Positions 1-58,380 of a stretch of 58,380 nt of DNA are shown here, in pieces. Each line of letters starts with the position of its first letter. The stretch's first letter is position 1. The notes below the pieces were generated by a model that saw only the letters and a program-made list of their open reading frames with translations, was not told the origin of the DNA and did no database searches. Location of the stretch: positions 1 to 58,380 of IMG/VR virus record IMGVR_UViG_3300028840_000492, one strand, 5' to 3'. Origin of the DNA: a virus. Lineage: Duplodnaviria > Caudoviricetes. A program made the translations under genes and the position numbers.

Positions 1-56
1 TCAGGGACTCAAACACACCATCCCCTCTCACGATAGAGGATGGATAAAAGGACGGG

Positions 57-157
57 TATATATATATAATATTATATATAATATATCTTTTCCCTTTAGA
101 TAGATCTGATATATATCTATCTATCTAGATGGATATAGATATTATATAATATATATA
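57..157. repeat. AT-rich palindrome cluster (possible origin or packaging site)
   Basis: Perfect 20-bp palindrome TATATATAATATTATATATA (61-80), inverted repeat TAGATAGAT (97-105)/ATCTATCTA (119-127), and palindrome ATATTATATAATAT (139-152); non-coding and upstream of terS. Confidence 0.6.
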
Positions 158-385
158 GAGAGAAAAGGAACCACTCAGCACCGTAATCACCGTTTCCATC
201 CTGCGGGCCGAGGCCTAAATGGGACCCAAAAGGAGTCCCGGGGGTGGATTTTTCACCTCTATAACTACTTGTAATAATGCAACTAATTTTTACAAGCGGA
301 CAAAGTGGGGGGTCAGATACGGAATATATAATAGAGGGTGGTTTTTTCTGTCCTCTTCAGACTCATCTATAAGGGAAAAGAAACT

Positions 386-844
386 ATGGCTGGAAAGAGA
401 AAAATAGAGATGAAAGAGCTTATCGACCTCGCCCAGGTACGTGACGAATTAGGTAAGCCCCTAACGCATGAAGCGATAGCAAAGTCTCTCGGCGTGTCCC
501 GAGGAGCTGTAACCAAGGCTCTCAAGAAGGTCCCGCCTTCCGTCCTAGCTGCCAGAAACGTAGAAACGTTCCGAAACGCTAGAGCAGACATCTTTGCTGA
601 GGCTCAACGCCTAGCACTTACGTACCTGATGGACCCCACGAAGCTGAAAGCAGCAAGCCCGCAGCAGCTGATGACAGTTATCGGGATCCTCTACGATAAG
701 GAGAGATTAGAACAGGGAAAGGCGACCGAGCACGTTGCTGTAGCCCAGGTCAGTAAACTAGATCCTGACTCATTAAAGGCCATCAAGGATGCGATCCGGC
801 GCTCGACCCAACAGAAAATAGCAGAAGCTGCCGAAAATAGTTGA
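386..844 (+). CDS. terS: Putative terminase small subunit (HTH DNA-binding protein)
   Basis: HTH motif THEAIAKSLGVSRGAVTKALKK and C-terminal GILYDKERLEQGKATE typical of TerS-like proteins; start moved to ATG 386. Confidence 0.65.
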   Translation: MAGKRKIEMKELIDLAQVRDELGKPLTHEAIAKSLGVSRGAVTKALKKVPPSVLAARNVETFRNARADIFAEAQRLALTYLMDPTKLKAASPQQLMTVIGILYDKERLEQGKATEHVAVAQVSKLDPDSLKAIKDAIRRSTQQKIAEAAENS

Positions 845-979
845 TTCTAGGTGATAGCAGAACACTTCAGTAGGCAACCCAAGGGAGTCTATGACCGTTG
901 GGCCGTAGACCCATACATTTACGTCAGAGGTGAGATCCCTCTAGACATGATTTAAACTAAAATTTATACGGAGGGATCA

Positions 980-1168
980 ATGATCGATGACGCTTTTCGT
1001 CTCGCTGCAGTGGAGCAGAAGCTTCAGCGGGCGACACGGTTATTAGAGGAAGCAGTTGCTATCGTTAACAACTGCAAAATGGAAGAAGGTTGGAGGGAAT
1101 ATACGTTAGAACAGATACCAGCAGCCAATAGTTACTCAACAAGCGATGCAGATGAGTGTATTACTTGA
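980..1168 (+). CDS. Hypothetical protein
   Basis: ATG preceded by GGAGG. Confidence 0.5.
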   Translation: MIDDAFRLAAVEQKLQRATRLLEEAVAIVNNCKMEEGWREYTLEQIPAANSYSTSDADECIT

Positions 1169-1226
1169 GGCTGAGCGGAACCTCAAGGTCATTGAGGGTT
1201 AAATAAATAAAATTTCGGAGGCGGTC

Positions 1227-1430
1227 GTGCCTGTATCCTGGACTGATTACGAACGGGGGAAGCATAGATGTGAGAATTGTAGGTATTATGTGAGATCTGA
1301 GAAAGTGCAAGACCATTTCAGGTGTGCATATCCTGAAAATATTGTTCACTGTTCGATTGGTAAGGTTTATCAGTGGTCGCCCGATAAGAATTGGGATGGA
1401 AAATGCGAACACTACGAGGAATTATCGTAG
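1227..1430 (+). CDS. Small Cys-rich, probably Zn-binding protein
   Basis: GGAGG then GTG; CENC...C...C pattern. Confidence 0.6.
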   Translation: MPVSWTDYERGKHRCENCRYYVRSEKVQDHFRCAYPENIVHCSIGKVYQWSPDKNWDGKCEHYEELS

Positions 1431-1735
1431 GATTCTTGTTCGTTATCCTCACAGCGACAGGAGTTCAGAGCTATTGGCGTGCTAACGCTACAATAGACGA
1501 GGAAAATGTAATAAATTCATTGGGATTGATGGTAAAATCGGGGCTGGTTTGGGAGGATACGCAGTGGAAGTTCATTTTCCTGGACACAACCGGAGACTAT
1601 AAGCCCAATTATGTCCTGGTTATGCAACATTGGTGCGGAGAATGGCAGCTGATTGCCTGTCAAGAGTATAATAAAGCAGTTGATGATTATATTAAGGAGT
1701 ATCTTGAGAATTGGAGGTACTTACATTCCATATAA
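1403..1735 (+). CDS. Secreted or membrane-anchored hypothetical protein
   Basis: N-terminal hydrophobic segment; start moved to ATG 1403. Confidence 0.55.
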   Translation: MRTLRGIIVGFLFVILTATGVQSYWRANATIDEENVINSLGLMVKSGLVWEDTQWKFIFLDTTGDYKPNYVLVMQHWCGEWQLIACQEYNKAVDDYIKEYLENWRYLHSI

Positions 1736-1744
1736 GGGGGAAAA

Positions 1745-2200
1745 ATGTTTAAAAAATTATTTATCGGAATTTTAGCACTGGCAGTTATGGCTTGTGCGGG
1801 ATTAGAAGTTAAGGAACGAGTGTTCAACGGTAAATTGGACACAGAGATCTATGTTACAGATCTAGATGAAAAGACGTATCTCACTGATTTTACGGATCAG
1901 GATTGGCCCTGGATCGCAGGGATGGAAAAGAATGTGCAGACAAATAGTATGCCTGATTTTGAACTCTTGAAAGTTTGGTTATACATGATAGATCCTGGAG
2001 AATATGGTGCTGATGCTATTGGTTTGTTAGCTGATTTAGACGGTGATGGAGTTGCTGATGATTCTATGTACTGTATGATTAAACATGGTTATGCGACTAA
2101 GACTATGGATGAGTGCATAGCAGATGGCGCTTTTAGCCAGTGTATGCGTATGCCACCGGATGGATTTGTAACTGCTTTAGACAAAGAATTAGCGAAATAA
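1745..2200 (+). CDS. Putative lipoprotein with DxDGDG loop
   Basis: MFKKLFIGILALAVMAC lipobox-like signal; DLDGDGVADD. Confidence 0.65.
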   Translation: MFKKLFIGILALAVMACAGLEVKERVFNGKLDTEIYVTDLDEKTYLTDFTDQDWPWIAGMEKNVQTNSMPDFELLKVWLYMIDPGEYGADAIGLLADLDGDGVADDSMYCMIKHGYATKTMDECIADGAFSQCMRMPPDGFVTALDKELAK

Positions 2201-2212
2201 AAGGAATAAACG

Positions 2213-3889
2213 ATGACAGATTACTTTGTGGACGAGGTCAATGGCGCTGATATTAACACAGGTTTAGATACAGATAATGCGTGGGCCACTGCAGCCTATG
2301 GTATGTCCAACACAACTGGAGCAGGAGATACTGTATGGATCAGAAGGAACGTTTCTGATCTAAGAGCTGCTGGTGTTACAGTTAATAGAGACGGAACTAC
2401 ATCATCTAAATTAAGATTTATAGGTTGGCCTCGTGGGACCCACGCTATAGCTAGTTCTGATTGGACTAATGGTTCAACAACTGTTACAATAGATGACGGC
2501 GGTATGGCAAAGGATTCTGAGATCGGCAGATGGATCGTAGGTCCTGACGGTGGATACTATCTGATAACAAATGTTACGGCAGCTGATACGATCATCATAG
2601 ATCGTAAGTATGCAGGGGCTACAGTGAGTAACGATGCTACAGCAGTTATACAAGCAGACGAGGATTACGCTGAGGCGCAAGCGATTGATGACTCAGCCTG
2701 GACGATTAAGCTCAGTACCTGGACGGCTGACAGTGATGTAATGGCATCGATTGATTTCAATAATGCTAACCTACAAATGGATATTAATACAGGTTATTTT
2801 GTTGAGATTAAAAATCTAAAGATCCATAACAGTGTTAACTTAGAGTTAATAAATGTATCTACTAATGGAGAATGTCCCAAGTTTATAGGATGTTATTTTG
2901 TTCAGAACAATAACAGAAATGTATTTCAAGTTTCATATGGAAGTTTATTCCTGAAAAGATGTATTATGACAGGATCTGGCAATGTTGCCAACACTGGTAA
3001 TAGTTTAATTAACTCCACGACACATGGTATGATTTACATTAAAGACTCAGCTCTGTACGATGCTGGAGCATATCCGCTAGTTGGTTTAGTTAATACCCAA
3101 TATATTTTAGATAATGTTAATCTAGGAATAGAAGGACGTAATGAGGCTGGTGATCTTTATGTTAAACTTAATTCCTTTTCTGCTCCCTATATTTGGAAAG
3201 ACGTTCGGATAGAAGGTGGCGGAACAAACGGAGAGTGGAATGACGCTGGCGCTTATCATTTTGGAATCTATATAGAGAATTATCAGAAACAATTAGGGTA
3301 TCAGAAAACTATCAGGAGAGAGGGAGATATTGTTACGGTCTCCGCTGATGGTGCAGGGGATAGGCCTAGTCAGCGTACTGGTGGATCCAGTACAGTACTA
3401 GAAATAACGTTTGATAATAATGCAAGCCTTGAAGCTTATTCGGATTTAACAGAACGTCCGATCTTTGACATTAGATTAATTGCACCAGCTGCATCGTCTA
3501 CTTATAGGTTTTACATAAACTCAGAAGGTGCGTTAACTGCTAACGATTTATATATAGTTGGTGAATATGTCATATCCTACGATGCTGTCGATGAGTGGGC
3601 TGTTAAACGAGTTGTGTCAACTAATACAGTTTCAGCTAGAGCTAATGCTGCAGATTGGTCACAATACATAGAGGTAACAGTAGCACCAGCTGTAGAAAGT
3701 CCGATACGTCTTCTTGGATATTGTAATTATTACCACGCCACGAACAACATCTATATAGATCCTGTTGTATCTATAGATGGGTCTAACTATGCAGATGTTG
3801 TAACACAAGGAGGAGGCTCATTGGTCGGAGGCCAGATGGTTAATGGTCTTAAAGGAGCAAGTGGTGGTGGCGGAGCTGGATGGTTTTAA
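2213..3889 (+). CDS. Putative virion surface protein (beta-helix or carbohydrate-binding-like)
   Basis: N-terminal YFVDEVNGADINTGLDTDNAWAT resembles beta-helix protein caps; rich in N/T/G/beta-formers; Gly-rich tail. Confidence 0.5.
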   Translation: MTDYFVDEVNGADINTGLDTDNAWATAAYGMSNTTGAGDTVWIRRNVSDLRAAGVTVNRDGTTSSKLRFIGWPRGTHAIASSDWTNGSTTVTIDDGGMAKDSEIGRWIVGPDGGYYLITNVTAADTIIIDRKYAGATVSNDATAVIQADEDYAEAQAIDDSAWTIKLSTWTADSDVMASIDFNNANLQMDINTGYFVEIKNLKIHNSVNLELINVSTNGECPKFIGCYFVQNNNRNVFQVSYGSLFLKRCIMTGSGNVANTGNSLINSTTHGMIYIKDSALYDAGAYPLVGLVNTQYILDNVNLGIEGRNEAGDLYVKLNSFSAPYIWKDVRIEGGGTNGEWNDAGAYHFGIYIENYQKQLGYQKTIRREGDIVTVSADGAGDRPSQRTGGSSTVLEITFDNNASLEAYSDLTERPIFDIRLIAPAASSTYRFYINSEGALTANDLYIVGEYVISYDAVDEWAVKRVVSTNTVSARANAADWSQYIEVTVAPAVESPIRLLGYCNYYHATNNIYIDPVVSIDGSNYADVVTQGGGSLVGGQMVNGLKGASGGGGAGWF

Positions 3890-3965
3890 TAGCGCAGAAA
3901 GTGGCGCTCAACAAATGAACTATACGTTAGGGGGAAATACAGGGGTAGCGCCCTAGGAGTAAGAT

Positions 3966-4580
3966 ATGGGAATTATGAAAGGAGCGATTGTTAGGCAACC
4001 TAATAAATCTAAGAACTCAGCGTTCAAGGTGCTAACGGTCGATGGAGCTACTGAGGCATTAAATGTTATTGATTATGTCCACCATGAAATACATGAAGGA
4101 TCTCATTATCATTACAGTAACTTCTTTACATTGGCTGCTAAGAGTTCAGCAAGTTCAACAGCGTACATACATTTGGCTGTACCTAACACAACCAAGTGGC
4201 CCCACATAACAATGGGAGTTGGAGCTAATTTAGGATTGATATATGCCAGGATGTATGAAGGAATCACCTTTGCTAGTGCAGCCAGTTATGGAAGCGTGGC
4301 TGCTAGTCCTGCTGTGATCAATAATAATAGAAATGTGACAAGTACTAACGGACTGATTGTGTATACATCACCAACGATTGCGTCATTAAAGACACAGATC
4401 ATGGCACAGGCTATTGGGACTACTGGATTTAAAACAGCTGCAGCAGGTACAGGAACAAGGGAGGATGAACTTCTTCTCAAACAGAATACAAGATATGCCA
4501 TTGCCCTGGCAAACCAGCACTCAGCAGCACAAACAGTAAATCTATCATTAAACTGGTACGAACACACGCATAGGAATTAA
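3966..4580 (+). CDS. Hypothetical, possibly structural beta-sandwich protein
   Basis: 204-aa ORF with GGAG SD; HHEIHEG motif; A/T/S-rich. Confidence 0.6.
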   Translation: MGIMKGAIVRQPNKSKNSAFKVLTVDGATEALNVIDYVHHEIHEGSHYHYSNFFTLAAKSSASSTAYIHLAVPNTTKWPHITMGVGANLGLIYARMYEGITFASAASYGSVAASPAVINNNRNVTSTNGLIVYTSPTIASLKTQIMAQAIGTTGFKTAAAGTGTREDELLLKQNTRYAIALANQHSAAQTVNLSLNWYEHTHRN

Positions 4581-4582
4581 AC

Positions 4583-4927
4583 ATGAGCTTAATTAGATCA
4601 TTTACCGGAAAGAGCGCAGCTAATACAGCTAAGACGCACACGATCACTAAGCCAGTAGCTTCAACTAACGTATCTAGAGATATATTAATTCACAGTTTGA
4701 CAGTGTCAACATCTGGTGGCGATATAGCTGCAGATTGTACAATAGCTGTTAATGATAATGGAACTTCTGTATGGGAAGTTGAACTGCGAAATGCTAAAAT
4801 TTATGGTGGTCATTTTGATTTTTCAAGTTGTCCTATACCAATTAGGGATGGTAATTGTACGATTGTCACAGATGCAGCAGGGGCTAATGTTATTGTAACT
4901 GTTTCAGCAATCTATGAACTTGTATAA
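4583..4927 (+). CDS. Hypothetical small beta-rich protein, possibly structural
   Basis: Closely follows upstream ORF; beta-strand composition. Confidence 0.55.
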   Translation: MSLIRSFTGKSAANTAKTHTITKPVASTNVSRDILIHSLTVSTSGGDIAADCTIAVNDNGTSVWEVELRNAKIYGGHFDFSSCPIPIRDGNCTIVTDAAGANVIVTVSAIYELV

Positions 4928-4937
4928 GGGAGGCAAG

Positions 4938-5147
4938 ATGCCAGCACAACCAGAGTTAGTGAACGCTCGACAAAAGAAGTTTTGTTTAGGGTTAGCGTGG
5001 TGCGAGGTATTTTTTCCTAATGTTTTCTTTATGGAAGTAGACCATGACACCGGATCAGTTAGGTTTTTGGGAGAACAAAATCAAATAGAGTTATTTAAAG
5101 ATACTCTGAATAAGATGTTAGACGATGAGGAGCAGGACTATGAGTGA
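4938..5147 (+). CDS. Hypothetical protein
   Basis: GGGAGG SD before ATG 4938. Confidence 0.55.
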   Translation: MPAQPELVNARQKKFCLGLAWCEVFFPNVFFMEVDHDTGSVRFLGEQNQIELFKDTLNKMLDDEEQDYE

Positions 5148-5343
5148 AAACAAAGAAGCCATGGCAGAGAAATGGCTAAAGGCAGCTTGGAAGAAAATGA
5201 TGGGTAAGCAAGGCAATACCCCTGGTGCAGTAGATACTGACCAAATGGACTTCGTTGAATCCAGGCAGAATCAATTAGACACGATGAACAAAGAGCTGGA
5301 CGATCAGGATCTGAGTCCGCTCAACAGAAAAATATTTGAATAA
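5140..5343 (+). CDS. Hypothetical protein
   Basis: ATG 5140 overlapping upstream ORF end. Confidence 0.5.
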   Translation: MSENKEAMAEKWLKAAWKKMMGKQGNTPGAVDTDQMDFVESRQNQLDTMNKELDDQDLSPLNRKIFE

Positions 5344-5352
5344 GGATTAATT

Positions 5353-6969
5353 ATGGGGGATTTATCCGATCAACAAATAGCCCAGTATATGCAGACGTTG
5401 GACTGCTTTACCTGGATTACGGATAACAAATTAGAACTTAGTCATGGCCCATGGAAGTTAGCTGGTCATGAGTACCAAGTGGGTTGGCTTCAGCACGATG
5501 GAAGGGAGCAATGTTTTATCAAAGGCGCTCAGATTGGTGCAACGGAAGTCTTGGTTCTTCGTACTCTACACGGCATGATTATGGGCCACTACCCTCAAGG
5601 TAGTCTATATTTATTTCCAACACGAGATGACGTAAGGGACTTTAGTAAGGCCCGATTCGATCCTCTCATCAGTGCCAATCCGTTTATTGGTGGGTTTGTG
5701 CAGAACACAGACGCACAGAACATTAAACAGATTGGTCGTGGTTTCTTATATCTTCGTGGGGCTAGATCAACCAAGAACGTAGGAGGAGCTAAGAAGTCAA
5801 GCTCACAGCTCAAATCAATTCCTGTCGATCGTGTGGTGTTCGATGAGTTGGATGAGATGGAGTCTGACATGATCATACTAGCCAAGGAACGTGTATCCCA
5901 CTCAGAGAAGAAAGAGTTAATGTACTTAGGAACTCCAACGATACCTGATTATGGGATAGACAGGATGTATCAACTCAGCACACAGAACGCATGGTTTATC
6001 AGATGTGAGGCCTGTGGGAAGGAGACCTGTCTTGATATTGAATTTCCTAATAGCATCCGCCGTAATCTGGACGGTACTTGTTACCGTGCATGTATTCATT
6101 GTCATAAGGAAATACATCCTAGAAATGGGAGATGGGTGGAGCAATATCCGAACAGGGATATTGTTGGTTGGTGGATTTCTCAGCTTAATTCTGTATATGT
6201 TGATCCCACTTATATTTTAGATCTTTACGAGGATCCTCCACACAATGATCTGAGTGAAGTTATGAACTCGAAGCTGGGACGAGCTTACATTCCAGCAGAG
6301 AACAGACTAACTACGCAAGACGTCTATGCGTGTCAGAACGACGATCCCATGTTAACTAAACACGAAGGCCCATGTTGTATGGGGGTCGATGTGGGAACAG
6401 AGTTACATGTAGTGATCGGCGTTAGGCCTAATAGAAATAGTCTACGCATCGTAAAGATGTGCAGGGTTAGTTCGTTCAACGACTTGCACGATCTTGCAAG
6501 AGACTTTAATGTAAAGTCTACCGTTATTGATTTATTTCCAGAGCAACGGAAAGTCAGGGAGTTTCAAAGAAACGAACACCATCAAGTATTCGCCTGTCAA
6601 TACGTGGAAACACGAACAGGCCAAACAGCATGGGACGATCGAGATTTGGTTATCAAGTGTAACCGAACAGAGATCTGCGATGCTACCCATGATTTAGTCG
6701 TCAGTCCAGGACGATTATCTATCCCTCGTAGGAACAACGAGGTGGAACAGTATGCTAAAGAAATGTGTAACATAGCAAAGATACTTGAGGAAGATTCGGG
6801 TACTGGGGCCAAGACATATCGATACAAGAAACTATCTGGCCCTGATCATTACAGACATGCAACTAACTATTGCCTTCTGGCTTCCGAACGTTGTGGGGTT
6901 ATCAGTGACAAGAAACTGTTAGGAAGATTTTTCACCGGCAGATTACGTCGAAACTGGATGACCAGTTGA
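5353..6969 (+). CDS. terL: Terminase large subunit, lambda GpA-like
   Basis: KGAQIGATE Walker A variant, VVFDELDEM Walker B, GTPT coupling motif, CxxC pairs, nuclease motifs MGVDVG and PDHYRHA. Confidence 0.9.
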   Translation: MGDLSDQQIAQYMQTLDCFTWITDNKLELSHGPWKLAGHEYQVGWLQHDGREQCFIKGAQIGATEVLVLRTLHGMIMGHYPQGSLYLFPTRDDVRDFSKARFDPLISANPFIGGFVQNTDAQNIKQIGRGFLYLRGARSTKNVGGAKKSSSQLKSIPVDRVVFDELDEMESDMIILAKERVSHSEKKELMYLGTPTIPDYGIDRMYQLSTQNAWFIRCEACGKETCLDIEFPNSIRRNLDGTCYRACIHCHKEIHPRNGRWVEQYPNRDIVGWWISQLNSVYVDPTYILDLYEDPPHNDLSEVMNSKLGRAYIPAENRLTTQDVYACQNDDPMLTKHEGPCCMGVDVGTELHVVIGVRPNRNSLRIVKMCRVSSFNDLHDLARDFNVKSTVIDLFPEQRKVREFQRNEHHQVFACQYVETRTGQTAWDDRDLVIKCNRTEICDATHDLVVSPGRLSIPRRNNEVEQYAKEMCNIAKILEEDSGTGAKTYRYKKLSGPDHYRHATNYCLLASERCGVISDKKLLGRFFTGRLRRNWMTS

Positions 6970-6979
6970 GGGAGGAAAT

Positions 6980-7447
6980 ATGAGTAAATTAGTATTTAAT
7001 ACAGGTAAGGAAGTTGAGTTTCCTTATCACGATTGGGATAAGACGATCCTGAACCTGAAGACAGGTGGCTTGAGGATGACGCTTATCGGGGGAGTTGTAG
7101 TACCACTGAACAGTCAGAACATACAATTCTTAGAGAAAGGCGAACCGCCTGCAAAAGAAGAGGTTATTGACGTTGAGTTTACGGTAGTTGAGGAAGTTGA
7201 AGAGGAAGAGGAAAAGGAACTAACGCCCCAGGAAAAGCAGGACAAACTGCTGGAAGAGATGAAAGCTAAGTCAGATTGTAAACATCCACCGGAGAAACAG
7301 GAACTGCATTTCCAGGATACCAAAACAGGTAGAAAATATTTCAATGTGTGCTCATTCTGTGGAATACGAAGTCGCTTCATTGCCATGAAAGATTTGCAGG
7401 AGCAAGGACTAGATTTGGACAAAGCTAAAGAATGGGTTGTCAAATAA
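6980..7447 (+). CDS. Hypothetical protein with acidic linker and C-terminal Zn ribbon
   Basis: GGAGG SD; poly-Glu stretch; CKH...CSFC. Confidence 0.7.
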   Translation: MSKLVFNTGKEVEFPYHDWDKTILNLKTGGLRMTLIGGVVVPLNSQNIQFLEKGEPPAKEEVIDVEFTVVEEVEEEEEKELTPQEKQDKLLEEMKAKSDCKHPPEKQELHFQDTKTGRKYFNVCSFCGIRSRFIAMKDLQEQGLDLDKAKEWVVK

Positions 7448-7457
7448 AGGATAAACT

Positions 7458-9575
7458 ATGTTTGAAGGATTATCAAAAGACAATAAGCTAAAGGAAGCCA
7501 AGAGATTATTTTCTTTAGCTGTCTCCTCCGATCGAAAGTGGCAGTCCGATGCTGCAGATGATTTCAAGTTTAGGGACGGCGATCAGTGGACTGAAGACGA
7601 GAAGCGGATTCTCCAAGAGGAACTTCGTCCTGTATTGACATTCAATCTAACCAAATCGAGTATCGACTTGATTATGGGTATGAATCAGGACAACAGAGTT
7701 AAGCACCGATGCTCTCCTGTTGAACCTACAGATGCATTTCTATCAGAGGTTTTAAACGATATAATGGATTGGACAGCTGAAGCTCAGGGGTTTGAGGATG
7801 AGGAAGACGCTGCACTAGAGTCAGCATGTATCTGTGGTAGGGGATTTGTAGGAATTGATTTTGGTCCAGACCCAAAGAGATTTGGTGAGATCGTTATGGA
7901 GCAAGTGGTAATCCCCGTTAATGAAATACACTTTGATCCAGCAGCCAGACGGCCTATGCTGGATGATGCTTCTTATATCTGTTGGGACAGATGGATGTCT
8001 CAGGCAGATTTTCGTATGAAGTATCCTAAGATTAAAGGCAAACGTCTGGAGGAGATCATCAAGTCTAATAAGAGTCTTGGGTATGGTACGAGCGCAGTCG
8101 AGTTACCTGACGCTGCATTTGACCTACCAGCTGACTTTGGTTATTCTGATGATAGCGACTATGATAAGCCTTTAGATTATACGTTTTATGACCAGAGTAA
8201 GGATATGGTACGCATAGTACATATGGAATACTGGGAGGTCTATGAGCGTTATTTTGGATTCGATCCTGAGAGTGGACAGTGGGTTGAGTTTGATAAGAAG
8301 ATGCTGCCAGAACTTAAAGCTGCAGCTCAAGACAATGGGTTTGAGTTTGCATACGAGACATTGGCAGACAAGCGTGTTAGGTGGATGCAATTCTGTGGTA
8401 TGGAAGTTTTATTTGATGACGTATCTCCTATGCCGTTCGATGGGTTCTCTATTGTACCCTGCATAGCTTATAGGGACGTCAGCATGAAATCAGCTAACCA
8501 CTTTGGGTTGGTTAGGTTAATGAAAGATCCGCAGAAGGAAGTTAACAAGAGGTGGAGCCAGGCGCTAAACATGTTGAACCAACAGGTGCAACCTGGAGTA
8601 TACGCTGAGTCAGATGCGTTCTTGGATGATCAGCAGGCTAAGCTATCACTCAAGGAATCTGGTTCAATCACATGGACACAGCCTGGAGCAATTACCCAAG
8701 GTAAGATCAAAGAGAGAACAGTACCATCATTTCCTAACGCACCTATGCAGATGGAGCAGTTCTCACAAGATATTATGAAGAAGATTACTGGAATCAACCC
8801 TGACCTTTTGGGTCAGGATAGAGGACGGCAGGAACCTGGAGTCGTGATCCGACTGCGTCAGCAGCAGGGCGTGACACTATTGAAGCCGTTGTTCCGTAAC
8901 TTCAATAATATGAAGAAAGAGTTATTCAAACGTCAGCTGGCTATCATCATGGAATATATGCCTGATTCGCAGATATTGAGGATTTTAGGACAGGGGGAAC
9001 GATACCAAATCGACCGACAATCCGGAATGATAATGGATCAAATGACAGGAATGACAGCTAATCTGAGGGACGCTAGAGCGCTTGAGTATAATATAGTCGC
9101 AGAGGAAGCCCCGGGTAACATGACAAAGAGGATGCTCGAACTGAGTGTCTTAACGGAAATGATGCAGGGTGGGTTCCCAGTTGATCCTATGTTGATACTT
9201 GAGAAGCTGGAGCTGTCTGCCTCGGATAAAGCACGTTGGTCTGAATACATTAACTCACAACAGCAGGCTCAGACTGAGGAACAGGAAGAAATGAAACAAC
9301 TTGAGATTGCCTTTAAGGATCGTGAGATTAAGGTAGACGAACAACGCAACATGTTAGACTTCGTGCTAGGTCTGGCAAAGATTAACCAACAGGCAGATAA
9401 GGACGACAAGAAGATGGTTACATCTATGATGCAGCTAGACGCAGAGCAGCGAAGGTCAATTGCTCAGTTCATAGTAGATATGGCGGGGGTAATGCAACAA
9501 GCCGATGCTGCTGCGGAGCAAGCCAAAGCAGCTAAATTAATCGGGGGGAGTAGCAATACTAAGAGTAAGACCTAA
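7458..9575 (+). CDS. Portal protein, P22-like
   Basis: FRDGDQW, RPVLTFN, GLVRLMKDPQKEVNKRWS motifs; Gln-rich C-terminal coiled coil; position after terL. Confidence 0.9.
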   Translation: MFEGLSKDNKLKEAKRLFSLAVSSDRKWQSDAADDFKFRDGDQWTEDEKRILQEELRPVLTFNLTKSSIDLIMGMNQDNRVKHRCSPVEPTDAFLSEVLNDIMDWTAEAQGFEDEEDAALESACICGRGFVGIDFGPDPKRFGEIVMEQVVIPVNEIHFDPAARRPMLDDASYICWDRWMSQADFRMKYPKIKGKRLEEIIKSNKSLGYGTSAVELPDAAFDLPADFGYSDDSDYDKPLDYTFYDQSKDMVRIVHMEYWEVYERYFGFDPESGQWVEFDKKMLPELKAAAQDNGFEFAYETLADKRVRWMQFCGMEVLFDDVSPMPFDGFSIVPCIAYRDVSMKSANHFGLVRLMKDPQKEVNKRWSQALNMLNQQVQPGVYAESDAFLDDQQAKLSLKESGSITWTQPGAITQGKIKERTVPSFPNAPMQMEQFSQDIMKKITGINPDLLGQDRGRQEPGVVIRLRQQQGVTLLKPLFRNFNNMKKELFKRQLAIIMEYMPDSQILRILGQGERYQIDRQSGMIMDQMTGMTANLRDARALEYNIVAEEAPGNMTKRMLELSVLTEMMQGGFPVDPMLILEKLELSASDKARWSEYINSQQQAQTEEQEEMKQLEIAFKDREIKVDEQRNMLDFVLGLAKINQQADKDDKKMVTSMMQLDAEQRRSIAQFIVDMAGVMQQADAAAEQAKAAKLIGGSSNTKSKT

Positions 9576-9592
9576 GAACGGGGGGAGTATCA

Positions 9593-9784
9593 ATGGCAAA
9601 ACTAAGCAATCAAAGTAGCAAGCGTCCTGTGCTACGTAGACAGAAAGGGTGGACGGGATTCGTAAGGAGTTATAACAAGTATATCAAGGAGGGGAGTTAT
9701 GATAACATGGCTTGGGGTACTGGAACTATTCCTCCCAAATCGGTCACGAAAGACGAAATGGGAAAAATCACGATCAAATTCTAA
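9593..9784 (+). CDS. Small basic hypothetical protein
   Basis: GGGGAG SD before ATG. Confidence 0.5.
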   Translation: MAKLSNQSSKRPVLRRQKGWTGFVRSYNKYIKEGSYDNMAWGTGTIPPKSVTKDEMGKITIKF

Positions 9785-9937
9785 CTATCCTTATTATGAT
9801 AGTTATGATATTCCAGCAGATGAATATTCCACTAATCCATTGGCGGGGTCATTGAGCAGCGCCAGTTATTGTGATAGCTATACTATGGAATACTCATACG
9901 ACTCGGACGGAATTAAAGTAGAGGGGGAATTTAAACC

Positions 9938-10159
9938 ATGAAAGATGTACGAAAAAGATTTGAGCAAATTCTAAAAGAATTCATCGTTCTTTACGATGCT
10001 CACGCAGCTAGTGACAAACAAGGAAAGGTAGATAGCCTTGTTCTTATTCAGACTGCATTGAACAATTTGTTAGCGCTCAATCAGTATGAAATGGGAAAAG
10101 CGCAGCTTGAGATGAGTTGCGATGCTTGTATGAAAGATTCTGAGGAATCGGAATCTTAG
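9938..10159 (+). CDS. Hypothetical protein
   Basis: 73-aa helical ORF in the operon. Confidence 0.55.
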   Translation: MKDVRKRFEQILKEFIVLYDAHAASDKQGKVDSLVLIQTALNNLLALNQYEMGKAQLEMSCDACMKDSEESES

Positions 10160-10164
10160 TCTTT

Positions 10165-10267
10165 CATTCTCTGATCTCCCCCTCGGAGAATGTTAATGGG
10201 GTGGATGGACTGATCATCTGTCCACTCCAATATAAAATTTATGTTAGGCGGGAGTTAACTCGACTCC
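10165..10267 (+). promoter_or_regulatory. Three stem-loops upstream of the scaffold gene
   Basis: 10165-10174/10183-10192 (10 bp), 10197-10209/10217-10229 (13 bp with G-U pairs), 10251-10255/10263-10267. Confidence 0.5.
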
Positions 10268-10286
10268 AGAGATATAGGAGGATATT

Positions 10287-11246
10287 ATGCCAGACGACGA
10301 CATACTCGATGATTTGTTAGATGCAGATCCTGAAGATGATATGGAAGAAGAGGAATCGGCAGAAGATATAAATAGTATTAAGGCGGAATTAGAAAACCTT
10401 AAAAAAGAAAAATACGGACTATTACAAGATGTAAAGTCTGAACGCAGAAAGCGCCAAGAGTTCCAATCTTACAAGGAAGAACTGGACACCCTGAAGGGAA
10501 CTGTGGCTGCTATTCTGGAGCAGAACGCTCAACGCACATCACCGGATAGTGATGAATCCCTTAAAGGGATGCCTGTAGAATATACAGATGATGGCGAAGC
10601 CTATGTGAAACCTGATAAAGTAGTTGATATATTCAAGTCACAATTGGAAAGCCAGCAGAATGAAATCGAATCCTTGAAGGCGCAACTTCAAGCTTCCATG
10701 GCGCAAGCCACACAGTCACAGGAGAATAATGCTGTGATCAATAGCTTGCTCGGGGAAGACGAGCGGTTTGATAGGGCGTACAAAAAGTATCAATCAGCTC
10801 GAAAGTGGGCAAACGATAGAGTTATAGAATTTCAGCAAGAAAGAAATATCACAGGATACATCAGGCCGACTGAGGCCCTGGATCATGTGTTCAGCAATAA
10901 AATGCTGGAAGACGAGTTTAAAAAGGAATTCCCTGGTATCGCAATAGAGGATGTAATCCTCGCCGGAGAATCCCCTCGATTAATGAAGAGAGCTTTGAGT
11001 AACATTGCTGGAATACTAGAAGACAAAACGACTGAGCCAGTGCCAAATAGTAAATTTCAGAAGGTACTAAATAAACCATCTGGCCTTGGAAAGAAAGCTA
11101 ACGCAAAGGCAGGAAGCTCTGATTTGTTAGGTCAACTCGGAGAATCCTTCAGTTCACTAGATGTTTTAAGTTTATCAGATGCCCAGGTACAAGCACTTGA
11201 AAAAGCCCTGCTTGATGAAGAAAAATCAGATGGTGTCAAATTTTAA
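10287..11246 (+). CDS. Capsid scaffolding protein
   Basis: Acidic N-terminus, coiled coil, position immediately before the major capsid gene. Confidence 0.75.
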   Translation: MPDDDILDDLLDADPEDDMEEEESAEDINSIKAELENLKKEKYGLLQDVKSERRKRQEFQSYKEELDTLKGTVAAILEQNAQRTSPDSDESLKGMPVEYTDDGEAYVKPDKVVDIFKSQLESQQNEIESLKAQLQASMAQATQSQENNAVINSLLGEDERFDRAYKKYQSARKWANDRVIEFQQERNITGYIRPTEALDHVFSNKMLEDEFKKEFPGIAIEDVILAGESPRLMKRALSNIAGILEDKTTEPVPNSKFQKVLNKPSGLGKKANAKAGSSDLLGQLGESFSSLDVLSLSDAQVQALEKALLDEEKSDGVKF

Positions 11247-11272
11247 AGCATAACTTATAAAGGAGATAAAAA

Positions 11273-12325
11273 ATGGCTGTAACTGCTTTCGGAACCAATG
11301 ATGCACAGACAGTGAAGATTTGGTCCGCTTTGACACTTCGGGAAGCTCTCAAGGCTACCACGTTTACGAAACTTATGGGATCGGGGAAAGGCGCTATTAT
11401 TCAGCGACTGACCGATCTGGAAAAATCCGCTGGTGATCAGATCAAGTACGACCTCTTGATGCAGATGACGGGCGCTGGTGTAACTGGCGACAACCGCATG
11501 CGTGACAACGAGGAAGCGCTGGTCTATTATCAGGACACGATCAACATTGACCAGTTGAGAAATGCCCATGCGTTTAGGCGCATGAGTCAGCAAAGAACCG
11601 TACACGATCTTCGTGTAGATGCTAAGGTTAACTTGGCGGATTGGTTTGCTGGTAAACTCGACGACTATATGTTCCGTTGTCTCTGTGGTGATACCACTCT
11701 AACTCATGGTCAGACGGCGACTGCCCCGACTTCAGAGCATACTCTGTGGTCAGGTGATGCTACGTCTCAGGCGACTCTTGGTTCTAACGACCAGATTAGC
11801 TTGGCTGATCTTGATTACGCTAAGGAAATGGCTAAAACGTTGACTCCTCCGATCCGCCCGACTATGGCTGACGGTATGGAGACCTACGTGGTTGTCCTGC
11901 ATCCTTACAGCATTACTGATCTTAGGCTCGATGTGGCTAACAGTGCTTACACTGATTGGCCCTCCATCCAGATGTACGCTAACAAGCGTGGTCTGAAGAA
12001 CCCTGTGTTCAGTGGCGCTCATGGTATCTATAACGGTATGGCGATTTGGGAATCTACCCGAATCTATAGCCCTGCCAGTAACGTTCGTAACAACCTGTTC
12101 TTGGGTGCTCAGGCTGGTGTGTTTGCACTTGGCTCAGCTTATGATTCAATCGAATCTCAGCGAGTCGGTAAAGACAACCTGATGTCCTGGTACGAGGAAC
12201 AAGACGACTTTGGGAATGAGAAAGCTATATCCTGCGGATGTATCTTTGGCGTGAACAAGTCTGTCTTCAATAGCAAAGACTATGGTTTAATCACCATTCA
12301 GTCCTACGCTGCTGCTCACTCCTAA
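11273..12325 (+). CDS. Major capsid protein (N4-gp56/DUF4043-like)
   Basis: TAFGTNDAQTVKIWS, LEKSAGDQI, EEALVY..D.I.IDQLRNA, YVVVLHP, FLGAQA, EEQDDFGNE. Confidence 0.9.
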   Translation: MAVTAFGTNDAQTVKIWSALTLREALKATTFTKLMGSGKGAIIQRLTDLEKSAGDQIKYDLLMQMTGAGVTGDNRMRDNEEALVYYQDTINIDQLRNAHAFRRMSQQRTVHDLRVDAKVNLADWFAGKLDDYMFRCLCGDTTLTHGQTATAPTSEHTLWSGDATSQATLGSNDQISLADLDYAKEMAKTLTPPIRPTMADGMETYVVVLHPYSITDLRLDVANSAYTDWPSIQMYANKRGLKNPVFSGAHGIYNGMAIWESTRIYSPASNVRNNLFLGAQAGVFALGSAYDSIESQRVGKDNLMSWYEEQDDFGNEKAISCGCIFGVNKSVFNSKDYGLITIQSYAAAHS

Positions 12326-12412
12326 TCTCTAGGAGTATAATATAGGAGGACTATGACCCATTCATCGTAAGGTGGCGAGTCCTCCACCAAATTTAATGGG
12401 GATCGTAACCCC
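12318..12412 (+). promoter_or_regulatory. Structured intergenic element with mini-ORF after the major capsid gene
   Basis: Hairpin 12318-12336 over the stop codon; GGAGGACT (12345-12352)/AGTCCTCC (12378-12385) stem enclosing ATG ACC CAT TCA TCG TAA; GGGG/CCCC hairpin before the next SD. Confidence 0.5.
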
Positions 12413-12424
12413 GAGGAGAATCTA

Positions 12425-13279
12425 ATGGCTGCTTCATTGAAGTTTACTACGATCGGCTCTGATGTCGATCTTACAAGTACTACGGTTAACCCGAACGCTG
12501 CGCCTACGAGCACGCCCCGTCAGGGTGGGTTCACGCTGCGTAACAGGATTGACTTTAGTCAGGTGAGCAATGCTAATAAACTCTTGTGGGTCATCGACGA
12601 TGCTACACTGACCGATGACGCTGTCAAGAACTTCCGTATCTTGGAAGTCCCTGAGCGTTGCTTTATCAAAAATCTGAAGGTTATGGGAGTTGCTGGTAAA
12701 ACGGCTCCTTCTTTTACCTTTACTGGAGCCAAAGCATCTAACGCTTCTTGCGTCAAGACTGACTTGGCTACCACTGGTATTTGCTTTGGTGCGGATGTTA
12801 ATAAGAAACCGACTAGCTCGGCCTCTTATGCTGCTGCTACGCATCTTGTGCATATTACCTCTCTCAACAGCTTGGCTACTGAGGGTGACGGTGCGATCAA
12901 GGCTGAGGTCTTTGGTCGTTTGGGTACTGGTTTTAACAGTACGTCTTCTGCGTCCGCTCTGGTATTCCAGTTTGACGATACGTTTAGCACGATCGATAGT
13001 TCTATTAACTCGTTGGCTAAACCTCTGAAGACTGCGAAGATCCCGGCGCACGAGGCTGCTGCTGCTTCTGGTGCTTCGTCTCTGCTTCAGATACCGAAGG
13101 GTGAGTATTTCCCGTATGGTGGTTATGTAACGATGCGGTTAGGTCCGTATGGTACGTCCATCAACTCCGCCTCTGGTGTCGGTACGGCTGCTGGTTTTTA
13201 CGCTGCTTCTACCGCTGCTACTATTTATATGGCAGGTGTTTGGGAAATCCAGGCTGAAGGGTACTATGTGCCTGAGTAA
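12425..13279 (+). CDS. Capsid decoration-like protein (long paralog with insertion)
   Basis: Follows the capsid gene; A/S/T-rich; RNRIDFS...FRILEVPERCFI resembles the 14906-16818 paralogs. Confidence 0.6.
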   Translation: MAASLKFTTIGSDVDLTSTTVNPNAAPTSTPRQGGFTLRNRIDFSQVSNANKLLWVIDDATLTDDAVKNFRILEVPERCFIKNLKVMGVAGKTAPSFTFTGAKASNASCVKTDLATTGICFGADVNKKPTSSASYAAATHLVHITSLNSLATEGDGAIKAEVFGRLGTGFNSTSSASALVFQFDDTFSTIDSSINSLAKPLKTAKIPAHEAAAASGASSLLQIPKGEYFPYGGYVTMRLGPYGTSINSASGVGTAAGFYAASTAATIYMAGVWEIQAEGYYVPE

Positions 13280-13294
13280 TTAAAACTAAAGGTT

Positions 13295-13320
13295 GACCCC
13301 GTACCTTAAACGGGGTTTTA
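13295..13320 (+). terminator. Probable intrinsic terminator
   Basis: ACCCCGT-accttaa-ACGGGGT followed by TTT. Confidence 0.6.
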
Positions 13321-13337
13321 ATATAAAAGGGGGAGTT

Positions 13338-13577
13338 ATGGTTATTGAATTTTCACCACATCAGTATATTGATATTGATAAGGTTCACGCACTACGATGG
13401 ATTGTTGCAGGAGATAAAGCAGTCGGTATTGTTGTGCTGAACGGCGACAAAATCGTGGTCACGGAACGTGAAGAATTTGATGCAATCGAATCTGCTTACA
13501 TTTGGAAGAACAAAAGTTATATGGTAGATGATAAACTAAAGAAGGTTCGATGGGTAAAGGGGGATCCAAATGTCTAA
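13338..13577 (+). CDS. Hypothetical protein
   Basis: GGGGAG SD then ATG 13338. Confidence 0.6.
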   Translation: MVIEFSPHQYIDIDKVHALRWIVAGDKAVGIVVLNGDKIVVTEREEFDAIESAYIWKNKSYMVDDKLKKVRWVKGDPNV

Positions 13578-14589
13578 TTCAACTGTAAATAGAACAACGG
13601 TGCAGGCCCTGAACTGGGCTGGACAATTGAAACTATCTAAGCAGCAAGACTTCATAGATATATTTGGAAAACTTACTGGAGAAGGATTTGCTTGGGATTC
13701 AGTAGATCAGGTGTTAGTTAAACCTAATGCAGCTTTTGGTAGGTTTCTTAGTGCTGACACTCCTTGGTGTCACGTAAAGAGTTCACCTTATAAGAACTGC
13801 AACTTTGATCATTCAATTGTGTTTACACATTTTGGGATTATACCTCCTAGGTGCTTAGAGTGCTGGAAGGTAACTGTATCCCCTAAGAGTTATCACGAAC
13901 TGAGATTGTTAGAAGATCTGCAACAGAGTAGTCCGTATCCATGCAAATGTGGAATCGAATTACGGCAGTATGTTCCTAAACATTATGGTGGTTATTTCTA
14001 TAATAACAGCTTAGACGAAGGCCGAGAGTGTTACGAATGGGTGCTCAAGGCTGTGAAGGAACAGTTTGGCGATGATCGTAATGTTCTGCTGAAACGTGGG
14101 TGTACTGAGTATGAATTCCTCAAAGGACCTTCTCCCTTTTGGGTAATGACACCAGAGGAAGAGAAGAAGCTGGAATTGATACAGGCATACGTGAGAGATG
14201 ATCGTGGAAACGGCTCACAACCTGATCTGGTTAAGAACCATATTCGACTCAGATGGGCGCAATGGGCGCACTCCAATGGCGATATGTCCTATAAAGATTA
14301 TAACGGTGGCGAAGCTCTGTATCCTGATTATGTCAAGTATCACCAGGGATCGATCGATGGGATTAAATCGGATCTAGCCATGGCTAAGAGTCAGGCAAAG
14401 ATTGGGTTGGATCCAAAGATCACTAGAGAGTTTCAGGAGTTGGCTCAACAGTTCTCAGATAAACACAAGTTGAGTAGCCCAACTCTGTTGATACATGCGT
14501 TAGGAGCGCAAGAGTTGAATCCTCTCAAAGCTGCTAACTTTACGGACATTCCAAAGGAAGTGGTAGGTGAGCAAGATGAACTTACTTAA
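13570..14589 (+). CDS. Uncharacterised Cys-motif protein
   Basis: PPRCLECWKV...CKCGIELR...YGGYFY...LKRGCTEYE motifs; enzyme-like globular composition. Confidence 0.75.
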   Translation: MSNSTVNRTTVQALNWAGQLKLSKQQDFIDIFGKLTGEGFAWDSVDQVLVKPNAAFGRFLSADTPWCHVKSSPYKNCNFDHSIVFTHFGIIPPRCLECWKVTVSPKSYHELRLLEDLQQSSPYPCKCGIELRQYVPKHYGGYFYNNSLDEGRECYEWVLKAVKEQFGDDRNVLLKRGCTEYEFLKGPSPFWVMTPEEEKKLELIQAYVRDDRGNGSQPDLVKNHIRLRWAQWAHSNGDMSYKDYNGGEALYPDYVKYHQGSIDGIKSDLAMAKSQAKIGLDPKITREFQELAQQFSDKHKLSSPTLLIHALGAQELNPLKAANFTDIPKEVVGEQDELT

Positions 14590-14902
14590 CACTCCCGGGT
14601 CAACTGATATATGCGAGAAGTGTGGATCTTTCTGCTGTAACTACAACCTAAGAGTTATTCCAGTAGAAGAAGGTGAAGCTAATCCAGTTCAGTTAGATTA
14701 CTTTCTAACAAGGGCAGTGGATCATCAGGTGATTAACGATAAACATTATTGTATTATGAACCAACAATGCCCACACTTAAAGAACAATAAGTGTAGCATT
14801 TACAAAGTTCGTCCTAAACATTGCGCCGAGTTTCCGCAACGATGGGACGAAGATTGGACTCATTTCTGTGAGTTAATGAATAAAATGTATAAAGGAGAAT
14901 AA
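14567..14902 (+). CDS. YkgJ-family (CxxCxxCC) Fe-S/Zn cluster protein
   Basis: CEKCGSFCC ... CPHLKNNKCSIYKVRPKHCAEFP. Confidence 0.8.
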   Translation: MSKMNLLNTPGSTDICEKCGSFCCNYNLRVIPVEEGEANPVQLDYFLTRAVDHQVINDKHYCIMNQQCPHLKNNKCSIYKVRPKHCAEFPQRWDEDWTHFCELMNKMYKGE

Positions 14903-14905
14903 CAC

Positions 14906-15373
14906 ATGGCTACTTATGGCGATAGTGCTCAAGAGTATCCTTACAAGCCCGCACGAAGACGCAAGCAAAAGTATAGTCTTGTTACTAGAGTTTTAGACTT
15001 TACTAATAACTTGCCTGTAACTGACGCAGCTGGTACGACTACGGCTTGGGCTGCTGGCGATGTGCTAGAGGCAATAGGCATCAAAGCAGGACAGACTGTT
15101 CTAGGTGTTCAGCTGGAGATCTTAACTAGATCTTTAGACGCATATGATGTGATTGACATTGGGTACGGCAGTAACGCAACTAGGTGGGGTCGATACAACT
15201 TATCCTCTGCCGTAGAAGTTAAAGACACCTTAGCTAGCACTGCTGCGTTTGATGATATGTTCTTAGAGCCGTTGTACTTTGCGTCAAAAGATACGATCGA
15301 TGTCACAATCCGCAAAGCTGCATTGCAAGGAAAGGTCAGACTTATAGTTCACTTATTGGAGGATGATAGATAA
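14906..15373 (+). CDS. Decoration/cement-like virion protein, paralog 1
   Basis: RVLDF...GDVLEAIGIKAG...IDIGY...DTIDV pattern shared with neighbours. Confidence 0.6.
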   Translation: MATYGDSAQEYPYKPARRRKQKYSLVTRVLDFTNNLPVTDAAGTTTAWAAGDVLEAIGIKAGQTVLGVQLEILTRSLDAYDVIDIGYGSNATRWGRYNLSSAVEVKDTLASTAAFDDMFLEPLYFASKDTIDVTIRKAALQGKVRLIVHLLEDDR

Positions 15374-15834
15374 TGGCAACATATAATATAGTTGGATACA
15401 ACACGGTAGCTAATCCTCCAACATTCGGTTCATTTTGGATATATATCCGTATGGATATATCAGATATGATGGATCGAGGGATGGTTAGACGTCCTGGTTT
15501 ACTAACAGGCGATTACGTTTACTTAGCAAAACTAAGAGACAAATGGGTGATCCGTGATTCATATATTCGGATTCCCGAAGCTGCAGACACAGGTACTCAG
15601 TACAATATTGGTTATTCAGCTGCTGGAACACAGATAGCTGCGATCGTCGATGGTACTGATACTGCGACTTATGCTGATTGGGTGCAAGGTACTATTGATC
15701 CTAATGATAGTATAGCGTCCTTAACTGCTGACGCATATCTGCAAGTACACATGAACGCTGGTGGGCCGACTGATAACGGAGTTTTAGAACTCTTGTTAGA
15801 AATCGTAGCTGGACCAGATGATAATGGAATATAA
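15373..15834 (+). CDS. Decoration/cement-like virion protein, paralog 2
   Basis: FGSFW...DKWVIRDSY...GVLELLLEIVAGPDD. Confidence 0.6.
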   Translation: MATYNIVGYNTVANPPTFGSFWIYIRMDISDMMDRGMVRRPGLLTGDYVYLAKLRDKWVIRDSYIRIPEAADTGTQYNIGYSAAGTQIAAIVDGTDTATYADWVQGTIDPNDSIASLTADAYLQVHMNAGGPTDNGVLELLLEIVAGPDDNGI

Positions 15835-15845
15835 GGAGATAAAAC

Positions 15846-16307
15846 ATGGCTGTATATGATTTATACAAAACTGCTGCGAGTCCTTCGCAAGCCCCCAGGT
15901 TTGGCACGTTTTGGCTCTATGCTAAAGTGAACTTCGCTGAAAACCCGATGGCTGTTTCTGATGTGGCTCGACTGATGAAAATTAAAGATAAGTGGGTCGT
16001 TCGAGATTCTTACTGGAGAATGACAGTAGCCTCTACTGCTGCCAATACATTTGATATTGGCTTCAATGATGCTGGTAGCGCAGTGTACACTAACCAGGGT
16101 ATCCTGGCTGGCGGTGCTTCCGCTGCTGGTGATTGGGCGCAGGGTGTTGTTGATCCTGATGCTAACCAGAAGATCTGTACGACTGATGGTTATATCTTTG
16201 TAGAGAACCTGACCGCTGCTGTCTATGACGGTGTGCTTGAGGTCATGGTTGAAGTGTTCGCTGGCCCTGATGACGCAGAGCCTGTTGACGCTAATATAGA
16301 TGATTAA
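15846..16307 (+). CDS. Decoration/cement-like virion protein, paralog 3
   Basis: FGTFW...DKWVVRDSY...GVLEVMVEVFAGPDD. Confidence 0.6.
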   Translation: MAVYDLYKTAASPSQAPRFGTFWLYAKVNFAENPMAVSDVARLMKIKDKWVVRDSYWRMTVASTAANTFDIGFNDAGSAVYTNQGILAGGASAAGDWAQGVVDPDANQKICTTDGYIFVENLTAAVYDGVLEVMVEVFAGPDDAEPVDANIDD

Positions 16308-16315
16308 TAAATAGC

Positions 16316-16329
16316 CGTCCTACGGGACG
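16316..16329 (+). promoter_or_regulatory. UNCG-tetraloop hairpin
   Basis: CGTCC-TACG-GGACG in an intergenic gap; no U-tract. Confidence 0.4.
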
Positions 16330-16347
16330 TAATAAAGGAGACTTATT

Positions 16348-16818
16348 ATGGCTACAGCTTTTACGCTTGCGAATATGGATACTAGCAAGTTTGATATTAA
16401 AAATAGTGATCCTACTAAAAAACCTGGAAGGGGTATGCTCCACGTTAGAAGTCGAGTTATCAATTTTGATACTCTGGCTACTGCAACTGGAACCGCCCTG
16501 GCTCATTCAGATACGTATCAAGTGTTTGATCTGGCCCCGGGTGATATTATAATTGCTGCTGGTGTTAATATTCTAACAGCAGCGACTGCAGCTGCAACCT
16601 TGGACTTAGGGTTTACTGGTGGAACGGTAGACTATTTTGTTGATGGGTTGGCTGCTAATGACACAACTCTGCCTTCGCAAACTGACGGGTATTTTAATGG
16701 TCCTGCGTATATTTCTGCTGCTGACACTTTGGATCTGAAAGAAGCCGGTGGTGCTCAGACTTTGGCGGGCTGTGTAGCTCAGGTATGGGCTTTGATCGCT
16801 CGAATCGACGGTAGTTAA
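16348..16818 (+). CDS. Decoration/cement-like virion protein, paralog 4
   Basis: RVINF...DTYQVFDLAPG...LDLGF...DTLDL. Confidence 0.6.
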   Translation: MATAFTLANMDTSKFDIKNSDPTKKPGRGMLHVRSRVINFDTLATATGTALAHSDTYQVFDLAPGDIIIAAGVNILTAATAAATLDLGFTGGTVDYFVDGLAANDTTLPSQTDGYFNGPAYISAADTLDLKEAGGAQTLAGCVAQVWALIARIDGS

Positions 16819-16831
16819 TAGGAGATAACTA

Positions 16832-17458
16832 ATGGCAACAGTACAAAGTGTTATTGACGAGGCTCGTTGGGATTTGACTGACTACGATGCTGGAGTCAAA
16901 TGGAAAGACGACGAACTTGTGGTTTATATGAACCGTGCCATAAGAAGCCTTAATTCAGAACTATGTCGGAGAAAGTCTGACTTAGTGTATGAGGAAGAGA
17001 CTTCTACTAATACTGTTGCGTCTCAAAATTATGTGGATATATCTGGTCTGTCCTACGATTCTGTAGTCTGCGTATGGATAGGCTCTGATCAATTAGAACA
17101 GACCAGTATCCAAGACATATATTATAAACGTAAGTTTAGAAGTGGAGATGCGTATCCTAACTATTGGTCGATCGAAGATGATACTATTATATTTGAATCG
17201 ACCTGTGATGCTATTCATACTGATCTGGTAATAGGGTATTATACAAAAGCATCAGATGTTACGGCTTCGAGTAATATGCCGTACAGTGATATTTTTAATG
17301 ACTCCCTAAGAGATGCAGTGGTTGAGATGGCGATAGCTAGGAAGGGTGATCAGTCTGAACGAACGGATAAGAAGTGGATAGGTATGCTACGAACTGCTGC
17401 CAATGAGGAGCAGCTTCGTAGAAGTTTCGTGCCTAAACCCTACTACATAGATTTCTAA
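16832..17458 (+). CDS. Head-tail adaptor-like protein A
   Basis: TVQSVIDEAR...WKDDELVVYMNRA adaptor-type N-terminus; position before nozzle. Confidence 0.65.
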   Translation: MATVQSVIDEARWDLTDYDAGVKWKDDELVVYMNRAIRSLNSELCRRKSDLVYEEETSTNTVASQNYVDISGLSYDSVVCVWIGSDQLEQTSIQDIYYKRKFRSGDAYPNYWSIEDDTIIFESTCDAIHTDLVIGYYTKASDVTASSNMPYSDIFNDSLRDAVVEMAIARKGDQSERTDKKWIGMLRTAANEEQLRRSFVPKPYYIDF

Positions 17459-17468
17459 GGAGAACTAA

Positions 17469-18098
17469 ATGGCACACACTTTAACGACAGCAACGACAGC
17501 TGTGAGAGATGTTCTGAACGAAGAAACAGCTGCCTTTTGGTCTGACACTCAGATACAAAATTGGATTAAAGAGGGCTGTGTTGACTTAACCAGTAGGGGC
17601 ATGGTATATATTACCCAGGAGGAAATCACGTTAGCAGCAACAACTCTGTATTATGTTTCCACAGACGAGGCATGGATTGCAGATGCTGTTAAGTTATTTC
17701 ATGGGTATTACGATGACGCTTCTAACGGATACAATGGTATAGTTAAGATAGAACCTTCTCAAATAGGACACATGCCTCAAGCAGATGCTGGTGTTCCTGA
17801 ATATTTTGCGCTTGTAGATAAGCGTGTTTATATATGGCCCTTGACTTCTGCTGCTGTAGTGGCAGCTGGTGGCAAGGCTAAGTTTGAAGTAGCAAAGGTA
17901 ACTGACGACATCACAAACATAGAGTTTGAGTTTCAACATTTACCTATAGAATACGCTATAGCCCACGCACTGACGAGAGATAAACAGTTTCAGGAGGCTG
18001 GCGTATATTTTAGTATGTATCGAACTGGTCTGGAATTTGAGAGACAGCAGAAGGTTGATCGGGAGAAAGATGCATACAGTAACTTTAAGACGAGGTAA
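17469..18098 (+). CDS. Head-tail adaptor-like protein B
   Basis: VRDVLNE..FWSDTQIQNWIKEG, G.P.Y and IWP motifs; paralog of the upstream gene. Confidence 0.65.
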   Translation: MAHTLTTATTAVRDVLNEETAAFWSDTQIQNWIKEGCVDLTSRGMVYITQEEITLAATTLYYVSTDEAWIADAVKLFHGYYDDASNGYNGIVKIEPSQIGHMPQADAGVPEYFALVDKRVYIWPLTSAAVVAAGGKAKFEVAKVTDDITNIEFEFQHLPIEYAIAHALTRDKQFQEAGVYFSMYRTGLEFERQQKVDREKDAYSNFKTR

Positions 18099-18101
18099 AC
18101 A

Positions 18102-20894
18102 ATGCCAAGACAAGAAATAGAAAGGCCTAAAATTGAAGGGCAGCAGAAAGCTATGTTAGGTAAGTTAGCTGAAGCCCCAAACAATTCGTATCAGGATCTA
18201 GTGTCTTGGTTTGATGGGGCATGGATTCCTAATGTTGATCCTGCTTATGTTGGATACCAGAACTATGTTATACTTCGTAACTTAAGATACCTAGATAAAG
18301 GCCTAGAAGGTGTGCATGGGTATACGTACTCTAATGCATCTGATCCTTCAGGTAAAACGATTACACACTTAAAGGGAATACAATTACTAAAACCAGCTCA
18401 GACTCAGACATCATATTACCTGACATTCTCCCCATACGATACCAATATTGGAGCTACTGGTTATATTAGGTGCAGCTTGACAAGTATCCCTAGTTCATCT
18501 ATAACCTTTTTGACTAGCACAATAGATGATCGTCCATTTAATGATTATGAGGATACTACCGTAACTGATAAATATGTGTCAGTCACCGCTGGCGTTACTG
18601 GTAGGTTCTCTCATGCCCCACAAGGACAGATATTTTATAATGACACAGAGAAGAATCTGAACTATGGCGGTTATGAGAATAGAGTTGGCGCTGTCTTTTT
18701 GATGGATGTTAAAGAGGATTATCCCAACAAGTCAGCAGATTCTAGCATTAAAATGTTAGATGTTACAGATAGTGCTATCACTAATGATTCTACAGATTCT
18801 TTTAACTGGGATGAAACAGCTCATGGGTACATGTTAATCCTATGCCCAAGGCCTTGTAGTTCTCTTAACTTTTACATGTCGTCGTTTAATGCTGCTGCAG
18901 CAACAATCTCAGCCTATTATTGGGACGGCAGTGCATGGCAAGCATATAGTATAGACGATACTACTGTTTCAGCTGGAAAATCATTAGCTCAAAATGGACA
19001 TATGGAGATGTATCTTACAGCTGGTAATTTTAGGAAACATGCTGGTTATGATAGTGGCATAGTTCCTAGAGTAACAGAAGGTTTATATATGTATCCTGTA
19101 TTGTTAGCAGCTGGTGCTAATTTAGATGCTGACATTTATCAGATAACAGCTAACTACTATTGGTCTGACGCCAAGGATATATGGGATGGAGTTTATCGTC
19201 AGCCTGTTGGGGCTTTCCTAGACAATAATGGTGTGATGGAAGACTACACTCTACATGTAAATGAACCATCTGATGTTAATACTCCGATCGGTATGATTCT
19301 GGATTTATTAGATGCAGATGATGATAACATCTATCTTGGATTTGAGGAGCCTGTAGCTGCTATTAAGTTTACGATGTTAACTGACTTTGTTAATGTTGAT
19401 GACTCACAGATTGATAGTGTTAAATATTGGAACGGGAGTGCTTGGACTAGTGTTGGTAATTTCTTAGATGGAACACTAGATGATGCAGGTGATTCATCTT
19501 TTGGAGCATCTGGTGAACTGTGCTGGAGTCCTCCTTCTGGAGAGAAACCTAGAACATTCAATGATGTTATTGGATACTGGTATCAAATTCAAGTTGATGC
19601 TGATTTTAGTACAGGTGACGCTAGTAAGGCGTCTGGCTCTGAGGACGTTGTAGTAGACGTTATCACTGGTATTCCTGCTATCAAAGATCTAAAGAACTTT
19701 AAGTTTGCAGCACAATATAAAGATAGGTTACTACTCTGTAATGCTGAAGAAGCTAACGAGGGTAATAGGGTTGACTACTGTGCTACTAATGCTCCGTTCG
19801 TTTGGAACGGACTTGATTCATCTGACGATGGTTTGCAGAGTTTGTATTTTGGCACAGAAACCCCACTGACTGCAGCGACTCCTTTGTACAATAGATTTGG
19901 ATCTACGATCTTTACCAGTATGGTTTTGTTTAAATCCAATGAAATCTATCTATTAACTGGAGATGATCCAGAGGATTTCAGAATCTATCCAATTTCTTAT
20001 ACAGTTGGTTGTACAGCTTGGGCTACTGTGGCAAATGCTGAGGTTGGATTTGCCGTGACAGAAGGGGCTGAGAGAAACGTAGTTTTGTTTATGTCCCATG
20101 CTGGCCCCATGATGTTTGATGGTGCAGTACTTATGCCCATCCGAGGTATAGAGAACTACTTTGATCCTAATGAATCAGAGTGCATTAACTTTGATTATAT
20201 GGATACGTCAGTTGGCTGGTATGACTCAACGTATAGAGAATATAATTTACAGTTTCCATCTGGTTCTGCAACTACCCCTGATACTTGGTTGGTGTATGAT
20301 CTAGTGAGGAAACGGTGGTTTGAAAAGAACACAGGTACTGCAACTTTCCCAACTGCAACTACGACATTGACTAGTGACACAGGTAACTTGTACAACTATG
20401 CTTGCTTACCTAATAGATACCAAGTAAGATTAGAATATGGTACGTCTTGGGATGGAACTGGAATCACCTATAAGGTAAAGACAGGTGACTTCTGGCCCAC
20501 TCAGAACTTTTGGGATCAGACTAGAATTAGAAAGTTTAAACTGATCTGTAAACGTATCCAGGAATCACACTCAGTATCTGTTAACTACTATCCTGATACA
20601 GCAGAGTCTTCTGGTATCGGTGTACAATTTGTGGATAGTGCTGACAACGCTACGGCATTTGCTGATAGCTCTGTCCTAGGAACCTCATGGGCTGCAACGG
20701 TAACAACTACCCTGGACTTATCTGCTGCCTCTGGATTGGAGCGATTAGTTACAGTTAACGCAGATTTAAATAGACTAGCATGGGCGCATGCGTTTGATTT
20801 TGAGGTGACGACAGATGACACAACAAAAGGATTTCAACCAATCGGATGGGGAATTCAATACCAAGTCATTCGCAAAGACAATACCGCTACCTAA
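18102..20894 (+). CDS. Tail nozzle/tubular protein B-like (stabilisation protein)
   Basis: 930 aa; beta-propeller-like C-terminal half (YKDRLLL, LFKSNEIYLLTG, FMSHAGPMMFDG, LVYDL..KRW); position. Confidence 0.7.
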   Translation: MPRQEIERPKIEGQQKAMLGKLAEAPNNSYQDLVSWFDGAWIPNVDPAYVGYQNYVILRNLRYLDKGLEGVHGYTYSNASDPSGKTITHLKGIQLLKPAQTQTSYYLTFSPYDTNIGATGYIRCSLTSIPSSSITFLTSTIDDRPFNDYEDTTVTDKYVSVTAGVTGRFSHAPQGQIFYNDTEKNLNYGGYENRVGAVFLMDVKEDYPNKSADSSIKMLDVTDSAITNDSTDSFNWDETAHGYMLILCPRPCSSLNFYMSSFNAAAATISAYYWDGSAWQAYSIDDTTVSAGKSLAQNGHMEMYLTAGNFRKHAGYDSGIVPRVTEGLYMYPVLLAAGANLDADIYQITANYYWSDAKDIWDGVYRQPVGAFLDNNGVMEDYTLHVNEPSDVNTPIGMILDLLDADDDNIYLGFEEPVAAIKFTMLTDFVNVDDSQIDSVKYWNGSAWTSVGNFLDGTLDDAGDSSFGASGELCWSPPSGEKPRTFNDVIGYWYQIQVDADFSTGDASKASGSEDVVVDVITGIPAIKDLKNFKFAAQYKDRLLLCNAEEANEGNRVDYCATNAPFVWNGLDSSDDGLQSLYFGTETPLTAATPLYNRFGSTIFTSMVLFKSNEIYLLTGDDPEDFRIYPISYTVGCTAWATVANAEVGFAVTEGAERNVVLFMSHAGPMMFDGAVLMPIRGIENYFDPNESECINFDYMDTSVGWYDSTYREYNLQFPSGSATTPDTWLVYDLVRKRWFEKNTGTATFPTATTTLTSDTGNLYNYACLPNRYQVRLEYGTSWDGTGITYKVKTGDFWPTQNFWDQTRIRKFKLICKRIQESHSVSVNYYPDTAESSGIGVQFVDSADNATAFADSSVLGTSWAATVTTTLDLSAASGLERLVTVNADLNRLAWAHAFDFEVTTDDTTKGFQPIGWGIQYQVIRKDNTAT

Positions 20895-21005
20895 AGAGTG
20901 GCTTGAGTTTCTAAAGACAGGGGTACATCAAGTCAAGCCATATCTAAAGTCTAGAAAGCGGAGCAATCTACAGATGAATGAAAAACAACGAAAGGCAATT
21001 ATGTA

Positions 21006-22160
21006 ATGGCACAGAATTTATATTGGGCAACAGGTTTAGAGGGAGGTGCTGCAGGGGATTTAGACACATTTCCATATGCGTCTATTCAAGATGAAGATGC
21101 AGCTGTAGTCGCAGACTTAACCAACCAACGTATTTACTTTTATACCTGGGATGCTGGTGTACTTAATGGATCTCAGTCCTTACCAGATTATATCGAACCT
21201 GATGATAATGGTGCAAACAATGGAGCCTGGACGCTCTGCGATATTATGGTAGACGATGCAGACCTAAAGGTAACAAAGAGTTTGCAGATTATAGATGCTG
21301 GTGGTACAGATATTACTGATGTTTTGAATAGCGGTTCAAGTGAAGTCGTTGACGATGCTGGAGATGATGACACTTTGATGAGTGAAAGCTGCGTTGTATA
21401 TTATGCAACTAACACTAAAGGATTAGATCGTGTCCTAAGTCTAGCTCATATGTCTGGTGTTTATGAAAGACCTAAGTTTGCTTGGAAGGATGCAGATGAG
21501 ATATATATCACTGGCGGATGGTGGCATCACGATGGCGCAGCCTCTGGTGAGCAGATCTTATATAATAATTCAACGATCACATTTCAATTCACAAATGGAA
21601 CTGGAGCAGGTATGATCTACTTGTACTTAGACGACAGTGATGTGATCTCAAGTCCTCTAGCTGCTGGAGATTTGATAGATAGTGAAACAGCTCCAACTTA
21701 TAGTCACTCGCTAGGAGGTTGGTACAATGGTGAAGATAGGTGCATAGGAGCCTTTTACCAAAGTGCAGCTAATACTTTAGTTGAGTTTTATCATAATGGT
21801 GGAGAATGGATTCTATTTCATGACTATTTAAGTATACAATCAGCTTATGATTTAGATGGTACATTTGAAGACACATCAACTTTATATGCTCCAGCTTGTC
21901 AATCAGACATGACAGGAGGTTGGGTAGATTTACAGTTCCTGGCAGTATATGTTAACGCTATTAAATATATTCAATTTAGAACCAATACCTTACCAAGTTC
22001 TCTGTTTCATGGATTCACAGCAGCTACTCAACTAAGAAATATATTTTATCATGTATTACCGCTAGACGATAATAATGTAGTTGAATGGCGATACAATGCT
22101 GATTGTGATGAAACTGCAAGTTTATTTCAACACGGGTATAGTTTACCAGGAGGTATGTAA
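21006..22160 (+). CDS. Tail fibre/spike-like protein, paralog 1
   Basis: Shares RP.F, YLYLD, GWY..DRC and PGGM motifs with the next two ORFs. Confidence 0.6.
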   Translation: MAQNLYWATGLEGGAAGDLDTFPYASIQDEDAAVVADLTNQRIYFYTWDAGVLNGSQSLPDYIEPDDNGANNGAWTLCDIMVDDADLKVTKSLQIIDAGGTDITDVLNSGSSEVVDDAGDDDTLMSESCVVYYATNTKGLDRVLSLAHMSGVYERPKFAWKDADEIYITGGWWHHDGAASGEQILYNNSTITFQFTNGTGAGMIYLYLDDSDVISSPLAAGDLIDSETAPTYSHSLGGWYNGEDRCIGAFYQSAANTLVEFYHNGGEWILFHDYLSIQSAYDLDGTFEDTSTLYAPACQSDMTGGWVDLQFLAVYVNAIKYIQFRTNTLPSSLFHGFTAATQLRNIFYHVLPLDDNNVVEWRYNADCDETASLFQHGYSLPGGM

Positions 22161-23299
22161 TGGCAAATTGTTTTTGGGCAGACGCCCTGGACGGAAGCAC
22201 TAATGGGATTAAAACGATCTCAGCAGCCAATATCTCTGATGGTGATATGTGTATTGTAATCTTACACGCTACAGCTAAGACATACATATATAGATATGAT
22301 TCTTCTTCTACTGCTGCTGATAGTGCTCCGCAGAGTATAAGACCGACTGATTATGGATCTGCCGGTGTATGGTTATGGACTAAACCTGTTATGGATTCAT
22401 TACGATTACGAGATGCAATTATAGATAATGCTAATACATCTGTTAATGAGTTTTCAACAGATGGTACGTTAGCTGGAAACTCAGACAGTGCTGTACCAAC
22501 AGAGAAGGCTATCAAAACGTATACGACAACTACACTAGGACAAGGGTTAACACAACCGTTTGCACAAGGATACTTTAAACGCCCTATGTTTTCTTATAAA
22601 GATGGGGATGAAATCTATATTAGTGGTGGTGGGTTCTGGACTGCAGATGATTTAGATCAAGCTGTATATACTAGTAGCAAATTAACCTTTCAGTTTGGAT
22701 CTGGTGGCAGTAACGCTGGTAGTGATGATCTCGACAATGGAGCTATTGAAATACAGTATCTTTATTTAGACTCTAGCGCTATAGGATCAGCTGGTGGGAC
22801 AGCTCTGGTGGCTAGTGATTTCTATAATGCTCCTACTACACCTACATTCTCTAGAGGTGGATGGTATCTTGCAACTACCGGAGAGGGTGATGGTCTGGAT
22901 AGATGTGTTGGAGCGTTCTTAATAACAGCTGCCAATGCTTTATATCCGTTTGCACATAATGGAAATGAACAATATATTTTATGCTCAGATATATCTTTAT
23001 ACGCAGCTGCAGATAGTGATACCACTCAAGACATAGACGTATATTCTCCATGCAATATTTATGGTAAAGTTTATTTACAATGGGATGCAGTTACTGGTAA
23101 TGCTGATACGTATTATGTAACTAACGGGGATGGAGGATCTAGAATACCAATCTATCAATATAGCGAAACACAATATCCAGGCAATACAGCATGGATGGCT
23201 CCTGATAGTTCAAATCAAATACATGGAAACTGGGCTGCTGCAACAACAGGAACTATGCGAATAAGACAACGTGGATATAAAGTTCCAGGAGGAATGTAA
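22160..23299 (+). CDS. Tail fibre/spike-like protein, paralog 2
   Basis: FSTDGTLAGNSDSAVPTEKAIKTY virion-protein motif; shared paralog motifs. Confidence 0.6.
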   Translation: MANCFWADALDGSTNGIKTISAANISDGDMCIVILHATAKTYIYRYDSSSTAADSAPQSIRPTDYGSAGVWLWTKPVMDSLRLRDAIIDNANTSVNEFSTDGTLAGNSDSAVPTEKAIKTYTTTTLGQGLTQPFAQGYFKRPMFSYKDGDEIYISGGGFWTADDLDQAVYTSSKLTFQFGSGGSNAGSDDLDNGAIEIQYLYLDSSAIGSAGGTALVASDFYNAPTTPTFSRGGWYLATTGEGDGLDRCVGAFLITAANALYPFAHNGNEQYILCSDISLYAAADSDTTQDIDVYSPCNIYGKVYLQWDAVTGNADTYYVTNGDGGSRIPIYQYSETQYPGNTAWMAPDSSNQIHGNWAAATTGTMRIRQRGYKVPGGM

Positions 23300-24483
23300 T
23301 GGCTAATCAAGCATATGCGTGTAACATATTAACTGGTGGATCATCTGGCGCTCTAGATAATCTGAACGGGTCTCAGCTCGAAGACGGCGATATGGCAATC
23401 GTTGTTACTAGAGAGTTAGGAGTTGATGTAGCCTACCTATATGTATTAGATGCTACTAGCGGAGCTGCTGCCTCAAGTCCTGGGGTTATCCTGCCACTAA
23501 GAAACGCAGGATCAAAGCGCTGGCTTTTATGTGGCGTTGAGGCCCTTGAGTTAGATGTAGATACAGGAGATATATCATTCATAACTGGTGTTTCTGATAA
23601 GATTATAGATCAATGGTCAACTGATGGCACAATGGCTGGAGCTGCTCAGTATGATTTTCCGACTGAAAAGGCAGTTAAGACATATCTAGATTCCTTTGCT
23701 ATAACAACTCCACTAGAGTATGATGAGGCTATTGGTTTTTTTGTTAGACCACGATGGTTATATGGCAGTGCTAGCACCTTAACTTTCACAGCTAGAACTG
23801 GTTTCTGGCATATAGATGGCGCTGAAGAAAAGGTTGTATATAATCCAAGTAATATAACATTTACAACTGGGTCAGCAGGGAGCAATTCTAGTAGTAGTGA
23901 TTTAGTTGCTGATACTTGGTCATACTTGTATATTGATGATAGTTCACTAGCTACTGGGCAAGTGTTACTGACTGCTTCTAATCTGATCAATACAAATACG
24001 GCCCCCAGCTGGTCAGTTACAAAGAATGGATGGTATAGTGGAAACGATAGATGCATCTTTGTGATACCAGTGCAATCAGGTGCTGCTAGTATAGAAAGAT
24101 GGATAGGTGGTCCTTCTCCGTCTGGTGAAATCGAACTATACTCCCCAAAGACTATACAGAACTGGATTAATGTACAGATCGCTGGAGTCACAATTGACGT
24201 ATGTCCTGCTGAGATTATTACTAGGCACACTGCTAACTTTAGGTGGGATAATAATAATGCAAATGCCAATGACTATATCAAAATAACGGATAAAGATGGT
24301 TCTGGCAATCAGGGGATCGTGACTTGGGTTTATTCCCTTGATAGTATTGATGCTACATTTGTAGAATTTCAATCAGAATGGAATGGGGTTGACACCCAAG
24401 AGATTATAATAGCAAGTAATAGAAATGAAGTTGACTTAGCTAAAGTCGTATATAATAGTTTTTTTCTACCGGAGGGAATGTAA
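23299..24483 (+). CDS. Tail fibre/spike-like protein, paralog 3
   Basis: WSTDGTMAG...PTEKAVKTY; shared paralog motifs. Confidence 0.6.
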   Translation: MANQAYACNILTGGSSGALDNLNGSQLEDGDMAIVVTRELGVDVAYLYVLDATSGAAASSPGVILPLRNAGSKRWLLCGVEALELDVDTGDISFITGVSDKIIDQWSTDGTMAGAAQYDFPTEKAVKTYLDSFAITTPLEYDEAIGFFVRPRWLYGSASTLTFTARTGFWHIDGAEEKVVYNPSNITFTTGSAGSNSSSSDLVADTWSYLYIDDSSLATGQVLLTASNLINTNTAPSWSVTKNGWYSGNDRCIFVIPVQSGAASIERWIGGPSPSGEIELYSPKTIQNWINVQIAGVTIDVCPAEIITRHTANFRWDNNNANANDYIKITDKDGSGNQGIVTWVYSLDSIDATFVEFQSEWNGVDTQEIIIASNRNEVDLAKVVYNSFFLPEGM

Positions 24484-24893
24484 TGGCAACAAAAGCAAGA
24501 GTATTGTATGATTCATCGACAGGAGAGATTCTTGGTTCAGCATTGTTTAAGGATGACTCACCGAGGATAGAGGCGATTAACGCCCATTGGGAAGCTACTG
24601 TAGCTAAGTATCCCCCGGGTAGTGTGGCATATACAGACATCACGCCGACAGCTAATGGATGTCCTAATGAATTAGAATATAGAATTAATCCTGGAAATCA
24701 ACAACTGCAGGAAGTGACTCCTGCTATTGAGCAGCGTAGAAATCTGTACGCAGAACGAGAAGCTGCGATTAGAGACTACACACGGAATAAGATGATTGAA
24801 ATGATGAAAGCAGATGGGTCGTGGAATCCTAGTTGGGATACCGCAGATCCGCCACTAATAGGACGGCAAGATAGAGCCGTCAGGGAGGTCTAA
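24483..24893 (+). CDS. Hypothetical, possible fibre chaperone
   Basis: Coupled by TAATG to the last fibre gene; VLYDSSTGEIL N-terminus. Confidence 0.5.
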   Translation: MATKARVLYDSSTGEILGSALFKDDSPRIEAINAHWEATVAKYPPGSVAYTDITPTANGCPNELEYRINPGNQQLQEVTPAIEQRRNLYAEREAAIRDYTRNKMIEMMKADGSWNPSWDTADPPLIGRQDRAVREV

Positions 24894-24895
24894 TT

Positions 24896-25345
24896 ATGCC
24901 TTCGTACTTGAATATATTAAATGATCCTAGATACCAGAGAGCCAATCAACAGGCTGTGGCAAAGAGTCAAGGCATGGGCTTAGCGTTACCTCAAATGGCA
25001 ACACAAGGAATCATGGGTCAATTTGCTGAGAGAGACATGCAGAAGCGCATTGCCTCACAGAACTTTGCAACACAAAGGTTTAGACAAACTGAAGCTTTGG
25101 GAATAGCACAGCAGAGGTTGGGCTTAGCTAATCAGCAATTAAAGTTTCAAAACAATATGGCTAAGAAAAATTATAGAGACGCCAAGAGTAACTTGTTCTG
25201 GAGTATACCGCTAGGACTAGGAACATTAGGAGCACAATGGTATACAAATAAGAAACAGGATGCACGAAAGGCGATAGAAGATAAAAGAGCAGCTGAGGCA
25301 CACGACATTCTCGTAAAATCAGCTAAGAAGAGAGGTATTATATAA
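24896..25345 (+). CDS. Putative ejection/internal virion protein
   Basis: Q/A/M-rich helical protein with one hydrophobic segment. Confidence 0.55.
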   Translation: MPSYLNILNDPRYQRANQQAVAKSQGMGLALPQMATQGIMGQFAERDMQKRIASQNFATQRFRQTEALGIAQQRLGLANQQLKFQNNMAKKNYRDAKSNLFWSIPLGLGTLGAQWYTNKKQDARKAIEDKRAAEAHDILVKSAKKRGII

Positions 25346-26049
25346 TGCCAACACAACAGTATGCTACTAGCCAGAATCCTGCATATAAGAGGCGCAAATA
25401 CCTTGAGGCTATTAATGCGCAGGCTCCACTATTGTTTGGACAAAAGCAGGCAGAGTGGGACCGAGGCATGGCTGAGAAAGAAGCGCAATTAGAAAAGGAT
25501 CGTTTTGCTCTTGAGCAACGACAGGCTAAAGTAGAGAACAGATGGGCAACTAAAAACTATGAACTTGCCAAAACAGGAGCACAGGCTGACATGGGCATGC
25601 AGGCTTTGGGAATGGTAACTCCCATGTTGGGTTCTGATGCTGCTAAGATGACATATGGCGATGCATGGGACAAAGGTAAGAAGAAAGTAAAAGGGGCATT
25701 AGGAATAGGTACTCCATCTACTTATGGACCAGGGGCTGTTAATCCTAGGTCATCTTATAGTATGGGTGGGCCTAACACTCCCGCTGCTAGAACCCCAACG
25801 GCTACGGCTGCTAAACCTGGATTCTTTAGTAATATGTCCAGCAACCTAACCCTAGGTAATACGTTAGGCGCAGCAGGCATGGGATTTGGAGTTGGTAATT
25901 TGGCTCCAGCAATGGGAATAAAAAATAAATATCTATCAGGCGGACTTGGTGCATTAGCAGGCGGATTGACAGGTCTATTTAGCGGTAGTGGCGGTCCTTG
26001 GGGAGCTGGCGTTGGCGCATTGTTTGGTGGATTAGGAGGATTGTTCTAA
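25345..26049 (+). CDS. Putative ejection protein with glycine zipper
   Basis: Coiled-coil N-terminus; C-terminal GLGALAGGLTG...GAGVGALFGGLGGLF. Confidence 0.6.
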   Translation: MPTQQYATSQNPAYKRRKYLEAINAQAPLLFGQKQAEWDRGMAEKEAQLEKDRFALEQRQAKVENRWATKNYELAKTGAQADMGMQALGMVTPMLGSDAAKMTYGDAWDKGKKKVKGALGIGTPSTYGPGAVNPRSSYSMGGPNTPAARTPTATAAKPGFFSNMSSNLTLGNTLGAAGMGFGVGNLAPAMGIKNKYLSGGLGALAGGLTGLFSGSGGPWGAGVGALFGGLGGLF

Positions 26050-26522
26050 TGGAAAGATCGTTTAATTTAAACCTAGAGCGCATAATGAAAAATATGGATC
26101 CTAAGAAGAAAGCTGAACTGATGGCCCTCATGGGCATGGGTGGTAAGGCTTTAGGTATGGGACCTGGAGCACAAGCTGCCCCTATTAGACAGGGCGGTTT
26201 ATTGCCAGAAGACCCTAGGCGTAGATTCCTTGGAATGGATCCTGTCCCAACTACACAGCCGTATGGCAATAAGATTATAGGCGGAGGATTAACTCCTGTG
26301 CCTACTACTGTACCATATGGGGTTAAAGGAGATGGTTATTACTTAGGACAACCTGATCCAGCAATGCCTCCGTCAGCTGTTGCTGCTCCGATGGCGGTAG
26401 GCGGTATGCCTAATATGCCATCAGCAAAAGCAGCTGCTAGTGGAGTTATGACAGATCCAAACAATAAAAAGAAGGCCAAAGGTATTGGCGAACCATCGAT
26501 GTATGATGATCTAGAGGTATAA
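26049..26522 (+). CDS. Low-complexity P/G/M-rich putative internal protein
   Basis: ATG 26049 overlaps upstream TAA; short internal repeat PVPTTQPYG/PVPTTVPYG. Confidence 0.55.
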   Translation: MERSFNLNLERIMKNMDPKKKAELMALMGMGGKALGMGPGAQAAPIRQGGLLPEDPRRRFLGMDPVPTTQPYGNKIIGGGLTPVPTTVPYGVKGDGYYLGQPDPAMPPSAVAAPMAVGGMPNMPSAKAAASGVMTDPNNKKKAKGIGEPSMYDDLEV

Positions 26523-26524
26523 TA

Positions 26525-28168
26525 ATGGCAGAGAGTGCATATGACTATTCAGGATTAGATCCTGAGATGGTAAAACGACTGCAAGAAATGGAAGCTGCTG
26601 GTCAACTTCCCTCTGATTTTAATCCTCAGATGTTCTTGGGTCTGACAGAGGACGCTTGGGCTGGCAGTGATCCTGGAGAAACAGCTGCTACTGGTCAGTG
26701 GGACGTCAAAGCTAGTCCTTATGAGTTTAATAGATTAGGACTATCTAGGCAAGCTACTACAGGCGCTGGAGGTCGTGCTCGACGTACAGCTCAGGGTATA
26801 GCACCCTGGAGAGAACGAGCTAAGCCTGGGGGTATAGACTACACTCCTTTTGGTAAATGGGGCCTGCCTGTTAATAGCTTAGGAGAGGTTCCAGAATACC
26901 TTGTTAACATGAGTGGCGGAACACCAGAGGAAACTATAGAATACTGGAATTCAATCAAGGGCCAGTTGTCAGAAGATCAAATAGCTAAGCTAGGAGACAT
27001 GGTTAATGTCCAGAAATTCGATCGAGATCTAATAGGCAATGCATTAGGACTAACACCAGAGCAGATAGAGCAGACACAGAGTCGTGGTATTGAGGATAGA
27101 CTTATAGCTCAGAATAATACACTGGCAAGAGCACAGGGCAATGCCCCTGGCTGGTCTGATGCTTTGGGCATGGCACAAGATACTGTCATAGGTATGGATC
27201 AAGGCGCAGCTAAAGATCAAATGTATAATGAATATATTAATCAGGACTTCCAAGGCGTAGGCGCTGGCGGTTCTGGTGGGTTAGGTATTGAAAGTGCTAG
27301 ACTTGCTGGACAGGGCAGTAGCATCGAGGATATAGAAACACAAGATCAATTCTATGGTATGGGAGGCCTAGGTAGAGGTGTTATAGGTGATGACGTCAGA
27401 CGAACTATGTATGACGCCGACACTACTAAATTTACACCTGAGCAAATGATGCTGGCTAACTTAACTAATCCATATGCTAATAAAGGATTTGACCCTAATC
27501 CTACAGGCAATTGGGATTTGTATAATTTAACAAACCAAAGAGACTTAATGCATATGGCTCCTGAAGCTAATATGGAAAGGTTTATGGGAGGAATTGATCC
27601 TAATAAAGATTTAGAATTCTTTGAACTAGAAGACGGGTCTAAGGTTTATTATGATCCTGATCCTAACAACCAGAGACATGTAACCTTTGGAGATCAGTAT
27701 CAACAAATGGATAGACAAGCTAAGAGAATGTTAAAAGAAGACCACTCTCCATCATGGGGTGAGAAATATGCAGGACCTGCACTGAAGGCAGCAGTTGGCG
27801 CAATGATGAGCTATGCTGGTGGACCCCTTGGGGCCTTGGCTTATAACGCAATGCAGACAGCAACTACAGGACAGTTTGATCCTATGACCATGGCGATCAG
27901 TCTTGGTACTAGTCTGATTCCAGGCATGATGGGTGACATGGGATTTGGTGATCTGCTGGCTGGAAATTTCAGTAAGTTTGCTGGATTAAGTGGAGCTTTA
28001 GGCTCACCTGCAGCTGCTGGAGCAAGTATGGGCAAAGAGCTATTAGCCCCTGCAGCACTGGGTATGGCTGGTGCAGTAGCACCTGGATTAACAGCAGGGA
28101 CGATGAGGAGAAGGTTAGGTCAGTATGGTAATACTGCAGACGAGTTAGGGCAAGAGGAGGAACTATAA
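26525..28168 (+). CDS. Putative ejection protein
   Basis: G/Q/M-rich with hydrophobic Gly/Ala-rich C-terminus. Confidence 0.6.
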   Translation: MAESAYDYSGLDPEMVKRLQEMEAAGQLPSDFNPQMFLGLTEDAWAGSDPGETAATGQWDVKASPYEFNRLGLSRQATTGAGGRARRTAQGIAPWRERAKPGGIDYTPFGKWGLPVNSLGEVPEYLVNMSGGTPEETIEYWNSIKGQLSEDQIAKLGDMVNVQKFDRDLIGNALGLTPEQIEQTQSRGIEDRLIAQNNTLARAQGNAPGWSDALGMAQDTVIGMDQGAAKDQMYNEYINQDFQGVGAGGSGGLGIESARLAGQGSSIEDIETQDQFYGMGGLGRGVIGDDVRRTMYDADTTKFTPEQMMLANLTNPYANKGFDPNPTGNWDLYNLTNQRDLMHMAPEANMERFMGGIDPNKDLEFFELEDGSKVYYDPDPNNQRHVTFGDQYQQMDRQAKRMLKEDHSPSWGEKYAGPALKAAVGAMMSYAGGPLGALAYNAMQTATTGQFDPMTMAISLGTSLIPGMMGDMGFGDLLAGNFSKFAGLSGALGSPAAAGASMGKELLAPAALGMAGAVAPGLTAGTMRRRLGQYGNTADELGQEEEL

Positions 28169-29580
28169 TGGCAATGCCGTATGAAACTCTCTCGAACACC
28201 TTCAGGGAACTGAGGAACATAATGAGAGAGGATAAAGATAGAGAGATGGATCATCAGAGGCAGATGAGAGCCATGGGGCTTGAGCAAGAAAAGCTAAAGA
28301 TGAACCAGCAACTGCAAGACCAACAGTACCAGATGAATGAATTACAGTTGCAGAAACAAATGGAAGCGGAGCAACTGAAGCCTGTTAACCTGTTTCAGTT
28401 AGGGCTACAGAACAATGCCTACACCAGAGATAAACTCTTTGGCAATAAGGATGCTGTCAATGCCATGAAATCTATCTTCGGTGATCCTAATCAGATTAAG
28501 ATCGATACAGTTACTGGTCAGGTTCTCCTGGGTGATAGTGAAACTCCTCTTCAAGTAAAGGGTGGCGACATGGGTAAAGCTACCTTCGGTATGCTGGCTG
28601 TAACCAATAGGTTTTTAGATCCCCGGGTGGCTGCTGAGTATCAGAAAAACGATCTGCAAGGCCAGGTGAAGGCTATAGACGCAGAGATGGCTAAGTTAAA
28701 CAAAAGCGACAGAGCTGATGCTAGTCAACTAGAGATACGAAGAATCCTTAAAGAAAAGAAAAATGGTCTTGAAAAGTCTATAAAAAATGTTGATGAATTT
28801 GTAACTGATGAAAGTCTAAGAGATTATTATGAGGGTGCATATAAACGCAGCGCACAGATGTTAGCAGCTGCTGCACAACATGAAGGTGTATCGCCTGAGT
28901 TATTGAAGCTGATCCAGGACACCAAGGATGACTCAATGGCTATGTGGGCTAAGCACAAAGCTGCTATTGATAAAAAGTATGAGCTGACTGCTGGCGGTAA
29001 AGGTACTGATCTGTATAAAGGCTGGAAGATGCACAATAATGAGAGAATGGCTAAAGGACTACCACCTATCAGTATTGAAAAATATAAGAATGATTACTGG
29101 AGTCCAGACCAAGAGAAGTCCCAATACAATACGTTGACTGACAACTTAGCAATGAGGTTCAAGAATCAACTAGGTATGGTTGACGAAGTCGCTGCTGAAG
29201 CTGGTAATAAGTATGCTGCAAGATTGTTAAAGGGCGGTGGAGATCCTTATCAGATTCAAGAAGCAGCTGTCGAGTACGGATGGTCAGTATCTAAAACAGC
29301 TAGAGCACTACGCAAGATTGCAAAAGATGCTGGCGGTTGGATGGGTACATCTGAGGCCGAAGCTGGTAGACAGATTTTTGAAGCATTGCAACCGTTTACA
29401 GATAAAGAGGATAATCTAGATCCTATATTAGAAAAACAATTAACGCCAAAGCATAAGAAATTATTAAAGGCGTATGGTACGAGTAAATCTAAATCACCAG
29501 TAGCTGCCAAAGCAGCTGAAAAGAAAGCTGAAAAGAACGTAGAAGTAGAAGCTGTATCACAAATAGATAACTTATTTTAA
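28168..29580 (+). CDS. Putative ejection protein
   Basis: Q/M-rich coiled-coil N-terminus; all-helical; precedes the giant internal protein. Confidence 0.6.
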   Translation: MAMPYETLSNTFRELRNIMREDKDREMDHQRQMRAMGLEQEKLKMNQQLQDQQYQMNELQLQKQMEAEQLKPVNLFQLGLQNNAYTRDKLFGNKDAVNAMKSIFGDPNQIKIDTVTGQVLLGDSETPLQVKGGDMGKATFGMLAVTNRFLDPRVAAEYQKNDLQGQVKAIDAEMAKLNKSDRADASQLEIRRILKEKKNGLEKSIKNVDEFVTDESLRDYYEGAYKRSAQMLAAAAQHEGVSPELLKLIQDTKDDSMAMWAKHKAAIDKKYELTAGGKGTDLYKGWKMHNNERMAKGLPPISIEKYKNDYWSPDQEKSQYNTLTDNLAMRFKNQLGMVDEVAAEAGNKYAARLLKGGGDPYQIQEAAVEYGWSVSKTARALRKIAKDAGGWMGTSEAEAGRQIFEALQPFTDKEDNLDPILEKQLTPKHKKLLKAYGTSKSKSPVAAKAAEKKAEKNVEVEAVSQIDNLF

Positions 29581-29591
29581 GGATATAATTT

Positions 29592-32500
29592 ATGAAACTT
29601 AGTGAGCTTACAGGAACGGATACTGCACAGACAGAAACCAAAACTCCTGAAACTGAAACCTATGATTCTAATTCGTTTGATCCTATTATTAAGAAGGCAT
29701 CAAAACAATACGGTGTACCTGAAGCTCTATTGAAGGGCATGATACATCAAGAATCTAGTTGGAATCCTAGAGCAACAACTCCTAAATCTTCAGCTAAAGG
29801 ATTGATGCAGCTGATAGATGATACTGCAGCTGAAATGGGAGTAGAGGATCCATTTGATCCTGTACAAAATATCATGGGTGGTGCTAAGTACCTTAAACAG
29901 CAACATGATAAATTTGGTACATGGGGTAATGCTCTTGGTGCGTACTATGCTGGCCCTACGAATTACTCTCGTATTAAGGCTGGAGAGGCAGAGTCAGATC
30001 CCGAATTGGCTAAGCTAGTAAAGGATACTAATTTACATGTGAGTCGTGTCGCTAAGTACGCCAAACAGTATAAGGAGCAGACAGCGCCTGTTGTTAAAGC
30101 TAAAGCCATTACTGACATTCCTAAGTTTAATAATATTGCTAACAATCCTGTCCAACCAGCTAAGGTTAAAGCTGAACTAAAAGCTGATGTAAAGAAACCT
30201 AAAGGGCAGAGCTGGTGGAAGAACATGCTAGAGATGATGGGTGGAAACCAGAAGAAGGTAGCTGAAATAGCTGCCGAGCAGCTCAAAGGTGTTGGTGTTA
30301 CCTATCAGTATACAGATCTAGACATGGATAAGAGTCGAGTTTGGGCTGATATTATGATGAATAAAGGGGAAGTCACCCCTGAGAATGAGGCCAAACTCAA
30401 TGAACTTAATGCTCAGATGCAGAGACTTGAGGATGAGGTAGCGCAAGCTCCATTCATGGCTGATGCTGTTGGATCGTTATTGCCTTTTGTTAAAGAGTCT
30501 ATGTTGGCTAGTGGTAAAGGTGGACTTGTCGGTGCTGGTATTGGATTAACCGCTGCTGCTGCAGTTGAGGCAATAGTTCCTACTGTTGGTGAAGGTATGG
30601 CTTTGGCTCCTGGTCTTATGAAGCTAGGTGCTACTGCTATGGCAACCAACGAGACGGCTCAGAATATGCTATGGATTGAAGCTGGTAGTTTCTATGAAAA
30701 GGCTAGAGCTATGGGCATGGATCATGAGTATGCCAAACCTGCTGCTATGATTTATGGCGGTGGTGCTGCTGGTCTTGAAACTATGAAGTTAAAATACTTA
30801 GGTAAACTTATTCCTGGTTCTCGTGCGGTAGCCAATAAGATTATCAAGAATGGATTTGTCAGGGCCTTAGATAAGGGTATGATGTCCAGGATAGGAAAAG
30901 ATCTGGTATCTACAACGATGGGTGAGGCTGGTGTTGAAGTTAGCCAGCAATTCTTAGATAACTTAACGATGGGTATCACAGAGGAATTGCATGATCGTTA
31001 TAAGGGAACTGATATTTCACCAGACAATATGGCTGAATGGGCAGCTCAGGTAAGTGATGGCTTAGTAGAAACCTTTATTAAATCTGCTGCAGGCATGGGT
31101 ATTATTTCTATCCCAGGTGTATCTATTAACGTGATGACTGAGGGTGGTAAGAAGACTGTTGCCAAACAATATGAAGAGGCACTGACTCCTCCTGCAAAGA
31201 AACCACCTAGAAAGAAACCAGCTAAGAAAGAAGAACTTAGTGACGCAGCTAAAAGAGCTAGAGAGGCTGCTAAAGCAAAGATGAAGGAGTTAGGTTTAGC
31301 CGAAGAAACAGCTAAGAAAACTCCTGAGAAGAAAGAAACGAAGAAGAAAAAGGAAGAGTTTAAACTTCCTGAAACTAAGAAGCCAGAAAAGAAAGAGGAA
31401 GAGGCTAAGGCTCCTGAGCAGATGGAGTTGCCCCTTGGTAAAGAGGAGAAGGCTGAAGAGAAGGCTCCTAAGAAAAAGCAAGAGAAGCCTAAGAAAGAAG
31501 AGCTTACTATAGAGGAAACAGAAGAGGAAGAGGGCGAAGCTCCCAAAGAAGTCTTTAAGTTTCCTGAGCCTAAAGATAAAAAGAAAGATACAAAAGATCC
31601 TGAGACTAAAGAAGACTTTCAAGAACTAGCAGGAAAGGATGTTAAAGTAGATGCTCTTGGTGAAGAGGATAGCACTACCCCTGCTGACCAAGTACAAGTA
31701 ACTGTCATTGAAGGTGAGGCAAAAGGCAATACTTGGAATATACCAAAAAAGGATTTTGCTGATGAACTTAAAAAACGAAAAGATGAATATGCCAAATCTA
31801 ATAAAGGAAAGAAAGAACTTAGTCCAAGAGAAAAAGCTTATGCTACTGGAAAAGAAGAGACAGAAGAGCAAGGAAAATCTGAAGGAATTGAAGAGAAAGC
31901 TAAAGGAACTGGAGCTAAGAAAGAAACACAACTACCAAAGCGAACCACCGAAGAACTAAAAGCTGAAGAGTTAGAGAAAGAAAGAAGGAAAGAAGTTTAT
32001 AAAACCCTGAAGGCTGAGTTTCCTACCGCCACTGAGGAACAGCTGCAGGCTATGACTGACAGTTCTATGGAGCGGTATGAGATAGGTAAGAAAAGAACTA
32101 AGACCTACCAGGGCAAGACTGAGTTAGACATAGAAGAAAAAGAAACTGAAACCCAGGTTAAGGAAACTGCAAAGGATGTTAAGTCTCAGCTTGCAGAGTT
32201 TGAGAAAGAGCATGGGATTAAAGAGCCTCCTGTTAAGATTAAAGCCCTAAGACAGTTAAATGTTCCTGGTATTGTGGTAGATGGAAAGACCTACAGAGGT
32301 AGGGCGCTAAATACTACAGATATTCGTACTAATAAATTTATAGAACAGTTTATGACTAGCATCCAAGAAGCTAAAGAACTAGCTAAAGCTGATGGTAAAG
32401 ATCCTAAAAATGCTCAAATGGTTTTTATAGTTGATGGTAAACCTGTTGATGCTAGAAATGCAGCTACACAAATAGGGCTACAAGCTAAGGTAGATGCTGT

Positions 32501-35500
32501 CAAAGAGGCAAAAGAGTTAGCTAGAATTGAATCAGAAGCTAAGGCTCTGGAAAAAGAACTAGCTAATAGGGAAAAGGATCAGAAAGCATTAAAGAACACT
32601 CGTAAACCCACTGATGCTGATAAACTGATCTTTAAAGGAGTTGAGAAAGCATTAAGGAATTCTGCAGCTAAACAAAAGAACTCTCCCTTGGGTCGAGGTA
32701 TACCGTTTGAGGATATTTATAATAGTGTTGTAGCTAAGGTATGGGAACGTTTGTTGAAACTTCCTAAAGCCCAGGTTTTAGATTCTAAGAATCATGCTAG
32801 TATAGCTGCATTATTGAGAACTACTGGTAAGCATTTAGCTAAGAATATTGTTAAAGAGTTCTATGGTAAGCGTGCTGACGTTATCAAGAAGGTGGAGAAG
32901 GGTGAGAAGGTCAGCATGGACGAGTACAAAGAGGCTGGCTTATCTGATACCATGGACCATATCAACAATATATTGAACGCTGAGGATAAAGGTTTTGTTA
33001 GAGACAGTAAAAAGAAAAAAGCCAGATCTAATGCTACCATTATGATGACTATCAATGAACGAGCTGAAGCTGCTAGGTTTGACCTTGATTATATTCAACG
33101 AAAGATTTGGAGACTAGAACGTGAGATCAAGGCAGCTAAGACTCAAGATCGTAAGAATGAGTTAGCTGTTAAGTTAGTTGAACTTAAAAACGAGTATAAA
33201 GATGAAGAGCCTAATGTGAAACGCCTTGAGACTATGGCTGGAGCTGCGCCCAGTGCAGTTAAGAAGCTGACAGACAAAGAACTGTTAGCTGCCAAGGCTC
33301 AAGAAAAGAAAGCTGCTGAGGCTCAAAGAAAGAGGGCTATAGAAAATGCAAAGAATCGTACAGTTGTGTCTAAAGAAGGTTTCGGCACTGTACCTCTTGA
33401 TAAAGAGGATATACCCCGAACTAAAAACGCTCAGTATTACGCTGAAAGAGCTGCTGAAGAAACTGCTAGGCTAGAGAAAAAGGGATTTGTAGCACCTCGT
33501 CTGCCTAAAGTTGAACAAAAGCAGGAGAAGGCTGCAGAGACAACTCCTGGTAAGAAGTTTGTTCCGACTCATTCAGATAAATTGAAAGCTGAAAAAGAAA
33601 AAGCTGAAAAGATTAAGTCTAAACGAGCCGAGAAGAACGCAAAGACCTTATCTAATCCAGCAGATATTATTGATGCTAAGAATAAGCTGAAAGATATACC
33701 TCAAGATATGTTCATAGCTACAGATAGAATAAATGGCAAGACTATCATAGGTACATGGGAACAGGTAGCTGATTTAGATAAGAGATCGTGGGAGGTTAAG
33801 TCAGCTGATCAGGCTAAGCTAGAAATAATTAGTAAAGAGCAGCCTAAAGGTGTTATTACAACTACACTAAATGCTCAGCGCAAGCAACCCCAATTTGTAA
33901 TATTAACTAACCCTGACACTAAACCATCTAAAATAATCAAAGCCGATAAGATGATGGACAACTTTTGGAAATGGGTACAGAAACAACCATTGTTTGACTT
34001 TGTACAAAACATGTTAAACCAAGGTACATATCTTCATTTTATCGATGGTGCTGAAAATCTAGAACAATTACCATATTGGGATAAGTTAAATGTATTTAGA
34101 AAAGCTCAGTATAAAGAGATGTTTAACTCTGCAAATGAAGATAGAGCTGGTGCATTACACTGTGTTTCTGAATTAATCGATGGTAAGTTAATTGATCATA
34201 TTGTTATAGATATGAGTGCTTCTGAAATTGCTACAACTGAACAAATGTATGGTACTGTTGTACATGAAACTATCCATTCGGCAATATCTTATTTTAGAAG
34301 ATGGGCATCTCCTCTTCAAGTAAAACAATTTAACAATGCTTTATCTAATTTATGGCATCAAAATAAACATCAGTGGAAGGATGCTGTTGCTGCTTATGCT
34401 AAAGATCTAAGGAGTGTAGATAGAAACGCCAGAGCAAATTGGTTGGAGAAGAAATGGGGGCCTGTTGTACGGGACGCTATCGAAAATAATGTAGAAGAAA
34501 TAGCTACATATACACTTTCAGATGTACATATTGCCAACGTATTAGCTAGGATGGTAGATGTAACAGAGCGCCAAGCACCTCCGCTCAAAGGTAAAAATTA
34601 TATAAGATCTGTTTGGGACAAAATGGTAGATATTGTTCGACAGCATATAATCATGGGCGGAAGAAAGATGCTGATGACTAATCAGTATAATTTGCTTTCA
34701 TCTCTTAAAAAGGTTATGAATGAATTTGTTTTCGTTGATGGAACTTATGATTATCAACTAATGCAAAAAAGAGCTGTTACCACAGCTAAAGGATTCAAGA
34801 TAACTCCTGACACTACTATGGGGTTGTTGCTCTTAAAATCCCAACGAGTTGCTAAAGAATCAGAAATAGCTACAGCACCTCTAGCCCCGGGCGAGAAACC
34901 TACTGCTACTGATAGAAAGAATTATTTTAAATTTGTTTTGGATAAAACTACAGGAGCAGTTACTAGCCTTAGAGATTGGCTCGACATTGAATCTCCTTGG
35001 AAAGCTATGGGTGCGTATAAAACTGGTAGTGTACTCAAGAGATATTATAGTAAGAAAACTAAGTACGAAGAGATGGGTGTCAAGAAAGTTCAAGCTATTA
35101 TAGATAAGTATAAAGAAACTACTGGAGGATTTAATGAGGCTGAGTTCTTAGATGTCTTGCTAGCAGAGGAGAGTCCTAGGCTAACTAAAAGATGGAGTCC
35201 TATGAAGAGGGCTAAACTAGATCCTATTAGGGCAGAGTTCCGTAAATTCTTTGATGATATGGAACAGATCTATAAAGATCGTGGTGTCCATTGGGATTGG
35301 AAGAAGCGTAGATTGATGGAGCTTGAGCAGAAAGTGCTGGAAGCTACAGACTTTGATAAGCGCAATAAATGGCTACGCCAACTAAATACTTTAAGGGCTA
35401 GTAACTATGTTCATATTCCAGTTAAGTTAATCGTTCAGGATTTATTAAATAACAAAGAATCTATGCTCAAGAAAACTAGAAAAAATAAGCCAGCTGCGCT

Positions 35501-37274
35501 AGCTCAACAGAAAGCTTTTTTAGAAAAGGCAAACAATATAGTTAATGCGAGAAAGAGAGTTACCCTCTCTTTGGGCGAGATACTAGAGAAATATAATATG
35601 GGTGCAGATGAAATATCCCCAACTGAAATATTAATGAACTATATCTGGAGATACTCTCAAGATATGGCTAACTTAGATATTAGAGATGCTATGGTTGAAG
35701 ACGGCTTAGCTATTAAAAATAAAGGTGCTAAGAAAAAGAAACCTACTAAAAAGCAAAGAGGTGATAGGAAATTTGAATATATTAGCTTAAAAGAAGGTAT
35801 GAAAATATCAGGATTCTCCCAGTATTGGGTAGAAACCAAGGCTCTAGCTACGTTCATGCAGCTTAGAGCTGTTAAAGAACAACAAACTAAATGGGAACGA
35901 ATGTTGTCATGGGCTAAGATGGGAGCATTTTATAATCCTTTCTTTTTACCTATATATGACACTTACCAATCGTTTATGTCAGGGGCATGGCTAAGAAATC
36001 CACTCAAGATGCCTGGTTCTATAGCACTAGGTATCTATCATACTATTAAGAAAGATGATTATTATCTTGAAGCTATGGATGAAGGTCTATTTTCTAAACC
36101 ATTTGATATGCCTTGGGATGATTTTAGGCATAAGATAAAGAGGATGGCAAAGTATGGGCATAAACCGTGGCTCTCAAGACAATTAAATGCAGGGCTATAT
36201 CATGTTAAACAACTATCTAATCCAGCACGACATCCAATAAAAAGCACAAGACAATTTCTAGAATTGTTTTACCAAATGTCCTGGCATAGTGCGTGGTGGG
36301 CAGACTCTGCGATTCGTATGACAACATATACTCAGTTACGTAAAACTGGTATGTCAGCGTCTGAAGCTGCATCTTTAGCAGCTAGATTTCACGGTGACTA
36401 TGCTAGTGTTCCGCCAGCAACGAGAAGAAAGTTGAATAAATTTCTTTTTACTCCTACGTTTAAGATAGCTATGACAAAACTATATGGTGATATAATAACA
36501 GCTCCATTTAAAGTAGCACTCCGAAAAGGTGGTACTAAAGTGGATAGACAATATACTATGGGATTAATAGCATCTACAGCAGCAGTAGTAGGTTTTGATT
36601 ACGTTATGCGTAGTATGGGCTATGAACCTGAAGACGATAAGTGGTATAACTTTGGTAGACGATATACTAAAATTGATGAAAATGATGACGGAAGTCCGAG
36701 AGAGTTTGTATTCACTTGGTCGAACCCTGGTAACTTAATGCAAAGATATTTTCATAGAGCAATAACATCTTATAAAAGAAGTGGTGGCTCTTTACCATTA
36801 ACTATCTATAACACATTGAGGTGGGATATACATCCAGTATGGTCATCTCTTGCGTCAGTTCTAACAAATACAAAACCAGACGGAACTCCTATCTTTTATG
36901 AACATGATGACAAAATAGATAAAGTCTGGAAACCAGCCATGTTTATGCTGAAAAATATTGTTAGGCTATTAGAAGCTCCAGGGGATCTTTTAACTCCAGA
37001 ACCTATAACTAGTCAATCTAAACAAGACCTAGATGGATACCTTAATAGTGTGTTATATGTTCTGACTCAACTAAAGATAACCGCAATTGCATCTATCTAT
37101 ACTAGAAATCCTAAGAACATTAGGTTATACCAAGAGTTTAATGCTAAACTAAATGTATACAGATATAATCAAAAGAAGTACATGGACGAACATGGTGATT
37201 TAAACTTAGAGTGGGAAGAAAATTTCATGGATGATTTAGAAAGATACAGAGAGGAAATGCTAGATGTGGAATAA
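29592..37274 (+). CDS. Giant internal virion protein with N-terminal lytic transglycosylase (SLT) domain
   Basis: IHQESSWNPRA..AKGLMQL..DPFDPVQNIMGGAKYL..ALGAYYAG; K/E-rich linker; HETIH...EEIA motif; 2560 aa. Confidence 0.85.
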   Translation: MKLSELTGTDTAQTETKTPETETYDSNSFDPIIKKASKQYGVPEALLKGMIHQESSWNPRATTPKSSAKGLMQLIDDTAAEMGVEDPFDPVQNIMGGAKYLKQQHDKFGTWGNALGAYYAGPTNYSRIKAGEAESDPELAKLVKDTNLHVSRVAKYAKQYKEQTAPVVKAKAITDIPKFNNIANNPVQPAKVKAELKADVKKPKGQSWWKNMLEMMGGNQKKVAEIAAEQLKGVGVTYQYTDLDMDKSRVWADIMMNKGEVTPENEAKLNELNAQMQRLEDEVAQAPFMADAVGSLLPFVKESMLASGKGGLVGAGIGLTAAAAVEAIVPTVGEGMALAPGLMKLGATAMATNETAQNMLWIEAGSFYEKARAMGMDHEYAKPAAMIYGGGAAGLETMKLKYLGKLIPGSRAVANKIIKNGFVRALDKGMMSRIGKDLVSTTMGEAGVEVSQQFLDNLTMGITEELHDRYKGTDISPDNMAEWAAQVSDGLVETFIKSAAGMGIISIPGVSINVMTEGGKKTVAKQYEEALTPPAKKPPRKKPAKKEELSDAAKRAREAAKAKMKELGLAEETAKKTPEKKETKKKKEEFKLPETKKPEKKEEEAKAPEQMELPLGKEEKAEEKAPKKKQEKPKKEELTIEETEEEEGEAPKEVFKFPEPKDKKKDTKDPETKEDFQELAGKDVKVDALGEEDSTTPADQVQVTVIEGEAKGNTWNIPKKDFADELKKRKDEYAKSNKGKKELSPREKAYATGKEETEEQGKSEGIEEKAKGTGAKKETQLPKRTTEELKAEELEKERRKEVYKTLKAEFPTATEEQLQAMTDSSMERYEIGKKRTKTYQGKTELDIEEKETETQVKETAKDVKSQLAEFEKEHGIKEPPVKIKALRQLNVPGIVVDGKTYRGRALNTTDIRTNKFIEQFMTSIQEAKELAKADGKDPKNAQMVFIVDGKPVDARNAATQIGLQAKVDAVKEAKELARIESEAKALEKELANREKDQKALKNTRKPTDADKLIFKGVEKALRNSAAKQKNSPLGRGIPFEDIYNSVVAKVWERLLKLPKAQVLDSKNHASIAALLRTTGKHLAKNIVKEFYGKRADVIKKVEKGEKVSMDEYKEAGLSDTMDHINNILNAEDKGFVRDSKKKKARSNATIMMTINERAEAARFDLDYIQRKIWRLEREIKAAKTQDRKNELAVKLVELKNEYKDEEPNVKRLETMAGAAPSAVKKLTDKELLAAKAQEKKAAEAQRKRAIENAKNRTVVSKEGFGTVPLDKEDIPRTKNAQYYAERAAEETARLEKKGFVAPRLPKVEQKQEKAAETTPGKKFVPTHSDKLKAEKEKAEKIKSKRAEKNAKTLSNPADIIDAKNKLKDIPQDMFIATDRINGKTIIGTWEQVADLDKRSWEVKSADQAKLEIISKEQPKGVITTTLNAQRKQPQFVILTNPDTKPSKIIKADKMMDNFWKWVQKQPLFDFVQNMLNQGTYLHFIDGAENLEQLPYWDKLNVFRKAQYKEMFNSANEDRAGALHCVSELIDGKLIDHIVIDMSASEIATTEQMYGTVVHETIHSAISYFRRWASPLQVKQFNNALSNLWHQNKHQWKDAVAAYAKDLRSVDRNARANWLEKKWGPVVRDAIENNVEEIATYTLSDVHIANVLARMVDVTERQAPPLKGKNYIRSVWDKMVDIVRQHIIMGGRKMLMTNQYNLLSSLKKVMNEFVFVDGTYDYQLMQKRAVTTAKGFKITPDTTMGLLLLKSQRVAKESEIATAPLAPGEKPTATDRKNYFKFVLDKTTGAVTSLRDWLDIESPWKAMGAYKTGSVLKRYYSKKTKYEEMGVKKVQAIIDKYKETTGGFNEAEFLDVLLAEESPRLTKRWSPMKRAKLDPIRAEFRKFFDDMEQIYKDRGVHWDWKKRRLMELEQKVLEATDFDKRNKWLRQLNTLRASNYVHIPVKLIVQDLLNNKESMLKKTRKNKPAALAQQKAFLEKANNIVNARKRVTLSLGEILEKYNMGADEISPTEILMNYIWRYSQDMANLDIRDAMVEDGLAIKNKGAKKKKPTKKQRGDRKFEYISLKEGMKISGFSQYWVETKALATFMQLRAVKEQQTKWERMLSWAKMGAFYNPFFLPIYDTYQSFMSGAWLRNPLKMPGSIALGIYHTIKKDDYYLEAMDEGLFSKPFDMPWDDFRHKIKRMAKYGHKPWLSRQLNAGLYHVKQLSNPARHPIKSTRQFLELFYQMSWHSAWWADSAIRMTTYTQLRKTGMSASEAASLAARFHGDYASVPPATRRKLNKFLFTPTFKIAMTKLYGDIITAPFKVALRKGGTKVDRQYTMGLIASTAAVVGFDYVMRSMGYEPEDDKWYNFGRRYTKIDENDDGSPREFVFTWSNPGNLMQRYFHRAITSYKRSGGSLPLTIYNTLRWDIHPVWSSLASVLTNTKPDGTPIFYEHDDKIDKVWKPAMFMLKNIVRLLEAPGDLLTPEPITSQSKQDLDGYLNSVLYVLTQLKITAIASIYTRNPKNIRLYQEFNAKLNVYRYNQKKYMDEHGDLNLEWEENFMDDLERYREEMLDVE

Positions 37275-37488
37275 AATATGGCCCGTTATTGTCGGCGTTG
37301 TCTTGAGTGGCATGATAGGATGGGGGGCCTGGGCAACCGTAAGTATCACCACAAAAACGCCAAGACCAGTGTTTGACGAGCATTGCAAAGCATCTGACCA
37401 ACGCTTTGAACGTATGCAGAATCGAATAGAAGACAAGTTAGATAAGATACAAGATAGATTAGGAGAGCATCATGGGGAAGATAATTAA
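37264..37488 (+). CDS. Single-TM coiled-coil protein (holin or lysis-associated candidate)
   Basis: N-terminal TM helix and charged coiled coil. Confidence 0.5.
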   Translation: MWNKIWPVIVGVVLSGMIGWGAWATVSITTKTPRPVFDEHCKASDQRFERMQNRIEDKLDKIQDRLGEHHGEDN

Positions 37489-37499
37489 CAGGAGGGATT

Positions 37500-38033
37500 A
37501 TGATTAAAAAAGCGATCGCACTTATTGTTATGGGCTTTATGTTGGTGGCTGGAGCGGGCTGTGCCACCTTGGGTAATGGCAAGCTGGATATTCCTGGTCT
37601 AGAACAGGCAACTCCAGAAGATGTGTATGCCTCTGGTCGTTTGCTAGGCATTACCGTGCAGAAAAAAGGCAATGCTCAGCTGACTGAGGACGCACTGTAC
37701 ACGATTAACAGAGTCATGGAGGCAACTCCAGAAAGTATTAAACGTATTTTAACCGAAGAGGTCATGCTGTTTATCAGTGACTATTTCGCACCTGGAAGCT
37801 ATGAGGTACTCATGCTGATGGAACTAGGTAGGCAGTTTGGTATCACAGACATCGACGCAGTTGACGACAACTTGCAGTCTATTGACCTGTGCTTAGTCAA
37901 ATCGTTTGCGCTAGGCGTTAAGCATGGTATTATGTTGGCTATGGGAACACCTGAACCTTATAAGACAGACTTCAGTGACGTCTGCCCTGTCGATCCTGTT
38001 CCAGTTCAACCGCTGGAGGATCAGGTTAGATGA
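37500..38033 (+). CDS. Putative lipoprotein
   Basis: Signal peptide ending AGAGC. Confidence 0.6.
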   Translation: MIKKAIALIVMGFMLVAGAGCATLGNGKLDIPGLEQATPEDVYASGRLLGITVQKKGNAQLTEDALYTINRVMEATPESIKRILTEEVMLFISDYFAPGSYEVLMLMELGRQFGITDIDAVDDNLQSIDLCLVKSFALGVKHGIMLAMGTPEPYKTDFSDVCPVDPVPVQPLEDQVR

Positions 38034-38443
38034 AAATCGATCCAATAAAGTATAAGAAGGGCTATAAGTATCAACTTGAGGACGACTTCAAGGCATCTCT
38101 AAACTTTGAATGTCCTGATGTGGAGTCAGATTACATTAGGATTAAAGATAATGTGCTGTATATCAAGAAGGGATACGCTTGGGATGGTTGCAGTGGGCCT
38201 ACTATTGACAGTATAAAGAGCATGAGGGCTAGCCTAGTACACGATGCTCTATATCAGTTGATAAGATACTCATTGATACCAGCTAAGTTTCGTCTGCTGG
38301 CTGACTTATTATTTTATGTGATCTTAAAGCTCGATCGGTTCAATCCGATGAGAGCGTGGTATTATTACCAAGCTGTTAAGAACTTTGCTTGCAAGGCTGC
38401 AAGTCCTTCTCACAAGAAGAAAGTTATAACAGCACCAAAATGA
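38030..38443 (+). CDS. DUF1353-like protein
   Basis: IKKGYAWDGCS..ASLVHDALYQ..ADLLF..YYQAV. Confidence 0.75.
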   Translation: MKIDPIKYKKGYKYQLEDDFKASLNFECPDVESDYIRIKDNVLYIKKGYAWDGCSGPTIDSIKSMRASLVHDALYQLIRYSLIPAKFRLLADLLFYVILKLDRFNPMRAWYYYQAVKNFACKAASPSHKKKVITAPK

Positions 38444-38445
38444 TA

Positions 38446-38493
38446 AGGGGAGTGGCTAGCTCCCCTCTTAGGAGAATCCGTAGGCTACGGATT
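38446..38493. terminator. Hairpin pair at the convergence of the two arms
   Basis: AGGGGAG/CTCCCCT (38446-38466) and AATCCGTAG-G-CTACGGATT (38475-38493); U-tracts are weak. Confidence 0.5.
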
Positions 38494-39067
38494 AGGCTGT
38501 TAAATAAGGTATCATATCATTCAACTTGTTGACCCTTATCGCATTTTGCGGTAGGGGTCTTCTATTATAGGGCCAATCTAAACAGAAGACTGTGTCCAGA
38601 GTTTTAGCCAGATCACACACTGTCTTATATCGATCGTCAATGAAGTGTGTCACTCCCAAATCTTCACAAACCCTACGTTTTTCCAGATGATTTTCAACCA
38701 AATACAGACTAAATGGCAGCCCCCTAAACCATTTCTCCCACCATTTCTCAGTTACATTTATTGTTGATTGGTGTCTTGCTGAGATGATCGTAATCGGAAC
38801 AGGGTTATCAAATAGAGATGCATAGTTATGAGCAAAGGTTATCGCATCTCTTACAGGCAGCATATACTGTTGATAATTTAGTATAGCCCGGGCGGTTTCC
38901 GTTCCAACATCACATGCCTCTTTGAGCTGATCACCATTCTCATACCCAAAAGAGGTTTTAGTTTCCACATTACCCACATCAATGTCAAACCTATCCAACA
39001 TATGCTTAGCCAACCAAGGATAACTCATGCATAAAACACCATCAAAATCAAGTGCTAATTTCTTCAT
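38492..39067 (-). CDS. HAD-family 5'(3')-deoxyribonucleotidase-like protein
   Basis: LALDFDGVL motif I, IISAR, FIDDR. Confidence 0.8.
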   Translation of the reverse strand: MKKLALDFDGVLCMSYPWLAKHMLDRFDIDVGNVETKTSFGYENGDQLKEACDVGTETARAILNYQQYMLPVRDAITFAHNYASLFDNPVPITIISARHQSTINVTEKWWEKWFRGLPFSLYLVENHLEKRRVCEDLGVTHFIDDRYKTVCDLAKTLDTVFCLDWPYNRRPLPQNAIRVNKLNDMIPYLTA

Positions 39068-39590
39068 CTAGTTCCTCCTCTATTCTAGTATTAGGTTTCC
39101 AGACAGGCCTATCGTCAAGAGCGTGTCTCCCTTCCGTTATAAACTGGAGCAAGAACAAAGCACAGCAAGCTGCATGAGCTACATGGGACAGCCCTGACTC
39201 TGGATCTTTATCCTTTCTTCTCCAGAATTTCCATAGGTGCGTGATAGCTGCCCTAAAAAGTCTGGAATAGTTAATGCCCTCATACCAGTTCCAGGCATCA
39301 TATTTTTTAGCGCCAAAGGCTAATACTCTAGCCACCTCGAAGAGAGCATCAGGTGGTATAAGATGTACAGGTACTTTCGTTGTGTCAAACTTCTTTCCCT
39401 GTGGTGGAGCTTCATCCCAGTAATCATCATCATGTGTTGATAACTCTTCTATAACAGGAAGCTTTTTCCTAATCTCCTCCTTCCACTCTGTTAATGCACG
39501 GTCATTTGCCTCTCTCCATCTTTCCCATTCTTCTGGTGTCTGTGGATTAATCTTCCAATCGTCTATTTCTGTGTCATCATCGTGATGCAT
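39048..39590 (-). CDS. DUF5664 dATP/dGTP diphosphohydrolase-domain protein
   Basis: GKKFD..K...LIPP..L.EVARVL.FGAKKY..WNW..G; DPESGLSHVAHAAC. Confidence 0.85.
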   Translation of the reverse strand: MHHDDDTEIDDWKINPQTPEEWERWREANDRALTEWKEEIRKKLPVIEELSTHDDDYWDEAPPQGKKFDTTKVPVHLIPPDALFEVARVLAFGAKKYDAWNWYEGINYSRLFRAAITHLWKFWRRKDKDPESGLSHVAHAACCALFLLQFITEGRHALDDRPVWKPNTRIEEELDEEIST

Positions 39591-39760
39591 ATTGTTTTCC
39601 TCCTCTTCTCTGCCATTGCTTCATCAAATAGTGCTTTCTGAAATAGTTTACAACTCTTCTTACATTTCTTTAAATCAATTCGCCTCATGCATATTGGGGT
39701 ACAGGTCTTAAACACGTTGCCTTTACCTGATGCTGTGTCTCCACAATAGAACCACATCAT
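39563..39760 (-). CDS. Small Cys-rich protein
   Basis: ATGA overlap with upstream gene; multiple Cys. Confidence 0.5.
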   Translation of the reverse strand: MMWFYCGDTASGKGNVFKTCTPICMRRIDLKKCKKSCKLFQKALFDEAMAEKRRKTICITMMTQK

Positions 39761-39981
39761 ATCGTGTACCCATTCTTTACAGATAGATTAAATTTAGCTA
39801 GCAGAAGTCCTGTAGCCATGGGCGAACTGTCATTAACTATTTCATAGAACTTGAAACCCTGTTTGATTGGTACTTTCTTGGCGCAAACGTATCTATTCAG
39901 GTCTGTATTAAACTTGGGCCACCTCTTACACCCCCTCTTAGAACACATCTCACATAGCCTATACTTATTATCATATCTCAT
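39757..39981 (-). CDS. Small Zn-finger-like protein
   Basis: CEMC...C; overlaps neighbours. Confidence 0.5.
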   Translation of the reverse strand: MRYDNKYRLCEMCSKRGCKRWPKFNTDLNRYVCAKKVPIKQGFKFYEIVNDSSPMATGLLLAKFNLSVKNGYTI

Positions 39982-40195
39982 ATTCTCCCCTTTCTACTAC
40001 GATCCATCCGACTCTCTGAGTTTCATTCAGCGCTTGGTGTATGACACCCCCAGTGAAAACGTCACGGTCGAAGGGAGAATTGACGGCTCCCACAATCCTC
40101 CCTGTCGCCTGACACCATACTAGAGTTACTAACTTATCCTCTGGAGTCTTTAGGTTTACGTAGAAATAATTATGAATTCTAGAAACAGTTCCCAT
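39971..40195 (-). CDS. Hypothetical protein
   Basis: TAATG coupling to upstream gene. Confidence 0.55.
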   Translation of the reverse strand: MGTVSRIHNYFYVNLKTPEDKLVTLVWCQATGRIVGAVNSPFDRDVFTGGVIHQALNETQRVGWIVVERGEYEI

Positions 40196-40581
40196 TACGG
40201 AGCATCTTGTCTAACATGGTACGATGAGGGCGCTGACCTCGCATTAGGTATTCTCATTCTAAAGTTAGAATAGTTACTCCAACGAGTTACAGTAGTGCTG
40301 ACCTGGGTGTTCTGGTCTACGACTTCGTAATCCACACCAGCAGCTGCCCTACCCTCAAACCATCCTGTGCCATACAGCCAAAGGTCTAGGTCATATAACA
40401 ATGAACCATCGGCCTGTGCCTCTATCGGGATAGTCATTTCATAAGCACCATCGCCATCAGTATCAAACTCTAACTGATAACTATCAACCCCACCTTGCGG
40501 ATCACATGCCAAGTAAGGTGCAGCCCACACGGGTAACGCTAACAACAACGACATCACAACGCTCATTAATAATGTTTTCAT
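40195..40581 (-). CDS. Secreted protein with DxDGDG loop (Ig/FN3-like candidate)
   Basis: Signal peptide ending VWA; DTDGDGAYE; GGAGG SD. Confidence 0.65.
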   Translation of the reverse strand: MKTLLMSVVMSLLLALPVWAAPYLACDPQGGVDSYQLEFDTDGDGAYEMTIPIEAQADGSLLYDLDLWLYGTGWFEGRAAAGVDYEVVDQNTQVSTTVTRWSNYSNFRMRIPNARSAPSSYHVRQDAP

Positions 40582-40590
40582 AATCCCTCC

Positions 40591-40794
40591 TTATAAGTCA
40601 CCTGATAATACAGGTGCTAAAAATGCTAAAAGTAAACCAATTAGAATACAAGCAACGGTAGCCTTTAAAGATATTAAACTAAATACCCATAGCATTATGC
40701 CACCAAATGCAATTAATAATGCTATTACCATTACTAATACGAGTACATCCACTTCTATGAGTAAGTCCATATTACCCCCTGCGGTAGTCTCCAA
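40591..40794 (-). CDS. Two-TM membrane protein (holin candidate)
   Basis: Two hydrophobic segments; directly downstream of the endolysin; start uncertain. Confidence 0.5.
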   Translation of the reverse strand: METTAGGNMDLLIEVDVLVLVMVIALLIAFGGIMLWVFSLISLKATVACILIGLLLAFLAPVLSGDL

Positions 40795-41129
40795 TCTATG
40801 TCAATATGTAAGAAGTTACTACCTATTCCTATTCGTTTTATTTCCGATGCGATCAGGTAGTCAACCATCCAGAATCTCGTGGCACTATCAGGACAATGCA
40901 AGTCTGCTGCCATCCCTCTCATGTGCGCTGACTGCATGCTGCCTCCGATCGTAGTATTATAACTCGGGCATCTATAACCGCTGTTTATAATAATTGGATA
41001 CCCATAATCACCTCGCATCATGTCTAAGAAATCAATCAACTCATGATCCATCTTGTCGTAATGCCTACCACATCCACAGGGGCAGGCGAATTCATCTAGC
41101 TTAAAGTATTTCCATTTATCAATTGTCAC
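40755..41129 (-). CDS. Peptidase M15-family endolysin
   Basis: YFKLDEFACPCGCG, INSGYRC..YN..IGG...SAHMRGMAADL, FLHID; GTG start at 41129 after GAGGAGG. Confidence 0.88.
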   Translation of the reverse strand: MTIDKWKYFKLDEFACPCGCGRHYDKMDHELIDFLDMMRGDYGYPIIINSGYRCPSYNTTIGGSMQSAHMRGMAADLHCPDSATRFWMVDYLIASEIKRIGIGSNFLHIDIDWRLPQGVIWTYS

Positions 41130-41730
41130 ACAGCACCACCTCCTCAAAATCTTTATCAAATATAATAGTAACATAGTCTATAATACGATTGTCTCTTGGA
41201 TTGTATAGTGTAATACCTAATGTACCATGTCTGATACGTGGTATCTGGACATTAGCATGGTATAAAGTTAACTCCCTAAGTATCTCATAGGTTTTATTAT
41301 CCATGTCAATCCATGCAACACCTACTTTCAATCCCTCCTGCCAGCAACTACCAACCTTAATACCTAGAAGTCCTGTTCGGTAGTAACCTTCGGCTTTATT
41401 GTAGCAAGTACCATCCTCGTTAGCGGGCCATGTAGATATGATGTGAGTTACCATCTCGTCAGGATGGTCAGGCCCAGTTGCTAGAATTAACTTCACGCAT
41501 GTATCAGCCTTCCCATCTCCGTCCCAATCCTCAATGGATACCCTAACTCCTAGTCCTAAGCTGGCAACTCCGATGCAATGTTTATGCCCTCGGTGTGTAC
41601 CATGTACTAGATCTACAGGTTCAGGACTTAGCCCAAAGGCTTTGCCTGTGCATGTGGATGTAAATGAGGCTGCACCCACTATTAAAAATATTAAAAATGC
41701 GAATAATATATAAGTTAAACGTTTGTTCAT
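41119..41730 (-). CDS. Secreted or membrane-anchored protein with DxDGDG loop
   Basis: N-terminal TM/signal; DWDGDGKAD. Confidence 0.6.
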   Translation of the reverse strand: MNKRLTYILFAFLIFLIVGAASFTSTCTGKAFGLSPEPVDLVHGTHRGHKHCIGVASLGLGVRVSIEDWDGDGKADTCVKLILATGPDHPDEMVTHIISTWPANEDGTCYNKAEGYYRTGLLGIKVGSCWQEGLKVGVAWIDMDNKTYEILRELTLYHANVQIPRIRHGTLGITLYNPRDNRIIDYVTIIFDKDFEEVVLCDN

Positions 41731-42185
41731 TTACCTACCTCCTCTAACCATGCCTGCTCAATGAGCTGCTCAGTCCATTTAAAATTCTTTTGCTCAGCCC
41801 ATTTGTCATAGGTCGTAGGGCTTCCCTTACGTATCTTATTCGCTATCCTCTCAAACACCAACCTCAAATCATACTGAGGATTACACTTACGAACCGCCAA
41901 GAGCTTTCGCCTGATCTCATTAGTCATCTTGCCCTTGTACTCTATGTACATGTTATGTTCAGGTAGCCAGAAATCTGGTGTATATTTCTGTGGCTCATAC
42001 TGGTACACCCAGGTCTCGGGTTCGTACTTCCAAACAATTCCCTTTTGTGTTAGGTCAGCAGCGAACCTGACCTCACCCATGGACTTCATTCCACACTCCT
42101 TTGCCATGCTCTTAGCTGTTCGGGAATTCCTCTGCTTCGGGTTCAGCTTCTCCCACGCCCTCCATACTGTTATTGGTTTTTTCAT
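41727..42185 (-). CDS. T7 endonuclease I-like Holliday junction resolvase
   Basis: KSMGEVRFA, YEP, YTPDFWL, IEYKG, LRLVF, TTYDKWAE; start moved to ATG 42185. Confidence 0.85.
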   Translation of the reverse strand: MKKPITVWRAWEKLNPKQRNSRTAKSMAKECGMKSMGEVRFAADLTQKGIVWKYEPETWVYQYEPQKYTPDFWLPEHNMYIEYKGKMTNEIRRKLLAVRKCNPQYDLRLVFERIANKIRKGSPTTYDKWAEQKNFKWTEQLIEQAWLEEVGK

Positions 42186-42453
42186 ATTCGTAGCCCACCT
42201 CCCTTGCACACCATTTTTCAAACCCTCTATCAAATTTTCTATAACAACCAGGGCTACAAAAAGCAGCACCAAAGTTTATAGAATAGATTGTTGTTCCAAA
42301 CTTCTTACACTGAGCACAGGGATGCTGCATTGTTCTACCATCCCCAGTTGTATCAAACTTCCATCGTCTGTAGCTTATTAGATCAACAAATTCATCTAAC
42401 AATCTTCCAGACGCATACTGCTGAGTACATTGCCATAGTGGAAACTCATTCAT
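42112..42453 (-). CDS. Hypothetical Zn-binding protein
   Basis: CAQC...FCSPGC (TRASH-like spacing); TAATG coupling. Confidence 0.55.
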   Translation of the reverse strand: MNEFPLWQCTQQYASGRLLDEFVDLISYRRWKFDTTGDGRTMQHPCAQCKKFGTTIYSINFGAAFCSPGCYRKFDRGFEKWCAREVGYEYEKTNNSMEGVGEAEPEAEEFPNS

Positions 42454-43418
42454 TACACTACCTCCTTCAGTGGAATAAGATCATTCAGTGTATTCTTACT
42501 GAGCTTTGACATATAGGTTCTAAAGTAATGACAATGATCTGCAGTCTTACACCAATCCTCACACCTAGTTCTCTTAGCATATCTAATTTCTAAGTATCCT
42601 TTTGATATGTCTATTCCCTTTGCATCTTTAGCGCAGGCAATAGCCTCTCCCTTATGCTCGAACACCCTATAAGCACGACCAGAATCCTTAGACTTTAAGA
42701 CAGCGTATTTAACCCTGGCCCCATCAGAGAATCTTTCCCATCGTTCCTCACGAGTACACTCAGGCAGGTCATCATCTTCAACCTGTTCATTATCAACCAT
42801 TAACTGTACTCTTTCTCTCAGGAAATTCTCTGTATCTTCGAGCGTCCACATTGGTAAGGAGTACGCTACCACAGGGGCTTGAGGATAGGTGCTGGATCGT
42901 AAGGAGTTGCCCTCTTGCCAATCCTTATAGAAGCATAAGATGTTTAGGCTCTCCACATTGATGCCTCGTACAGCTAGTATGTATCTGTAAATGTTCTGCT
43001 GCTGCACCCATTCGGTAAGCTCAGGGTCAAAGACTATCTTCCAGGTCTTAGCAGTTTTAATATCCCACAGTTCCTTCTGATCATATAGAATATCAAATCT
43101 ACCAGTGATCAGTCTGCCCAGTACATCCAAAGAGATTGTGCGCTCACACATATATTTCTTGTCAAAGAAAGACATCGTCTTTAAGTTTTTCTCTGCCCTA
43201 TCATGTATCCCACTACCCATGAACGCAGCGATCTGCGACTTGACTGTAGGCACTACAAGATGTCCGTATCTCTTTTCTAGATGTACTATCCTAGGCGGAT
43301 TCAATAAGGTTGTTACTGAATAGTCACCCATGGAATGATAATGCTGACGCTCAACTTCTAATATATCTTTTAGTATTTTAATATTCTCCATTAAATCCTC
43401 CTTGCTTTTTGTTCCCAT
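42453..43418 (-). CDS. PD-(D/E)XK exonuclease, Cas4/RecB-like
   Basis: GSGIH, ITGRFD, DIKT, QQNIY, C-terminal RCEDWC....HC. Confidence 0.8.
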   Translation of the reverse strand: MGTKSKEDLMENIKILKDILEVERQHYHSMGDYSVTTLLNPPRIVHLEKRYGHLVVPTVKSQIAAFMGSGIHDRAEKNLKTMSFFDKKYMCERTISLDVLGRLITGRFDILYDQKELWDIKTAKTWKIVFDPELTEWVQQQNIYRYILAVRGINVESLNILCFYKDWQEGNSLRSSTYPQAPVVAYSLPMWTLEDTENFLRERVQLMVDNEQVEDDDLPECTREERWERFSDGARVKYAVLKSKDSGRAYRVFEHKGEAIACAKDAKGIDISKGYLEIRYAKRTRCEDWCKTADHCHYFRTYMSKLSKNTLNDLIPLKEVV

Positions 43419-43648
43419 GTTGGGATGTCAATCAATGAAAGATATATTTTACTAACATGGGACGCCTTATTGTATTCCAATATTATACCATAAATAATAT
43501 CTAGCAAGTCAGATGTATACTGATCTCCCTCTTCCCGTGCTAAATAATCTCTATGGTCTGCTGGTCCGAATAAAGTATCTAGTATCATTTCAGATTGATT
43601 CACAGTCAAAATCCCCCTTTGTTTTGAAGTAGTATAGCGTAGTATCAA
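43391..43648 (-). CDS. Hypothetical protein
   Basis: Fills the operon gap; start uncertain. Confidence 0.4.
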   Translation of the reverse strand: MILRYTTSKQRGILTVNQSEMILDTLFGPADHRDYLAREEGDQYTSDLLDIIYGIILEYNKASHVSKIYLSLIDIPTWEQKARRI

Positions 43649-43961
43649 CTAAACTCTCAGCCATATCTTCTTTAGCTTGATTATTATAGTACATTACATC
43701 TTCCTCTCTCACTTTCTCAACCTCAATACCAAGTCTTTTTGCTTCAGCGATTGCTCTCTTGTAGTGCTCCTCGAACCACCAATCTGTGTTTATAAAATAC
43801 TTAACATCATGCGGGTCAAAGGGAATCCTAAATGGCATACCACCCTCACCAACACTCTTAAATAGATTGGGTTCCAGATAACCTACAATGCGATAACAAT
43901 CTCCGTTCCGTTGCCAATAAGGGCAGTCTTTACATTTCATTTTACCTCGCTGTTGGTACAA
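43590..43961 (-). CDS. Hypothetical protein with N-terminal Cys cluster
   Basis: CKDCPYW....C. Confidence 0.55.
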   Translation of the reverse strand: MYQQRGKMKCKDCPYWQRNGDCYRIVGYLEPNLFKSVGEGGMPFRIPFDPHDVKYFINTDWWFEEHYKRAIAEAKRLGIEVEKVREEDVMYYNNQAKEDMAESLVDTTLYYFKTKGDFDCESI

Positions 43962-44850
43962 CTAGCGTCTTAGATTTGGACTCAGAGACATCGCTATGCC
44001 GACTCCTGCCGACTGCTCCGCACTCGCACCTGAACGCTCTGTATTTACCCGAGTTCGTATAATAATATCCCTGCCAATTTAAATTGTCAGAGCCACAGTT
44101 CGGGCAAACTGTTTTGTCTGTGTCAATGTATAATCCCATATTGGGATGCGACTTAATCCACGGTCTCAACTTGGTATAGAGTTCCTCTAGTACAACTACA
44201 TCCTGCATACAGTACTCTGTTAGTTCTGCCAGAGCATTGCTATCCCCTGTTACCGAGCGCTTCCATAAGCTAAAGTTTGATTCACCTTTTCTAGCAATGT
44301 TCAAGAACGCTGCTAAAGAATCTAACTTATGGCTGGATGCTGCAAAGAATTTCTGAGCCTGCTTCAACGTATCCACAACTTGATACGGCTTAGGCGGAGG
44401 GAGATGTGCCTTTAAAAATCTAAGATTCATCTTCCTAACATCAAACTTGGCAGCGTTATGCGCTATCACTATGTCAGCCTCGTCCATTAAACTCCACATA
44501 GATTCCAGAATGGATGTATCATTTCTTTCAGTAGCCTCTGCTGTCGTAACTGTAGCGTGGTACACTCTAGAATCATACAGCCACTTAGCAGCCCAACATA
44601 ATACACTCCAATCTTTTACAATATTCTGTTCATGGATAGGACCTTTCTGAAACAAAGACCAAATATAACACTCCATTGGTGCGGTTTCAACATCAAATAG
44701 TAGAATCCGAGGCATCCCAGTAGCCTCACGAGCTTCTTGCCTAGCCCGTCTTACCGTCCGTCTAGACACCCCCAATGCGTCAGCAATCACAGCTGTCTGT
44801 TCATTAGGGTGGTCTCTGAGATATTCTTTTACCTGTTCTTTTTTATCCAT
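43942..44850 (-). CDS. HTH plus DnaQ/RNase H-like 3'-5' exonuclease with Zn ribbon
   Basis: IADALGVSRRTVRR; LFDVET, AHNAAKFD, YCMQDV; CPNC..CEC. Confidence 0.85.
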   Translation of the reverse strand: MDKKEQVKEYLRDHPNEQTAVIADALGVSRRTVRRARQEAREATGMPRILLFDVETAPMECYIWSLFQKGPIHEQNIVKDWSVLCWAAKWLYDSRVYHATVTTAEATERNDTSILESMWSLMDEADIVIAHNAAKFDVRKMNLRFLKAHLPPPKPYQVVDTLKQAQKFFAASSHKLDSLAAFLNIARKGESNFSLWKRSVTGDSNALAELTEYCMQDVVVLEELYTKLRPWIKSHPNMGLYIDTDKTVCPNCGSDNLNWQGYYYTNSGKYRAFRCECGAVGRSRHSDVSESKSKTLVVPTAR

Positions 44851-44863
44851 AAATTCACCGCCT

Positions 44864-45073
44864 TTACTTTTTAGTGTCTATCTCTCTCCAACTTACTCTG
44901 TAGCTTCTTTTACGTGCATAATATGGACATGCGCCTCGATTTAATTTTCTAGGATCTTTATGCCCATGTACAAAGTCTGTATATGGTGCTTGTGGGCAAC
45001 CACAGAACTCAATATTGTGATCATCTCCACTAAAGAATCGGCAATTAAGACATACTGTTACATCATGATCCAT
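44864..45073 (-). CDS. Small Cys-rich protein
   Basis: AGGAG SD; CLNCRFF...C.CP...C. Confidence 0.6.
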   Translation of the reverse strand: MDHDVTVCLNCRFFSGDDHNIEFCGCPQAPYTDFVHGHKDPRKLNRGACPYYARKRSYRVSWREIDTKK

Positions 45074-45086
45074 AATTTAATCTCCT

Positions 45087-45296
45087 TTACTTAGCATCTG
45101 TTATTGACTGCAGTTTTTTTATTAAACATTTTAAACACAGATCATGATTCCCGTGCTCCTCTTCCTGCATCGTGTCAGGTACAGAGGGCCAGTAGATTAC
45201 CCGTACCTTAATCGTATAATCTTTTGGGTAAAACATACCTCTAGGGTATTTAATCTTAACGCCACAGTCATCACATGTTACAAGTTTTTTCAGCAT
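45087..45296 (-). CDS. Small Zn-binding protein
   Basis: AGGAGG SD; TCDDC...DLCLKC. Confidence 0.65.
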   Translation of the reverse strand: MLKKLVTCDDCGVKIKYPRGMFYPKDYTIKVRVIYWPSVPDTMQEEEHGNHDLCLKCLIKKLQSITDAK

Positions 45297-45314
45297 ATAT
45301 CCTCCTTATAGATT

Positions 45315-45538
45315 CGAGTTCTACACTTGGCCCCTCCCATCCACTTTCTTCTCGAACGCTCTCGCCAACATCGCAGTTTCGGATCCTCGAACTCGTCATC
45401 CTATAGCATATCTTGAAGTTATCATTCTATGTCCGTCAGGAAACTCTACCAGAACAGAGTTTTTTGTGCCGACCGAAAGCACAATGAGGTGCATGCCTTT
45501 ATATTTTGCTCTGGTAGAGTTGTTCCCCCACCTATAGG
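45315..45538. other. Structured non-coding element (candidate ncRNA or cis-acting hairpin)
   Basis: Long stem 45442-45456/45507-45521, inner stem 45464-45469/45479-45484, further stem 45315-45321/45389-45395. Confidence 0.5.
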
Positions 45539-46102
45539 TTAGTCCTCCATTTCGGGAGGGTCCAGCGCATCCTCGAATGGGGTCACACCATCATGGATAT
45601 ATTTGTAGGCTTCCTCAGCTATCCTGTACAGCTCCCCCTCGGATACAACTTGATCAGCTTTCTTAGCAGCAAACTGAGAGTTGTGTTTCAATAGATCTAA
45701 TGCTAAGTAGATAGCTGCTGACCTATCATATGCCTCAGCGGTACGACCTTTCCATTCATAGGATGACGCCTTCCCCACGGCCCCACTACCTCCCTCTTTA
45801 GGCGTATAGTTTGTCTTAGCAGGAGCATCTCCCCTTGCTTTAGTAATATCTGTCGCAGTGGCTGGTGAAATGTTAGATACATTCCAGTAGTTACCCTTCT
45901 TAACCATGGCTACATTCAGTATTTCACCAACGCCAGTATTGGTGAGCACCTCAGACATCTCAGTGGTCTTGTCCTTGTTCTTCTGGTTAGCAAAGATCTT
46001 TTTAGACCAAGGCTCACCTGTTTTAATATCTGTACCTTCAATTAAGATTGCATCCTTGCTTCCAAGTTGGTCTGGTGTTGCGCTGCTGAATTTAATAATC
46101 AT
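45539..46102 (-). CDS. Putative single-stranded DNA-binding protein
   Basis: OB-fold-like N-terminus (KKGNYWNVSNI), flexible linker, acidic tail EDALDPPEMED; replication context. Confidence 0.5.
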   Translation of the reverse strand: MIIKFSSATPDQLGSKDAILIEGTDIKTGEPWSKKIFANQKNKDKTTEMSEVLTNTGVGEILNVAMVKKGNYWNVSNISPATATDITKARGDAPAKTNYTPKEGGSGAVGKASSYEWKGRTAEAYDRSAAIYLALDLLKHNSQFAAKKADQVVSEGELYRIAEEAYKYIHDGVTPFEDALDPPEMED

Positions 46103-46114
46103 AATATAATCTCC

Positions 46115-46279
46115 TTAGTTATATTTATTTAAACACTCTTTACAAATGTAAGTACCATCAGGCTGTATCTCCAGATTCTCTCGGAAGTTAGCCTCTTTAC
46201 ATACCGAACAAGATTCATCAGAACCAGTATCATATATGTCATCTAGATATTCCTCAGTATCAAATGTGTTTATATGCAT
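46115..46279 (-). CDS. Small Zn-finger protein (54 aa, not in ORF track)
   Basis: AGGAGG SD; MHINTFDTEEY...CSVC...ICKECLNKYN. Confidence 0.6.
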   Translation of the reverse strand: MHINTFDTEEYLDDIYDTGSDESCSVCKEANFRENLEIQPDGTYICKECLNKYN

Positions 46280-46288
46280 GTCCACCTC

Positions 46289-46681
46289 CTATCTAATATC
46301 TTCACGGCGATCAACGCCGTCAGTACCTACGTTACCACCAGACATTGAAGCTCCAGAAACTCCACCATCATCAGGATCTCCAATGGTTCCAGGTGTATGA
46401 ATCCCTCCACCACCGTCTCCGTCATCACCATCTCCAGGAGGAGTCGGAGGATCTACAGGTCCGTGTATACCACGCCCGCCAGCGTTACCATTATCAGAAT
46501 CATTACCCTGATTCCCTGGTCCTGTGTTTCCAGGAGGCCCATTACCATCAGGTCCATTACCAATACCACTGTTACCACCACCATGTCCATGACCATTACC
46601 CATCCCAGGCCCCTTAGCGTAGCATACTGTTACCGTCAATGCCATAATCATAATTGCAAGGCTCATAAATAGTTTTTTCAT
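46289..46681 (-). CDS. Secreted Gly/Asn/Asp/Pro-rich low-complexity protein
   Basis: Signal peptide then repeated GNG/GPG units; AGGAG SD. Confidence 0.7.
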   Translation of the reverse strand: MKKLFMSLAIMIMALTVTVCYAKGPGMGNGHGHGGGNSGIGNGPDGNGPPGNTGPGNQGNDSDNGNAGGRGIHGPVDPPTPPGDGDDGDGGGGIHTPGTIGDPDDGGVSGASMSGGNVGTDGVDRREDIR

Positions 46682-46709
46682 AGTTAATCTCCTTTTGTTT
46701 TTGCATAGA

Positions 46710-46922
46710 TTATTTATGCAATTTGGACTTTAATTTAAACTCTAGTGTATCCCAGTGCTCGTTTACTAATATCGGACCCACCTCCCTTCGATACCTATCA
46801 GCCAGTTCTAATCGTTTCTTATAGCGTGAACCCTTACCCTTGCAGGCGCTGTGGATTACAGCGACAAGGCACAGCATCAAAGCTGCAAGGATAAGGTTGA
46901 GTATGACCATCCAATCTATCAT
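46710..46922 (-). CDS. Small single-TM protein
   Basis: N-terminal TM and basic tail; ATGA overlap. Confidence 0.55.
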   Translation of the reverse strand: MIDWMVILNLILAALMLCLVAVIHSACKGKGSRYKKRLELADRYRREVGPILVNEHWDTLEFKLKSKLHK

Positions 46923-47131
46923 GCTGTCTCACCTCTGTACTTATAAGCACCAGCATTGTACACAGAGTCAGGTCTAATTAATGTAGTGCGGTACATATAA
47001 CACCGTGGGCAATGTCCACCAACTGCCCTCTTACCGCTAGGAAGTGTTGCCCCATTATGAGTATCATCAGCCATGTACCATACCTGTCCACATCCACCGC
47101 ACGTAACTTTAGTCATAAGTTTAAATCTCAT
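46919..47131 (-). CDS. Small Zn-ribbon protein
   Basis: CGGC...CPRC. Confidence 0.6.
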   Translation of the reverse strand: MRFKLMTKVTCGGCGQVWYMADDTHNGATLPSGKRAVGGHCPRCYMYRTTLIRPDSVYNAGAYKYRGETA

Positions 47132-47759
47132 ATAGTGCCTCCATTCTTTTTAGTATTCTTTTTCTATCTCTAATAATAGATTGATGACCGCAATTAAACT
47201 GAGATCCTAATTGCATATAAGTTTTTCTTTCTACTTTTTTATAGATCGTATACTCAAATACAGCACGCTCTCTAATGTTAAGGCTAAGCAGAAATTCCTT
47301 GAATGTGTCTGACCCTAAAATAGATTGCTGCATTACGATCTGTTCTGTGTCGATCGGATCGTGAAAAGCCTCAACAATAAAATCATATGATTCTCTATTA
47401 AACTTCTCACGCTTTCGTATAAAATCTATCATACGAGAATAGAGTTTATACCATGCCCAAGTTCTAAAGAGCTTATCTGTTGCTGGATCATATGTAGTAA
47501 TAGCCTCTAACAAAGCAACATAACCTTCTGACTCTAACTCAGACCGATCGTGATAATTAAATCTGCTAGCAACTAACTGAGGAAGATAACTAAACTCCTG
47601 AGCTAATTGGTTAGCTAATCCTGGTTCTGTTGTTATTGGATCATCAGTCGGCTCATCTATTAAACCGTCTTTAATTTTCTTATGGTAATAACAATATCTT
47701 TTACCACAGGAATTGCGATCACAATAACTGCCATCACTATGTTTCCATTTACATCCCAT
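47121..47759 (-). CDS. Phage sigma70-family factor with N-terminal Cys/His finger
   Basis: Region 2 ELESEGYVALLEAITTYDP...FRTWA...MIDFIRK; region 4-like LNIRERAVF...TYMQLGSQF; start moved to ATG 47759. Confidence 0.85.
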   Translation of the reverse strand: MGCKWKHSDGSYCDRNSCGKRYCYYHKKIKDGLIDEPTDDPITTEPGLANQLAQEFSYLPQLVASRFNYHDRSELESEGYVALLEAITTYDPATDKLFRTWAWYKLYSRMIDFIRKREKFNRESYDFIVEAFHDPIDTEQIVMQQSILGSDTFKEFLLSLNIRERAVFEYTIYKKVERKTYMQLGSQFNCGHQSIIRDRKRILKRMEALYEI

Positions 47760-47809
47760 AAAATTACCCCCTCTATATATATTCCGTTTTTTTTTGCCTT
47801 TTTGTCCGC

Positions 47810-49696
47810 CTATACCTCTTTTACCTCCCCATAACTGGGTCCGATTGCGATCTCGCCAGTGAGATCTGCCTTCCAATCATACCCAAAATAGTTTTTGATA
47901 TATTTCTTGAGATTGTTTCCAACTGATTCGCACAACTTGCGTAACTTCTTGAGTTCATTTTTCTTGACATCGAACACAATAGAATCATGCACTGTTAGAA
48001 TCAACTTGGACTCTAGCCCATACTTGAGCATACCCCTGCGGATTATGACCACCAATAGAGGCAAGATGTCGCCACCAGCTAACCCCTGCACTGGATAGTT
48101 CTTAATCTGGCGTTCGTTATACGGCTTCTGGAACACGAACTTACGCCCAGTGAACAGCTGTAGGTAGCCCTGCTTCCATACCTTATTGATGTTGCTGTCC
48201 TGCCATGCCTTCAAGACTTTGTATTTCTTATAGAAATCTACACATATCTGTTTCCATTTAGTCTTGCTGAAGTTAGGCATCCTCGGGTCGAGATAGAATC
48301 CCATGTACGAACCACCATAGATCATCCTAAAGTTAAAGATCTTGGCGAAGGTTCTATTCTCCTTGGTCAACTCTAGCTTCATGATGTGGACGCAAGCCTC
48401 ACTATGCTGATCAACTCCATGATTGATTTCATAGAGCATAACAGGATCTTGCGATAGCTCTGCTGCTGCACGCCACTCTATCTGGCTGAGATCATACTCC
48501 ATAATATAATCATACGTGGGTACGATACACAGCTTGATAGGTGAGGTGCTCCCTCTTGGCATATTCTGGCTGTTAGGATCTGAGCTAGTCAGCCTGCCTG
48601 TAGCTGCAACAGTCTGATTAACATTGGAATGTATCTTACCATCAGACTGTAGCTTATTGAGCAAGCCAGACTTAGTCTTTTGATTCTTGCCAAGCAGGGT
48701 CTCGACAACCTTTTTAGCCTCGCTATACTCTAAGAGCAAGGCTTTAACCTGACGTTGGAGCTTACTACGGCACACCAACCTGCCTATAGTTTCCTTATCA
48801 GCCTTCATCTGTGGAGTACTGAACACCACGAATGGTGTAAAGCCCCATCCTTTGATCTCTTTAGACTCAGCATAGTTTTTCTCCCAGTACTTAGACTCAG
48901 GTTTAGACTTTAGCTCTTGGATAGTCCATTCCTTCCACTTAGTCTTGAGAGTACCACCATACAGCATAGCTACTAGCTGGCTGTTAGAGGCAGGATTAAA
49001 ATGAGGCTCACCTGACAGCTCTATCAACTCTTGCTCTAATGCAGTGGCTTGATCACCATACTCTTTAATAAAGTCGTAGGCTTGAGCAGCGTCAAACCTA
49101 AATCCATTCATCTCAATATCAGATAGGGCAAATGTAAACTCATTGCTGAGCCTATACAGCTTCAGCATATTTTCTTTTTGAACACGCCTTATCTGACAGG
49201 TGGCGATAGCCAATGCCTTATCACAATCATCAAGGACATACTCCTCTAGCAACATGGCAGGAACATTATAAGTATCTATCCCTGTTTCCCACATTGCCTT
49301 GACTTTGTCTAGCTTGCCTTCAAGCCCATACCTTTTGGCGGTAGCATCTAAGGAATATGCGATCTCCTTTGACTGACCTTCGAGTAGGTAATCAGTTACC
49401 TGTGTACAATGTAACTCCTTACCCTCGAAGTTGATGCCAAAGCACCTCAGTATGGTCATGTCGTGCTTTAAGTTGTGAGCTACAATGACGTCAGCCTCAT
49501 CAATGTATTGTTGTAATTCCTTTAGCTTGTCAACATATGGTTCATCTGGTTTTTCCGAATGACTAAACCATAATACCCTTTTCCTCCCGTCATCAAACAC
49601 AAGCCCAACGCAACTGATATAGAACCCAGGATGATAAGGGCGAAAGGAATTATAACTATGCTCAATGTCAATACTAAGTACCTTGGGAACATGCAT
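47810..49696 (-). CDS. DNA polymerase, family A, with 3'-5' exonuclease
   Basis: IDIE, AHNLKHD, YVLDD exonuclease motifs; TGRLTSSDPNSQN, DLSQIEWR (A), RTFAKIFNFRMIYG (B), TVHDSI (C). Confidence 0.95.
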   Translation of the reverse strand: MHVPKVLSIDIEHSYNSFRPYHPGFYISCVGLVFDDGRKRVLWFSHSEKPDEPYVDKLKELQQYIDEADVIVAHNLKHDMTILRCFGINFEGKELHCTQVTDYLLEGQSKEIAYSLDATAKRYGLEGKLDKVKAMWETGIDTYNVPAMLLEEYVLDDCDKALAIATCQIRRVQKENMLKLYRLSNEFTFALSDIEMNGFRFDAAQAYDFIKEYGDQATALEQELIELSGEPHFNPASNSQLVAMLYGGTLKTKWKEWTIQELKSKPESKYWEKNYAESKEIKGWGFTPFVVFSTPQMKADKETIGRLVCRSKLQRQVKALLLEYSEAKKVVETLLGKNQKTKSGLLNKLQSDGKIHSNVNQTVAATGRLTSSDPNSQNMPRGSTSPIKLCIVPTYDYIMEYDLSQIEWRAAAELSQDPVMLYEINHGVDQHSEACVHIMKLELTKENRTFAKIFNFRMIYGGSYMGFYLDPRMPNFSKTKWKQICVDFYKKYKVLKAWQDSNINKVWKQGYLQLFTGRKFVFQKPYNERQIKNYPVQGLAGGDILPLLVVIIRRGMLKYGLESKLILTVHDSIVFDVKKNELKKLRKLCESVGNNLKKYIKNYFGYDWKADLTGEIAIGPSYGEVKEV

Positions 49697-49899
49697 TAGT
49701 CCCTCCTTTTCCAATCATATTTAATTATCCTAACATTTACATCTTTAAATGGGCATATATATTTAGTATCTGGATTAGTTAAATACTGATAACCTACACA
49801 ATGCCCACCCAATAATGTACCACCTCCTATCGAACACGCAGTATCACGACATTCTTTAGTCCAATGACGACATATATATATTGCATCATTATCCATCAA
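49696..49899 (-). CDS. Small Cys-rich protein
   Basis: YICRHWTKEC...ICPFK. Confidence 0.55.
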   Translation of the reverse strand: MMDNDAIYICRHWTKECRDTACSIGGGTLLGGHCVGYQYLTNPDTKYICPFKDVNVRIIKYDWKRRD

Positions 49900-50105
49900 T
49901 CCTCCTTTCTTTCTGGTTTATAATCCACTAGCAGGCATTTCTTGTGCTTAAAGGAACACCAAAATTTAAGTTGCTCTTTATAATACATAACTAACTGGCT
50001 ATCCATATGACGAAGCAACACTGTTCCTTTACAGAATGAATTGCTCTGCGCTCGTTCTAGGCAAAGTTTATCCCATGAATCACAAATAAAATATTTATCT
50101 GCCAT
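49896..50105 (-). CDS. Small Cys-rich protein, likely paralog of its neighbour
   Basis: GGAGG SD then ATG 50105; FICDSWDKLC...WCSFK. Confidence 0.55.
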   Translation of the reverse strand: MADKYFICDSWDKLCLERAQSNSFCKGTVLLRHMDSQLVMYYKEQLKFWCSFKHKKCLLVDYKPERKED

Positions 50106-50106
50106 A

Positions 50107-51272
50107 TTATACCTCCGTCCACATACATTTCTGATGGTCAAAGAACACTTGAAACTTCTGCAATTGACCATCAAGCATCTTATTCTTGCTAACGTGGATA
50201 AACCTAATGCCATCATACCTTGCGTCATCAGACAACCTGCCAATACCTATAGCATAATCCAACTCACCCTGTATGCCAACCCTACTGCCATAAATATCAG
50301 ACAGGTTGAGGTACTTTTTATTCTCAGCCTCACCAACACCTTGAGCAAGACCTAAGATAGCGCACTGGTATTCTTTAGCTGCCTCTCTGTACCAGTTAAA
50401 CAGCTCACGTTGCACCCCTACCTCATTCGTGTTACGATTAGCCTCAAGCCCAACCTTGGTAGCTTGGTCTATAACTAACACGTACGGATGCCATTCATCT
50501 AAGATCATACGCACATGATCTACGTGCGTCACAGCATCCAGTACCTTTACCCTGTTATAGCCTAGCTCCCTACGCCTACGCTCTGCTCCTTCTATGTCAT
50601 CAGCAATTTCTAAGCGACTCTGTCCAAGGATAGCCTGCGTCAATCTGAATGATGTTCTTGAGGCGGATTCTTCGTTGCCTGCATAGACGATCGTATCACC
50701 TGTATCCATAAGTTGTTGGGCAAAAGATGCAACACATGATAGTCCGAAGCTAGTTTTACCACTATCAACAAAAGCATATACAAGTCCCAAGGTTCCACGG
50801 CGTACACCTCCAATCGTTTCGTTCAATGTATTTAAATTCCACCCTATTCCTGTGAAGTTCACCTCTTGATCAACCATCTGTGCCACACTGAGATCGCATG
50901 GTCGTAGCACCACCGACTCTCGTGGTGGATTACGCATCATACTGATGTACGTATCGACCTGCCCCCTCACATTATGTAGCACCCCACTTTTGTTACCTTC
51001 CATTACAGGCAAGAGTTCATTGATAATCGTAGTGGCATAATGTTTCTCTACCAATTGCTCAAGTAAATCTTTAGCCAACCCTTGATTAATTGATAGAGAG
51101 AACGCATCCTCTAAGATGATTCATCGTACTTTTGATAGTACTCATGCACTAACCCATATAGTACCTTGATTTCTCTGACAAAGTTCTGAATATTATTTAA
51201 GTATGGTGCGTATTGTAGATATGTCTCCCGATTATCTACAAATAATTTAAGGACAGATAGTTCTACTGTCAT
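50107..51272 (-). CDS. DnaB/T7 gp4-like replicative helicase, frameshifted near 51111-51123 in this sequence
   Basis: AFVDSGKTS Walker A, GNEE, LVIDQ, LAQ, IQGELD; SD-led 53-aa N-terminal ORF (51111-51272) lies in a different frame. Confidence 0.85.
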
Positions 51273-51426
51273 CCAATACCTCCTTCATATATTTTACTTT
51301 ACGTTCAAGATCATGAATATACTCAAGAACACTGTCATACTTAGCTTCAGATGCAGGATACTCACCTTCAGGGCAAGCTATCCTACGTGCTATTTTCCAA
51401 GCAATCCATTTGTCTTTAGAATCCAT
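51247..51426 (-). CDS. Hypothetical protein (59 aa, not in ORF track)
   Basis: AGGAG SD; MDSKDKWIAWK...RTICP. Confidence 0.5.
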   Translation of the reverse strand: MDSKDKWIAWKIARRIACPEGEYPASEAKYDSVLEYIHDLERKVKYMKEVLDDSRTICP

Positions 51427-51428
51427 AC

Positions 51429-52307
51429 CTATACTCCTTTCTTGAAACTTATTAGAGTTCTAATTTCATCAGCACTATATAGTTTAGGGTCTAATTCAGA
51501 GTTCACTAGTATAGCAGGCACTCCTATCTGTCTAGCTTTATCGGCATAATTAATAGCCTTAGTCAAGACATCTCGATCGAGCCATATAAATAATGTGTCT
51601 GCTCTTCTGAACTGGTTAAGTAAGGTGGTTGTGATTCCGTGTCCTAAGAGAGCTACCGCTGTGTAACCTGTGGCATTATGCACACGAATAGCGCTCAATA
51701 CATCCTCAACTACCAATACTTTGTCTGTGCTCCCCTGTATTACGAACCTAAACTCAGTGCCATTGATCTTTTTAATCAGGTATTTCTGCCCTTTATCTCC
51801 TTTCTTCCAATCTACATCCCTTCCTACCCAACCCAACAGCTTAGCCTGTATCTTATCCTTGGTATTCAGGAATTTATAAACAGGAATGATTACCCTATTG
51901 TACAAAGGACTCCAATGAATCCTATGTTGTTTAATGTCATCGTCTCCGACACCATATTTGTACAGCCATGTAAACGCTTTCACTGGAGCTTTATTATTCC
52001 ACTCTCCCCACATAGGGACGGCGTCTGTAGGCAAAGCTACAGTCCAACATGGGCGTCTGTCTATTTGTTTTTTCTCTATGGATTCTTTGGTAGCCTTGGG
52101 ATCTCTGTCCTCTAACGGCAGAAAGCCAGACAACCCACATCGAAAACAATTAAACACCCATCCATCATGGCTACGCATAACGCTCATGGCTGCGTCAGAA
52201 CTACACACAGAACCATCACGCCTATATTGATGTATAACCCGGGTATTTTCACCAGGATACCTTAGCCCCATAGCAGCTTCTTTAACTTCTTCAGGTACAA
52301 CTACCAT
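51429..52307 (-). CDS. DNA primase (Zn finger plus TOPRIM)
   Basis: H..C...CFRC Zn site; VVEDVLSA, VALLG, IWLDRD, DPK. Confidence 0.88.
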   Translation of the reverse strand: MVVVPEEVKEAAMGLRYPGENTRVIHQYRRDGSVCSSDAAMSVMRSHDGWVFNCFRCGLSGFLPLEDRDPKATKESIEKKQIDRRPCWTVALPTDAVPMWGEWNNKAPVKAFTWLYKYGVGDDDIKQHRIHWSPLYNRVIIPVYKFLNTKDKIQAKLLGWVGRDVDWKKGDKGQKYLIKKINGTEFRFVIQGSTDKVLVVEDVLSAIRVHNATGYTAVALLGHGITTTLLNQFRRADTLFIWLDRDVLTKAINYADKARQIGVPAILVNSELDPKLYSADEIRTLISFKKGV

Positions 52308-53524
52308 GTGAACCCTCCCTCATGAATTTTACCGATTCTAACTTCAGGATCATATCCTATCGTAACCTGACTATCAACACAGAACAAGCAACCACAGGTC
52401 ATGCATAGTGTGTCACTGCCATCATTGTATGGTGAGTCCATAAATGTAGTTCCTTCACACTCAGGGCAACCTTTATCCCTATCTTCTTCTATGACATCAT
52501 CACCATCTATTTCATCATCCATATCTATTGCGCCATTGCAATGAGGACACTCAGCTGTACCATCAGTATTCATATGCCTAATCTCTGTCTCAGATACTAA
52601 GTTATTACAGTAGGCACACAAATAGAAGACTGCAACTCCTGTATGCTCGTCTTCCTCTGGAGAATCGTCAGATGTGGTAGCGGTAGGCTGCTCTACATCA
52701 CTAGGAGTTAGCCCATAATACTGTGGCTTATCATCCTGATCTGTCTGCCATTTCTCCCAATCAAATACCCCAGTACTATAGTAGGCTTTATCGTATGCTG
52801 ACCCAAACTGCTCGTAATATGAACTAGCTGATATGTTTGTCTTTCCACTATAGGTATTATGATTTCCCCAGTATCCATCTTGTCGATGTTTCCATCCACC
52901 ATAAACCCCTGTTCCTACCGTTGTCGTGCTAACCTTTAGGGCTTTGTAGTGTGTGTTGCTGTAGAATACACCGTTCTCGTCCTCGTGCCATGTGCCAAGG
53001 CGTGTTATAAATCTGCCAGAGGTTATAAACCATCTATTTCTACCTGTCTCTAAAAGTTTTTCCAGAATATCCATTAGACGTTCATCATTCTTAGGAGCCT
53101 TCTGAATAGATGACCATAGAGGGTCTATAAACTTCTGTATAGCAACCATAGTGTCAGAGTAGATGCCCTGACCAGAACCTATTACACCATTATGCACCAC
53201 GAGATACTTAGATTGGTACTTGGTCTTTCTCATAGAACCCAAGTCTTTTGAGATCATAAATGGATGTGTATTGCCACCATCCTTATTTCCAGATGTACCA
53301 ATTCTGAAATGAATAACTAGGCAATCGTCTTCCGTAAACTTATGTTTGGAAAATGCTTTCCAAAACTTATTCCATTTCATAAATCCCTTCTCAACCATCC
53401 AAGATTCCTTAGACGGTACGTAGTAGGCGAACCCAGCTCCATCAGAATTGTTTTCCCAGCAAATCTTGAGAGTTTCCTCAGTCGGTACAGGCTTATTGTG
53501 TGGCTTGTAAGCGATAATACACAT
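52301..53524 (-). CDS. Class II (Ntn) glutamine amidotransferase with C-terminal Zn ribbons
   Basis: MC at N-terminus (ATG 53524), NSDGAG, HFRIGTSG, NTHPF, HNGVI, SDT. Confidence 0.88.
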   Translation of the reverse strand: MCIIAYKPHNKPVPTEETLKICWENNSDGAGFAYYVPSKESWMVEKGFMKWNKFWKAFSKHKFTEDDCLVIHFRIGTSGNKDGGNTHPFMISKDLGSMRKTKYQSKYLVVHNGVIGSGQGIYSDTMVAIQKFIDPLWSSIQKAPKNDERLMDILEKLLETGRNRWFITSGRFITRLGTWHEDENGVFYSNTHYKALKVSTTTVGTGVYGGWKHRQDGYWGNHNTYSGKTNISASSYYEQFGSAYDKAYYSTGVFDWEKWQTDQDDKPQYYGLTPSDVEQPTATTSDDSPEEDEHTGVAVFYLCAYCNNLVSETEIRHMNTDGTAECPHCNGAIDMDDEIDGDDVIEEDRDKGCPECEGTTFMDSPYNDGSDTLCMTCGCLFCVDSQVTIGYDPEVRIGKIHEGGFTW

Positions 53525-53525
53525 A

Positions 53526-55196
53526 TTAGCTAATCTCCTTAAAGTAGTCATTAATCTGGTGAGTGATGCTTCTAAACCTATTAGTATTATTTAAGAATGA
53601 TTTATAATCTGTAAGGTTTACCATATTCATAGTACAGTCGGCTGTGTATTCATACATCGACTGCAAGAACTCAATGTAAGAACTAAAGCGATCGTATGCT
53701 GTAGTGCTAGCAAATATCCTGAGTTCTATTGTTGGCTGCCTATCCCCTGATGTTAGATTAATAGCTGAATTTCTAACCTGGGATAAGTTTATCTTATCCT
53801 TACTCATTCTCGCAGCATGATTCCAATCATCCTCTGCGTAACGAGCATAGCTGGACTGCCTGTGAGCGACATAGTCAGTCATAAATGTCCTATGTTTTGG
53901 GTTATAAATCATCTTGATGAATTTATATAACTGAAATGTATTAAATGCATCCCTGCTCATATGGACATGGATGCCCGTAGATGTATTAGGATACATACCA
54001 TTCTCAGTCATATAAGTACACATCCTTTTAAACAACTCTCTATTTGTCTTAAACCACTCCCAGGTAAAAGGATGCGTCACCATCTCAAACCCACGGTCAA
54101 TGGAGCTATCTGACTTGATATATAAGAACTTTTTATCAGCCATTTTAATTAGGTCTGCCCCTTTTTTCTTCTTTTCTGAATCAAAATCACTTTTAACATT
54201 AATTTCCCATTCAACACCATAGTATAATCGGTCTGATCTATACCTTTGGGTGTTCACATGATGGAAATTAGGAGCAGGCTTGTAGCTATAACTATTAATA
54301 ACATTGAGTTCTGCATAGCACTCACCACAGATCTGAGCATAGGGATTAGCTTCAGTGGAATGACGTTTCATATTTTGCTTTAGATCATGTTTACCACAAA
54401 CAGCACAAGTTCCAATAACCTGCTTTAAACAATGATCATTGCATACCATGATAGAAGGTCTATTCCCATATTGTGTAAAGCTCATATCAGAATACCTAGC
54501 CTGTATATCTATCCCTATACCATCTTTTAACAGCATACTACAAGCTACACAGCTATTATATTTATTATAAATACATTTAATACATAGGGTTTTAGTTTGG
54601 TACTTAACACCATCAAATATCTTTTTATGGTGCATGCTTTGGCTTGATACATAATCACCACAATCTATACATTGCTCAAAATAATTATCAGCACAATACT
54701 GACAGATAGTGAATTTGTTAGCCCTTAGTGAACCTGTTCCTACTGGGACAGCCTCAAACCCTGAATCTGGAGTTCTAGTAGGAACCCAACCGTCTATTTT
54801 ATCTGAGTTTGGATGCAGACGACCACATAATTGACAGTAATATTTGCCTTTACGATGGATTCCTTTGTTCGCAGCTATCACATTCAGCATTTCAGTGAGG
54901 TAATAACTATATTGTGCTAATCTTTTAGAGAAGTTAGCATTACTATAACTATTATTATTATTACCACTAAATAAGCTAGCCCAACCCACTTTAGGCAGGT
55001 TTAATGGAGGTTGGGTCAAGTCAAACAAACGAGGCTTCTTTGTCATACCAAGCCTCATAAGCGACTTGCTAATGTCATTATCATATTTTTTAATAATTGA
55101 TTTTAATCTGTCATCTACACAGGCTCTGCAATTACACTGCCCTTCGATGAAACAATTTTCGACATCCTTTTTCATTTGAGAAATGATCTTAGACAT
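53526..55196 (-). CDS. Amidoligase (COOH-NH2 ligase) with N-terminal Zn-ribbon array
   Basis: GVEWEI, KSDSSI..GFEMVTHP, TGIHVHMS, TIELRIF; many CxxC pairs. Confidence 0.85.
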   Translation of the reverse strand: MSKIISQMKKDVENCFIEGQCNCRACVDDRLKSIIKKYDNDISKSLMRLGMTKKPRLFDLTQPPLNLPKVGWASLFSGNNNNSYSNANFSKRLAQYSYYLTEMLNVIAANKGIHRKGKYYCQLCGRLHPNSDKIDGWVPTRTPDSGFEAVPVGTGSLRANKFTICQYCADNYFEQCIDCGDYVSSQSMHHKKIFDGVKYQTKTLCIKCIYNKYNSCVACSMLLKDGIGIDIQARYSDMSFTQYGNRPSIMVCNDHCLKQVIGTCAVCGKHDLKQNMKRHSTEANPYAQICGECYAELNVINSYSYKPAPNFHHVNTQRYRSDRLYYGVEWEINVKSDFDSEKKKKGADLIKMADKKFLYIKSDSSIDRGFEMVTHPFTWEWFKTNRELFKRMCTYMTENGMYPNTSTGIHVHMSRDAFNTFQLYKFIKMIYNPKHRTFMTDYVAHRQSSYARYAEDDWNHAARMSKDKINLSQVRNSAINLTSGDRQPTIELRIFASTTAYDRFSSYIEFLQSMYEYTADCTMNMVNLTDYKSFLNNTNRFRSITHQINDYFKEIS

Positions 55197-55206
55197 ATAC
55201 TATCTC

Positions 55207-56373
55207 CTATCTGTGTGCGTTGCTGTTAAAATCATGGATTAATTCAGCTATGGTAGATTCTAAAGCTGATACCCTTGCTCTCAATAACTCTAATTCTGAA
55301 GGCTCATTAGTATCATGCCAATCTCTTAGCCCAGGAGGTAGTGAGCTGCCGTATACGACAGACTCCAATCTTGATTCCAAGTCTCTAAATAAACCTACCT
55401 CTGAATCTTCATCACACGGAGGACGAACAGGAGAAACATGAATCTCGTCTTCCATTAATGGATCCATTACAGCATGGCTCATTGCCCTCTCAAAATTAAA
55501 TGCCTCACGCTCAGGCGATTCATCCAAGGAGTCACAGATACGTGTTAATGGTATCTCGTACGCTGACGCATTGCACTGGTCATTACGTGGTGGAACTGGT
55601 ATAATAAACTTGCCATTACCTCCAGGATACCACATTGCTAACGCCCTGAATGTGTTATAATACCATACAGCCGTGCGTTCCATTGTAAACCCGGGTGCTA
55701 AGTTAGCTTCAACAAACCATACATTATAATCCTCATCCACAATAAAATCAATGGCAGCAAAATCATACCCGAGGCGTTCTAGTATTTTCTTAGAAAACTC
55801 CTGCGCCTTTTTAAAGACGTTATATGACTCAGGATGTTCTACTGTGATGAACGAACCACCAGTATGATTATTCCAGGTAAGCTGAGTATTACCATCCTCA
55901 TGCACTCGTTTCTGACAGAGGTATGATTCTTGAGTAATCCATTTTGCTGCGTGTACTCTAAGCTCATACTGTCGTATATGCTGAAGGCTTTCCTGAAAAT
56001 AGTGAGTGCCACCGCCTGTATAATCTTCTGCTGGCATGATACCTCTGCCCCCAAGAGAATAATACGGCTTAGCTATGTATTTTTTATCTGGCAAACAATC
56101 ACTCCTATGTTTAACTGAATGAGGAGTATGGTAATCTGTCAGAACGGACACAGCCTTGGCACATTCGTATTTATTGCCATACTGAGTCTTATTAAGTATG
56201 CGCTCAGCCTGATCCCACTTAGCCCTATTAGATCTGCTCTCTAACCATCTGCCTAACCTCTGTCCTTGCAGACCGTAGTTGACAATTAATCTAGGATCGT
56301 TACTGTTCATTCCAACAATGTTTCTAATCTTTTTGTAGTAGGTTCCCCTACCGATCATTAGGATATTACTCAT
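55207..56373 (-). CDS. ATP-grasp ligase (RimK-like)
   Basis: NKY, IAKP...GGRGI, YFQE, ELRVH, FAAIDF, VEANLAPG. Confidence 0.85.
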   Translation of the reverse strand: MSNILMIGRGTYYKKIRNIVGMNSNDPRLIVNYGLQGQRLGRWLESRSNRAKWDQAERILNKTQYGNKYECAKAVSVLTDYHTPHSVKHRSDCLPDKKYIAKPYYSLGGRGIMPAEDYTGGGTHYFQESLQHIRQYELRVHAAKWITQESYLCQKRVHEDGNTQLTWNNHTGGSFITVEHPESYNVFKKAQEFSKKILERLGYDFAAIDFIVDEDYNVWFVEANLAPGFTMERTAVWYYNTFRALAMWYPGGNGKFIIPVPPRNDQCNASAYEIPLTRICDSLDESPEREAFNFERAMSHAVMDPLMEDEIHVSPVRPPCDEDSEVGLFRDLESRLESVVYGSSLPPGLRDWHDTNEPSELELLRARVSALESTIAELIHDFNSNAHR

Positions 56374-56374
56374 T

Positions 56375-57544
56375 TTAGTTAACTCCTTTACAGTTGATGA
56401 TTGGTTTAATGAAATTTGATATTCTCATGTTAAACTCTTGAGCCTCTAATACTTGAATTATATCCTTATACGCATCAGGGGCTTCATCGAGATTACGAGA
56501 ACTGACTGTGGCTGCTACATCAGCCTCAATTACCTGTTGTCTAAAGTCCTCTACTTTCAGTGTTTTCTTAGCTTGATTCCTGCTCATGGTTCTACCAGCG
56601 CCATGAGAGGCAGATATTAAACCCATAGAATCACACTCACCCTTTGCCAGAAATGTACCAGTAGTTACACTGCCTGGGATAACCATCTTTTTATCCTTTG
56701 AGGCGTCAATAGCTCCCTTCCTATGGATGAAAGCCTTTCTTTCTGCGTTATATTCAACATAGTTATGAGGGCAGAAGATAGCATTAACAACAGAGGCGTA
56801 TCCATAGATACCTAAATCCTGCATAATTCTAGACATTTTCTCTTTAATACTCTTATGACTGTCCTCTACGAATCTTGACAACCAATGCCTATCTTGTAGA
56901 TAATCCATGCAGAGCTGACTCTCATTCTCAAAGTAATGCTTATTGCTGTTCTTGAGAATGTCCATATAATGCTGAGCCACATCATGCCCAATACCACGGC
57001 TACCAGTGTGTATAACAAACCACACTTGAGGGTCATCGTCTGAGATTCCTATCTCTATGAAATGATTACCACTGCCGAGTGTACCCATCTGCTCAATATA
57101 ATTCTTTTCAGTCCAGAACTTTTGCAGAGCAGCACTGCAAGGGGTGTATGATGCAGCATAGAATCTTTCAGGCTCTTTATACCGCTTAGTACCCATTGGT
57201 ATACGCTCCTCAATAGCTGCCTTAATAGCATCTTGGTTCTGGTATACCTCATCTATAGCGAATGTAGTTGGCGTAGCTGATACTGAGCAATAAATATCAT
57301 AGCCAACAACCTCTGGCATAACTGCTTTTGATGCTAAAGCTGTGCCGATCGGTACGCTATAGCCGAGGTGAGCATCTGGCATTAGCTCTGCTCCTATCAC
57401 AACGTCATCGTTTTCCAACATAAACTCCTCTAATTGATCGACAACGTCCTTACCGTACAGATTATCTGCTTGTTTAGATTCTAAGGCGCTATACCCCATG
57501 TAATGATGACGTTTATTATTGATGTATATGGTACTACAGGTCAT
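56375..57544 (-). CDS. rtcB: RtcB RNA ligase
   Basis: MPDAHLG..VPIG, VGYDIYC, GTLGSGNHFIE, HTGSRG, HN, HRKGA, SHGAGR, DEAPDAYK. Confidence 0.95.
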   Translation of the reverse strand: MTCSTIYINNKRHHYMGYSALESKQADNLYGKDVVDQLEEFMLENDDVVIGAELMPDAHLGYSVPIGTALASKAVMPEVVGYDIYCSVSATPTTFAIDEVYQNQDAIKAAIEERIPMGTKRYKEPERFYAASYTPCSAALQKFWTEKNYIEQMGTLGSGNHFIEIGISDDDPQVWFVIHTGSRGIGHDVAQHYMDILKNSNKHYFENESQLCMDYLQDRHWLSRFVEDSHKSIKEKMSRIMQDLGIYGYASVVNAIFCPHNYVEYNAERKAFIHRKGAIDASKDKKMVIPGSVTTGTFLAKGECDSMGLISASHGAGRTMSRNQAKKTLKVEDFRQQVIEADVAATVSSRNLDEAPDAYKDIIQVLEAQEFNMRISNFIKPIINCKGVN

Positions 57545-57932
57545 AATTTTGCTCCTCTGCCCATTTAGGCATTTTTTTATAGTAAGTTATTGTTTTTGTT
57601 TTACCCTTTTTAGAACATTCCTTTTCCACCTCTATGTGTTTATCTATGTTTGCAAGCATAGGTTTTAATTCTTTAAATAATTTCCAAGGAATACATAGAC
57701 CTGAGTATGATATAGTATCCCCTACACGAGCACTCCATTCCCTCTGAGGACAGGTAGTGGTGGCACAAATACACTCAGAATCTTTTGTTTTCCCAAAATA
57801 AGGGTCGGTTTTATCCAACTCAGCATGAGATGGATAGTGTGTATGGCTGTGCTCACATTGGTTTTTGCCAGAATAAAACTGACAATGCAAACTGAATGAA
57901 CACACATAAAGTTCTGGTTTAATAGTCTTCAT
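57534..57932 (-). CDS. Cys/His-rich hypothetical protein
   Basis: Start moved to ATG 57932; YVC....C...CEHSHTH...C. Confidence 0.55.
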   Translation of the reverse strand: MKTIKPELYVCSFSLHCQFYSGKNQCEHSHTHYPSHAELDKTDPYFGKTKDSECICATTTCPQREWSARVGDTISYSGLCIPWKLFKELKPMLANIDKHIEVEKECSKKGKTKTITYYKKMPKWAEEQNYDL

Positions 57933-58359
57933 CTTCCCAATCACCACACTCACAATCATCGTAATGTTCCCCACATTCAGGACAATAATCACAATAATCG
58001 CAAGCCCCTTCACTGTTAAGTGCTTCACCACATGAATAACAATATTCATCAGCGTCTACTGGGTGCTGATGAGTAACAACCTTGAGTCTCTTGGTATCAT
58101 CCGTATCAAATAACTCAGCTATTTGATCGTGCAACATAAATCTATAGATGTTGCCGTTAGGATGGATTCTCAAAACTCGGTAGTGTTGTGTGCCTGAAGT
58201 CTTAGGGAGTACTAAAACAACGTCTATTCCGTCATTAGCAGGGCCAGACATCAAGAATTTGAATGTTAAAACAGATCCATCACGAAGTTTTAACCTACCA
58301 TCTTCTTCATGGTTATTGAGCCACTTAGTAAGATCAATTGGTTTGTTTTTCTTGGACAT
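57919..58359 (-). CDS. Hypothetical protein with acidic Cys-rich tail
   Basis: CYSC..CDYCDYCPEC...CEC. Confidence 0.65.
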   Translation of the reverse strand: MSKKNKPIDLTKWLNNHEEDGRLKLRDGSVLTFKFLMSGPANDGIDVVLVLPKTSGTQHYRVLRIHPNGNIYRFMLHDQIAELFDTDDTKRLKVVTHQHPVDADEYCYSCGEALNSEGACDYCDYCPECGEHYDDCECGDWEDEDY

Positions 58360-58380
58360 TATATTTTCCTTTCTATCTAT

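Follow-up and report, generated by a model that had tools for sequence, protein, structure and literature searches.

Does a giant structural protein of this phage carry a piece of a sigma factor, and if so, for what? The question is raised by a segment in the middle of a 2560-amino-acid open reading frame (ORF) in the window, that is, the whole 58,380-nucleotide stretch of DNA analysed here. The first-pass annotation had read the segment as a degenerate sigma-70-like module that the phage might inject and that might bind host RNA polymerase, either redirecting it or acting as a decoy. Profile comparisons make it very probable that residues ~1013 to 1093 are homologous to region 2 of sigma-70, in a highly diverged form. 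The full proposal, in which a module derived from sigma2 sits on an ejected protein of the gp16-like or polyvalent kind and docks RNA polymerase, is in our judgement evenly poised between right and wrong.

RESULTS

Layout and putative virion role of the giant protein

The giant ORF is the last of a plus-strand structural block with genes for terminase (5353-6969), portal (7458-9575), and major head protein (11273-12325). Its features outside the sigma-like segment were as follows.

29592-37274, plus strand: giant ORF, 2560 aa, uninterrupted reading frame; putative ejected (gp16-like or polyvalent) virion protein
29685-29993, plus strand: N-terminal lytic transglycosylase (SLT) domain, residues 32-134 (Pfam PF01464, E 1.8e-23, 82.8 bits)
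30459-31151, plus strand: hydrophobic, glycine-rich region, residues ~290-520 (Kyte-Doolittle maxima at 310-339 and 494-516)
31209-32231, plus strand: Lys/Glu-rich low-complexity spacer, residues ~540-880 (K+E fraction of 0.30-0.60 per 50-aa window)
32244-32591, plus strand: conserved alpha/beta block (..PGIVVDG..FIVDGKPV..) and helical linker, residues ~885-1000 (alignment with homologs P0008-P0011)
34263-34277, plus strand: HExxH motif (HETIH, residues 1558-1562), possible zincin-like peptidase module
34959-37259, plus strand: C-terminal domain kept across the family, residues 1790-2556 (blastp, 15 homologs, 26-36% identity)

PHROG 342, "internal virion protein with endolysin domain," matched the protein at E 1.4e-21, limited to residues 27-229. 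The hydrophobic, glycine-rich region is kept in P0010 and P0011 and is visible in the alignment consensus (A2), and hydropathy places two more hydrophobic stretches, 2321-2339 and 2484-2504, in the C-terminal domain. The protein thus has the N-terminal hydrolase of a gp16-type protein and four hydrophobic stretches (310-339, 494-516, 2321-2339, and 2484-2504) that flank a hydrophilic part; mean hydropathy over residues 540-1790 was -0.91. According to passages of a review (PMC8954989), T7 gp16 likewise combines an N-terminal lytic transglycosylase with hydrophobic regions around a long hydrophilic stretch, and its gene too comes last in the structural block; however, sequence similarity is confined to the SLT part, and the giant protein is twice as long. 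Of the 16 family members, 8 have the HExxH motif, 7 of these at matching alignment columns, and its region had no match in Pfam. Passages of PMC5512222 and PMC7824862 describe HExxH peptidase and transglycosylase modules as typical of polyvalent injected proteins. In its layout the giant protein resembles T7 gp16-type ejection proteins or injected "polyvalent" proteins, and from this architecture we infer that it is probably injected.

Relatives of the giant protein were found at 21 IMG/VR loci. Pfam searches of 4 of the 15 homologs (P0005, P0008, P0009, and P0011) detected SLT in P0011 only, and Pfam and PHROGs left the neighbouring ORFs mostly blank. Megablast and tblastn searches with the gene and a 299-aa piece gave no match among 50,697 phage records, and a search for related loci in genome contigs with RtcB as the query found none.

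Parts of the module and its conservation among relatives

The letters quoted in the first-pass annotation are where it had placed them: 32628-32925 on the plus strand translates into 99 residues (1013-1111 of the ORF) and includes ALRNSAAKQKNSPLGRGIPFEDIYNSVVAKVWERL, SIAALLRTTGKHLAKNIVKE, and KVSMDE. Within and behind this segment three features were delimited.

32628-32870, plus strand: sigma-70 region-2-like (sigma2-like) module, residues ~1013-1093, covering most of the segment first described (profile-profile match, language-model clusters, predicted helices)
32703-32759, plus strand: region-2.2-like helix PFEDIYNSVVAKVWERLLK, residues 1038-1056; predicted to contact the beta' clamp helices; no other stretch is as well conserved in the family
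32871-33011, plus strand: conserved tail of the module, residues 1094-1140 (..(R/K).Q(V/I)..A.KEG..P..E(A/V)..); G105 and E115 invariant in the alignment; contains KVSMDE

AlphaFold2 predicted helices at residues 1008-1028, 1039-1056, and 1068-1102. In our reading the sigma2-like domain begins with helix 1, continues with a region-2.1/2.2-like helix (GRGIPFEDIYNSVVAKVWERLL), and ends in a 2.3/2.4-like helix, which is long. The consensus of region 2.2 in the sigma profile is DLiqeGniGLikAv; the D-(I/L) pair and the hydrophobic positions align in this copy (EDIYNSVVAKVW), while the Q-E-G positions have become N-S-V, and P0008 has ELYNEGAKALW. The 2.3-like helix of this copy, SIAALLRTTGKHL, contains no aromatic residue, so that the description of the melting residues as degenerate was apt and they are lost here. 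P0008 and P0009 retain (W/F)ATQYV, which hhalign aligns to the aromatic F-x-t-Y-A-x-x-w-I of the sigma profile. The assignment of KVSMDE to region 3.2 is unsupported because all profile alignments stop near residue 1093, leaving the tail (1094-1140) outside all of them. TIGR02937, sliding windows, and the profile alignments, which end at the end of region 2, gave no region 4 or region 3 in the giant protein. A region-4-like helix-turn-helix picked out by eye at residues 1150-1180 had no profile backing, and AlphaFold2 gives one long helix there.

With an iterated HMM the module was detected in 6 of 16 related giant proteins, and 2 others were borderline; of the 21 IMG/VR relatives, 1 carries it. 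Most relatives do not have it (10 of 16 and 20 of 21). When residues 880-1140 were compared with 15 homologs by phmmer, P0011 matched at E 4.9e-10, collinear through the module, and P0010 at 7.6e-6. An impression gained from blastp (E<=0.01) that the middle of the protein is not conserved was overturned by these more sensitive phmmer and iterated HMM searches. The module is always preceded by the same alpha/beta block and linker, which lie immediately N-terminal to it (residues ~885-1000). The module is a member of a small family of such modules within giant phage proteins, and standard annotation misses this family because it is small, uncultured, and very diverged.

Similarity to sigma factors at the level of the family

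The single module sequence is not above chance in its similarity to sigma factors, but the family is. Against an HMM of 29 ECF sigmas the module sequence alone scored 0.7 bits, and 187 of 984 scored shuffles did equally well or better. The segment alone gave a probability of 1-2% (P 0.025-0.06) against the ECF profile in hhalign, and among 61 sliding windows of the giant protein three overlapping ones (starts 1281, 1321, and 1361, constituting one other stretch) outscored it. Database searches agreed with a chance resemblance in that a HMMER-level match appeared nowhere. At E<=10, Pfam Sigma70_r2 matched neither the segment, in any of three cuts, nor any of 5 family members; TIGR02937 run over the six frames of the window found only the real sigma gene described below and a helix-turn-helix at 368-529, missing the segment; and phmmer of the segment and the family profile, each searched against PDB sequences, returned 0 matches and no sigma, respectively. 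No match to residues 990-1200 was found by phmmer among 1.84 billion representatives, to residues 960-1200 by a word-based search among 3,430 candidates, or to a 135-aa piece by tblastn in the phage collection (50,697 records, E<=10), and PHROGs assigned the module just two unknown families at E 0.05. The curated cut-offs of the sigma HMMs (PF04542 and TIGR02937) were not reached by the module. When five members were scanned singly against NCBIfam (18,950 models), three of the five families matched at E<=10 were sigma families, which argues against chance, at E values of 0.024-0.089 that fall far below the curated cut-offs. A combined sigma HMM ranked 4 of 7 members above at least 199 of 200 shuffles (9.5 bits for P0008 and 5.7 bits for this copy).

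The signal emerged when profiles of the family were compared by hhalign with reference sets of 29 ECF sigmas, 21 group 1-3 sigmas, or all 50 combined. Six members against all 50 sigmas gave a probability of 89.2% (P 2.2e-6, score 40.7, 73 columns), and seven members gave 84.7% (P 6.6e-6). Five members matched the ECF set at P 7.5e-5 and the group 1-3 set at P 3.9e-4 in an identical register, so that two separate sigma profiles agree, and a separate profile-profile comparison (alignment A1 versus A3) gave 52.4% and P 1.4e-4. The signal also grew as members were added, P falling from 0.03 to 7.5e-5 and then to 2.2e-6. The family scored 38-41 against the sigma profile, compared with a maximum of 14.8 for 100 column shuffles, 11.5 for the reversed alignment, and 9.3-17.5 for 16 other blocks of the same family; with those 16 blocks as decoys for the module itself, the maximum was 16.4. 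For the five-member alignment, 150 column shuffles reached maxima of 19.2 and 19.3, versus real scores of 32.0 and 30.6. These controls, the growth of the signal, and the common register all argue against a chance resemblance.

The register in the sigma profile was that of the first-pass annotation and spans regions 2.1-2.4. The order of the elements was as it had claimed, but their spacing agreed only roughly, since hhalign must open a gap of 4-8 residues to pass from the 2.2-like to the 2.3-like helix. That annotation had tied its proposal to a profile match and to conservation of the core in homologs, and both were found: the hhalign match, and a core, G(K/R)..D..(D/E)L, kept in homologs. 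Its central claim, a sigma region-2-like module embedded in a giant SLT-headed protein, is supported by these two results.

Fold and language-model comparisons

Among the best 30 named ESM Atlas clusters for the 135-aa piece, 29 were sigma clusters (24 Sigma70_r2 sets, 1 r2+ECF, and 4 viral "sigma factor") with scores of 0.94-0.96, a result to be read against the one-third of shuffled proteins that also draw 10 of 10 top named matches from one family. The neighbours share 133-143 of 256 features, compatible with chance or with a distant relative. AlphaFold2 models of the module region built without an alignment had pLDDT values of 66.7 and 70.3. Foldseek with these models gave best E values of 1.6 and 0.74 (PDB) and 0.14 (BFVD), none at E<=0.001. 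In VIA fold searches sigma chains made up 7 of 50 and 8 of 50 rows, at Z 5.0-6.6, as tied, middling rows, with unrelated helical domains on top at Z 7.2 and 8.3. The fold comparisons thus fail to set sigma apart from other helical folds, and we weigh them on neither side.

Predicted docking on the beta' clamp helices

A complex prediction of the module with E. coli beta' 240-340, used as a stand-in for the host protein, scored 0.61, and the best of three controls scored 0.00. Three runs gave 0.61, 0.60, and 0.64 with at least 59% of contacts in agreement and a partner pLDDT of 70. When the predictor was calibrated, 51 of 78 solved complexes but 2 of 108 mismatched pairs attained the pass mark, and a pass can reflect likeness to solved sigma-beta' complexes. 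The predicted interface joins residues 1038, 1040-41, 1044-45, 1047-48, 1051-52, and 1055 to E. coli beta' 271-298, a range that lies within the binding site of sigma-70, beta' 260-309 (passages of PMC12000874). The complex predictor, like the Atlas, is an ESM-type model, and the two are therefore not independent of each other. The proposed binding to host RNA polymerase is carried by a controlled prediction on the beta' clamp helices only, and on this modelling we rate binding and its absence as about equally probable.

A separate sigma gene and the question of an RNA polymerase

The separate sigma gene to which the first-pass annotation had pointed is real.

47121-47759, minus strand: ordinary phage sigma factor gene, 212 aa (P0018), regions 2 and 4 (Sigma70_r2 29 bits, cut-off 24)

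TIGR02937 also matched it above its cut-off (45.7 bits versus 42.9), over model positions 24-162 of 165. The module is not a recent copy of this gene, because the best blastp match had an E value of 1.1 and the family profile matched that sigma at P 0.11. The statement that no phage RNA polymerase is present holds within the window but does not extend to the genome, of which the record covers ~70%. PF00940 and PF00623 gave nothing in the window; the PF00940 search is weak because its control was detected in 0 of 14 control genomes. By eye, no convincing RNA polymerase catalytic motif was seen in the C-terminal domain.

DISCUSSION

The reading that we prefer is of a sigma2-derived docking module, and it suggests that the phage may engage host transcription as its DNA enters. 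Sequence, conservation, and profile similarity are observed here; location in the virion, topology, RNA polymerase binding, and biological role are inferred. Once the giant protein has been ejected, its hydrophilic middle would lie in the cytoplasm, where the 2.2-like helix would dock on the beta' clamp helices of the host core RNA polymerase, the site used by sigma factors. The module would most likely hold or recruit RNA polymerase at the DNA entry site or locally block host sigma. It would not be a complete promoter-specific sigma, because the aromatic region-2.3 residues are lost in this copy and region 4 is absent; later transcription would proceed via the phage's separate sigma gene (47121-47759). 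The decoy role suggested in the first-pass annotation appears quantitatively doubtful, because a virion would carry few copies of an ejection protein.

The module has the helix order of sigma-70 region 2 (Pfam Sigma70_r2 and TIGR02937), above all that of ECF sigmas, with a match over regions 2.1-2.4 and a 2.2-like helix predicted on the clamp helices. In contrast to those domains, it falls far below all curated thresholds, has longer loops and no region 4, lacks the aromatic melting residues in this copy, and sits at residue ~1000 of a 2560-aa structural protein. T4 gp55 is a minimal late sigma with a sigma2-like part only, very diverged, which uses the beta' clamp helices; it is newly synthesized as a free late protein and acts together with gp33 and the sliding clamp. 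By description the module resembles gp55 as a phage-encoded, diverged, sigma2-only protein part, but it differs in belonging to a putative virion protein present at entry.

The best-surviving alternative, unlikely but to be taken seriously, is that the module truly derives from sigma region 2 and has lost its contact with RNA polymerase, serving as an exapted helical bundle in capsid core packing, ejection channel assembly, or DNA binding. In its favour, this copy has lost aromatic and specificity residues in regions 2.3/2.4 and has N-S-V in place of the region 2.2 Q-E-G core, the constant alpha/beta block and linker before the module suggest a structural cassette, and T7 gp16-C is a DNA-binding cytoplasmic hub according to passages of PMC8954989. 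However, it is the 2.2-like helix that is best conserved in the family, with its outward face predicted on beta' 271-298, and the score of 0.61 versus 0.00 for the controls likewise speaks for a kept contact.

We regard it as distinctly unlikely that the resemblance is due to chance, with an ordinary helical linker, in a giant protein that evolves fast, producing the sigma-like signals through a shared amphipathic-helix pattern. Such a linker would agree with a single sequence at shuffle level, with sigma fold matches weaker than those of unrelated helical bundles, and with the behaviour of shuffled proteins in the Atlas; against it stands a family profile that scores more than any shuffled, reversed, or natural control block.

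Very doubtful is a channel-tethered initiation factor, in which the module at the cytoplasmic mouth of the channel captures host core RNA polymerase via the beta' clamp helices and sets it on the end of the genome that is coming in. If this were true, transcription would start early expression and pull in the rest of the genome, the channel would be a topological tether, as the sliding clamp is for T4 gp55, and members with (W/F)ATQYV would be able to melt a -10-like element even now. It is highly improbable that the module, whether held at the ejection channel or freed by the HExxH module, works as a minimal initiation factor and steers the host core enzyme to early promoters of a simple -10-like kind on incoming DNA. 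This reading is comparable to the sigma2-only T4 gp55 and can draw on the (W/F)ATQYV of P0008 and P0009 aligned to the aromatic sigma part, on the lack of an RNA polymerase gene in the window, and on the release of domains that an HExxH module of the family could bring about (passages of PMC5512222), but the 2.3-like helix of this copy has no aromatics, neither region 4 nor region 3 was detected, and the record is only ~70% of the genome.

In a literature search covering main texts and passages, no virion or ejection protein was found to be described as having a sigma-like domain. The main texts of the T7 gp16 review (PMC8954989) and of the paper on polyvalent proteins (PMC5512222; Iyer et al. 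2017) do not contain the word "sigma." Like polyvalent proteins, T4 Alt, and the N4 virion RNA polymerase, the giant protein is large, multidomain, and putatively delivered with the DNA to act on host transcription at entry; those proteins act by enzymes (ADP-ribosyltransferase or acetyltransferase) or as their own polymerase, whereas the module would be a noncatalytic piece of a sigma factor. Phages act on host transcription at entry by injecting enzymes that modify RNA polymerase (T4 Alt) or by injecting their own polymerase (N4, phiKZ, and crAss-like phages). If the docking reading is true, a sigma piece within an ejection protein would be a third way, a noncatalytic handle on the host core enzyme before phage gene expression. 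It would also physically link DNA ejection with transcription-driven genome entry in podophages without a polymerase of their own, and the giant "polyvalent" virion proteins would gain a domain type new to their repertoire.

Genome organization and architecture of the giant protein

The structural genes lie on the plus strand and end with the giant open reading frame, and from ~38.5 kb on, the genes occupy the minus strand and code for replication functions as well as an ordinary sigma factor:

5353-6969, + strand, large terminase (structural block)
7458-9575, + strand, portal (structural block)
11273-12325, + strand, major head protein (structural block)
29592-37274, + strand, giant open reading frame of 2,560 amino acids without interruption, the last gene of the structural block
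47121-47759, - strand, separate ordinary sigma factor gene with regions 2 and 4

The separate sigma gene named in the first-pass annotation was confirmed (Sigma70_r2, 29 bits; TIGR02937, 45.7 bits; both above their cut-offs). The window is the complete IMG/VR record of 58,380 bases, with an estimated completeness of ~70%. No portal from the phage collection exceeded 28% identity to this one, and the relatives were podophage-like. The window contains no tRNA genes, and its GC content is 0.40-0.445. Directly after the giant gene, at the switch in gene strand, a DUF1353 protein is encoded (38030-38443, + strand; 26.4 bits, above the cut-off). Exonuclease and polymerase genes ~3 kb apart (43942-44850 and 47810-49714, both - strand) together make up a split family A DNA polymerase, with the sigma gene between the two halves. 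A cluster that may serve RNA repair or counter-defence lies at 53526-57544 (- strand). In coordinate order, it encodes an amidoligase-like protein (53526-55196), a protein resembling ribosomal protein S6 glutaminyl transferase (55207-56373), and an RtcB-type RNA ligase (56375-57544). Upstream of the terminase genes, a 168-amino-acid open reading frame (338-844, + strand) gave sub-threshold helix-turn-helix scores (Sigma70_r4, 20.3 bits, with the cut-off at 24.1; HTH_Crp_2, 21 bits; TIGR02937 at positions 130-156, E 0.002).

The giant protein (P0002) has the following parts, all encoded on the plus strand:

Residues 32-134, lytic transglycosylase domain (Pfam SLT, E 1.8e-23)
Residues ~540-880 (window 31209-32231), Lys/Glu-rich spacer of ~340 residues, Lys plus Glu up to 60%
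Residues ~885-965 (window 32244-32486), conserved alpha/beta block (..PGIVVDG.., ..FIVDGKPV..)
Residues 1558-1562 (window 34263-34277), HExxH motif (HETIH)
Residues 1790-2556, C-terminal domain common to 15 proteins of 1,523-2,652 amino acids at 26-36% identity

All 17 PHROG matches fell within the N-terminal ~230 residues and included "internal virion protein with endolysin domain." Hydrophobic stretches occur at residues 310-339, 494-516, 2321-2339, and 2484-2504, and residues 540-1790 are strongly hydrophilic by hydropathy. The Lys/Glu spacer attracts spurious profile matches, including the top raw scores of our custom ECF HMM. The HExxH motif was found in 8 of the 16 family members, 7 of which have it at matching alignment columns, and no Pfam family matched; it may mark a zincin-like peptidase module, a type frequent in "polyvalent" injected proteins. 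Further relatives of the giant protein were found at 21 IMG/VR loci. The layout is like that of T7 gp16, in which the N-terminal transglycosylase and a pair of hydrophobic regions are described as flanking a cytoplasmic hub that retains the entering DNA until Escherichia coli RNA polymerase takes over (PMC8954989), and it is also like that of the polyvalent proteins, which often carry HExxH peptidase and transglycosylase modules (PMC5512222). These architectural features suggest that the giant protein is packaged and ejected.

The segment alone

The residues quoted in the first-pass annotation at 32628-32925 are an exact translation of residues 1013-1111 of the giant open reading frame. By itself, the resemblance of this segment to sigma factors is not significant. 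Three cuts of the segment matched no Pfam sigma family at E<=10, PHROGs returned only two families of unknown function (E 0.05), and TIGR02937, searched against the window in six-frame translation (E<=10), matched the real sigma gene, a small helix-turn-helix at 368-529, and nothing else. A 130-amino-acid cut gave one NCBIfam match, to an ECF sigma model (E 0.073, 12.8 bits). No matches were obtained with phmmer for residues 990-1200 against 1.84 billion representatives, with phmmer against PDB sequences, or with tblastn against phage records. Against a custom ECF profile built from 29 sequences of five bacterial genomes, the segment scored 0.7 bits, which 187 of 984 scored shuffles reached, and of 61 sliding windows across the giant protein, three, all overlapping at one other stretch, outscored it. 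The single sequence aligned to the ECF profile by hhalign with Prob 1-2% (P 0.025-0.06), in the register originally proposed; the diverged sigma encoded by the phage itself, taken as a positive control, reached Prob 83% (P 9e-6).

Conservation of the module and comparison of family profiles

With blastp at E<=0.01, the giant protein appeared conserved at both ends only. A search of greater sensitivity, using residues 880-1140 as query, recovered three homologous giant proteins: P0011 (E 4.9e-10), with an alignment collinear through the module, P0010 (7.6e-6), and, as a weak match, P0008; jackhmmer added P0009. An iterated HMM placed the module in 6 of the 16 proteins, with P0006 and P0003 borderline:

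P0002, residues 1000-1140
P0011, residues 795-939
P0010, residues 669-821
P0009, residues 513-652
P0008, residues 687-827
P0005, residues 719-853

One of the 21 IMG/VR relatives also carries it (locus L173, open reading frame 9674-15184). The alpha/beta block and a helical linker precede the module in every carrier, and the block is present also in relatives without the module. The core singled out in the first-pass annotation is indeed conserved in homologs, the most conserved part reading G(K/R)..D..(D/E)L(Y/Q)..A...LWE.(I/L). P0008 and P0009 have ELYNEGAKALWEYLL, followed by (W/F)ATQYV, at which position the giant protein has SIAALLRTTG; the aromatic residues of region 2.3 are absent from its module, as had been stated.

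Profile comparisons of the module family with sigma factors (hhalign, except where compare_proteins is named)
5 members vs 29 ECF sigmas: Prob 62%, P 7.5e-5, score 32.0
5 members vs 21 group 1-3 sigmas: Prob 35%, P 3.9e-4, score 30.6
5 members (A1) vs 19 ECF sigmas (A3), compare_proteins: Prob 52.4%, P 1.4e-4, score 30.9
6 members vs all 50 sigmas: Prob 89.2%, P 2.2e-6, score 40.7
7 members vs all 50 sigmas: Prob 84.7%, P 6.6e-6, score 38.2

The ECF and group 1-3 comparisons of the 5-member alignment gave one common register, and the 6-member alignment to sigmas covered 73 columns, from helix 1 through the end of region 2.4. Reversed-alignment controls scored 11.5 (6-member) and 12.5 and 20.7 (5-member), while column shuffles reached maxima of 19.2 and 19.3 for the 5-member alignment (n = 150) and 14.8 for the 6-member alignment (n = 100). 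Sixteen further conserved blocks from this protein family scored 9.3-17.5 against the sigma profile, and with these blocks as decoys the module scored at most 16.4. The profile signal rose by four orders of magnitude as relatives were added, the pattern expected of true remote homology. HMMER searches gave little: PDB sequences yielded no sigma match to the family profile at E<=10, and none of the five members matched Pfam Sigma70_r2. The five members gave five weak NCBIfam family matches in total, three of them to sigma families (FliA/WhiG, E 0.024; TIGR02937, 0.049; ECF family, 0.089), and with a combined sigma HMM, four of seven members outscored 199 or more of 200 shuffles. We consider it probable that the module is homologous to sigma region 2.

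Predicted fold and docking

AlphaFold2 without an alignment gave helical models (pLDDT 66.7 and 70.3) with helices at residues 1008-1028, 1039-1056, and 1068-1102. Fold searches did not discriminate between sigma and other helical domains. Foldseek of the module models found nothing at E<=0.001 in PDB and BFVD; sigma chains made up 12 of the 47 rows shown in one search, and named sigma proteins 5 of 50 in another. In VIA-align, sigma chains took 7 and 8 of 50 rows (Z 5.0-6.6, with row 9m98_F counted by title and length only), below unrelated helical domains at Z 7.2 and 8.3. In the ESM Atlas, Sigma70_r2 appeared on 6 of the 30 nearest clusters for a 211-amino-acid piece; for a 135-amino-acid piece (scores, 0.94-0.96), the 30 nearest named clusters comprised 24 Sigma70_r2 sets, 1 with r2 plus ECF, 4 viral "sigma factor" sets, and 1 HTH_16, with low numbers of shared features (133-143 of 256) that are compatible with chance or a distant relative.

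The complex predicted for residues 1001-1135 with E. coli beta' 240-340, a stand-in for the host protein, scored 0.61, and the best of three controls scored 0.00; a pass in this test can stem from resemblance to solved sigma-beta' complexes. Scores over three runs were 0.61, 0.60, and 0.64, with contact agreement of at least 59% and a partner pLDDT of 70. When the predictor was calibrated, 51 of 78 solved complexes passed, as did 2 of 108 mismatched pairs. Confident predicted contacts joined beta' 271-298 to residues 1038, 1040-41, 1044-45, 1047-48, 1051-52, and 1055, which form a single face of the 2.2-like helix, with a few more in or just before helix 1 (1003, 1005-06, 1011, and 1014). The sigma-70 binding site on core enzyme is reported as beta' 260-309, with the clamp helices bound by sigma region 2 (PMC12000874). 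Because the complex predictor and the ESM Atlas both use ESM-type models, they are not independent.

Possible role in DNA entry

A complete promoter-specific sigma is unlikely here because the module copy has none of the region 2.3 aromatics. The reading of KVSMDE as region 3.2 found no support, since all module alignments stop near residue 1093, before this motif; none of them contains sigma region 4. The first-pass annotation had also offered a decoy role, and a global decoy is unlikely because a virion probably holds few copies of an ejection protein. A better fit is a local action, in which the module captures or holds RNA polymerase where the DNA enters. The claim that the phage lacks an RNA polymerase holds for the window, in which no T7-like or multisubunit polymerase family was found, and does not extend to the ~30% of the genome that is missing.

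Injected proteins acting on host RNA polymerase (T4 Alt and polyvalent proteins; PMC7824862, PMC5512222) and injected polymerases (N4) are described. A literature search of main texts returned no report of a sigma-derived domain within a virion or ejection protein, and the word "sigma" is absent from the main texts of PMC8954989 and PMC5512222.

For the fuller proposal, in which the module docks RNA polymerase as part of an ejected protein, we judge the case evenly balanced. The HExxH module may cleave the giant protein and release the sigma2-like domain, as peptidase release of domains has been proposed for polyvalent proteins (PMC5512222), and the separate sigma factor would handle later transcription.
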